Assembly: GCA_000934665.2 (NCBI GenBank)
Contig: KZ538519.1
Span: forward strand, 1 to 64,000
Direction of reading: 5' to 3'
DNA: 64,000 nt
From: Catajapyx aquilonaris
Lineage: Eukaryota
This document shows, in pieces, positions 1-64,000 of the stretch (position 1 is its first letter; each line of letters begins with the position of its first letter). The translations under genes were made by a program, and so were the position numbers. Under the pieces are notes generated by a model. The model had not been told where the DNA came from and did not search any database. It saw only the letters and a program-made list of their open reading frames with translations.

Positions 1-3000
1 CTATTTATGTGCAATTAATTTATATTTCGTCATTTCCATATTCTCAACTGGGAAATATCAGGGTGAGCGAAATATTCTGGGTTTGGGCAAGTAGGTCCTA
101 TAACTCAATATCCAGCCTGCTGCCTGCACGCAAAAAAATTCCGCAAAAAAAGAGAGTTCCCAATCGCTCTCAAACTGTCACCAGCCAATTGCAAATGCAG
201 GCTGGTCGCGTTTGAAACATTGGCCTGTAGAGAACAATTGTAATGGAAACTGCATAGGACATTGTCATTCGGAGAAATCGCAAAACCTGCGAGGGTGATC
301 AGCAACGTTAGGAACTCTTATTAATCCCTACTTTAGAAGCCCCCCTCCATGTAAAGTGTCATAGCAGCCACTGGCTCAGCCGCCATTGCGACACTAAAAA
401 AAAGTTTAATAAATATATACCCCGGCATATAATTCGACACATTTTACAAACCTATAAACACGGGGGGCGGGGGATTTCATTGTGCTCTTTTACGATACGC
501 ATATCCTTAGCCCCGGTTCCTCTCTCAACCCCCCCTCCGACATCAACATGATTACAGTCGTTAAATCCAGCTTAACGCACATTTATCGGTAGGCAAGGCA
601 ACAATCTTCATAACGAGCGTGTTACTTTGTCCGAAACAAGTGCCGGCTCTGTACAGATATTGAGAGAGGGGGTGGGTGTGTGTGTGCCGGCGCGGAGTAA
701 ACGAGAAATAATTAGGCGCCGGCTGCCAGGCGGAAAAATGGCCCCCCCAATTAATTCGCCAGCACCTACTACACCATTCTACTGGCAAATAACTCGTTGG
801 AGGCCTTGCATCTATGCCAGGCTCTCATCTGCAGCACTCGCCTCGTAAATATGAACAGCTCATGCAGATCCATATCCTAGGGATGATGGCGCTTCGTTGA
901 AAGCCGGGTTGGATAGTTTATAACCGACACAGCAGCATCCCAGAACACATATTTTCATTACGCGTGCTTCATGTTAGATACTCAATATATTTAATGTCGT
1001 TCATGTCTCTTGAGTCCAGCCGTTTCCGTGGGGGCAAACTGCCTTTCAAAGATGGCCGCTTCCTATCCATGTAAAAAGGTATAAGGGGGGCAAAAAGTCC
1101 GGTTCCCTGTGAGCTTCACCAAGACAGCCCAGCAGAATAAGGGGAGGGTTTACCGAAGTCAGTGCGGAATTCCGGTGCCCCCGGGTCTTCCCTTGGACGG
1201 AAGCAGTCCGTAACTCTCAAGTAATTTCCGCCACTCGGAACGCACAATACGGAGCGTTGCCCCCTTTTCCTTCTGTGTACTTTTTTTCCTTCCTTTCTTG
1301 TATAGAGTGTTTGGTGCGCCCGCCTAAACATCGCCTATTCACCACCCTCTCTCTCACTTTTTTTTGAGGGGACCTTTCCTCCCCTCTCTGGAAAACTCAA
1401 GTTATTGTCATTTTCAGTGGGCGTAAATCTCGCGTCACCTCCACTTCAGAGCCCACTTGAAGATTGACAACCCGAGCGTGACTGCAATACAGCCCTTTTT
1501 TCCATGAGAAATGGTACGCAGACTTGGACACCAGTTGACGCCAAAGAACCAGTGCATTGAGAGCCTATCATGCGTGACACCCAATCTATACAGGATGTTT
1601 CATAATTGGCCATCATATGTGCGAAATCACTGGAGAAACCGACACCCCACAGCATATATAGGCATAGGATTTCCCCCGGATTTCCCCCCCTAGCACCGAA
1701 AATTCCCATGGTGATTACGCCCCTCTCCACGTTAGCAGAAATCGTGATGGTACAGTTTGGCATGTTGAAAAAACGGTACCGCACAGCCGTGCTCCATCTT
1801 TGCTCTGCAGCATCTCGGCAGCACTTTATCCGCTGTCTCATCTGAAACCAGGCCCCGGCTCTAAATGAGTTAGAGGCTGGGGTTTTCCACGCCCGGCGGA
1901 ACGTTGTATCGAGCTGTCTGCAATCAAACCCGGAAAGTCAGACGACTACTCTCGATCAGGACCGTTTTTAGTCCCGACCTAAAAACCGGGGTGGCAGACG
2001 CGATTAACATGACCGCAATTAACTCTCCCTCGAGTTTCCTTTGGAAAAGCCTTTAACGGATCAAAAGTCGCCGGGATACTGCCAAGGTGTGCTCCAAAAC
2101 CAAGTGATGAGAAACTTCGCACTCTTCATCAGACGATTTAAATTGCAACTATATATAGAAAACCCTCGCTTCGCACGCAGTTTTCTAATGCCTGCAGTTA
2201 TATAGAGAAACACTCGGGTTTTTCTATATAGTTGCAATTTTGTGAGCACAGGGTGCTGCATGTTCAAGTTTCAAGTTGGAGTACACAATCCATTCGCAAC
2301 CATTTTGGGACAGTGCGCCAACCTGTACACTCACTCACATGCGTCCAAAAATTAGTATTAATTAATTTATGCTAAACCAATGTGGTGCGATGGATCGATA
2401 AATATTGCATTAAACTGGGCGGTGCGAGTAATTAAAAATAATAACAAATTCTGCAAAAAGGTAAAATACGTGATGAAAATATAGAGCCAGTTGGCTGTTT
2501 ACTGCACAATATTTTCACACCTATACAATGTAATAATGTTGAGAAATAACAAATGTTCCTCTTTTTGAACAGTTTTGTTCTGCCACGTGTCAGTTGCTAT
2601 ATGAGCTATACTTCATTTTCAACATCCACACCACTATGGCATGTACACAATCGATGCTTATTGCAGCAAAACTAGCCTATACCCTCAAAATAAGCTGCAG
2701 AGGGAATAAGGCAATGGGAAACCAATAAAAGCAAAAGTTGCTATCCCTCCGCATAAATAAGTCGTCTCCTCTCTCAGAAATTCAATATTCTTCTCACTTC
2801 CGCACTCCCAGTCATAATACAGTCCGCATAGGCCCAATATCTAATTAAATACTGCTGGGAGGAGGAGGAGGAGGATGCCACCTATATATACCCCACACCC
2901 ACCAATCGATTCCTCCAGCAGCTAGTGGCACTTTCATTTACGATCAATCGATTAATCGCGCTATCACCATTTCCGCTGGGATGGATCCGGGAGCATGATA

Positions 3001-5469
3001 TTGGTCAAGTTAATTCCAGGGGCCTCCTGCTAATTGCGAATTTTATTCTCCCTACTTCCACACACACACACACCTAGAAAACGGTCCAATGTCCTCGCAA
3101 ATGAATTCCGCACTGGAAAAGCACTTGGCCCAGGCTTCATTTTCTTTTAACTCCCAGCCCTCCGGCAAGCATAATTGCTCCGATATTATCATCAACGCTC
3201 TTCAGACAATCCTCTTTTTATTCCCAATTGGCACAACTATGCAAACAACCCCCTTTTTGTTTCCTTCTCTCTCTTTTTTTTTGTTAAACTGTGTGCGGTT
3301 TTGCATTTTGCGCTTCTATTTCCTCATAGTGCTGCTTCCATCGGGTGTGTTTTTCCCGAGTCCGATGCTGTGACGTCACGAGGCGCGCTCGGGGATTAGC
3401 CGCTTAATAGCGTTTGAAGTAGAGAAGATAAGCGCGTGTGGAAAACAAGGAGGTGGGGATGATGCCCCGGAGTGAGGCCAAATGGCGCGAGCGGGGATTT
3501 CTATGCAAATAGGCCGCGCACAAACATGATGGTGGCCAGCTACTGTTTGTTTTGCCCAAAGATCCACGCCAGGCCCGCCGTGTAAACTCTGCCCGACGGC
3601 GGATTTGGCGCTGCCATACCCACGGGCTTTTTTTTCCCCCTCTCCCCATTCCACCTCACCCCCCTACCATCCTCTCCGATCTAGTGTTTTTTTGCAACTC
3701 ACCTGCATCCTCACTGGGTTAAAAGCAGTGCGGAGACGGCAGGGTGCTCAGTGGTAAAAATGCTAAACGGGGTAGGAAAGTCAACAATGTGGGGGGGAAC
3801 TATCCAGCAGTGTTTTTCAGGTATTCGACAACATTACGTGCCACGTATTTTTACATCTGCCTCCAACCTATAAGCAACAAGAAAATGCAACATTGCATGT
3901 GCATGGATGCAGGAAAGCTCCCAGAAAAATTGCGCAAAAAAAATAGTGGCAAGCAGACACCAATTTTCAGGTTATTGTAGAAATTCCCCTTGTTCTCAGC
4001 AGATACATTTCTATTGATGACCAACCCGAATGGTGGTCACCCTGAGAAAATTGAGACCTGTAAAACCAGAATTTGAAGAAATCCCTATGCAAGCCCAGTA
4101 GAATCGTGAGTTTCGACGATAACCAAGGATATGCCCAATAATCCTTGAAGATTATAGAAGTATATCCACTACAGACTAGGCGGCGAAGGTTCAAGAGAAC
4201 TCAGTACACTCAACAATCGAGTTCATTAAATTCTCGAGTATATCATGTGCAAATTCATCATTTGGCAAGTGAAACATGTTGCTGCAAGCTGTTTTTTCAA
4301 TTATACGCAACTCTTTTAAAGGCTTCATTTTCAATACATTATGTCTTTGAGAAATAAGAGGCCAAAGGCACAACACTTCAATATTGTGAAAACTAAAACA
4401 TCAAAAGTATAGGCTGCCGAAGATTGTTATTCAAACCAATGCCCAAGAGAAAAATAGGCAGAACGTTGTGGTTAAGATAACAAAAGATTAGCAAACTTAT
4501 TTCCAGTTCTTGCCACGAGCAAGGTCTTGCGGCAAAGTTCAATCGCGATTGTTTAATTAACGTTCTGCTAAGACCATCACACTATATGTAGGCCAAGTAA
4601 GCATGACAAGCACCAATTTTGAAGCCAAGTACTACCTTGAAATTACGTGCGCAACAATAAAAAGAATTCTATGTTAGGACAACCCACACATAAGCATGAA
4701 AATCACCAATTTTCCATGAAGTTTTGTCGGGAATGGGCATGTCTTGGTGAATGCCTAAACATTTGAGAATATTTGCGAACCACAGTGTGTCAGCTTGTTG
4801 AATTTTTAAAAATCCACAAGGTGGACCATGGCCAGTAAACTATTTTAGAATTCCGGGGCTTGCTCCTTTTATTCTCTGTTTATTCTCCAGTGTTACAGCA
4901 CCCCCCAAAATGGCGCAGGGACATTGGGGCACTTGCTCGAAAGACAGCCATCTTTGGCCTCTCTCTCTCTCCCCCCTTTCCCACACTTCCCCTCGGCTTG
5001 TAAATTACTACTCCGCTGGCCCCCCGGCACGAGTCCCTTTTAATTATTTTACGATTCCCGAGCTCGGTCACCTCCTTGTCAATCCTGCCGAGCCACCATT
5101 CCAAACCCCCCCGCGTTGCACAATCTCCGAACCCAGGTTGCCGAATTGCACCTGTAAATAAATTGGCGATAAGAATAAATCACGGGGAGTGTGTGTTTCA
5201 CGAGTGTCACCATCGTGTTTAGGTATTCGTCTGGTTGAAACGGGTCTTTTTTTGCAAAACCGGAGCTGGGGGTCAATGCCAATGACTTGCCGTCGACTTT
5301 CAACCTTGTGCAGCTGCATCGCTGAGGGCAAAAGCGCTCCGGAATCAATTTCTTCTGGCTCGACTCTGCCTCGCCCACATTTGCATTTATACCTATCCCT
5401 TCTTCTTTTTTTTGGGTCATCTGGTGGTTGTCGCCTTTCGGTTCTGATATGCAATTGACAGATCGTGGT

Positions 5470-5506
5470 ACTCACCTGAAAGGAGAAAAAGAGGGTGTCG
5501 TTAGTG
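5470..5506 (-). other. Candidate recursive splice site (ratchet point) 2
   Basis: Minus strand CACTAAC-gacaccctctttttctcctttcag|GTGAGT: consensus branch point (5506-5500), polypyrimidine tract, AG at 5477-5476 and donor GT at 5475-5474. Confidence 0.7.
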
Positions 5507-6826
5507 GCTGTGACAGGTGCATATTATGACAGGTTTTTCTTTAGACAGGGAAAATAATCTGCACTTTATGAGACCCACATACGTATGGTTTCACGCACTC
5601 TAAAAACGATATGGCACATACACAGACCTCCCCAACTCCATATGACCTTCACAATGCCCACTGACCTACGAAAGCCATCATCCTTAAAAATCAGCCTGAA
5701 TTCCCCCTCCTTTATTGACACCACTTGTAAGTCGACGCCTGAGGCATGCATTTAAACTGTTTTCTTCTGGCGCCGGCTGAACACACCAGCTCTGCAGTTA
5801 GTATAGTAGCCGTACTGCTAAAGCTACCTTTTTTCTCTATCTTTCCACCCACCCCCCACCTTCCATCACCTCCTTTTCCAACCTTGGAAGCCCGGAGTTA
5901 AAAGGGAGTGGAATTTGGCGGCTCCCTCTGGGATCCGGAGACCTCCCCAAAAACCCTTCTTCCAGCTCTTAATTACAAACCTCCCGCCCCTCTTTAACCT
6001 GGTGAGCAATTTTCCCACAGGTAACCATATCCTTTAATCCCGGCTCCTTTTTCTCCCATTCCACTGCCTCAGGCCCACCTGCTACCTTTTCTACTCTCTC
6101 TAGCTCCAACCCTCCCCACCCCTCCACACACCCTTGCCTTGGGGAATTAGGCTTCCATCTTTGCCGCCAATTGATTACCAGATGGGAGGGAAGAGGATTT
6201 TGAGAGAGGAACCTGGAAATCCCTTAATCGCTTCTAAATCGATCTGTACGCCCTGAATACAAGGGGTTCACTCTACAAACCGGGATAACTAGGGATGTAC
6301 TTGCATATTATTAGTTAAAGGATTGCTTACTCGATAGGCACCATTGGTGTCCCTGCTGGACACAGGGTGGAATTTTCAGTTCCACTGCTATAGTTACTGA
6401 TGACTTAGAACTGGTAGAGCTAAGTTAGCAGATAGCAGATAGCAGTGGGACCTAAAAGACTGATTGGATTCACGTTGCCCTTGCTCAGGGACGGTAACAT
6501 TGTATATGAGCAAGGCAAAAGTGAAACCAGCGGGGGGATGTAACGGTACACTGGATGACTGTGGTACTAACTAGTCGCCAGCCATTCTGGCATCTGGTCC
6601 TCCTCCCACCCTAGTGTCAAACACAGGCTGCTCCACCTTGAACTGTTCTAGGCAATAAGCTGGCCCCTTAAAAGTCAGTAACCTTCTTAACGCAGTAGGG
6701 GGTTCTCTACGTGTTGGTGTTTTCTCAGGGCGTCCTAAAGTGCATACGTCGCTATTGATAAAAATAATGCTAGTGACTCCATCGTCTGGCCATTGAATCG
6801 TCCAGATGGTTTTCTGGAGAGATGCT

Positions 6827-7117
6827 CTCTCTAAAAAAATAAGAGTTAAATTAACTCTTTTAAACCTTGAAAGTGGTCATTACCAAAAATGAGTTATAAT
6901 AACTCTTTGCTGGAGTTCAAACAACTCTGTTAGTTCATTTCATCCTCCGAAAGAGTTAATGAATAACTCTTTCGGAGGATGAAATGAACTGAAAGAGTTG
7001 TTTTAACTCCAGCGAAAGAGTTATTATAACTCATTTTTGGTAATGACCACTTTCAAGGTTAAAAGAGTTAAAAAGAACCCAACTTGAGTTTTTTTAACTC
7101 TATTTTTTTTTAGAGAG
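6827..7117. mobile_element. Foldback/MITE-like non-autonomous DNA element, nearly palindromic along its whole length
   Basis: Ends CTCTCTAAAAAAA / TTTTTTTTAGAGAG. Arms pair through ccttgaaagtggtcattaccaaaaatgagttataataactcttt and its reverse complement to a centre near 6961. Internal AAGAGTT/AACTCTT subrepeats; possible 2-bp CT target duplication. Confidence 0.75.
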
Positions 7118-10100
7118 CTGAGACCATCGGTAGGTCACCCTTTAACGGTCGCTGTGGCAACATTGGGGTCCGGTGGGGCCAGTGTGGGAACAGGGCCTCC
7201 TCCACAAACCTCCTTCCCCATAAAAGCTCCGGCGCCTATATGGGTTCTGGTGCCTTCAAGGAAGATGGGGGAAGACGACCAAAAAAAATGGAAAAGGGGG
7301 GGCAAGGTGGCGTAGGGGAAGNCCCCCCCCATTCCCTCCGAAAAAAAAAACAGCTTTCATAAATTCCTGGTGTTTATCGCGAGAGGATTCCATGCTGTAT
7401 ACGCCACCGGGGAACCTGTTTCCGCCACGTTGCCAAGGTGGAACCGGATCGATTGTTGTCGCAACTGATTGGCACGCCTCTGTAATTATAGGCGGTTCAA
7501 AGGAAGAGACATGCCCGTGCCCCCCTCCTTCCTACCCCCCCTCTCGAAAAAATATCCGGGGTGGAAATGAACAACGGGGCTTAATTTTGGGAGAAGGGAA
7601 TCGGAGAAATATTGATGTTTCTATCGGTGGCTGGAGGTTGCAGGGAGGAAGAACCGAGAGGGGATGGGAGGGGGGAGGGGGGGCAGGAAAACTTTGGAGC
7701 AGTTTAGATAATGGCTGCGGTTCGTAGAACAGTGATTTCCGGGTAAACTTTAGGCAGTTTGCGGGCACAAGATATCGGAAACTATGCGAGACTATTTAAT
7801 GCCGCGAAACCGATTGTATATCTTAAAAACTGCTGGTATTGGGAGGGCGGTGGGAGGAAGTAAAAGTGAAATCGGATAAATTACAAGGGGGTATTGTAGG
7901 CCTACTGTGGTCCACGGGCAAGGGAAGGAGGAGGAGGAGGAATATAGGAAGGGGGCAGACACCTGGGGTAACCTTGGCCCCCCGCAACGGGGGGTGGGGG
8001 GTTGAAGGCAAGGGAGGGCCAGGGAGAAGGGCGCGAGGTTGCAACATCTGACTTCAAGAGACGTACCGTTCCAGAAATTCCGACTGTAGGTTGGGTACAA
8101 ATGACAAAAGGGACGTGGCTCATGCTCTATTGGGGACATGTCATCACTACTCAGAACCGCAAACTATTACACAAAAAAATGCGATGGAAACGAAAAAAGC
8201 AACATTACATTTTTTTAAAAATATAAATAATCATAATCGTTGACATTTTGTCACCGTGCATTCTGCGGACAACCTCAGCCGAATGACGGACAGCTTATCA
8301 TTGTTGCTCCTTATATGAACATCGCCGCTTCAATTGCACTGCTAAAGGACGGTAATTAAGGCTGCCAAAGTGGACTTAATGACTCAATCTGGCGCCGCTG
8401 TTTATAATGTCTACCCTGTTGATCAAACTGGTGTATCTAGGCATGTGGGAGGTGGTCAATCTGACTTGCTGATCACATTGAAACTAACCCTCCCCCGAAA
8501 TTGTTGGGCATATGCCGTCATTCCCGTATCGATCACTGTTCTGATGTAAATTCCCACGTCTCCTCAACTTTCTCCACCCAACCCAAACCCAACCCAACCT
8601 TTCCCCCCACCCCCTTTTCCCTCAGCCGAAATTTCCATGGCAAATGCAGGGCTTCAGGTCTTGGGTCGCCATCTCCATCTGCTCCCTATACTCCTTCCGC
8701 ATCAAACTTTGGCTTTCGCCGGTTGTGAAAATGTTCTTTTCAGAGTAGTGTATGTATACTGGAGGGTATTTTCAAAATTTGAAGTATATACCAGACGGTA
8801 TTGTCCAACAGAATGGAGCTAAGTGAATTTTGATAATGAATGCAACATATTCAGTTCACATATGCTCCTCTCCAGCATATGCTCCTAAGAATGCCTGGTA
8901 AGCAGCAGCCGTCTGGTGCAGGCTGCTATTTATAGGCATCTCGTCCCATCTTTTTTTTTTGCTGCCCATTCCATGCTTAATGTAGAAATCATTATGGGAT
9001 ATATAGTGAGAACAGGAATGGGCGCCCTGATGGTTTAGAGGTCAGTTCAAATCGTGACCGAGTTCCTGCAGGATTTTTCGAGGGAACCGTGGGAAACTTC
9101 CTCCCGCAGCCTTCATCTTTTTACGCCACCTCCTTAATCCCAGGTAAGGGTACACAGCACACAGGCTCTCTGGCATCATAATAATAAAGGCCCTCCGATT
9201 CGGCAAGCCCGCACGACTGACTGGCTGTGCTCGGGAGATGAGATGGGGGGAAAAACTAATTCATTAAAAAAAATGTATACACTAAAAGTATAATGCGACC
9301 GATTCCGCAGCCATGCAAAGTTGTGTGCGATCTGACCATTAAGAGAGGGGGGTACGGCCCAAGGTAAATCGATGACAGCTGCTGTATCATTGGGTATTAG
9401 CACCGAGCTAATCAATGCAGCCTACCATTTTCTCACATCTTGTAAGCCAGACACGCCATTTAAGAAATGCATAATGATCCAACATGAAAGGAACAGTAAT
9501 TCAGCCTATACGTTCTGCTTATTATAAAAAGCAGCATTGAAATAATTGCCAAATTTTCTGCAGGCATCGTTGGACCACTCTGTACCTGCCTCTCCATACG
9601 TTCAATGTGATGGTGATGATATAGGCGAGTGAGAAGGGGCTTAAAACCGGGGGCTTCAATGAGGTGGAATGAACCACCATTGTTGCGCGTACTACACTAC
9701 ATGATACTCGTGTGTCAACTGCTCTAACCACTTGCTGCTAACGATATTGGAGGACATTGGCACATCTAGGGTGTACTGTAGTACGTCCGGTGCTCCATCG
9801 AAAACGCAGCCGGTACATTACGTGAAGTACTGTCCTGAACGTGCTATACCATGATGGCGAAGTATCCCTCTTCTAGTACATCAGCGGCCTGTGAACGTTT
9901 TTTAACCCTCCATAAACGTAACGCTTCCCGTGCACTCTATTTAGTGATGATACTGCCGATAACCTGTCCGCATATCCTCGAATATATAGATGTAGGTTAA
10001 AAAAACATTTACATAAAACAAAAATGTCAAGTTGTCATGTTGATGTTATATGTCAGTCGCTTTGCCGCATTACAACTTGTCTCTCCCGCGGGTGCCTTTC

Positions 10101-13100
10101 ATTCGTCTCTGTTTCTCAGTACTTTGCTATACTATATAGTAGTACACATCAAAGGTATACAGCTCTCCACAATACGCTATACTGAAGCAGCGTACGCTCG
10201 GCAAATACGACCAAAGTCGATCCGAAAACAAGAATTTACGCTACAGCCCCCGGGGGCTTCAAAAATTGTTAGAGTGTTTCCTCGAGAATATGTGTCGCAA
10301 CCTGCTACTCACAGGTGCGGATTCCTGTTGGATTCAGTCCAACGAACCACTAGCTGGCACATAATGTAAACAACGGCAAGGCCAGTTACATAATTTTCTG
10401 CCAGCGAAAGGGTTGTGCTGCCAATGACCTGCCATCATTACCATACTCTTCTTCAAGGTCTTTTTTTCTCCGGCTTGGTACAGCAGCGACGTGATATTTT
10501 TCTCCGTACGTAGCTCCTGCGGCATCTCGCAAAAATATTCATATACTCGAGCTTGTATAGTGCTGCACAGTAAAATAAATTCGCATACACTCGAAAAATG
10601 TGGCTATATAGAAAAAAGGGCACGGCTTGGAACTAGGGTCAATGGCCACCGTTTTTCAATTTCACATTCAGTCTTCCTCCCCACCCCCTTTTTTTACCCT
10701 GGTATAACTCCCAAGCTTTTTATTAATTCGTTTGAAGTGTTTTGTTAATTTTCCGGCCAGGCATTGTGTACGTCTACGAGCCCAACAGGGCTTTCGCGCC
10801 GAGTATTGAAAATGCACGAGTTATTCCCGTACCTCCCTAGGTCCTTTATGCCCTCCTACTTACTGTATTTCCACTCCCGGTACAATTATCATTCTTGCAT
10901 GTAGAGTGGGCGGACTTTTGTACTTTTTTTTTTTTGTGAATGTGTACCCCAAGGGGAAACTGCCATTGTGCCTGCTCTTTACATACATTATGTGCGCTGA
11001 CTTGCTTACACGGTCATTTTCGACGGAATTGGCACCGAGACTTTGCACACACTGTACGGACAAAGCGAGCGAGAGGAGGAGGGGAGGTGGGGGGGGGGGG
11101 GGGGGCGAATCTNGGGGGAGTTAATTTTAACCAGAAAAAAAACCTTGCAGAACGGATATTGGCGCTCTTTTGTTCCTGTCATGCGTTATGCACGGGACCC
11201 GCAAAATTAAAATAAAAAAGTTATATTGCTTTCAAAGCAGGGTGTGTTTGACTCGGTGTCAATCACGCGATATCTGGAGTGCCACGAGTGGTAAGGTTGG
11301 TAAACACAATACGGCCTGTGCGCCTGAAGAATGACGTGCTAACCACACCCATCTCTACGTCACTGGTCGGCATAATATGCGGCGGGGCTTTTAACCAATC
11401 AAAACTGACCAGGGTGACGTCAGAGTCGTTCAGCTCGCCTTTTAACCAATCAGAGCATTTGTTCCTGAGGTTGATCCATAATCTCTTAGAAGGCCGAGAA
11501 TAAGATGGGAAAAAAAATAGTTCAGTGTACAATTATTTCAATTACAACATATTAAAACGTCCGGTGATATTTTTCTTTTAAATTAATTAGTCCAAGAGTC
11601 ACAAGAAGAAGGAAAGCTACATTCAGTCGTTAGGCTTGGCTTCCTTTTCGCATTCATTATAATCAAGCATGGAAAACGTCCACCCAGGGAAATACGATAA
11701 TTACCGAGAATTAAGTTGCGGCACTTGCACCTGCCTACCAGTCACCTTCTCTTCCTCTCTTATGCGTTGTTGAGTCCTTACAAACTGAATCTTTTCCCTC
11801 AATTTGGGTGCATACAACCATAGGCTTAAATTGCATCACTTGGTTAATATATGCATATTAGCCTACAATTTTGTTGAATATATGTCAGCAATGACCTTCC
11901 TCATCTTACGTCCACTCTTAACCCCCTGCAGGCAAATGAATAAAGTCGGTGAATGAAAAGAAGATCCTCTAAAAGGCCCAAGGAGGTCTATCACGGGGTA
12001 TTCATTATCATTATAAACCCCCTGCAAGATCCGTGACTCGTGACGCACCAGCTTCAACTATAGGCAATTATTATGCAAATCCGCAACATCCAGATCCAAC
12101 AAAAAATCTGACTCACTTTTCTGCACAAGCCTGTACCCGCACCTGTGCAACACCCACAGTTGTTGCGAAAAAAAAAAAATCAACGACCTCGCCATGCGTC
12201 GACCTTGCACCAAGGTTGCCAGCTCCATCAATGACTTTACTCTATTGTATATCCAACTATTTTTCACGGGTTTCCCTCCGCCAAAAAGAGTACACTAGCC
12301 CCAGTTTCAGTCTGCTTCCCCCCCCCCACCCTTCCCTATATACTCCCCATCACACCCCCGCCCTTTTTGCCGGCCCTCGGGGGACNTCCCTCTTTTCCTA
12401 ATGAAATAAATGCCGGCAGTGCGATGCTCAATACGCGCCGGGACGCTATATCCACTTTGTATGCTAACGATCGCTGTTGGAGCAAATCTCCTCGGGAAGA
12501 GAGAGACTATTGCGAGGGCTGCCACGGACAAATGCAAACTCTGCCCAGACGGGCCCCCCTTCGCAACCACACCAGGTCACAAACCTACCCCTGCTTCTGA
12601 TAGGGCTTTTACGCAAAAAAAAAGAGAGCCAGAGAGAGAGAGAGAGAGAGAGAGGTATCGATTCGCGAATTTCCTCTGATAGAAGCATCAACGCAGATCC
12701 GGGATAATAGCTGTTAAAAGTCATTTCAGAATAGGATCAGAAATTCGCCCGGATATGTAGATTACATCGAGCTCGCACCAGGACGATTTTCAACTCGTAT
12801 ATGATTAGGATATTCATCAATATATGTGCTTTTAATCACAAGCAGCAGCTTTTTTTTCACTCTTTCTCTATTTAAAATAGCGTCAAATTATATTGGAAGT
12901 AACTTTCCGTCGATTAGAGTATACCGCAGATATTTAAATAATCAAGTGGAAAAACTACTTCAGAATTGGACTCAATTGCTATACGAACAATTTTTTTTGT
13001 CAAAACCATCAGATGTACAGACACCTTAAAATGGACCAAAAATCAGGTGTTACAGTATACATTTACATAAAAAAATTATTGGAACTGCAAACTGTTTGGT

Positions 13101-16100
13101 GGCTGCACCCTCAGGACTTAAAATTTGTGCAACTTCCAGACTGCAAGTGTACGCACTTATTTTATGTATTTCCCCAAAGGGTAAGTGTAAATAGTTTAAA
13201 TGACACTGGGTTGTAAAATATCCCGGCAGGTACTCACTGTACACGCCCACATTTTCACATTTTATCTTGGGGAAAGGACGAGAGAAGGGCTGGCAACAAT
13301 ATGAATTAACCAACCCTCCGGGCCCGATTCCTGAAAAAGCATGAAGGCAGGCAGCAATGTGAATTAACAAACGGCCCTGGGCCAAAATAATCTGACCACT
13401 CCTCACATTCACGTGGCCCTGATAATCGATATATCGATCTCAAGTATTTCCAACTTCCACCCCTACAACGAACCCCCCCCCCCCCCTTAAGNAAAATTTT
13501 GTTAGTCAAAATAGTTTCCAGGCGCGGGTTGCAGCCTTCCGCATTTCCCAGACATTCATCTTCCACTCTTCGCCGAGTGAAACCAACACCTTGCTTGAAG
13601 ATAAGAGCGTTTACTTCAGATTACAATAGGGGAAGGGAGGTGGTTTAAGTGAGGAAGGGAAATTACGTACTCAGTTGTAGGAGCCAGGGAGCCAACGCAT
13701 GAGTCGCTTCACACAGGTCGCAACCAAGCGTAGGTACCTCCTTCTCCATTATCAGATGTCCGACACTATACCACGGAGCATATACCTATTCTATACCAAC
13801 CCTCTCCTATCTGCTGCTGCCTTGAAATTTATTGCCACGATGAAACGACGGGCCTTATTAAACTCGGCTGCCTTCAATAAACGCAGCCCTGATCTTAACG
13901 CTTTGGTGCCTTCAATGCACAGGGTTCTCAATTAATTTCGATAAAAGCAGGCCAGGTACACGACAAAATTTCTTATTCTTTTTAAATTATCACGTTAAGA
14001 GTCGTTCTGCGTGTACCCACTTGACGTCATAAGCAGCAGACATAATCAACACGATTTGCTACAATGTACTGTTGCCGAGCTCACTTCCGCGTGCATTGAT
14101 ATTCTGGATATGACTCGATGGTGAGATATTAAGTTAACTCAGGGTCGTATGCTAAACTACGACAAATTCCGCGCAATGTTTGTGACCAGCACGCGGTAAA
14201 CATATACCCACATAATATATCCGACCTTTATGCGACCATTCGCAACTGGCGTCACTTTTTCCCATTCGCCCCCTCTGATGCGGCGCCACATTCATAACTA
14301 TCCTGGACAAAAATGCTTATGTTGCAATAACAATAGAGTGGGCAGGGGGGTGGGGGAGCTATACGGCGACGATCGCATTTTTACAGCCGCCGACTATTTT
14401 TAACGTCCATATCATTAAACGGTCCTTATCTCCTTCGGATTCCACAGTTTGCAGGGTCATTAGTGTCCTATCGGGAGCATTTCACGGGCATCAAAATGGA
14501 AGCAAATAGCAGTAATATTATCATTAAGAGAATATCAACATGGGGCCCCTGGATGACGGCACTAAATCCTGGATACAGTTTTAGGGAAGGGCTGGGGAGG
14601 GGAGGGGGGGTTGGGTCCATCCCCAAAAGATTGGGTTGCAACTGGCCCACAAATCTCTCCCCCACCAAACACCCGGGTCCCCAGATGAAAAATTGCCAAT
14701 AGAGGCTCGCACAAACTTTTGCTACATGCGAAATGGTTTGCTGCATTCTGGAAAAACCAGCAGTTTTTGGCCCAAAAGGTCTAATTTCCACTGGACCAAA
14801 AATATGTTTGTCAGTAGCGAATCTATAGAGCTGTGCACTACCCCAGGAATGGGTGGGGACGAAGATTATACATGAACTAGTAGCGGACTCGTTGCCAAAT
14901 TTTAGCAACACCCCCCCCCCCTCCCTCCCCCACTTGGATGTAGCACGATAAGCCCCTACTATAGTTGACGCATAGGCTGTCCTTCTGCACACTACTGCCA
15001 CTCTCAGGGAGACGTGCACGTTGGTGATGAGTCACTGCAAGCGTTTTCGGTGACATAATTTGTTCAATTTTTTTTACACGTACAGTGCAGTGTAATGCAT
15101 CCTGCAGCCTCAGTCTGTTTAATAAAAAAGCAGGCAAACCCAATGCGAAAGGGGTGAGGCGAACCTAATGATGAATAGTGCAGGTACCCTCTTCCACCAG
15201 AGCTGGCGAAAACCGCTCGCAAATATGAAATGAGACTGTCCAATCCCATAAGTCAGAAGGGGCCCCATGATTTCACGCTTTGGCCGCCCGTGAAACCTTG
15301 TTTGCAACCCATTCTCGGGGCCGGGCGTTCGTCTTCTCCTTCCCTGTCACTACCTTTAATGTACGGGACACATTAATTAGGAGCCAGCAGCTGTTAACGC
15401 CGCCATGTTGAGAAAGAGATCCCCCTACCCCCCCACCGTACAGCAACCAGACCTTTTCCATTTTGCATTGCACGTCGACAAGAGCTGGTCTCCTATTGGC
15501 TCCGGAAGCCCGTGACGACATAACGGGCCTCCAATGGCAAAACTTTTCCATTTGGGGTTGCTACTCCTAACCGGATTATTCATCTCGGCATGCTAATATT
15601 TTCTGATTACCAGGAACTTCACCGTTTTAATTAAAACAGTAAAAACACATTGTGAACACTAGGAGGCTAATAGGGACCATAAATAGGCAGCCTCAGAGAC
15701 GTGAAAAGGCCATTAACATGTGCATTGCTGAAAATGCGCCGAAATTGGAGTTGGCGAGACAGAATTAAGGGGTGGGGAGGAGGGTAAGGGAGGTGGGCAG
15801 GGAGAATCTGCGAACAGACTCCTTCCATTATAAAATGCGGGGACCACTTTGGCCCGCGGCCTACACAAAAGGACGGACCGCTTTTCATAGTGGACCTGGC
15901 AAGATTATGACTGGTCAGAAGCAACCTCAAAGATTAGGGGCATGGGGGTCAGCTGGCCATCAAGATCCAGCTTCCTTCCTATATACGCGGTCGGGGGGGC
16001 CCCATACCGTTTAGCGTGCCTTATTACGCCGGCTTTTAGCCTACATGCAGGCCAGGTAATTGAACCTAAAGGCTCGCTAAACGCTGGATCCGACGTGTAC

Positions 16101-19100
16101 AATACGCTCTTATCAACATTAAAAAAAAAAATAGTACAAGACAGTGATGGATTTGTTTCTCCAATGACTGTACACATCGGGATCTACCAGTGGAAATGCG
16201 CATGCGCGAGTGAGCAATCGCCAGTCACGTTTTACCCTGGACGGATGGTAATGCATGGAACAATATCATAGGCTGATTTTTAAAAATTCGCACATTAATC
16301 AAAGCTCTATAGTCCGGCATTGTAACACTATAGAAAATATTTAAAAGCACGTTCACCCCGAACAACTGTCTATTAATAATGATGGAAATACTGCATATTT
16401 TATCCATCTGAATACATTCTCTCATTCATGCGCCTGAATTGATTGCCACTGATATTTCGAGATCTTTTTTTTGGCGTACAGTTTCTACACGCTCTCATGG
16501 CATACAATGTACAGTACAATGCAGTGAAATAAATCCGGCTGCTCTCCAGACGTCCATGTTTATGCAACATCTTCTGTGAAACTTTTTTCTCTCTCTATAT
16601 AAGCTCAATGTATTGGGCCATATACACCAGACATCGCACCCCAGTCATACTATTGTTATGCAAAGACCGTACAAGTGAATGTACAGCAGTGTAAGGCTCT
16701 CTCTGTGCACAGGAAAGCTTCACGTGTACTGCTGCGTCTCGTTACGCCGGGGTATATTACCTCGGCACAAATTGTCGTGACAGTGCACTGTTTTCGCTGA
16801 TTCACAGCGCAGCCCTATATAAGTGCAAGATTCTTGACACACCCTCGAGTATATGCACACGACAACGTGACAAAAAAAATCGGACCTAGTTTACAACACG
16901 AATTGGAACACCTCTCTCCCAAAAATGGTGAAAATTACACTGTTGGAATGGGAGGAGTCGTGGTGTTTCATAACGATTCAGACACACTTTTTAAGGCCAA
17001 CTCCTGAGCACCATCGGATACAGCCTATGACACTTCAATCATTGCCTTTGCACCTAATGAGCAGTATTAAAATAGCATGGTTCACGCTAGATTTAAAATA
17101 AAAATGGCAAGGACACACACCTGTCAGAATAAATATTTACATCTTGCATTGTTTCGGCTCCAGAGGACAAAAATGATAGAGTGATGCTCATAATTTCACC
17201 CAAAGTTTGTCTGAATCATTACGAACCACCCCATATAATGGATACAGCTCACGTGGGTCTGACCCCCACGGTTCCAATGAGCACTTTTTACGACGCACAC
17301 GTGGATCCGAAGTCAGCACGTAAAGGTTAGCACGGATGGTGCGCCCCAGTTCAGCAGTTTTTAAATGCTATCCCCCCCCCCCTTCTCCCCAGGCACCACC
17401 ATGCTTGAAGGCAGAATAAAAAGTAACCTCAGAGAAACTCAAGGATTCAACTGATCAAAAACAGTGATGCATAATATATAGTTTGGTATAATTTCCAGCT
17501 GCTGCGTGCGCCGCCCTTGTCAATAAGATCCTGTATTGAGCCTCGTTTTTTTTTTTCCTTTTCGTTGTTGTTATCCTGCGGTGGGGCGGCGCGTATATAT
17601 AAAACCCTGGAGGAACATTTGGTACGTCAAATATAATCCGCAGGTTTAGCAGGAATATTGGATATCCCCGGGTCTCCCATCGCAACTGGCAGCAACAATG
17701 CATGATTCATTATAGAGAGCCGGGGAAAAACAATGGGATGGGAAGAGGGAGGGAGAGCCCAAGGCCCTCTGGAGAGATGTGTCCCCTTGGAAAGAGAGGA
17801 AAAGAGGGCTTGTGCGGCCATAGAAGAGAGTGGAGGAGAGGGGGGGTTCCATTTTGTGCCCGAATTATGAGAGCAGACCGCGCTTTTGGTCTCGCAGCCG
17901 TTGATGAGGAAGTGGAAAAATCAAGTTTCCTCTCAAAGCTAATTGACAAATGGTCCCATTCTCATTACAAGGGAAATGTGAAGTGAAACTTCATTTTCAT
18001 ATGAATTAGTTCCTTAGGACTTCAAAGGAAAGACGCTTGATGCAATTAGTCGGGTTGGGGGCCATGAGGAGGTGCAGGCCTTTACCGAGCACTAAGACTA
18101 ACAGAGGGATGTTAATTGGCGTATCCTGACAGGTGGGGCTGGGTCCCGCCAGAAGAACAGGAAGATTCTAATTCATTTAACCCAATACTGAATCAATTGC
18201 CCGGAAGAGAAAAGAGGTTCAGTCCGTGCTCTGGTTCCGCTCCAAACCCCTTTTCTGCCCTGGCGACGACGAGCATCAGCTTGCTGTGTGCCCCATGCCT
18301 GCCTACCCAGCTTTGCTCCTCTATTATTCAACCCCATGCATTCAGCCAGACTCTGCCTCGCAAAATCTGAATCGTTTTCCCGTCTGATTAGGGTTTTGAG
18401 TTCCCCCCAAAAAATTGCCTAGAGAAGCGGCAAGGGCTGCCAGGTTATAGCCCGACAGAAGGTGATAAAAATTTCGCTGAATCGGGTATTCCCAGTAGCG
18501 TTGTCTTCCGCATGCAACCAAACGTATGCAAGACCACCCCTATAGTATAAAGAGAGGCCTTAATTTATTTTTTTTGTACCGCGATTGTCTGGGTACAACA
18601 GTCGCCAGCTGTGTTCCCCCAAGACGGATGACAATGGCAAGTCACGGCAGCAATTGAGCATGACCGAACCCTTCTCCGCATCATGTCTGACAACGCACCT
18701 GCTGTCCTCGCGACCTACCCGACTTTGGGGACATGCCCGTACTATTAGCGGCCAGCAGCTCAAACCCTTGAGTGCCCAGGACACGACGGAAGATTCGACC
18801 GCAGCCACCTCCCCCAAGATGGCGATCGCCCCCAGATGTCCCAACCTTTTCTCGGGGAAAACGTCCATCTGTCGGGGCACAGGGTTCCTCAAAGAGCAGA
18901 TATCCACCTGGAGATACCCCTGCGTGAAAGCGAGGGTTTCCGGTGCACCTGTCCTTCCTAAGGCAACCACTGCTGCTGCAGGCGGCACGGGTAATGCACA
19001 TGGCTGCCTTCTCAGTGCCCCGCCATCTTTGTGCCCAACCGACAAAAAATATATAAAAAATGCTAAGGGATGGCTAGACAGCCAGGGTAATTCAGGTGGC

Positions 19101-22100
19101 CAGTGGCCAGCAGCCAGGTTCTGAGGAAAATTAGTTTCTGGAAGCGGGGGAGAAGCCCTGAATTGCCAAGAGCACTGGGTCGGAGATGCGCTTTTCAGGT
19201 CAAGCTTTTGTCAGAATACCAATCCTCTGTCAGGGGTCAGGTCGGACAAGGCCACACCAGCTAATAAATCCGAAGGAGATTCACAAAACAGGCATGTGAA
19301 CACCCATGGCACAAATCGCTGAGAACATGCAACCGAAGTGGCTCCATTGTTCGGCCGGGTAGTATATTCCTCAGGGGCTATAAATTTCTCGGTCGGTGGC
19401 AGTGATGTTCGGCATTCACCCCCGGTTTAATTACACAATTTCCACGCGTATGTCTCCCGTTATAAAACGACTAGTGCCTTTCCCGATACGGTTAATTATT
19501 TTCCCCAAGTCGAGCCAATTTCATCTTCGCTCGCCCCTTGGCACGACAAATAAGGGCTTGATAGGGAAATTTTCCCAGGGAACATGAAATGGCATTAACT
19601 CTTGCATGAGTTGGCCTTGAGACTTGACCAGCAGGCTTCTTCTGCATGGTTGGCGACTCTCGCAGGGGGCTTCGGGGCACTCTGCTGGGGCACAAAATAG
19701 AGTAGATGACGCCCAAGACGCTGTTGGGTTGAGGGAACGAGGGGGTTGGTGTGAGAGCTCCAGGGGGAATATTGCTGCCAACCGCAATAACTAATCTCAC
19801 CTTTATTGATTTCCTCTTACTGCAGAAATTGCTAAAAGCGCCATGTTTTCACGCCGAGCTGCTCGCATTAGAGCTTGCTCGGAAGCCTTACCTCGCGCAC
19901 TCTGATTGGCCAAGGTTAATTGAGGAAGTGACGCGAACCGTGATGCTAAAAGTTGCCGCCTAAGCCCTCCCGAAAGCGTCAACTTTTCATTCTTTTTTTA
20001 ACTTTTATTATAATTAACATTTCTTGTACGGACTATAGGTGACGATGATTGCTTATATACAACAATTGTCTTCACGAAGAGCATGCGCTAATTTGACCAT
20101 ACACATCTTATCGAATGCGATGAATTATTCATGCCGCCCAAAAAAAACGGCCGTTTTTGTGCAACTGCAATCAAGCAATTAGGTTATCTACTACACGCTG
20201 GATAAACGCCGCATGAAAGTAGCCCCTCCCAAAAAATTCACGGGCTGATACCACCTCTTTTTGTTTAAATTCCTGAAACGTTGTAGCAGCTTTTAACAAC
20301 GTCCGGTTTCTTCAAACTTGCGCATCAAAAAGGTTACTGATATATATAGTAGCGTGTATCAGCGGCTGAAATCACCCAGCACTTCCAACATGAGGTGCTG
20401 CAAGTACTCTCTGCACATTATCCCACGCGTCCAATCCCAATTATTGGACACGAGCTGCCGATTCCATCCCCCTGCTGTATATGCGTCACCTCCATGTGTC
20501 ATGTGGGGAGGGAAGCTTCCAATGTGTTCATCTAATCCTAATGGACCCCCCTGGCTGCTGGGCTGGGCAGTGAAGCTCCGAGAGGATGAGGAAGGAGTAT
20601 ATATAGGAGGCCGAACCCTGTGCAAACTATTGCCCCAACGGATATTGGGTGTATTATGGCGAAACTGACACCCATTCTCGCTTTCCTGGGCGCTAGATTT
20701 CAGGAAATAGTAGCCCCTCACTCACCCCCTACTCGAACTGATTGTGTTACTATATCACTGTGATTGAGAGTGACGCCATGCATGCTCTTATGATGTTTAG
20801 GTACCAAAAAGGATCGCATTTGGCTCCCGGACAGGCGTCACTATATGAGGGACGTGCATGGCTGGCAGCATCCACGCTACATGTGGCGTCCACTTAATCT
20901 CTGCGATGACGCCATGAGCGACGCCTCGGCATCAAAGTAATGGGACTAATTTAAGAATTAGTCGATACGCCAAATGAAGCCCCTCTCTTCCCCCGCCTTG
21001 GGTACAAAAGGCTTGTGCTTTTCCCCTCCCAACTCCCTCTAGTGCTATAGTGTATATAGCAGCAGCATCTCTTGGGGCAACAGCTGCGGCCAAGTGCCGT
21101 TCGGACCATTCGTCCATTCGGTCCCGTCCAGGAGATTCAATTAAAATCTCTATTCTAATGAAGGGACGCCAAGTTAGTTAAGCGGATGGAATAATGATAA
21201 TGATCACCGGCACATCCGAGCAGAGCCCTGGCCTTTTAAGCAACGGCGCCGTTGTCACCTCCCCAGCTAATTACCAATCAGTCGAGGTACACGTCTCCCT
21301 CAAAATACTTGGGGGCTAGTTATCTCTGCTAATTACATCCCCAAATGCTACGTCTTGCTAGGGAAAAGGTCGAGCCAGCAACATGTATATCTCTCCCCGC
21401 GGCCTGTCCTCTCTCGCCTCGCCTGGTCGCCTATGATTGGCTCAACCCCCTCAAGGCCACGGAAACAGGTGGAGCCACGCAGGTGACGTCAATCATTACC
21501 ATTGGTTCGGACACGATTTGTGCTAATTACCCGCACAGGTCGCGAAGAAATGACGATTTGTCAGATTTGTGCCCGTTGTACTACGCAAATGATGCTAAAA
21601 TATCCACTCATACGATCAGCTTGGGTACAGTGGTGGAAATTAAATGGATATCAACATGTATCGCCGCCTGGCGTGGTGGTGGGGGCTTGCGTTTCTCCCG
21701 CGACCCCAAGAGCTATGCCGGCGGTAGCTTCGTCTATTGGCAAGTCGGACAGGTCTTTGGTATAGGAGACAGATTACAGATTGTCTTTCCTCGGTTCTCT
21801 TTTATTACTTTTCATTTCTGTCTCCGTCTGTCTCACCTTTGTGTCTACTAATAGCCAGATAGCCATAGTTGCTTTGGATCCTTCCTATAATCAACCTAAA
21901 ACCTTGCGGAGATTTTCCTCTACAATGCCTACATGAAGCGGCATCATGTACAAAGGAAAAGCTCCGCCAGGCGGTGATACATGTGGATATCCATTAATTT
22001 CCACCATTGTATATATGCAAATTAAGGTAAATATCCGGGCATCGAATTAATTGGCGCACCTGGACCACTTACACGGCCACAATCGTGCCTAGAACATTCC

Positions 22101-25100
22101 GGTACGGCCCAACTCGTCCTCATTGTCTTTCAGCGGCGGGAATGTCACGTCTGACACCCACCGAATGGTGAATCGCGGTTAGTGACGTCACTATAAAGAT
22201 CCGGGGGGGATCCGGGCTATAGAGGGGAGAGAAAAGTACTGTGGGCGTGTTTTCAGCTAGGCAAATATAGAGACCAGGGGGGGAGACCGAAGAGAGGGAA
22301 GGTTTCCTAATATTTTCCATCCGTTTCTTAATCCGGACCAGAGCAGCGTGGATGTGTGTAGATGATTATGCGACGTCAGATCCACGGCTCTGGGAGTGCG
22401 GGTTGTGCTGTATTGATTATGAGATTTGGGGCGTGTTTGCCGTTGTAATTCCTGCAATAATGAGGGAGGGTGGGAGAAGGATGGGAGAAGGATGGATAGA
22501 AAGAGGAGGGTGCAGTGTGGAAGGGGGGGGGGGGTAAAAGAGGATCTCATTGCCAGAGCTGGCCACAGATCGCTTCCGGCGTCTCTGCTCTTCTCTTCCT
22601 TCGCACTTTGCAGCCGGCGTGCGGCTCTAATTAGGCCTCGCCATGTGCCACATCGCCAGCAAAATAGTGCCGCCCAAATTATCCCGCTGGGATGCCTATT
22701 GTCTCGCAAGCACAAACCGGCGGGCTTCTCCCTTACTTTTTTTTGCCAGCCTAAATGGCCACTTTTTTGGAGGAGGCAGAGAGAGAGAAAAAAAAAGTGG
22801 GGGAACTTCCTCCCAGCTTGCTAAATGTCGGATTTTTGCTTCGCGAAATCTGACCGCAAAAAAATAATTCGTGTAGGTTCGCGTGACTCGGGGCCTTGCC
22901 TTGTGTTACATCGGCATACGGGGTGTAACCCGTCCCTCCGCCAGGTGCTTATTAATTGTGCAAGCAGACATTGCTAGATACCCTGGTGTTGTGCTAAATA
23001 TGCATGCAATCAGTGTAATGCGCCACAGATGGGGGGCGTAATAGATTTAAACCACCGTAGACTTATAGCCTGCCTCACTTACTATCCGAGTAAGGCACGT
23101 GTTAATCTCCCCAGTAAATGAGGGCGACACACTTAACTGATATGCACACTATGCGGACTAATGCAGAGTAGGAGAATGCTTTCAAACTGATTTAAAACAC
23201 TAACACTAGATTGATGTTACTGCAGCTCGGGGCGTATCAGTTAATGCCTCGACAATGCTACACTATATTGAAACATACTGTTTACTGAAGTCATCCTGTG
23301 GTTGAAATTTTCTGAAGCCTCCACATCCCATGCACGGCTTCCATCGGCTTGAGTCATCTTCAATCGAATTTTTCATAAAATATATCTTACTGCATAGCAA
23401 TTTGGGATGTGGTTTTGTCAAGGAGAGAAACACATGTCCCCAGAGCACACAATAGGTGCAGATAGATAGGGTCTTGTCACATAAGAGTCTACACAGCATT
23501 GGAGCCATGTCATCATCATAAGGGGGGAAAACCTGGCAACGTCCGCAATTGACAGACATGCGGGCTGCCCAGAAGAGGCGCGTGGTTCACATACCTCGCA
23601 GGATGAACATGGTATCACAGGAGAAAAGGCTGGATTTTTGATGGCTGGTCCGTCGACATTCGAAACCAGCAGCGTCCTGTTCCAGCAGACACACCGGGCA
23701 TAATCACATTTACAGGCAGATCGTTTTTCATTCCGGTTGCGATATACAGCAGCCTTCGATGCCCTCTTGTTTGGAATCGGCTCGGTAACAATGCAGAAAT
23801 GTGCTGGCTGCTCCGGATAAGTGGGGGAGAGGTGGGAGGGGGGCTATCATGTTGCTCCATTCCAACTGACATTGCCAAGAACGGGTATGGCATGCATGGC
23901 TTTTCGTCCGTTATTGTGTAATGAGTTAATGGCATGTAATTCGACCGTGAGAGGGTGCCCCAGTTAAATGAATATCCGGATACCCTTACAACCGAACACC
24001 CGGATTAGCCAATCTCCGGGCACCCGGATATCAGGGTGTCATTACTCGTGTAGTCCGATTAATTCTCGGGGAAATTCAAATGCCCTCAGCGCCAGGTAAG
24101 GTTTCGCGTTGCAGCAACGGCCGATTCATCAAATCCCATCCAGCGCAACAAGCTATAATTTCAACTAAGTACGGACACACCGGTATATTATTCATGCCCT
24201 ATCCGCAGATTGGACTGAAGATTTTCTCACATTATACGCATGTATTTCAGGTCAACTCTTGTGTCAAAATGCACACTTGAGGACTGCTGCGACAAAAAGC
24301 ATCCCGATACCTGTCAATTATATAGGTTGTGGCTGATTCCTGGCTCCAAATCCTCCCAGTGAGACTATTATTTCCGGATCCATCTCTGTCCGCAGAGTTT
24401 CAGCGACCAACGGCATTGCTGTACGACCGTATCCTCTCAGATATCCGGGAATGGTATATAGGGGGTGGAGAGAGAGAGATGTGGAGTAGACGAGGAAAAG
24501 CGCTTCCCTCCCACTGCCCAACATTTGTCATTTAAGGAATGTACATATAACTTTTTGAAGGCATGCCAGCGTTCAGAATTACATTTCTGAATCCATTCCG
24601 TGATGCCGCTACAACCCCGCACTGGAATGGACACAATTTAGCATGCTCTTTGCAGTAAATTCTTCTCCAAATTCCGGGCCGGAGGAAACACTCCTGTTTC
24701 GGGGAGTAGGGGGGTAAAAGCCTCAGCCTCGGAGATTAAATGAAGGCATTTGTTCCATTGGGCCGGGCCTTCTCGTCTCAGAAAACACCCAGCATTTAAT
24801 ATGTATGGGACGCCTTGTAAATAATGGAGGTTAATTTGACGTTCTTGTTTTAGCCTCAACTCTTAACTGCATGCCTCCCCGTCAGCTAATTTCCTGGAAC
24901 AAGCTGCACGGGGAGGGAGGCTGTTCCCTCCTTCCCTTTTCCTCCCCCACCTCCTTTTTCCCCTCCACCCCCTACTGCATAAAGGAGCCTTTCTTGGGTG
25001 CTGCCAAAACCATGGAAGAAAACTGAATATTGCACGCTGGTGCAGCCCGCATTGATGCACACAAGACCTGTGCACGGTGCTGCTGGAGAAAGATTGATCG

Positions 25101-26813
25101 AGCAAACTTTCTTGCTGGAAACACCGCGCCTAGAGAGAGAGAGACACACACAGAAACATGCCAATGAAAACTGCAGAAGGCGAAATTAAGCAATTAAGAC
25201 ATATGAATTTAGAAAGAAAACTGGCAATGCAGGCAATAGACCTGCTAAAATATCTCACATAGTACGTGGATCCAGCCACAGTTTCAGAAGCAATACATAA
25301 TTACATTATTCCAAATGTGAGCCTGCTGGTAATCATACTTAAAAGTGCGAATAATTAATTCCAGAATGGGCCAGAATGGAATTTGTATAATCCAAGCGTT
25401 TAGCCAGAATTCAAGAAATAGTTGCCCCCTTTCATTATTATCATCAGTCTAATATTATTTCGGATTAGTATCCTGCCAATGCCACTGTACCATCCAGAGT
25501 TGCAACTTCTACATCACTATTTTGGAATGCAAAACTGTATGGTCTGTATAGCACAGGTCGGTGGCACTGGCAGAATGCAATCGAAAAAAGAGCCCGTCCT
25601 CTGTAATATTTGGCTGATACTGTATATAGGATATTCCCAGAATGTGCGATCTGAACGGACCATGGAATTTTCAAGATAACTTTGATCTATTCAAGATTTT
25701 GGCTCGAATTCAAGGAATGTTCGTACTTCCTCGACTATACAGGCCGTGAAGTTCAAATTACAATGTCCACAATTTCCTCTTAAACTACTTTTGACCCGTG
25801 TAAACGCAGCGGCATCGGGAGACAAAAGGAGCCACCTTTTTTTTTTGTCAATACCCGGTATATGCCCGCACGCAATAATTGAACTCTTGAGATGCCCATT
25901 TATTACCAAGCTTGTCTTCCGTCAGCAGGGAGTTGCCTACGGGTCATTTTGCAAACACGCTTTCACCCACTTGAACGGAAAAGGTGCCATATGGCGGCAG
26001 GCCAGACACCAGCAAAAAAAATTTTTTTTCGCAAAAAATAATTGAGTGTAGGTCCACAACATGCTGCTTCCAAGAAGAGAAGCCGAAACAAAGGAGCTTG
26101 GTTGCTACACTTGCTCGTTTTGATTCCTGGAAATCGTACGGATAAGTGCATGTGAGATGCACGTTATCCCTCATTCCTTTTGTTCCGGCCGCGCTTCTGT
26201 ATTTATCAGACGGGAATCTCGCACATCGTTTGATCTTCCTTCCTTTTTTTTTTTGCACAAAAAAAATCCAACAAGAAGCGGAGGCGGGATTAATCCAGAC
26301 CACAATGGCACTTGTGGAAAACGTGCATTGTTTACTCGAAGCGGAGGAAACTGCCGGGGTGCCATTTAAAATGTGATGGTCAACGAACACGCCCATGGAA
26401 AAATATAAGTGTGTCATCTCTTTGCGTCAGAAAGATAAATTGATTATTATCAAATATTTTTGTTGCTAACTCGTATTTTATATCTGGGGTACGGCCAGGA
26501 GATGTGAAAATAATTTGGACTTTGGGCTATCCAGTGGGGTGTGTAAAAGGAGTGAACAGTGTGCAGGCCGAAATATATATATGGGGAAGGGAAGATGGGG
26601 GCTTTCGCTTCCACCTGGATGGTTTTCCTTCGGCCCCCAGACGACCGGACACCACACAAACGAACTCGTCTGGCATGATTCGATTTGCATACGCCCAGTC
26701 TGCCCAAGTAGAAGCCTCTCTTCCCTTCCCTGAATGCTGATTTCGATGCTACACTTACCGTCTTTCACCACACACCATCCACTTCCATACAAAAAAAACG
26801 GACCAGGAGAGGG

Positions 26814-26845
26814 ACTTACCTGGAAAGAGAGAGAAAAAAAGAGTT
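26814..26845 (-). other. Candidate recursive splice site (ratchet point) 1
   Basis: Minus strand ...aaactctttttttctctctctttccag|GTAAGT: long polypyrimidine tract and CAG (AG at 26821-26820) immediately followed by a perfect donor (GT at 26819-26818). Confidence 0.7.
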
Positions 26846-29318
26846 TGTCACACAAAAGGCATTGATCACAATCGCAGGGTTGACCTTCTCAGAACAATGA
26901 TCGCTAACCCCATATGCTCAAGGTTGGGGAGGCTTTGCAAGCTCTGGCCGAGGGAAAATTTTCCAAGGTGGCAAAACTTTTCGGGGTCCCACCTTTTCTT
27001 ACCTTATTTTGAACGCGTGCATAATTCTAGGATCGGTCGCCCAATTGTCCACCACAAAAAAATTAAAAGGAAAGGAGGGGGGGAACAAAGGAGCCTTGAA
27101 CAAACCCCCTCACACGGAATAGCTCCGGCCCCTTACCCCATCCCAAAAAATGCAATCCACAATCCCGCCCCGCCACTTTTTCCATAGAAATAATATTTAA
27201 AAAAAGAAACTTTACATACCCACAGTTGGGCGTGCTGTTGTCAGCTTGTGATCCAGCATGAGAACGCGCATATTCACCATTTTTTTACCCAAAATCTGGC
27301 GGAAATACCTGCGCATATTTTTACCATTAATAATTGAATAGTTCAGTGCACCTCGACGGGAAAGTCACCAGCCTTACATTTTATTTTCAAGTGTTAACGC
27401 CTCGATACAGCTGTCAGCACTGCCAGCATTTTTATTAAGTGAAACGCACTCGTACGAATCGACGCGACCTTTTCCCACACTTGAGGAAAAACTGCTACGA
27501 TTTGCAACAATGTGCGAGTGAAATTGGAGGGGCCACTCCTAAAAGTGGAGTAGGCAGAAGATGAGGGGTGCAACGACTAAATGCTCGTGGGAACCTCAAA
27601 CACGACGTGAAGTCATAGAAGATAAAACAGTATTCACCTACAAGGGGGCGATTAATTATTATTTGCAAGGTCTGCGTACTGTTATTGAAGTACCAGGAGT
27701 TTGTCAAGTTGATCCAGATGTACATTTGTTGCCAGTTTTCTCTGTATCATTTTGCAGTTTTTGGCATGAAGCTTTTTTGGGGGGAAAATTCTCGGACAAC
27801 ATTGCGCATACAATTTCGGTCCGCAATCTACAGCTGAATTCAAAAATGTTGCACAGTAACCGCTCGTGCTTTTCACTTTCTCCTGGCACTATTCTGGCTC
27901 AAATGCGATCTCATCAGCCTCCTGATTATGACTGCCTTTATATATAGAGAGCTAGGCTTTAAACTTTAGCAATATCCTGTTAATAATCCCCGAGAGATGA
28001 TGACACGGATAAGCAAAATCCCAGCCTCTCTCTCTATAGTTTTCCTCCCAATTCGGACGCACATCCTTGGCAGTGCATCCGCCGCAATTTCGGACGCACC
28101 CTGCGTGTTTATAACGTGCCCAAAAATGCAGTGAACCTTTCCCTCAGGAGCCAGCTAGGTCTCTTGTTTCCCTTGGCTTGTCTCAGCTGGCGGCAAGTCG
28201 AAGGAAGGTCAGGGATGGATGGGGAGAGCCCACTCGGTGTTGCCACGTGTGTGACAAAGGGTGTTACGTCCGAAAGTATGTTGCTGGAGTCAACACTTCC
28301 CCCAAAATGTTGCTAAATCCTTCGTATATGTGAGAATGTGCCTAGTAGAAATGTGCTGTTGGAGCATTTTTCTTTTTTTTTCGACCCGAAATTTTTTGTT
28401 CTTCCTTCTGAGCGTGGACAAGAGCCCGTTTATACAAAAGCTGGGGGTAGCAGTTGTGCCTGGGCATTTCTGGGAAAATGGAGATGCCTGGACACGATCT
28501 GCGGTGTCCCCTCGGCAAAGAGAGGAGGGTGGGCCTCAGCTAGAAAAGAGCAGGCGGCCGCAGGAGCAGTTTCTTGTTCCCTTTTCACAGAGGTAGCTTC
28601 CCTCCCAGGCAGAAAAGCAGTTACCCAGAAAAAGGGGACGTGGAATGCTTCTCCTATACGATTGTTCCCCATCCCCCACCCCCTACCTTCTCTTCTCTCT
28701 CTCTCTCTCGCCATTTTTCCCTCCCTCCTCCATTTTCTGGAGGGCTTCATTTGCTGCTACCCCCGATGGCATTTGTCCATCCCTGGAAATAAGGGTGAGG
28801 GGGAAAAAAAAGAACAAGCCTGGCTAAATGAACGGGCAACCCTCACCAGAAAATTTTTCGTTCAAACTCAGCACAAATCTGGATCGTCTCAGCCAAATTG
28901 CGATATTCATGAAATTGGCAATCCCTTTATTTTTAAAAACCACACCATTCCGTCTAAACCTTGAACCGAAATAATTTAATACGAATGTTGATTGTTGTGT
29001 GTGATCAGGAGCTGTATATAGCTCGATTTTTCATTTAATATGTCCCTTTGCTCCACATACTATTGGGGTGCGTTCTTTGTTTTACTTTTTTTTTAAAAAA
29101 AAATCGTTTGAAAGCGGCACGAAGGAAAAATGTGTTTACGACCTGGTAATTAGTCGCACCGCGTCGAGGAACAATGAGCATGCAAGCAATTCGCACGATG
29201 CACATTGATTGCACACGACTGATGATGGGAACAGCGTGCAAACAGGCTCGACTCTTGACGCTGATAAGCCAGAGGTTTTTGAGCTGGTGTGCGAAGGAAC
29301 GTCACTCAAAAGCTGCGG

Positions 29319-29355
<37 letters not shown>

Positions 29356-32300
29356 GTGGGGGAAAAAGAAGAGAAGAGGGGGGTGTTTGCACAACACTGT
29401 TTGCGAACCGCGAGGAAACGGTGAAAATAATCCTTCCGGTTGTGTTCTTATATCCTCTTTGCATGCAGATGCAAGTCAGACCCTTGATGGACGCCATCAT
29501 GGAGCTACATTTTAATTGGCTCGACTATAAACACCGTTTAAAGTATTTTTTCACACACATTGTTGCAGCATATAAACTTTCCAGTTACCCAGTTCTCCGT
29601 GTGCAATATCAGCTGCATTGCATCGACTGAAAATTTCGCAAAACGCACCGCGGGGATCGCTTGAAACCTTTTCGCAGTATTGACAACCCTGGAGACTCAA
29701 TCAGCAGTATTGGCGAAATTAGTCCACATGGAGTATATTCGGCGATTACAGTCATAATTAAGTCCTTTAATTAGCATATCAATCACCGCATGAGTCATCA
29801 TAAACTGATCCCCCCCACCCCCATTGTGGAGCGTAAAATTCAGCACGCTATAAACTTGCATAACGCAAATCTCCGCTCACATTTATTTTCCACCCTCACC
29901 CCCTATTTAAAACCGCATTTTTGGCACACTGCAGCATAAACAAGCACAAAAGAAGAGTATTTTGAATTATATTTTTTCGGGGGGGTTATATTCCATCCAA
30001 CCCAACCCCCACACTTTCCCCCCGTGGGACTTGCATGTGGTGCTTCGTCACCGCACAGAAGACAGCTACAGGCAAGAATGCACTGTAAATGCGCCAGGTT
30101 GGGCTTTTTAAAAAAATACAAGGATTTTTTTTGTACCCCTAGAACTCCCCCTAGGCGCGGTTTTTGTTAGTGAATAGGCAGTCAAAATCTGCTTATGCAG
30201 CCTACTTGCACAGCTGTATAAACTCGTACCTAAAATAGGCAATGTAGTGTATATTAAAAGGAAGAGAGAGGAAAAAAAGTAGTGATATCATGTGTGGAAT
30301 ACATTTCAATTATTCTAATTGTGGCCACATGAATATACATTATCTTGGACCCGGCTCTCTCCCAACTGCAAAAACATTAATGAGATGTTGTCTTCTGGGC
30401 GATTTCTAAGGCGAGCCATTCTGTGGAAGGGATGCAATACATCAGTTTCAACTCTTTCTTATCGCCAACACGTTGTAACTTCACGTGGAGGAAGGAGGGA
30501 AGGGGGAATGTGAATAGTAAGCATCGTCATGAAGGTTCTCAGATGGCAACTTTTGATTCCGTAGAGATATGTAAACCTATTAGTTTTGCTACACGCTCGC
30601 TGCCTTCAGATTAATAATAATGATTCATTATGAGCTCATGGGTCATTACGTCGCTGATGGCACATGAAATAATACAACTTGCACACACACAAAAAATGTG
30701 ATACAAGTTAGCTCTCATATACCGGCATTGACACTATTTATCATGGCTTTGCAAGTAATCTGATAAGGCTCTGAAGAGCATGTCACATTTACATCCCATA
30801 CAAGGACAATGATAAATCGATACGATGTGTGCGTATATATATAAAAAAAAGAAGAGTAGAAACCGAGTTGATAACCAAATCCTCCGGTCACCTTGAAAGG
30901 CAATTACAAGGCTTCGTTACATGGGAACCCGAGGACAAAAATGAATATTGCATTGGAAAGAGGAGCGTGCTGCATGGGTATTATTCTTTGTTCAAAGGAG
31001 TGGAAGAGGCTTCAAAAAAAAAAGTTATTATAATTTTCCTTTTTTCCTACCTACAGGCGATTCACGGGTGGAGTAATGAAAATGCTCTAAAAACACTGGC
31101 CAGTACAAAGTATATAATTATGCACAGTAAGATATAGACTCGTATATGTGATACTACATGCTGTAGTTTACAGGGTGGTACACTGCCAAAGGCGACACAT
31201 TCCGATAAAATGAAGGAACCTTACTGCTCACGGATGACTTGTATTCAAAATGGTTGCTAGGGTAAACGATCTTCCCACTTGGACTGTAGACTTTGGCTGG
31301 GTCATAACTGGCACGTGTCGAGTTTCTGCTGACCTACGTTACGTGCAGCGATAGTGGTCAGAATGTCGGTTGACACTTTATAGCTAAAACTTGTGCCCCA
31401 GCACTCTTGCTAATCACATGATCAAATCCTGTAGCACCTGCTGCGTGCCACTGGGCGACACGTGACCAACAGGACTGACATAAATTACTGCAAAAATTAA
31501 GGTCCTACACTTACACGTTGCAGTATATAATTATAATGGCGAAAATGCCTTCTAACGCAGCATTTTCGCAGCAAACTAATGTAATATGCTCGTGTCTTGC
31601 GTCCGGTGAGGGTTACACGCCCTGCATATTACGTTTACCTAGAATTTCTGGCCGGTGCAGCATCCCCCAGAGCGGCATTTACGAGCAGACAGAGGTCACC
31701 CCCTTTTGGAGGGAGAAGTGATTGCAGTGGACAACACCGAGTGTTGCCCAAGACCATTAGAGGCAAAGCTCCCTGTCTTAACACTAATCCCAAACTGCCC
31801 TTCACGGTGGCGATTGTCCAGCCGATAAGATCCCAAACACACCCCCCTCGACAACACTACAGGATGCCCCAAGCTTAATTGCTTTGTTTACAGCAAACGG
31901 CATTGTCACATGAGAGCAGGTGCATTCAGAAACAACGACAGAAAAAAAACTCGGCATGCCAAACAACAAAGGAGACGTGCAGGTGACAACATTGAAAGTC
32001 TCGCGTCACGAGTCACATCCGAGGCGTTTAATTATCCTGTCATTTCAAACCTCTCGCCCTTTTTTATATATAAATGTATTTCCAACACATCAAGATGGCT
32101 CGCAAGAATGCTAGTATTGGAAATACGTGTAAGTTTTTTTTTGCCATTTAGGAATGTGGAGTTCCTGGTCTGGACCCCAGGTAATTTGTCTTAAGATGCG
32201 TGTGTGGGTGTACCGGAGTCATCCTAGGTATGTGCAAACGCGCGATCACATTATCTGTGGTTATTATTATGTAAGCCGACACGTCGCGAAATATATGTCT

Positions 32301-33354
32301 GCTAGTTGAATACAACGCTTTCAACTTTACTTTTTTTATGCGTGTGTAGGTGTGTGTTCGCTGTAAAAAAAAAATACTGAGGATCCAGTTGATACCTCCT
32401 TAAAAATCATTGTCCAGCAGCTCTCGGACAGCATTACACAAAGCGAGAGACGTCCCCGGTGCAATTTCAGCTGGGAAGACGAACCCTGCTTTTAGTATTA
32501 TATTTTTCCTCCATGTTCCCTTCCTCCTCCTCCTCCTCCTCTCCCTTTTTCTGCCGCGTGGTCGTACAGGGAGGTGGGGAGGGGAGACCTTTTTTTGATT
32601 GACAAATGGTTCGCGTGCTTGATAAGGAAATAGGAGACTGAGCACTCTTGGAGCTGTCCGACTCACACGCGAAACGAATTTTACCCCCGCCTTTTCGGAT
32701 TAGTAATTTCCACCTCATTTGTCACGTCCCTCCCTCCTCCTCCCCCCTCAAGACGTGAATTAATTGTCTCCTAATTGGGCGAAGAAGTCACATATCAGGA
32801 CATGCGCACTGTTACGACTAGACCCCCCTCTCTGATTATTTAATCTTATCGACTTCCACTTCTTTTTTTGTTGCTGCTGTTGTTGTTGTCCTTCTTCCCC
32901 CCCCCCNCCCTAGGTTCCCACGTATCCCTCTGCCGATTTCCAAGAGGGGGTCTTTGTTGCTGTGGCAACAAGAGGCAAGAGTTGATGGGTCTGGTCGTGT
33001 GGTTTGGGGTCCCGGCTTGCGATGGTCTTTTAGCTGCCCACACGACCATCTGTCTTTGCAGATGGTGCCGGTCCACATATAGCCAGCCTATATGGATCGT
33101 GCAACTTGCAAAATATTCAGTGTATATCCTCTGCTGTATAAGCAGGGTTGGGTAGGACCACAGGTGGTCATCACGTGGTTAGCAAAAAGTTTCCAACCTT
33201 GGAAGAAGGCACGATGGTTCTGATTAATTTGATAACAGTGATTCAGCCTTCCCTTGGGCCAGCTGTCACTGATGTTTTAATACGCTATCTCTGCAGCCCA
33301 TGAAATTGTCGACATTGTTTCGTTACTGCATGTCTTTTACCTTGTTGATAAATA

Positions 33355-33446
33355 CAGGGTGACCCTAAGGTCTGGACACATTGGTTCACAATTGGTATCC
33401 TGGCAACCAACAATACAATATGTGTCCAGATTTTAGTGTCACCCTG
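33355..33446. mobile_element. 92-bp Tc1/mariner-type MITE
   Basis: TA|CAGGGTGAC-CCTAAGG-TCTGGACACA ... TGTGTCCAGA-TTTTAGT-GTCACCCTG|TA: imperfect ~27-bp TIRs and TA target duplication. Confidence 0.7.
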
Positions 33447-34136
33447 TAGAAAAACTTATTGAAATATGGAAGCGTGAACGTAGATTGCAAAAAATATGGT
33501 GTGACCAGAGCTAGAAATTCAGAGGAATTGAGGGAAATCTGGTAATTGCCTACACCGATATACATGCCGTACAGTTGAACGCACCATTAACGGAGAAAAT
33601 GTGCAAGACACGTGCAATATGTGAGCATAATAGTCATATCAGTTTTTTACGCCACTCCTCCCCCACACAAAAACTGGGTCTAGCAGAAAAACTTGCAACT
33701 AGAAAACCGTCGAATCGCATAAAAATGTGCAGGTTACGTCAATCAGCAATATATATAAGGAAGCATCGTGTACGTGTTGGGCGTGTGGCCGTGACCGCCC
33801 AGCATGGATCCTTGAATCTGAGTGGCATGACTCAACCGAGGCGCCCCCTTTACAAATGACTGCGACAGTGCAAACATTTCGCTAGGGCCGAGTTAGCAAA
33901 ACGTTGGAAAGTGAAGGGGGTACGGTTCCCAAACGCATGGCTGAACATCTCTCCCGCCATTTCTCTCCAATAAGCCCTAGGGGGGGAGACTCTCCCTCCC
34001 TCCCTCCCATCCACCCACCCTCCCTCCCCCTCCGGGCCCATTAACCATGGCATTCACGCACTGCACCTAAGCGCATTACCACTCGGGTCTTGCCATTTCT
34101 CTTCCCTGCCCTGCTGGATAGGCCCTCGCTTGCTAA

Positions 34137-34158
34137 NNNNNNNNNNNNNNNNNNNNNN
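34137..34158. other. Assembly gap (22 N)
   Basis: Run of n characters; single Ns also occur in several G/C homopolymers. Confidence 0.99.
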
Positions 34159-37100
34159 CACCCCCACCCAACTCCATGGCCCCCCCGTCCCATTCTTACC
34201 AATTGCTCACTAACGGCCTGTATTCACTAGCCCCCCTCTTTTTCTTTTTGCACGAGTCATAAACGAGCACATATGTGGATCAAGGTACCAAAAAAAGGGG
34301 GCACATATGGTCCAAATGTGTAGCTGAGATATTCATTAAAAAAATGTATGGTTTTAGATATTCAACGTTCAATATAAAAATGTCAACGACATCGATTCCT
34401 TTCTTCTTTTTTTGGAATTGGAAAAAAAAGTAGGGGGGCAGCAGTGAAAACTGTCCAAAACGTTCCTGATATAGCAACAGTATGGGCTGAAGCAAATAAC
34501 GTTCTTCATTTAACTTCTGGGAGCATTTTCATGTAATGTCATATAGTTTACGGTATACGTATTTTTAAAACATTCACTTTGTTATATGGACGGTGTTATG
34601 TTATGCAATAATGAGTCAACCCACATGAGAACAGCCAAAATACTTTGAATGTCACAGCACCTGTGCAGATTTCACCAGCTTGATTTTAACTGAATGAAGT
34701 ACGATTATTTGGGTATATGTTCCTGTGCTTAACTAAATTTTGGCATTTTTTGTGGGTTGATACATTATTGCATAACAACGCCCATATAGCGTAATGATAG
34801 AATATTGCTCTAATACGTTGTTTACTAAGTATATTTTGCAATCATATACCTGGCTGTGAAACACTACACGCAATACATAACGTTAAAAAATTACGCTTGT
34901 TCCCTTTTTTTGGTCGGTTTGCTCCACATATGTGCAATTTTCCAGAAAGTTCGAGGGCTCTGCAACGCTGACTCCCCCCTGCCTTGCACTAATAAAATAT
35001 TAATTTCCTTTCCCGCTAATTGCGATTTCCTCCAGACTGGATGGGAGTTCGATCAGATTAACCGCCTTTCTGGATTGATCTTTCGCCTCAAACGAGACTG
35101 CGAATTATTGCAAAAAAACCGTCCATGTTCCTTTTTCTAGTAACGGGTTGGAAAGGGTAGGGTGGGGGCGGGGAAGAGAAAATTTTGAACCATCCCCTCG
35201 CCCCATTAGAAAAGCGATCAAAATCCTGCAGCCACGTCCATCANCCAACCCCCCCCCCCCTTACTTTTGTCTCTGGGCTAGGACATAAATACAAAACGCG
35301 TCACCGGCAGATAAAAGGTAATGTGCAGATCGATGCAGCAGCTTCATTGTGGAGGTGGATTTTGGGCACTGGGAGAAATGATGCATGCATCCAATAAGTC
35401 TCCAGGGTGAGGCTCGCGCATTGTAATGCACAGTGCAGACGCCTTTTGTTATAAAAGTGGGGAACTGGAAGAGGGGGGGGGGGGAGACCACCTCGGTACA
35501 CTTTTCCACCTCCCCCTCTACCACCACCTCCTTTCCATTTCCCTATTGATTTTCAATTGGTCCACTGCCGAAAGGCTTTGCAAGTCAATGTAGATCTAAT
35601 ATCAGCAACAAAAAGGGCGCTTATAGATCAACCCCCCCTCTTGCTCAGGAAACATGCAAAGCCCTCTGCAAAAATATATACACACAGTTAATTCGGCTCG
35701 GTAGTTACGTGGTGGAGCAGAGTGTACGTGGAACGGGCCAGACTGTTCACACGGGCGCAAAAATTCGGTGCACTTTTATGTACAGTGTGTTTTCGCACGC
35801 CTGTGGAAATGCGTGATGAATGTATCTCTTAGCAGTTGCAGATGGACAACAAAGGGACCGGTTGGGGGGCTTCAGTGGGGGTGGGGTTGAAAAAAGAGGA
35901 TGGTTGGAGGGGGTTGGTAGACATCACTATGCATCAGCATCCCCATTTCCCCCGCCACAGCACGCGCTGGGCCGTGTGTCCAACACGCCCAAATAATTTT
36001 TGCGACCAAGCCGCACTGGCAATGGAAAGCCCCGCCGTTGCCTGTCGCCATACATTTGCCTAAAGCCCCATCCCTCACTAGCAACACAATTACACCATTC
36101 AAATTAGTCCATGATACCGGTGAAATTTACATGAAAATGCCATTTAGTATAGACGATCGCATTACCACGCCCCTCCTAGTCCTACCCACCCACCCCCTCG
36201 ATATCCTAAAATGGATCAGATAGTGTTAGAGGCTGAACCGGGCGCCATTCTCTCAACCCCCCCTTCCACACCCTCCAGGCTGCCTCTCTCTGCACTGCAG
36301 GATAATCCTACTGTAAACGAAATACGGCTGGACCAATCATGAACTGGTATTCAGACAGGAAAAAAAGAGAATCGGAGTGCACGACCCGCATGCGTCGATC
36401 TCCCCCCCAAAATTTTACAAGATGATTCTTGCAAAGTGGAATTAAGATGAATCATGGCGCCGCCAGAAGTGAGGATTTGCATTTTCCCCGAGCTGCCTGT
36501 TTTATATTAAGCTATGCCCGAATATGCAAAACGAGGCCCTGGGATGCAAAGATGCCAACGGGAAAAAATTATCTCCCAACCAATCAAGAATGTGGCGGTT
36601 GAATCATTCCTATTGGCACCTTATGTCTTCCATCATTTCCGAATGGTAAAATACTTTATCTGCACATGTGTTTATTCACAGTGTCAGCTACTTTTAACTC
36701 CCATGTGTACGTGGGTTCGGATCGGATTTAATTCCAGATGAATGCAATGCTAATGCCGGTCCATTGTTGGTCGCGGGCCATGACACGCGCCTAATGAATG
36801 TGGGTCTTAATCAGCACACTTGCGCCCAGTCTTTATTTGCACGCCCGAAAGTCGGCTGGGGGGAATCACTAGTGAGTCACAGTGATAATGGTTCATGACT
36901 CCAGGGGGGGCGATTCAGATCAAATTACACTGCCAGTTCCCAATAAGCAATAAGCTAGAACAATGTTGCAAACTATAGAAAAAGCTAGCTTAACCCATAA
37001 AATTTTTTGGGGGGTAAAATAATATTAAAAAAGAGAGAGGGGGGCACCATTCTCAATCTCCCAGCCCAGCCATCCGTCCGGCAATTTCCTGAAATTTCCA

Positions 37101-40100
37101 TGCGGAGTGGAAAGGCGGGAATGGAAAAAGGAGGTTTTCAGCAGCCCCCCTCCCCCCCCCAACCCTATTCCAGTCCACAGTCCCCCACAGTCCCCCTCCT
37201 CTACTCTCTGTGTCGTTGGCAAACACCTGCAAAATTTCCTGGAGGAGGCACAATGGTTCCAACTTACCGGAGAGGAGAGGATGAGCCATCCGGGCTCTCT
37301 GGGCCGTAACTAGGAATTAATTACGTCCCGTGAACTCTACTGCCCTGCTTCCCCCTTGCCCCATCCAAACCTCTCCAACCTCACACTATTATCTCCAAAC
37401 CTAAGAGCGAGGCTATTTTAAGTCCCATATTCGATCCGTCCACCCTCAAGACTCTTATGTGAGGGACACTCTTGTGACAAAAATTTATGAGAGAGCAGGC
37501 TGGAATGGGCTGGACCATTCCGGCACGATCTGTCTGTCATTAGTCCAAGAAATATATTGTCAGGAAGAGGAGCGCCTCTCTTGGAGGCTATTTTGAGCTT
37601 CAGGTAAGCCCCCACAGCCTAACTTTAAAAAAAAGGCATGTCCTCAATATTGCGATCTAAGCCATACACGGTAGGGTTTCAAAGAAGTATTTCTTTTGTA
37701 CCGCACTGTATCCACCGATCTGATTGGTGGAGCTGCTGTCTGATGGGGGGGAGTAGAGGGGCAGATATCGCCATCTACTTTTTGAGAAGTTATGCTGCGG
37801 GTACTGTCATTGACTCCTGAAAGTGACTCTACAGTACTGCAGTTTGGGACCCCCTGCAGCCATCCGAGACCGCGAAATTTTACACCTTCAGACATGGCTG
37901 GCCAGCAGTTATCCTCAACAGGTCGCAAATAACCAATAGTATGTTTGCCTTGGCCATAGTGAGGCTTCAAACTTTGTGGTCGGAAGCAGCGGGGCAAGGC
38001 AAAGGTATGCGCGCTTCACTTTTCCAAGGTTGCCAGGTGCGAGGGCGTGAAAGAAGCGGGTGGAACCTTTTTTTATATATATAAAAAGGAAGAGAGGGGT
38101 TATCTTCTGGCTCGTGCGAGGGTTTGCATCGAAAAGTAGGGTGGTTTGGTAGGGTGTTCGCCAACTGGCTTCTACCCCCGGATTCATTACAGCCCCGGAT
38201 GGCCCCGTGTTTGCTCTGGGTCTTAGCCGCTGTGTGTGCAGGCAAATGCATGCACGTGGTCGGCCTCAACATATCCATCTATCTCCGGATTCCATGTGTG
38301 CTCCGGGGACCCATGTGGGAGGAAGAGGGAGGGAGAACACTAGGGGGGGGGGGGGTGAAGCTAATCGAGAGATCCGTGTGCCGCACCGTCTTCATTAAAT
38401 ATACAGCACCGGTTAGCCCCGGTTCCACTGAAATCTCTTGTCATACGGAAGAACAGAGCAAATAGCCCTGGCATCCCTTTGAGTCGGGGCGGTATATGAA
38501 CAAAGCTCTGCGAAAGGATCAAAGATTTTAATGCAATTCGAGAGGGAGGGAGGGAGGGAGGGATCAGGGAAATTCTCGGAAAGTCGTGATTGCCTCTGTA
38601 CAGTACTACTACTACTACACAGAATGGGAACAATAAAGGCGAGTAAGCGCTAGTGAAGCTGTTTGTGGATTGCATTGTTTCACTCGCGAATGCTCATCAC
38701 AACATATTTCATATACCGTTGCACTGTGTATACGCCGAAACGGATTTTTACGATTGCAAGTCAAGGCCTAACCATATAAGGCCGTTTTTCTGTTTATCTC
38801 CTACTTATCCACCTGACCTCACTGAAGAAGGCTTGAATTTCAAAGCCATACAGAAGTGCGTATAAAAATGTTTTCATGTCCAGATACTTTGAATAAATAT
38901 TAATAATAATGCACATAACAAGACACGTTAATATAGCGAATGTGCTTGGTACCAGAAGCACATTAACTTGCATTTTTCCCATTGTGGTTGTCGTCGGAAA
39001 CCGAAAGTGCACGTATATACAGGGTGGGGCATAACATTCAGGGCATTTCCTGAAAAAAATTTGGTGCTGAAAGTGCTCGTAACTCTAGTTTTGTGTGCCC
39101 TGCCAGAGTGCACACAGGGCTTTTTACGCACATCAGCAGGGACTGGTACTGTGAGAGCATGAGAGCTCGTGTGCACTCTGGCAAAGAGCAGAAACCAGCA
39201 TCATTAGTAGTTTCTATTCTGAAAAAAAAAGAGAAGAAGAACGAGGTGCCGGAAATGGCTACATGTTCTGACTCGCCCTGTAGGCTTCCACATTTATATG
39301 GTGAAGCAGCAGGTTTTTCCTAGGGTTGCATCTTTCTTAATAGGTTACTCTGAATAATATGATGGTCGTTTGCTGCTCATCGTTTATGCACTTGAATTCC
39401 TGAAATCACTTTTTTATGTGGAAATATTTTATCAATTCTATACCAATGCCATTTAATTATCTTTCTGGAGTATAACTGACAAAATAATGATCAATCAATC
39501 AAGACGAAAAGTAATTTTACAGTCCATTTAACTTAAAAGGTTTACTCAATTTGAACGGGAAAAAATGCGTTGAGCTATAACCACAATTATTTAAATTTCA
39601 CTTACTTTCAAGTGGAGGAATAGTGGAAAAAACTGGCTGGCCAATAAATGGCTGTAAAAATACTTGGCCAGTACGGTTTCTATCAGCGTGACGCGATGCA
39701 TTACTGGCTCGGATTTAATCTGGCCCATTTCGCCATTGATTAGTAAAATAAGGAAGTAATGGCTCAGTCTTGCTTCCATTTCCCGTGTGTGTGGTCTTTG
39801 ACCAGGGGTCCCGTTCAAATCGTGAGAATTTTCTCAGCAAGTCCCCCACGAACCGCGTAAAAAAAAAAGAACCAGACTGGTCACTTCATTAAACTGGTGC
39901 CGATTGTTCTACACACGAAATCACGTTCCATTTCGTACGTTTCTCGAATCCAGCTCTCAAGACTGGCATGTGTCTACTATACTGGCTCCTATAGCAGATG
40001 GACAACATTTTCCAAGGTTTTCACCCCCTCCGTTTGCACCTGCCCGGACAGGCCCATCACCTCTCATCAACACCTCTATTGAAATCCCCCGCTCACTTTT

Positions 40101-43100
40101 GTCCCCGGCACACATTCAGATAATTTTAATAATCTGGGAGGCCATTATACAAACTGGCACGTGCGGATCGGGCCGGACCTCCAAAAACTTGACTGGTGGA
40201 AATTAGACCCCCCCAGCCCAGCATTGATTCGGGGGTTGAAGTTTGGCCGGTTTGCCAAAGGAAATGGCCGGTGGGTGGGGGAGGCACCCTCTGGCCCTGT
40301 TTCAACAGAAGGGACCCTTTTATTGGGCCCAAAACCTTGGCCCAGAGGGAGAGAAGAGGCTGGCTTGCTAAAGGAAAAGACCGGGCCTTTCCTGCATCCT
40401 CAAGTCCTCCAGCGCCCAGATGAAATTTCACTCTTGGAGGCCTGCAGGCTTTTTAAGGGGGGGTGGAAGCAGCAGGCGAAGGAGTATATAGTATAGAGGT
40501 GGATGGGATGGGTGGTGGCGTCTGTGCTTCAGAGTTTGGCAAGAAGAGGGCTTCGGTTTCTACCCGTAACACTTGAGCCAATCTCGGCTCGACTGGAGAG
40601 GAACAGGCTCACTTTGATCACTGCTCCCAAAAAGCTATTATTCATCTCCTCCAGACTGGGTCGCACAATTTTTTTTGGAGTGATAACCACGGTTATTTTT
40701 CCCCCGGCCCCAGCCTATATTGGATCGCATGTCTGCAAAGTGGGCACAAAGCATAGGGTCGTGTGACATGTGGTGACCGACCACATAGTGATGTCACTTC
40801 CTTCGATTGTGATCTCTTACAATATGTTGTGTAGTCGTTAAAAAAATATCTAGCGAGTCTTCCTTCATTAGAGATAACATTACACTCCGGACAGCCAATT
40901 ATGATAGGAAAAGCCATACAAAGATTTGTGTCAAATGAGGGTCTGAAGAAATAGTTGTGATGTCAGCGAATGTTAACAATTATTGTTGAAATAAAAATAT
41001 AGAGGGACCCGTTGGGTATAGTGCAGGTGAGCGATTGCAAGGCTGGTTGCAAAGACGCCCTCGCCTTTTCCTCTCCGCAGTCATCTCATTACCAAGTTTC
41101 CTCAATAGGAGAAAGCGCCTTAGGCAAACAAGTCTCGGGGCGTGGAACTTCCATATAAGCAATTTCCGCGAGTAAGAAATTAACTCAATCGGTCCAACCC
41201 ACCTTTTCCTACAACGGATGAAGTGGTACAAATGAGAGGTTGGAAGTGGGAGGGATGTATATAGAAGGGTTGGTTTTGGGAGAAGTTTTTTTTTTTTAAC
41301 ATAAAAATAAAATAAACCATCGAGTGCATGTAACCCACTTTCAAGATAAACCCAAGCCTCCTGCTTTTCCAAGTGTATCTTTGCACAGTAAACTTTCGGC
41401 CACGCAATTAATCTCCCCCCTCGAAAGAACTTTCCTCTTGATCTATCTCACCTGCTGTAGGCTAAATCTCCCTGCATTAAAAAAATTTAATTGCCTGGGC
41501 TTCTGGAGCGATAAAGACTAACCGTCTGCTTGATTCACGGACTTGCTTGCACATCTGAAGCAAAATGTAAGCCCGCGATCAATTCGAGAAGAGGGGGTAG
41601 GGGGTATAGGGAGAGATATATCTATACACAGAACCAATGTATATTTATCTACAAGCAGTTCAACCTGAGTTTCCACTCTCATAGGTACACGAATTAACCT
41701 GACTCAATTCATATTTGGTTTGGTTAGAGAAGGTTTTTTTTAAAGGTGGCGACTGATTAAATGGTGTAGTTTTTTAAATACTCAGATATTTGAACTCTCG
41801 TGTAATTTAAGGTCTGCTCATGAAATGTGGTCTATCCGGAGAAAGTACCCTACAGTCTCACAAGCAGACATTTTTCCGATAAGGTAATCTGTCGATTGGA
41901 CTAACAAAGACACAGTTTATCCAGCTAGTTATTTCAAATATGCATTGCAAAAGGAGAGAAATTTTTTGATATTATATCTACAGTATATGGGTTTCCTTTA
42001 TACTTATTTTCAACCCTAACATGGTATTACCAGAAGTCACCGATTTATGCAAACTGCACAGTGTACACTAAAAGTCACTCCTGTACTCTCGTTTTCTAAA
42101 GGATTAGCGTTTAATAGCAAATTGCTTTTCAAAGAGATATTTCCTGCTTAAAGTGGTTTAGAAAAATCAAGGCCAAAGGAAAATTGTTAAGGCCAAGTAC
42201 TGTATATCATTTCACACTTTCACAACATTACATAATTTATTGGATATTTCATTTTGTCACAGTGAAACCCAGATGAAAACAAATGTTTTATTGAAGGTTA
42301 TTGAAGAGGAAAAAAGTTTACTACTGTACCTTTTTATAAACATTCAGGCATTTCCATGCTTACTTAACCCGGTTGCAAAAAAGTACACTCAAAATACACA
42401 ACTAATAGCGCGTGCTTGAATGATATGGCATGTCACACTTCCTCAACTTTTCTCAAATATTGCCACAATATTTACTACCCAGGCGTTAAAACCTTTGAAG
42501 CAACATGAACCACGGAGTCAGTCGACTTTACTGGAATTTTGGACCACATATATACTGAAAGCGATCCTTATACGGTTTCACGAACAAAATATCTATACGT
42601 TGGGGTTCGCTGCACGTTTTCCTATCAGCTAGAATTACTCCACAAATCTCCAGAAAGCAAACGCAAGAAAGCCTGCATGAATGTGAAGCATTCACTGGAT
42701 TCGCTTTTCATATTCATACAACCGAGTGGATTTCCTTCGATAACCAGGTTACAAGGGTGCTATATACACTACCCAAGTTGTTTCCAATGGGTGTTCGTCT
42801 CTTTCGACTGGTTTGTTGCACATCCTCAGGAGACTTTTGTGACACCCTGCGTCCAACGCTACGGGAATGTCCGAGACTTGGTCCGAAACGACCACTTGCA
42901 AAACAGTTGGCCCACAACGCACCCGATCCCCCGCTGTGCGTAATAGTTTCCGATATACACGGTGGTGCTGCTGAAGGTGTATATGGTCGGTATGAGGGTT
43001 AGACTTTATAGAGTGGAAACAAGTGTGTAGCAGCAGCGCAGGGGCGTGCAGACAATAGCTATTGCAGAATCGTGAAAGGCAAAAGCGGCGGCTGCATAAA

Positions 43101-46100
43101 CCCCCGGCACAACTTTTCCCTGCGCCCGCCGTCATTGGAAATATCACGACACAGTATTCATGCACGTTTCAGTGAACCCTGTCACTTGCAACCGGAACCC
43201 ATTTATTTTCTGGAACTGCGCCGCTTACCCATTTCCAATCTGCAGGCACAACTAGGTTTCTGCTCGTCACACTTCCACCTCACGAGCCCTAAATGTCTTT
43301 CCATATGGGGGCAGAGAGGCTTAAAAAATATATATATTCCAGGGAGGACATTATTATTTCTTATTAAATATCAAAAGGCCAGAAACCTGTGACACATTTC
43401 TTCTTATCACAAGCCGGAATAGCAAGGTGTACTATTTGTTGGTATACAGCTTTGGAACGGCATAACAATTTTTCAAAAATCCTTATGTCTAACAACACAT
43501 TGCATTCTTCTGGTACTTTGGTACTGACGCACTCACGAATAGCAAGGCCGAATGCTACAGTATATCGGACCCAAAATACATTCCGCGACCGTGTTTATGA
43601 CGTACAAAATGGGTTGGGTGCTTGGAATAGTATAATTATTTTGGGCTTGATGTTTATTACCGAACTTTTCGATGCTCCTTAGCTTTCTGGGTGAAGTCGG
43701 TACCAAGGAAGAATATGGCCTTGTAGAACAGCAGCGTTAAAATGTTACACTTTTGAATGAGGGACAAACCTTCCATCTACTAAAAGTGAGTGTGGTATAG
43801 TTATGTGGGCGCCGCCATGTTTGTTCCAGATCAAGATTCCGCACGTTTTTTTGGAAGTTATTCAGTTACTATGCGCCTACTTTTTGCTCGCATCGGTACA
43901 ACGGGCACAATACCAAGCATCTCATCGCATAAAAATTCTTGGAACCTTCCTTTTTTCTCCGGAAAAAAAAAAAATCTGAGCTGCGTCCGACTAATGGCTA
44001 AAACGTAACATTCCCAAGGCTCGCTTTTCTTATGACATGTTTTTATTCCGGGAAAGAATCTCCACTCTTATCCGGAGATGTTTGTCCCTGGGAAAAAAAA
44101 GAGATCTACATAACTCTCTCCTAATCTTGGCCCGCTTCTTTGTGTCCATATATGAGTGTGATCATCAGAAACTAGAACAAAGAGCAATTAGTCCTTATTT
44201 CTAAGAAAAGCCTCCCTCCTCTTTTTTTTGTTACCCGGATCACGATTCCAGAAAACAATGCAAAAATGTTGGTGTCAAATAAAATGCGGCTGCATCTGAT
44301 TTCAATGTACGTATATATGTGTACTGTTAGCCAGCTCACTTGGAAGAGGAATGCAGCTGGGCGACTCCATGAAAAAGTGGTCTCGTCCCTTTTTTGGTCA
44401 ACGATTAGGATCTGCGTGCGTGGCAGAAATCATCTTCATTTGTTCCCTATACACACCCCTAGACCGTGTGTGTCACTCATACGATCAATTTTCGCAAGGT
44501 AACATGTCACATCTCAATGACCGAAATCCGCCAACAAAAAAAAGGGGGGACGGTCTGCACATCGATCGGGTCTCCACACGTGTTAAAAATATATACCGAC
44601 AGATTATGATAAAAATACCATCCTTTCGGGACAGCCCCTGAGACATGTTCAGAATCGCGGAATCCAAAGAATTGCCCCCCTTCCCCCCCCCCCCCTTCTC
44701 CCGATATAAGGAGAAGTGGGGGGAATAGAAAAGATGGGTGGGTGGGAGGGGGGTATAAAAGCATGCCCTTGTGCTCTGGGCGAAGATCCCAAGAAGACAG
44801 TGCCAAGAAAAGAAAAGCAGCGCAATTTAGGGATGGACAAAGCCTTTGGTCCAAATGTAAGCGGACGGATGAGACAGAAGAGAAAAAGAGAGGGAAAAAA
44901 GGAAGGGGAGGAGAAAGAAAGAGAAGGAAAGGAGAGAGGGAACCGTTCTTGCCATCGATTTTCGCTTCCTGGGAGGTAAAAAGAGGTCCTAAAATGAAAC
45001 TGTCTCATTTTCAGATCAACTATAGCAGATCCATAAAAACAGTTGCTTTCTATAGAGTAAATAGGCCCCGAGAAGAAATATTTTGTGCGCACCCACCCTG
45101 GGCTCATCAAAAATTTATAATATTTATATATGGTTGGTGGATGGTTTGCTCCAGCAAAAATTTTGCGACTATAGAAAGTGTTGGGTTCAATGTGGGTGGA
45201 GGCAAAAGATGATCCGTAAAAGGATGCCATTCCTTCCCTAGGTCACGGCCCGTCACGTCGACCTCGACCTCCCTTAAATCCAGCATAAAGTCATTTATGA
45301 GTGACCCTCATCAAAATGTTAATCCGAACACTTTCTTTTGTTTCTGATTCGTGAGACATTTTTTTCCATCCATGACTAAATATAAGGCTGCGGCTAATAG
45401 ATTCCAGTGATAAATAACCTTTCTTCTCCCGGCGATTGGAAGAGTCCAAAAGGTACACACACAAAAACCTCCTTGCTTATGTATGGGACCGTGACTTTCA
45501 AGTCGTTCATTGCATGGCAATGTGCTATTTTGATAAGGGCAGGCTTCGAAGCAGACGAAAAAGTGAAGCCACACATACACACACACACACACACACACCC
45601 AAAAAATGTAGAACAAAAGACGGAGTGTGCATATTTTGACAACGCCCCTCTCCGTAGTCTTCCTAAAGGCCCATTACTTTTCAAGGCCCTTTGGGTGGGC
45701 GGCGAGACTTTACCAAAATTTTTTCGCTCCTAAATGAGCCAAGTTCAGTCCCCCCCCAACTACCCCCCATGTAAATAAAAAACATGGTGCTGACCTTCGT
45801 GATCCTTATTAGCATCGCGGCCATATTTCTCACGTATGATAATGTTGCTGCCTTATATTTTTTTTTAAACAAGTTATATCCAACTCACTGGAATGGGTGT
45901 AAATGGTCACAAATTCGGAGCTGTCCAAACTAATTACGTGGCTGTGTGCAACAGTGTTGCAAGTGGCAATTTAATTACATTTTCGTGCGAAACATGCATA
46001 CATGTATGACCCTTATCCAGAAAATGTGAAGCGTTTTTGTCGCTGTATATAAGCCACATTAAAATGCATTGCATTATGGCCATTATTGCGATACAAATTA

Positions 46101-49100
46101 TATATAATTGCACAATTTCAGGATGCAGTGTGCTCTGTCACAACAGTGTGGACCGTCAATGACCTGACTGGAGCTGTCCTCTTTTTTTGTGTGTGTCTGC
46201 AACACTTGCAAATTTCACTGCACAAACCCCTATAATTAGGCCCCTGAAGTTTCATGCCGGTGGAATAATATACTCCAACCCTGGTCTCCACGGACTCGGC
46301 CAATAATTTGGACGCCAAGTGCGACAAAAGCGGGGCGCCGCCCCCCTCCATATTGCGCACAAGTCGCTGCAACACACTGAAAATTCAATAATGGTTTTAT
46401 TTATGAGGTCCCGAAAGGACGCAAATCATCTCCTGGGGTCGATTCCTCTCTGTAGAACTGCCATGCTTTTCCTCTCCCTTCAACCCCCCTGTTAAAATCT
46501 GGCAGCGCATATATACGGCTAGAAGTGAATAACTTGTGTACGTGCTGCATAAGCTGATTTGGGAGCCAATCCCTTATCAGACGGCAGGATGTTTACTTTT
46601 CGAAGAGTGCCTTCTTCTTAGAGCTCTGTATGCATTGGCATGACTTTTTTTTCTCTCTCTTCCTCCCCCACTTCCCCTGTGACAAGTATTCTCAAAAGTT
46701 TCCTGAGGAATTACACGCAGATGCTTCCAGGCCATGGACATAAGAGTCTTCCTACAGTATCCTTTCCTCCGTATAATTTGGTGACATATCAAGCAGGCAA
46801 CAAATTAAGTAGTGCCCACATTACAGCTTTTGTATATACTGATGGTAAGTTGCTTCGTATTAAGTTATTAGTTATTTTTGAAAAAAAAAACTGATAATAT
46901 TCGGTTCTGTATTAAAACACTTCCGAGCTAACACTGTAGTGGTCAACAAGGATTCTGAAATTTGTGCTCCAAAATTAATATCCGAGCCAAATGGACCAGT
47001 GAAGCAGGATGGAATCGGCTGCAGCCAATCAGGGCTCAGTTCTGCCACCAACAGAGTCCGGATCCTGGCCTTTCAGCCAATCAGAGAGCAGCTTGACAGT
47101 AAAAATGGGTCCGCTTGCTGCCACCGAATGACAGCACCGGTTAGGGAAAAGTTGGCGTCAATTTGCAAAACAGCGCTGAACCCTCATCACGCAGAGTGAC
47201 ACGACATGCTAACGGAGCCTAATTAATGAGTGGTAGGAACCAAACCACATTTTATTCCATTATGACAAAAACAGTCGTTCATTATTAATGCACAGTTGCA
47301 TGCTTACTTTTGCCGGCGCATTGTAATTGACAGCGATCTCCGGAGTTGTAACTCTGCGGTCTGTTACTAGGAAAACCCTGCCTACCGCACATCATAACCA
47401 TTCCCATCAACAAGTTGTTAATATTAATGAATCCAATTTTCACAATATTGCGCCCCAAATAAACGCTGCGCACAATTATTGCGTTTGGCGGCTACATTTG
47501 CACTTGCTGCTGACCACTAACATGAGACTTGTCAGATTTGATTTGTATTTTATTGGCGCGATGCGCTAAGCAAGGCGGACGGCTCATTTTGCTATATTAT
47601 GCCCCAACGCCGCCCAAAAACTGGCTGCTAAAATGCTGTCAGATTTTTCACTTAGACACCGCAAAGTATTGTCAGAAATTAGACCGCAGAGAATAATGGA
47701 TCTTAAAACGCGGTATAGCTTCGTAACCGCAACCGGGAGGGAGGTAAAAAAATAAAAAAAGAATGAAAAAAAACCACAGATTCCAATAGCCCAGGCCGGA
47801 TTTCTACCTGCCTCTCGCTTTTATGCACCGTTAAAAAAAAGCAAAAGGACAAGGTTAAAGGTAACGGAGGGCAAGTCACCTGTCCCAACATTCCTGCAAA
47901 AAAAAAAAGAGGGCTTGCTGGAATGGAATAGGAAAATTCCACCAGGCCATTCATTTCGACGAAACGAGTTTTTCTCGGTGTTACACAAGTCCTAAAAGAC
48001 AGTATTTTTTTTTCTCTCTCTCTCTAAAACCTCCCTTACCTCTCCTGGGCACGGGGCTCAGGGTCAGTAACCTGTCGGTCCAATATCCGAGAGGACCCCC
48101 CCTCTCCGTTCGTTGTAAGTGGCAAAAATGCAGAGTACGCCAAACTTGAGGTTGGTCGTCCTGGCCAACCGCCCGCCCACACCCCCCGAACTAACCCTTG
48201 TGTCTCTTCCCTCCCCGCCCCCCCTAAAATTAATATAATTTTGAGTGGTCCCCATGTAAGGCGCTGCCATGGCACAAACAAGCTGCTCCAACTTGCAGCA
48301 CTAATGGAACACAGACAACACTGGCGGGGCTAATGAGCTAGTTTCCTTCAAGCCCCCCTACGCAGAAGCGTATAGTCCTATCCCCACCGAAAATGAACCC
48401 TCCCCACCCCCATGCACCTTGTAATGTAACGTACACGGTACACGAGCGTTACAGTATCCAGACGTGGGAGGACTCTTAAAAAGAATAACACACCTCAGAA
48501 GCCAAGCGGAACACTTTTCCCGGGACCGATTTCCTCATGAACAAGTCCATACAAAATAATAAGTAATGAAAAAAAAAATGGACAGTGGTCTCACGTAATA
48601 CTTAATTGCTACTTAACTAGGACGGGAAGTGAACGGAAGGAACAATACAATCGTAATAAGGATGGGCCCCCTCTCTGCTGGATGGCTGGCACGACTTGTT
48701 CGTCCAGGTCGAAATGTGGTGACAGCATAGGATGAATTGTACTAAAATAATAGTGAATTTATATGCTGTCCATATTTATTACAACGATTCATCTATAGGA
48801 GCGTGATCATATAGTTACTAGCAGGGAACCCGTTCTTCGCACAGTGATTGATCAAGAAATGTACCGCAGATGACAGACCAAATACCATTTTGGCAGTTTG
48901 GGCAGTTTTCGGACTATTCCCTAAATCAGCGGCATGTAAGCACTCCCAGAACTCCGGAAGTGGGCTAGGTAGCCGTGACATACTACATAAATACCAACGA
49001 ACTTTCTGCTTTATATATGTAAGATTGGTGAGAATTGCTTATGAACCTCCAATCGTGTCGACACCCACACCTCCAATTATAGCTGTTCGTTGAGGAGTAT

Positions 49101-52100
49101 CTGCTAATAACCATGAGAAGGTCAGAACCCGCCCACTGTCACTGATCTTGGATGACATCAGTCTTGTCGACCCCCCACCTGCTTCACAGTGCGCAGGATG
49201 TTGGTTCTCCCCCCAAAAAAGCCCAACCTCCTATGTCATTTCTAGGAGGTTTCTGACACTCCCAGTTCCGTTTTGCGCTCTTTTTCAGCCGTTTGGCGAC
49301 GCTTGTTCGCCAACTGTAACGCTCTTTTTGCCCCGTTGCCACCTGTGCACACACACGCACCGCCCAACATGGCGGACCCGGACCTGCAACCAGCACATGC
49401 CCCGAACCGAGCCGAACTTTTGTTTCAAAGACACCCGAGCTTTCATCTTACAGGATGGAAAGTGACAACACCATACTGAAATCCTGACATGGGGGAGAAA
49501 GTGAAAGCTTTTCAATCTTCCTCGCGACGGTCCTCTTGGGGAGGGAGAACCTGCAGCCATCTTCAAACCTTCCTCCGACACAGAAGAAACACCGCCCCTC
49601 ACTTTATTCCCCAGATTATATACAGCCAGTTGTTGCAGGCATTGGGTGGGTTTGGGGGGGTAATGATGATGTTGGGCTGGGCCTGGCTCAATCTGACAGA
49701 AATTGCCTGGATGAAATAATAATCGCGGCTGAATATGATGGTTCGCCCCCTTCCCTTTTTTTTAAGGGAGGGGGGGTAGACAGCTGGGTACGAAATAGTT
49801 CCGGGGGAAAGAGAAAACACAAATCGCACGGATTTTAAATATTTCAGCGCCAATTTCGCAAGGTTTGCTAAAACCGTGTGCGGGTGATTTGAAATGCAAG
49901 GATTCTGGGAGAGGGGAGGGGAAAGGGGGCAACATTTCCTGTCTGCATTGTCAAGTCGACTCACAGTTCTCTGGCTTCCAAAAAGGAAGGGAAAAGTGTA
50001 GAGGGGGGGGGGGGGGATGAGGATGTGCATGAAACATTCATAACCGCCACGTTTTCCAGAGCTTGGAAAAAAAAAGAGTAAGGGGTCAAGATGGGTCTGG
50101 AGTATACCCGTTCCGTTCCGGATTGTTCCCGTGTAAACGCATATTCCGGTCGGTCCCTCTTTTGCGAGATAAACATTCAAAATGTTGGCAACCTGGTGTC
50201 CCCCCTTAATGAAGCTGGAGCCACAATAGCCGCCCGTTGCAAACCGCAACCCACCATCAAGCATAGTCCTGCACACACACTGTCGGAAAAGGAACAGCTA
50301 TCGGGCATTCCCCCACGCGCATCTTCAGAGAGGCTGGGGGGGGGGGGGGGGCANGGGGGGCAGACTCCTCTCTCTTCCCATCTCCCCCATTCCCAATTGC
50401 ACCTCATACCTAGCTGTCTTTGGGAGGCAACCGCCATCCCTTCTTCTTCTTGGCTGCTTTTGGGAGGTGGAGACTTGGTCCCAAGCAAGGGCTCAGGGAT
50501 AGAAGCGATCGATGGGCCACGCCCTTATTCCCAGACTCAGGGGTGGCAAAACCAACAGACTTCGCTTTCCCAAAGCAACGACTTGTCGGAAGAACAGGAC
50601 ACGACCTTGCAAGAAACCTGGATTTTCTTGGGTACATAATATGTAAACGGCAGCCCAAAGATCGCCGGGCAAATATTCCCAAGAGTATGGCTGGGTTGAC
50701 ACTGATTTTAATTATGACCAAGAAAAAAGGGAGCGAAGCGAGTGGATTTCTAGGCCTGCGCCCTAGAAAAATGCGAGCGAAGCGATCTATAGTCCATTTT
50801 TAAAAAAAAATTTGATCAGTACTGGGATCCATGTTTGGGTAAAATTCTGTGTAATACCCACAGTCTTTTGGAGCACCAGTGACACAGTCCTCTCCAGGGA
50901 ACGGCTAAAATGACCTCCCCAACCCCCATCATTATTAGGCCATCCCCCCCTTTCCTGAGGGATGAAGTGGGAACCCGTCCCTCGATTCCTCCCAAACCCC
51001 GCCCAACCTGCCTGGACTGTGGGACCACACGCATATCGGCAAAGTATCAATTCACCCAGCCAGTATTGATCATCGGAAGGTCGCGTGACACGTCTTCAAG
51101 TGTTGTCTCAACGGTTGGCCCCTTGCTCTATCCATTGAAGAAGTCGGGGGGAGGAGGAGGAAGGGTGGGCAAAAAAAAAAGGAGTGTTCCCGTTGAGCAC
51201 TTCTTAATCACACTCCTTGGATGGGAACCGGAAGGAAGCATGCTGTTGACCCCCTTGGGCTGGCAACTCTTGGGAAAGGCGGCAACCCGACACACCCAGT
51301 GACACGAGACAAAAGGGAGCAAAGTCACTAAACTATGAATGGGAACTAATTAAATAGTTTAAAAAAAACTCCGCGATTTATACCCACAAAAAATGGTTGA
51401 GGTCATCGACTTAAATCTTACGTTATGGAGGAACTGACCCCCCCACGAGTATGTTACACACTGCAAAATCTGTCCCCAAAAGTTGCGTCACTGGGAGAGG
51501 ACCACTCCCGGAGTTTCCGACATACACCAGACATCCAAAAGAGGCAAACAGGACATCGTCTCTCTCAGCACGGTCCCCAAGCGACTCACATCAAGGTTTT
51601 GCTGGCAGATAATGCATTTAAGAGCGAGTGTGTGTGCCGGACTAAGTGGAAGCCCTTTTGGCCTCCGCCTAATTAAATTCGCGGACTTTAGCCCTCCGCT
51701 AAAACGGGGAGGGACCAGAAACTACCCAGAAAACCATCCCTTGACCTTCCCAATTTTTTCACCCTAAAACCCCCTGCTAAAACCCGACTTAGTTTCAACT
51801 CACCAGGGAAGCATTGATAAAACCTGACCCGATATGTTCGTGATCAATCGTGGCGATAGGCGCTCATAAATTTCCCATTGCCATGCGAATGAGGAACTTG
51901 GTCAAACAGCCTGTGACCTCCATCTAACATCTATGATTGAGTCCCAGGAGGGTACAGGAACAACAGGGGGGGGAAAAAAAGCAGTGAAAACAAAATGGCT
52001 TTGGCAATGGACAAGGGGTTGTTCACTATGTACGAAGAGTAAATCAATTGGGGATAATATTATCCTCTGGTCTGCTGGAAAAAAAAAATGCGTGGGCCAA

Positions 52101-53775
52101 ACTGGTGCGTATAAAAATAACCCTTGTTCGCCTACAAAATGCTAGGCTAGGGCGAATAAATTTTTTGTGACGTCACGCTTAAAATAGGCGCTATACAAAC
52201 GCCACGTCACACATCGTCACGCTACGTATCAGGAGATAAAAATAAACGTCACGTTTAACGTCACGTATATACTCAACGTGGCCTTGAGGCAACCAATCAG
52301 CTCTCAGGGTGCGTTCAGTCGCTACTGACTGCGCATGCGCGTACAATTTTTTTTCTCCTACGCAATGGGTACCACAGTACCTTCTTATCTACATTTTTTT
52401 TTTCGACGTGACGCGCAAGGGGAGAGAGAGAGAGAGCGGCTGCTCAACTATCTGCACGTTATCCATGGTTTCTACCCATTAAGCACGGGAAATATGCCGC
52501 TCCGAGGAAGCACTAATTATTACATCTGAATTATGAACCTTTCGGGTTCTACAACAATAACGCCTGGAATTTCCGCTGATAAAAACGGACCCACGTACAC
52601 ACCAAAAAAATGGGACTCTAGATTAGCTAATAGTCCTTCAGTTATTTTTGGGACGGGCTCTCTCTCCAAAAAAATATTCTGTATTTTTTTTGTTGTAGTA
52701 GTAGTCACTTGAAAATCCCAGGTCACGTGCCCTCAGGGGGAGGTCCTTTTTGGACCACACTGCTGTATCATTAGATAAGCCTCGGGGGACTATGCCCTGC
52801 TCCTTTTTTTCTCCTCTAGTCTCTTGGCGTGTACCTTTTTTTTCTCTTCTCGTTCTTCCTTTTTTGGACTTTCTTTGTTTCTATACCGTGTATGTTGAGC
52901 ATGAAATTTTTATCAGGGGTTCGCCATCTGGCTCGAAATTGAACCGAAACGAATTCTTGTGTCACTCCGCATGAATTGCGATATTGAACTGAGCTCGTAA
53001 GGTATACACTCCCCCTCAATAAATACCGTGCCGTGACGCAATTCGCAAAAAATGTGTTACATACTTGCTTGGTAACAAAACGCGGGTCTTTTTTTCCCCC
53101 CCAGCCCTGTAATTAAGACTGAGTCATGCACCCACCCCTCCGATCGATTAGCAATCGATCGACACAGTGTCGCAGAATCTCCATGCTGACAAAATGAATT
53201 AGAGATGTGTCACGCACCGTGCGCGCCGCAAAAACCTTGTGACACACCCTGTACCGTCCGCCGTGCTCCTCCGTAATAAACGGCGTGGCCGTGCGTAATA
53301 ATTACGTGAATGGGCCGTGTGTCCTTGTGCATGTGTCATTCAGCCGAGGTCGTTGACAGTACGCATACCATTGACCCACGTCCCACACACACGCTATACG
53401 TATCCTACAGTATATCAGCGGTACGGGCTACTACCGTGTCACGTGTGGGAGATAACAACAGCTGGCGACACTTCTTTTTTCTCTCGATCGACAGTAGGCG
53501 CATGACAACAGGTCCATGGCAACTGCATGGCGCATGGCAACTACTCACGGGCAAGTTCATGGCAACTTGACCACTCCACGGACCTTTGGAGCGCATGACA
53601 ACATTGTCGATACAATGTGAGCCCAACTAACCACACTGTTATCAGTGCTCTGCAGATACCGTACACTGTATCACGTCCATGCCACAATGCAGGTGCAACT
53701 TTTGAGGTAATTGCAGTGACAGTTATTTTCCACCTGGGTTCGATTCCCGGGTATTCCTGGGTATGTTGTACTCAC

Positions 53776-54235
53776 CGACTTGCAGCACTTGGTCGACGCA
53801 TCCGGCTTCGAGGAGCTTGAGTCCCTTGTAGAAGGGCAGGTTCTGGTACTCGGTGGAGTTGAGCGGCACCCTGGACAGCGAGGAGTACATGCAGATGTCC
53901 CGTTCGTCCCTGGGGAAGGACCAGAAGATGATCCTCCTCTGCACGGGCTCCGGTATCCGGTCATATCTTTCCTCGATCCGCTGGAAAGGGAAGTTCTCTG
54001 CCACTATCTGGGCCGCAATGTCCAGCAGCGACTCCGGGCACTTGGTCGAGGCCGGTCCGACCGTGGCCTGTTGCGACGAGGCGGTACCGGCACCGCTGCA
54101 GCACCTCTTCTTGCTGCTACTGCCGCCATGGTGCGACCCCACGCTGCTGCTGCACCCTCCGAGAAACGGGTCTCCGCCGAAGAGTCCGATGGGCCTGCTG
54201 CTGCAGCACCTCTTGGGCAGCGCCATAGGGCGCAT
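53776..54235 (-). CDS. ZSWIM4/5/6: Coding exon 1 of a ZSWIM4/5/6-family SWIM zinc-finger protein (Elongin BC/cullin substrate-adaptor type); 153 codons + 1 nt, remainder of gene lies outside the window to the left
   Basis: Translation [11 protein letters not shown]...[53 protein letters not shown]...[17 protein letters not shown] matches the conserved N-terminus of ZSWIM4/5/6 as I recall it (BC-box-like SLLDIAA, then IPEPVQRRI). Ends at a consensus donor GTCG|GTGAGT (phase 1). Start may be ATG 54235 or 54226. Confidence 0.92.
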
Positions 54236-54615
54236 TCGGGGTCCTTTTTCCGTATATATATACACCCACACTTTGGCACACACTCACTCACGTCATTTGG
54301 GGCAAGACACTACTGTTCCCGCCCCAGAAGAGAAAACACCCCCCGTCCTTCTCTAAAAAAGCACTGGTACACTATACAAAGAGTCGGAACACAGCGCGCG
54401 CGGGCTGAGAGAGAGAGTCGACTCCGCTTCCTTCCTGCAGCGAGAGCGAGAGCGCGAGTGGGGAGCCAGCAGAGAGGCCAAACCCCGACAACCCCCCTAC
54501 CGGCCCAGAGACCGACCGACCCCCGACTCCACTTTACCACTTGCCGGCCTTCCGGAGGGGATTCCCATTCGACCGGCCGGGACACGTCATTACAGAGGGT
54601 TTGGCCAGGACTACA

Positions 54616-54625
54616 CGCCATTTTG
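54616..54625 (-). promoter_or_regulatory. YY1-like motif in ZSWIM promoter/5' leader
   Basis: CAAAATGGCG on the minus strand in the CpG-rich region about 380 nt upstream of the ATG. Confidence 0.35.
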
Positions 54626-56133
54626 AGTCCCTCTCACCAGGACGACGCGACGGGTGATCCGCCACCGAAAGCCGCAGGCCTAGAAAAAAATAAGGCAAAG
54701 CGAGAGGCTGTGCCCTAGTCATTTTTTTAAAAAAATGGCAAGGACAGGTAAGAGGCCTTGAATGCACTGCATGTGCAATGTGCATACAGTATTATAGTAC
54801 ACGTAGTTCTGACTGAAACGTAGCGTATTTTATTTCATGTATTCCATATGTGCTAAAATAATACGAACGCTATTGACGTCAAAATAGTGAAGATTGCACT
54901 CATCTGCAGTAATTGCTTTACTGCAGCGTTGTAACACGATAATCCCATGGCATTTTCAGAAATTATTGCACATGCACATCCCAGCAACACATCACACCTT
55001 TGTTTTGAAATGTGAGTTATGTAAAGAAAGGTTAACTCAATGATATTAACTAATGATTTTAAGGGAACAACACCAGTTTAGGGCAAAAAGGAACAAATTT
55101 GGGGGAACTGAATCGTTTTCTTCCAACAGGTTGCCCTCTCTTTGGTTGCTTGGATAAACAATTCACAACTTTTCCTCCCCATGGACTGTCTGCATTTTTT
55201 GGGAAGTCCACCATCCTGTACGTACACTCTACACATGTGTCACCGTTCCCACGACGACGATGCAAGAGAACTTCCTCCACATTCGATTGCCTTTCTTCTT
55301 GCTGCACAACCATCAACGTTCCCTTGAACGACCCAATCCCAAGATTAGTTCGGGTCGATCCTAGGGCGACAGAATAAAAGGAGTTCCCCCCTCAATATTT
55401 TATCAGCTCTACTAAATTTTACTAGCGAACCCCATGAATCGCCCGCATCGTTTTGATTCTCTGAAGCGACACAGTGAGTTCCTTCATTCACTCACAAGCG
55501 TTGTGAGAAAGCTGATGGGTCATGTAAGTTGTGCGTATATGTGCACATTTATGCTGCTAATGTTTCTTATATACTGAACTGGCGATTCCCAGCACAAAAC
55601 GAGACGGATCCAAAATGGCCTCCTTCACTTCCTACCCCTGCACTTAACCGTGTCAATCACACGTGACGTCACAGACCCGGCTTATGCTCGCTGCGTGTCC
55701 TGAGAAGGGGGAGGGTGGGGAGGTTAGCAGTGGGGGTTGTCGCCGGGCTTCCCGTTTCTCCCTGGATGCATCCCTCGGGGGTTTGCCTGGAGAGCGGGAA
55801 CAAGGGGGTAGTGTAGAGGAGGATAAGGGAGACCGGGAGGGGAAGAGGGGCCACTCCATCCGCATAACATCTTTTGTTTATATTCTGCACATGGCATGCA
55901 AGGTGCGGCTTTCAGTCTCTGGGAAGAGGGGAAGGCAGGGACGGGGGCTAGGGGACTAGGTGGGTTGGGTAGTCATCTCGTAAACTCACTTGTCAGACCG
56001 GGTGGGGGGTGTAGTATTGGAAACACACCACATAACCGTTTGGGTGGGGATCAAAGGACCAGGAAGGGGAGACGACGAGGTGGATCCATCCGTTTTTTGA
56101 CAGGTCGTCAATAGTTGACATTCACCACCACCG

Positions 56134-56134
<1 letters not shown>

Positions 56135-56206
<72 letters not shown>
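56135..56206. repeat. (AAT)24 microsatellite
   Basis: Perfect trinucleotide run between the POLR2E 3' end and the ZSWIM promoter. Confidence 0.95.
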
Positions 56207-56207
<1 letters not shown>

Positions 56208-57430
56208 GCTATGCGAGACTTTGTCCACGGCGACTCATCACCTAGGTGCATGTAGTAGCACTTTCCTCCGCAAGACCGTGAAGGCGGTAGCGTGCAGAGA
56301 GGGAGGGGTGCGTGCCATCTGGTTGTAGCATATCGTACTACGTCCAAGTGGCGGGGCAGTGTTGCCTTTTTTTTTGCAATTGTTTGTCACGGTTTGGTTA
56401 CATTACATTACATCCTCAGGTTCATTACTATCATTAGGTAGTTTACACAGTTCATGAAGAATGCTAGTCATATGGGAATGTAAAAAAAAATGCAATCGGC
56501 TGATTGTACTGGTCAAATTGCACGTACATGAACAGTACATGCGACCTTGGTGAAATACAGTATTCTGCAGAATCAGGCGAAATAAGCGGTTTTTTTTGGG
56601 TTGCATTTTAAGATATTTAATTACGGCGGTTTCTTACCATCTTTCTTGACATGCATTTGAAGGAATCTTCCCATCGCTGGCCTTCGGAGTGTGCATCAAA
56701 AATGGGTTCATGCATTAATGACGCACATCAGGCGGCTTGTGTGTGTGTGTGTTTTGAAACCAATCTTAATTGCGGGATCATTCGAGACGTTTCAAGGATA
56801 TGAGACTCATCATTTACAGCACGTGATAAGTGCAAAAAGTGGGTATAAAGAGAATGAGTTGCGGCAACACTGGACACAGTCGTGATTGGCCGATTTGGTG
56901 TCATGTGACCTATGCAGAAGATCAAAATTCTGGGTGGGAAATAAGGGGAGAAGGTGGGACAAAGGAGATGAAGAAGGGGGAAGAAAATTGGTTCCATGGA
57001 GCAGAACAAAGTCTCTGAAATGAATGAGAGAGCATTCCTATGATGGGGAAAAAAAGGGGATCAATAGGAGGAGGCGCTTTCTGGTGGACGAAACACGAAC
57101 ACATTCCTTGTAGTGTACCTTCAGCACATATTTTCTAAAATTAAAGAGAAACAGAAGAAGCCACCTCTTTGATATGAATATTGTTTAGGTTGATAATAAT
57201 TGATTAAGAAAAAAAATAAATGATCGTGTTGCCCGCTCTCTGGACTCCCGATTAGATGGTTCCTGATTAGGTTCTTAGATGGCAGGACCCTGTTGATGCA
57301 ACCAGAATAATATTTTTGGTTATTAAAAAATATATAAATTGAGAGTTCCACTGAAAGCTGGAAAAGATCCGACTGATATCATTGGAAAAGGTATCGTATT
57401 CAGAAGGGCATGGCGTACGTTGTAAAGGTC

Positions 57431-57436
57431 TTTATT
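57431..57436 (-). terminator. Putative polyadenylation signal of POLR2E
   Basis: AATAAA on the minus strand about 75 nt after the stop codon. Confidence 0.5.
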
Positions 57437-57511
57437 TCCTCCTCTTCAATTTCAAGATAGTCGTTTTCACATGATCAAAATAATACTAAATTAACATTAT
57501 GGCAATGCAGA

Positions 57512-61700
<4,189 letters not shown>

Positions 61701-61800
61701 CTTGGATCACACGCTGTGAATCAAGCTGAACGGCTTCTCTCCGGGGAGGAGTCGTGAAACAGTGCTGCCAACTGCGACAATGTGCCCAACAGAAATCTCC

Positions 61801-61850
61801 TTCCCGGAAGAGATTACCACGTGTGACGTCACAGGCGCTGTTGCCAATCA
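61801..61850. promoter_or_regulatory. POLR2E proximal promoter motif cluster
   Basis: 100-150 nt upstream of the ATG: ETS-like CCGGAAG (61804), E-box CACGTG (61818) abutting CRE TGACGTCA (61824), and CCAAT (61844), all in a CpG-rich patch. Confidence 0.55.
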
Positions 61851-64000
61851 TAACCAGTCGCACTTTCCACTACCAGACGGGGGAATGTGGCAACGCAGCC
61901 TCCATTATCTCTCCCGTGCACCGTGCGTGACGCCGCAGGGAAATTATCACATGATCGTATGTCAAGAGTCTCATTACATTGAAGTGTACAGAGAGTGTAC
62001 GTAGCGGTCAGCTGGTCTAGTCTGTGCGTCAGTCGGTCGGGAGGAAATTAACGGGTCATCTCACGCGAGAATTGGTAGCCTACCTGCGGGTAAGTTCCAG
62101 CTTTCTTTTATATTCTGCGCATTTGGCGTTGCAGGCTGCACACAGTTTGTATCCAGTTGCATTGGCACAGCTTTTTTGGCAAGTATGGCCCAACCAATTT
62201 AGACAACAAGTGGCGTCTGGTACACACTGGTAGGTCAAGTAGGACATGGGTCAAATGTAATCTGGTCCAGGACCACCAGTCAGCAATTTGGAGATATGTT
62301 AAGCATGGGTTGCCAGGGAAAAAGGACCCACTTACAGTTAGTGACCTTGAGGATTGCTGCTATGACCTTGGAAAAAAAAGTGTACATAATGTTGCCAATA
62401 GGTGTTAGAAGGGACATAAGTGAAATGGAGGAGCAGTAAGGTGAAATATTCTAGAAAGGTCATGCATGATGGCGCATTATTAGGAAGATTAAATTTCCAT
62501 GAGTATTATTAAAAACATGCAAAGTACTGAGTTTTCCCAACAGCAAAACCTGGCTGCGTAATTGAAAATGTTAGCTCCGACAGAGAGATATCATATCACT
62601 AAAAAGTACTGAGACCACAAGCACTGAAAAAAAATATATATATTTTTGACGTTTTCACCATGTCAGACCTAATGATCAGTTTTCTGGGGTGACACATTGA
62701 TCCTTTCACATGACATCAGATCCAGCTATAACCCTGGGTTGTTAAGGACGCTTGTACTATGTGACCCCCTCTCTGTCGTAGGGGACATATTCATTACATG
62801 TGCTCATTTCCACATCATATGAGTGTGATAGGATGTCGTTGTTCTCGTTAATTATTTGATACCAGTAGCTAGATATATCCAACTAGTGAGCAAGTACATT
62901 TAACATGACAGCCTTTTGGTATGACCTACTAATATCATTGTGGTTTTGTGGCTTTGATTGTAGCCAGAGCTTGGCTTCATTTGGGTATCCAGGGCAGGGA
63001 TCCTCAAAGGCTAGAAACTTACGTTAACTAGGGCAATTTCTTCCTCCACGCTTGGGATAAGCCTCATTCTCATATACAAGTCATAGAATATGGTTTTTAA
63101 AATGACTTTACTGGTTTGTTTTTTTAGTGATCAAATAAGTATAATGTAAATAAGCACTTTTTCATCACTAATACAATAATAATAATAAATTTGACACTGC
63201 ATTCTTTATAGACTTTTTTTTTCAATTAGGAGACTAAAAGAAGTAAGATTTTATTAATAGTTTCCAAGCAAAAGCTTATGTGCATAGCAAGAGAATAAGA
63301 GATAATGGTTAATCTTATCATGCAGATTAATAGTGACACACAAGTAAAATAAAGATAGTAAAATGTCTAATTTCCATGCTGGAAGCAGTAGTGGTCAACA
63401 GTGTCTTGTTCCAGTTCTACTGTAAGTAGCTCACATTGTGCAGTGGTACAATAGTTCCCTGCTGAGTCACAGCAATGTGGCAGGCCCATAAAATATTTAC
63501 ATGTGACTATTTGTGGAAGGCCATTTTTCATGATGAAACATAATGAATCAGATACTGCCTGGTGCACACACATCTGAAGTAGCCTATTATTGGGAGTCAT
63601 TATTTGAAACTTTTATGGTACATTTTCACTTGACACTATCGCAGTACCGTATCACCATTGTAACATGTAATTTCCTGTTGGCTTTGTTGTGGCCCTGAAT
63701 TTAGGTAGGCCTGGAAGTAATCTCCTTTATGAGTAAAACTCTCCTTTTATGGGCATTTACTAGAGGGTGAGTTGCAGCTGCAGGCAAGGTTAATTCTAAA
63801 ACTGTTGGTCAACATTGACAGCCCCTTGCTATTTGTGGAAGTAGTGTCACACATTGACATTGTTTGTCATGCATTGTTGCAACTAATTAATCAGAACCAC
63901 TGTCATTGCACTGATAACATTATCTCAGCTCACCTATCTCTGAAGGTCAGCCTCGGACATTTCCTGACTTAAACTGACACCTAGGTTATCAGTCATGATG

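Follow-up and report, generated by a model that had tools for sequence, protein, structure and literature searches.

Zero-nucleotide recursive splicing at intronic ratchet points was reportedly described in Drosophila by Burnette (2005) and Duff (2015), and vertebrates are said to splice recursively through RS-exons (Sibley 2015). In flies, recursively spliced introns are over-represented among first introns and are long, their recursive 3' splice sites exceed ordinary ones in strength, and the typical recursive segment measures 9-15 kb (Pai 2018, PMC6110457). Ratchet points have been described with a short cryptic exon (approximately 50 nt) that is closed by a donor on its downstream side and in most cases is out of frame, and few fully silent intronic recursive sites are present in vertebrate genomes (PMC8605326). 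Motifs of this type have also been surveyed across introns longer than 50 kb, where the sense strand carries from 4 to over 20 times as many of them as the antisense strand in fly, mosquito, bee, beetle and sea urchin (PMC2773006, Table 2); the same study found no sense enrichment of RP-type motifs in vertebrates. A recursive site has been predicted in the locust NPF1 gene (PMC8892266), and recursive splicing was excluded for a 3-nt exon in a bee study of ELAV. RNA-level support for such sites outside flies was sparse in the literature that we searched, in which all that we found were computational surveys and a protein-binding test for a single locust gene. For the locust, an insect with a large genome, the ratio of such sites was reported to be low and similar to that of vertebrates (PMC3896762), which counts against recursive use of the sites described here.

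The window analyzed in this study is a single stretch of 64 kb, and all statistics given below refer to it. It contains the first coding exon of a ZSWIM4/5/6-like gene on the minus strand (Table 1), the translation of which has relatives that are 55-82% identical. In the two protein-collection searches performed ('longer' and 'near'), the top identity was 83% among the 120 matches listed in each, so that transcript-derived fragments of the same species were not among them. The 3' end of the exon reads ...CAAGTCG/GTGAGT, with the junction at 53776/53775 (a slash within a motif marks the splice junction). Of 17 relatives examined, 16 contained the recognizable motif, and all 16 continue as VLQV/GFHLSG... 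exactly at this exon boundary. A later ZSWIM exon was not detected in the window, as tblastn with 11 relatives returned exon 1 only at E < 0.01, and a six-frame scan for exon 2 with seven short peptide motifs gave four chance matches to HLSG and none to the longer motifs. Since the window holds no later exon, the intron that follows exon 1 must be longer than 53,775 nt. The original prediction referred to it as the first intron of the gene. It does follow the first coding exon, but "first coding intron" is the better term, because a 5'UTR intron may be present upstream. A weak ZSWIM-like stretch within the intron, at 33243..33091, was rejected as an exon of this gene; 1 of the 11 queries recovered it with a window-level E of 0.039, in an alignment of 52 residues at 35% identity to a conserved part of ZSWIM. 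The neighboring gene encodes RPB5, and the RPB5 proteins of a stick insect, a true bug and a horseshoe crab are all approximately 90% identical to it over the aligned parts, a level of conservation too high for this protein to indicate the taxon.

Table 1. Observed and predicted features of the ZSWIM4/5/6-like locus (positions in the 64-kb window)
Feature	Position	Strand	Description
First coding exon, ZSWIM4/5/6-like gene	53776..54235	-	ATG at 54235; length 153 codons and one base; phase 1 at the 3' end
Long-intron donor TCG/GTGAGT	53770..53775	-	tblastn alignments of several relatives end at 53774-53777
First recursive segment (predicted)	26820..53775	-	26,956 nt; no ZSWIM exons inside
Ratchet point 1 (predicted)	26814..26848	-	CAG/GTAAGT; pyrimidines 18/18; junction 26820/26819
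Candidate cryptic recursive exon	26759..26819	-	61 nt; frame shift +1; no in-frame stops inside
Downstream donor ACG/GTAAGT	26753..26758	-	6/7 consensus positions; best within 260 nt
Second recursive segment (predicted)	5476..26819	-	21,344 nt
Ratchet point 2 (predicted)	5470..5504	-	CAG/GTGAGT; pyrimidines 17/18; junction 5476/5475; CTAAC branch site
Third segment, start (predicted)	1..5475	-	Runs off the window; exon 2 lies outside the window

Two sites within this intron had been proposed as points of recursive splicing, and direct reading of the minus strand located both motifs exactly where they had been placed. Site 1 reads ...ctctttttttctctctctttccag/GTAAGT and site 2 reads ...ccactaacgacaccctctttttctcctttcag/GTGAGT, so that at each of them a long pyrimidine tract and its AG directly adjoin a GTRAGT donor. 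Both are on the sense strand, approximately 27 kb and 48 kb into the intron. Their tracts are richer in pyrimidines than those at six inferred RPB5 acceptors, which range from 11 to 14 of 18. At site 1, the candidate branch A is at 26844 or 26848, and no AG occurs in the 58 nt that precede the acceptor AG. At site 2, the A of the CTAAC branch site (5501) is 26 nt from the junction, and the closest preceding AG is located 32 nt upstream of the acceptor AG. Because exon 1 ends in ...CAAGTCG, its ligation to site 1 or site 2 would regenerate TCG/GTAAGT or TCG/GTGAGT, respectively; regeneration of a donor had been part of the original prediction and, as far as can be judged from the letters, it is correct. 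The donor regenerated at site 2 is the same as exon 1's own donor over 8 intron bases. The predicted lengths of the intron pieces were also reproduced (53775-26820+1 = 26,956 nt and 26819-5476+1 = 21,344 nt), with a remainder of at least 5,475 nt.

A feature overlooked in the first reading of this DNA is an exon-like unit of 61 nt that begins at site 1 and is followed by a GTAAGT donor of its own (Table 1). No comparable donor closes a short cryptic exon at site 2, where the best downstream donors within 260 nt score 4/7 and a TAG/GTATAA at 83 nt scores 3/7. Therefore, site 2 is a poorer fit than site 1 to the exon-definition model. At site 1, the GTAAGT of the cryptic exon is as close to the consensus as the GTAAGT of the ratchet donor, and skipping of the 61-nt unit is therefore not clearly favored.

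The closest match to this arrangement is the Drosophila ratchet point. Shared features are the juxtaposed (Y)nNCAG/GTRAGT motif, its location in sense within a first coding intron of great length, an acceptor that is stronger than ordinary ones, a donor that is regenerated after ligation (here, in the predicted product) and, at site 1, a short candidate cryptic exon that is out of frame and followed by a donor. However, the host is not a fly, its proteins matching best to various insects and other arthropods, the predicted segments of 21-27 kb exceed the approximately 9-15 kb of the fly, and no clear donor for a cryptic exon is present at site 2. Site 1 also resembles the RS-exons of vertebrates, in that an exon-definition unit is bounded by a recursive acceptor and a donor downstream of it and two donors compete, although the motif itself conforms to a strong insect-type consensus. 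The long introns outside Drosophila covered by the survey and the locust study (PMC2773006, PMC8892266) yielded predictions based on the same consensus, albeit as genome-wide counts or in a different gene. Sense-strand densities in the survey were 0.5 to 2.2 per 100 kb, compared to 2 per 53.8 kb here, under scoring rules that differ (PMC2773006). A metagenome scan with exon 1 yielded seven loci (L001-L007) with 57-80% protein identity, and a ratchet-type motif was not found 3' of the exon in any of them; these loci span at most about 4.2 kb of intron, compared to the 27 and 48 kb at which the present sites are found.

We counted motifs of this kind on both strands. Over the full 64,000 bases, the sequence AGGTRAGT occurs three times on the minus strand and is absent from the plus strand, and the third minus-strand copy (3703) has a poor tract with 8/18 pyrimidines. 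The two strands together hold 417 AGGT, five of which have at least 15/18 upstream pyrimidines and three the full GTRAGT; two have both (Fisher p = 3.4e-4). Acceptor-like sites with at least 17/18 pyrimidines number 12 on the minus strand, two of which are followed by GTRAGT, and seven on the plus strand, none of which are (0/7). The minus-strand expectation at this threshold is 0.006, for a Poisson probability of two or more of 1.7e-5. Markov simulation of the minus strand (n = 300 at each order) gave no such site in 297 sequences, one in 3 and two in 0 at order 1; the corresponding numbers at order 3 were 295, 5 and 0. These two sites had been described as the only strong examples on this strand, which holds at thresholds of at least 14/18 pyrimidines and at least 3/4 donor positions, and the window contains two ratchet-type sites in sense vs. 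none in antisense. The signature is strand-specific and far beyond chance, and together with an anatomy as published for Drosophila this upholds its identification as the signature of a ratchet point.

These counts bear directly on the possibility that a CT-rich tract and a donor-like hexamer have simply met by chance. CT-rich tracts are indeed common, with at least 15/18 pyrimidines at 49 plus-strand and 52 minus-strand acceptor-like sites, but the expectation of 0.006 to 0.025 per strand against two observed, and the failure of any of the 300 simulations at either order to reach two, make coincidence extremely improbable. The sites might instead be relics of another transcription unit on the same strand, or of a mobile element, with no relation to ZSWIM splicing. 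A large intron that is unannotated here and has odd fragments inside, such as the ZSWIM-like stretch described above, is in keeping with this idea. However, a zero-length AG/GT junction cannot be an exon of anything, and no Rfam family reached threshold in the window. The 601-nt flanks of the two sites are single-copy in the window and show no mutual similarity, and therefore the sites do not derive from copies of one repeat family. We consider a relic origin very unlikely. It is distinctly unlikely, too, that the sites bind U2AF and U1 and remain unspliced, acting as decoys that delay removal of the intron or as a means by which U1 suppresses premature polyadenylation. Within the intron, GTGAGT occurs 16 times in sense (including the exon 1 donor) vs. 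3 times in antisense (binomial p = 0.004), hinting at a general surplus of U1-type sites. Yet such an excess requires no adjoining acceptor, AATAAA shows no strand bias (29 vs. 32), and the near-perfect 18-nt pyrimidine tracts, branch site and AG-free zone are features of acceptors that are used.

A different use of the same acceptors would be in expressed alternative or poison exons; for example, inclusion of the 61-nt unit (26819..26759) would shift the frame and lead to nonsense-mediated decay. This unit has a strong acceptor, a strong donor (6/7) and a length that is not a multiple of three, and the competing donors are both GTAAGT, the competition between donors being what decides inclusion vs. 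skipping (PMC8605326). However, such an exon overlaps with the recursive model instead of excluding recursion, since an exon that starts with GTAAGT can be spliced again after ligation. Site 2 is without a good donor to close an exon, and a plain cassette exon does not need a full donor consensus in its first six bases, of which two cases are beyond chance. We therefore regard alternative or poison exons as an unlikely explanation for the pair.

Drosophila-type ratchet points that are used recursively are the reading that we favor for both sites, with a probability of roughly 0.7. According to this model, the intron of more than 53.8 kb would be transcribed and the very strong acceptor at 26820 recognized, with the GTAAGT donor 61 nt downstream probably contributing through exon definition. 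Ligation of this acceptor to exon 1 would recreate a TCG/GTAAGT donor at the junction. This donor would compete with that of the 61-nt cryptic exon and would splice onward to the acceptor at 5476, producing TCG/GTGAGT. The target of the latter donor would in turn be exon 2 or another site past the window. Removal of the intron would thus proceed in pieces measuring 26,956 nt, 21,344 nt and more than 5,475 nt, none of which could be recognized from the mature mRNA. It is from the sequence of the sites that we infer their use by the spliceosome and the order of these steps. Site 1 might in addition act as a regulated switch in the form of a recursive poison exon, in which the choice between two equally good GTAAGT donors flanking a 61-nt frame-shifting exon would set the amount of productive ZSWIM mRNA, and the two-site layout might be old and conserved in ZSWIM4/5/6 of arthropods outside flies; we put this forward as an improbable extension of the recursive model.

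Sense-strand enrichment of such sites in the long introns of several insects and the sea urchin is already published (PMC2773006), which limits the novelty of the pair. As a well-founded prediction, it is a credible but ordinary new example of a known mechanism. Our understanding of recursive splicing would be unchanged by it, with the known mechanism extended to one more gene and probably to one more lineage. If confirmed, the two sites would provide a clean and experimentally tractable pair of recursive sites in an arthropod other than Drosophila, and site 1 would be a test case for the competition between two consensus donors.

The original prediction placed two ratchet points (recursive splice sites at which an acceptor directly abuts a donor, AG|GT, with the donor regenerated on ligation) in the long intron of a ZSWIM gene. 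When the sequence was read on the minus strand, the gene's sense strand, both motifs were present at exactly the predicted coordinates (sites 1 and 2 in the table). The 58 nt before the acceptor AG of site 1 are free of AG; at site 2 the putative branch A in CTAAC lies 26 nt 5' of the junction, and the closest preceding AG is 32 nt before the acceptor AG, beyond the branch site. By the same measure of pyrimidine content, the six acceptors that were inferred in RPB5, the neighbouring gene, reach just 11-14/18, so the acceptors of sites 1 and 2 are markedly stronger than those of nearby ordinary exons. The predicted regeneration of donors also holds by sequence: exon 1, the first coding exon, ends in ...GTCG and would give TCG|GTAAGT when joined to site 1 and TCG|GTGAGT when joined to site 2, the latter with its first eight intron bases identical to those of exon 1's own donor.

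Features on contig KZ538519.1 (forward-strand numbering)
Feature	Position	Strand	Details
Exon 1, ZSWIM4/5/6-like gene	ATG 54235, end 53776	-	Phase 1 at end; from translation
Site 1	junction 26820|26819	-	18/18 pyrimidines, then CAG|GTAAGT
61-nt exon-like unit	26819..26759	-	Site 1 acceptor + ACG|GTAAGT donor
Site 2	junction 5476|5475	-	CTAAC branch site, 17/18 pyrimidines, then CAG|GTGAGT
Possible 5'UTR intron	about 54435-54637	-	CTG|GTGAGA donor-like; ...ctcgctgcag|G acceptor-like
Weak ZSWIM likeness	33091-33243	-	18/52 residues
RPB5 (RNA polymerase subunit) gene	57515-61700	-	Upstream of, and same strand as, ZSWIM gene
RPB5 exon, first tandem copy	58266-58189	-	Best match: cockroach isoform
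RPB5 exon, second tandem copy	58128-58051	-	Best match: planthopper isoform

The window has three copies of AGGTRAGT on the minus strand and none on the plus strand, numbers that by themselves differ little from the roughly two per strand expected at random. Among the 417 AGGT of both strands, however, five have at least 15/18 pyrimidines upstream, three continue as a complete GTRAGT and two do both, a coupling with a Fisher p of 3.4e-4. On the minus strand GTRAGT comes next in 2 of the 12 occurrences of NAG preceded by at least 17/18 pyrimidines (0.006 expected; P about 1.7e-5), and in 2 of 52 at the looser threshold of at least 15/18 (0.025 expected; P about 3e-4). None of the plus-strand acceptor-like sites (7 and 49 at the same two thresholds) is followed by GTRAGT. 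Simulated 64-kb sequences of minus-strand composition never contained two such sites (0/300 for order 1 and 0/300 for order 3), and even one was present in only 3/300 and 5/300, respectively. The pairing of an extreme pyrimidine tract with GTRAGT at sites 1 and 2 is thus not a product of chance. The 601-nt flank of site 1 and that of site 2 do not resemble each other, and neither has a further copy in the window, so the motifs were not brought in by a single repeat family; Rfam gave no family at threshold anywhere in the window. The third AGGTGAGT (AG|GTGAGT, 3702-3703, on the gene's strand) is not a credible recursive site, its tract having 8/18 pyrimidines. Within the intron (1-53775), GTGAGT is found 16 times in sense, the exon 1 donor included, vs. 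3 times in antisense (binomial p = 0.004), compared with 8 vs. 5 for GTAAGT and 29 vs. 32 for AATAAA. The sense copies are scattered and are not repeats, and the bias may mean that U1-type sites are overrepresented on the transcribed strand, or may stem from the small numbers.

The protein encoded by exon 1 shares 55-82% identity with ZSWIM4/5/6 of insects, crustaceans, chelicerates and fishes. Of 17 full-length relatives, all but one gave a match to the conserved boundary motif, and in all 16 of these ...VLQV is followed at the exon 1 boundary by GFHLSG...SFDRCKITSVTCSC; a GTGAGT donor stands in the window right where the relatives' protein goes on. The next ZSWIM exon was not found in the window: tblastn with 11 relatives returned exon 1 only at E < 0.01, and a six-frame search with seven short peptide motifs gave only four HLSG matches, judged to be chance. 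Therefore, the intron extends from 53775 beyond the left end of the window, a length of > 53,775 nt. It had been called the gene's first intron, and it does follow exon 1. However, a possible small 5'UTR intron lies upstream of the ATG; if real, it would make the long intron the transcript's second, and it is safer to speak of the "first coding intron". One of the 11 queries produced a weak likeness (window-level E 0.039) to a conserved ZSWIM stretch, residues around 459-509 of fish ZSWIM6; it was rejected as an exon of this gene because its divergence is far too great, and may reflect chance or a fragment that has decayed. Many arthropod assemblies carry exon 1 as a short protein annotation of its own that runs on into the intron (P0009, P0015, P0251, P0255, P0274, P0291 and others), which suggests that a very long intron is common at this position and that gene models are often broken by it. 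The best protein matches of both the ZSWIM4/5/6-like and RPB5 genes are from arthropods, RPB5 being too conserved to tell the group. An RPB5 exon (residues about 165-190) is doubled in tandem, the two copies apparently being mutually exclusive exons.

The original prediction had missed a second donor, ACG|GTAAGT, 61 nt past site 1 (GT at 26758), which matches 6/7 consensus positions and is the top donor within 260 nt. The 61-nt unit that it closes, a candidate cryptic exon, is of a length not divisible by three and, in the reading frame continued from exon 1, contains no stop codon. Fly ratchet points, as described in PMC8605326, have a cryptic exon that is short (about 50 nt) and mostly not in frame, with a donor downstream; recognition of this exon comes first, but it is then skipped since the regenerated donor wins. 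Strong donors are likewise enriched after recursive sites, according to PMC6110457. Site 1 and the 61-nt unit have the same anatomy, which lends added support to recursive splicing. The two competing donors at site 1 are equally near consensus, so some inclusion of the unit as a poison exon is possible. At site 2, donors within 260 nt reach 4/7 at best; TAG|GTATAA at 83 nt scores 3/7 by the same rule (by eye), and a unit closed by it has an in-frame TGA inside. Site 2 is a poor fit to exon definition.

A three-step pathway is likely from these motifs. Exon 1 would be joined to 26819, with removal of 26,956 nt; the regenerated donor would then be joined to 5475, with removal of 21,344 nt (both lengths as originally calculated); and the donor regenerated there would be joined to exon 2 or to another site past the window, the originally stated length of > 5.4 kb for this last segment being likewise right. 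Splicing of the 26819 donor to the 5476 acceptor would also yield a composite CAG|GTGAGT, so the middle piece could in principle go first, although 5' to 3' order is favoured by the fly data in PMC6110457. We infer that sites 1 and 2 are used in splicing, and recursive splicing is, as a prediction, the best available interpretation of them. Seven related loci have no such motif within their ≤ about 4.2 kb past exon 1, an uninformative absence since the sites here are 27 and 48 kb in.

A sense-strand excess of (y)nncag|gtaagt was reported in 2009 for introns longer than 50 kb (PMC2773006). Table 2 of that study gives sense and antisense sites per 100 kb of 2.2 and 0.10 in fruit fly, 1.0 and 0 in mosquito, 0.48 and 0.12 in bee, 0.81 and 0.10 in beetle, and 0.54 and 0.07 in sea urchin, and in vertebrates, according to the same paper, the ratio was about 1 to 1.5. 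With 2 sites per 53.8 kb, the present intron falls within the range of the fly, although our scoring rule differs from theirs, and its predicted segments exceed the typical fly length of roughly 9-15 kb (PMC6110457). For the locust, which has a large genome, PMC3896762 reports that the ratio of such sites is low and resembles that of vertebrates; a later paper predicted a recursive site in locust NPF1, backed by U2AF65 binding (PMC8892266). An RNA-level catalogue outside flies was not found in the literature on recursive splicing in arthropods, Apis mellifera and Tribolium, a search with most subscription journals outside its scope. Sites 1 and 2 are a further predicted example of a known mechanism.
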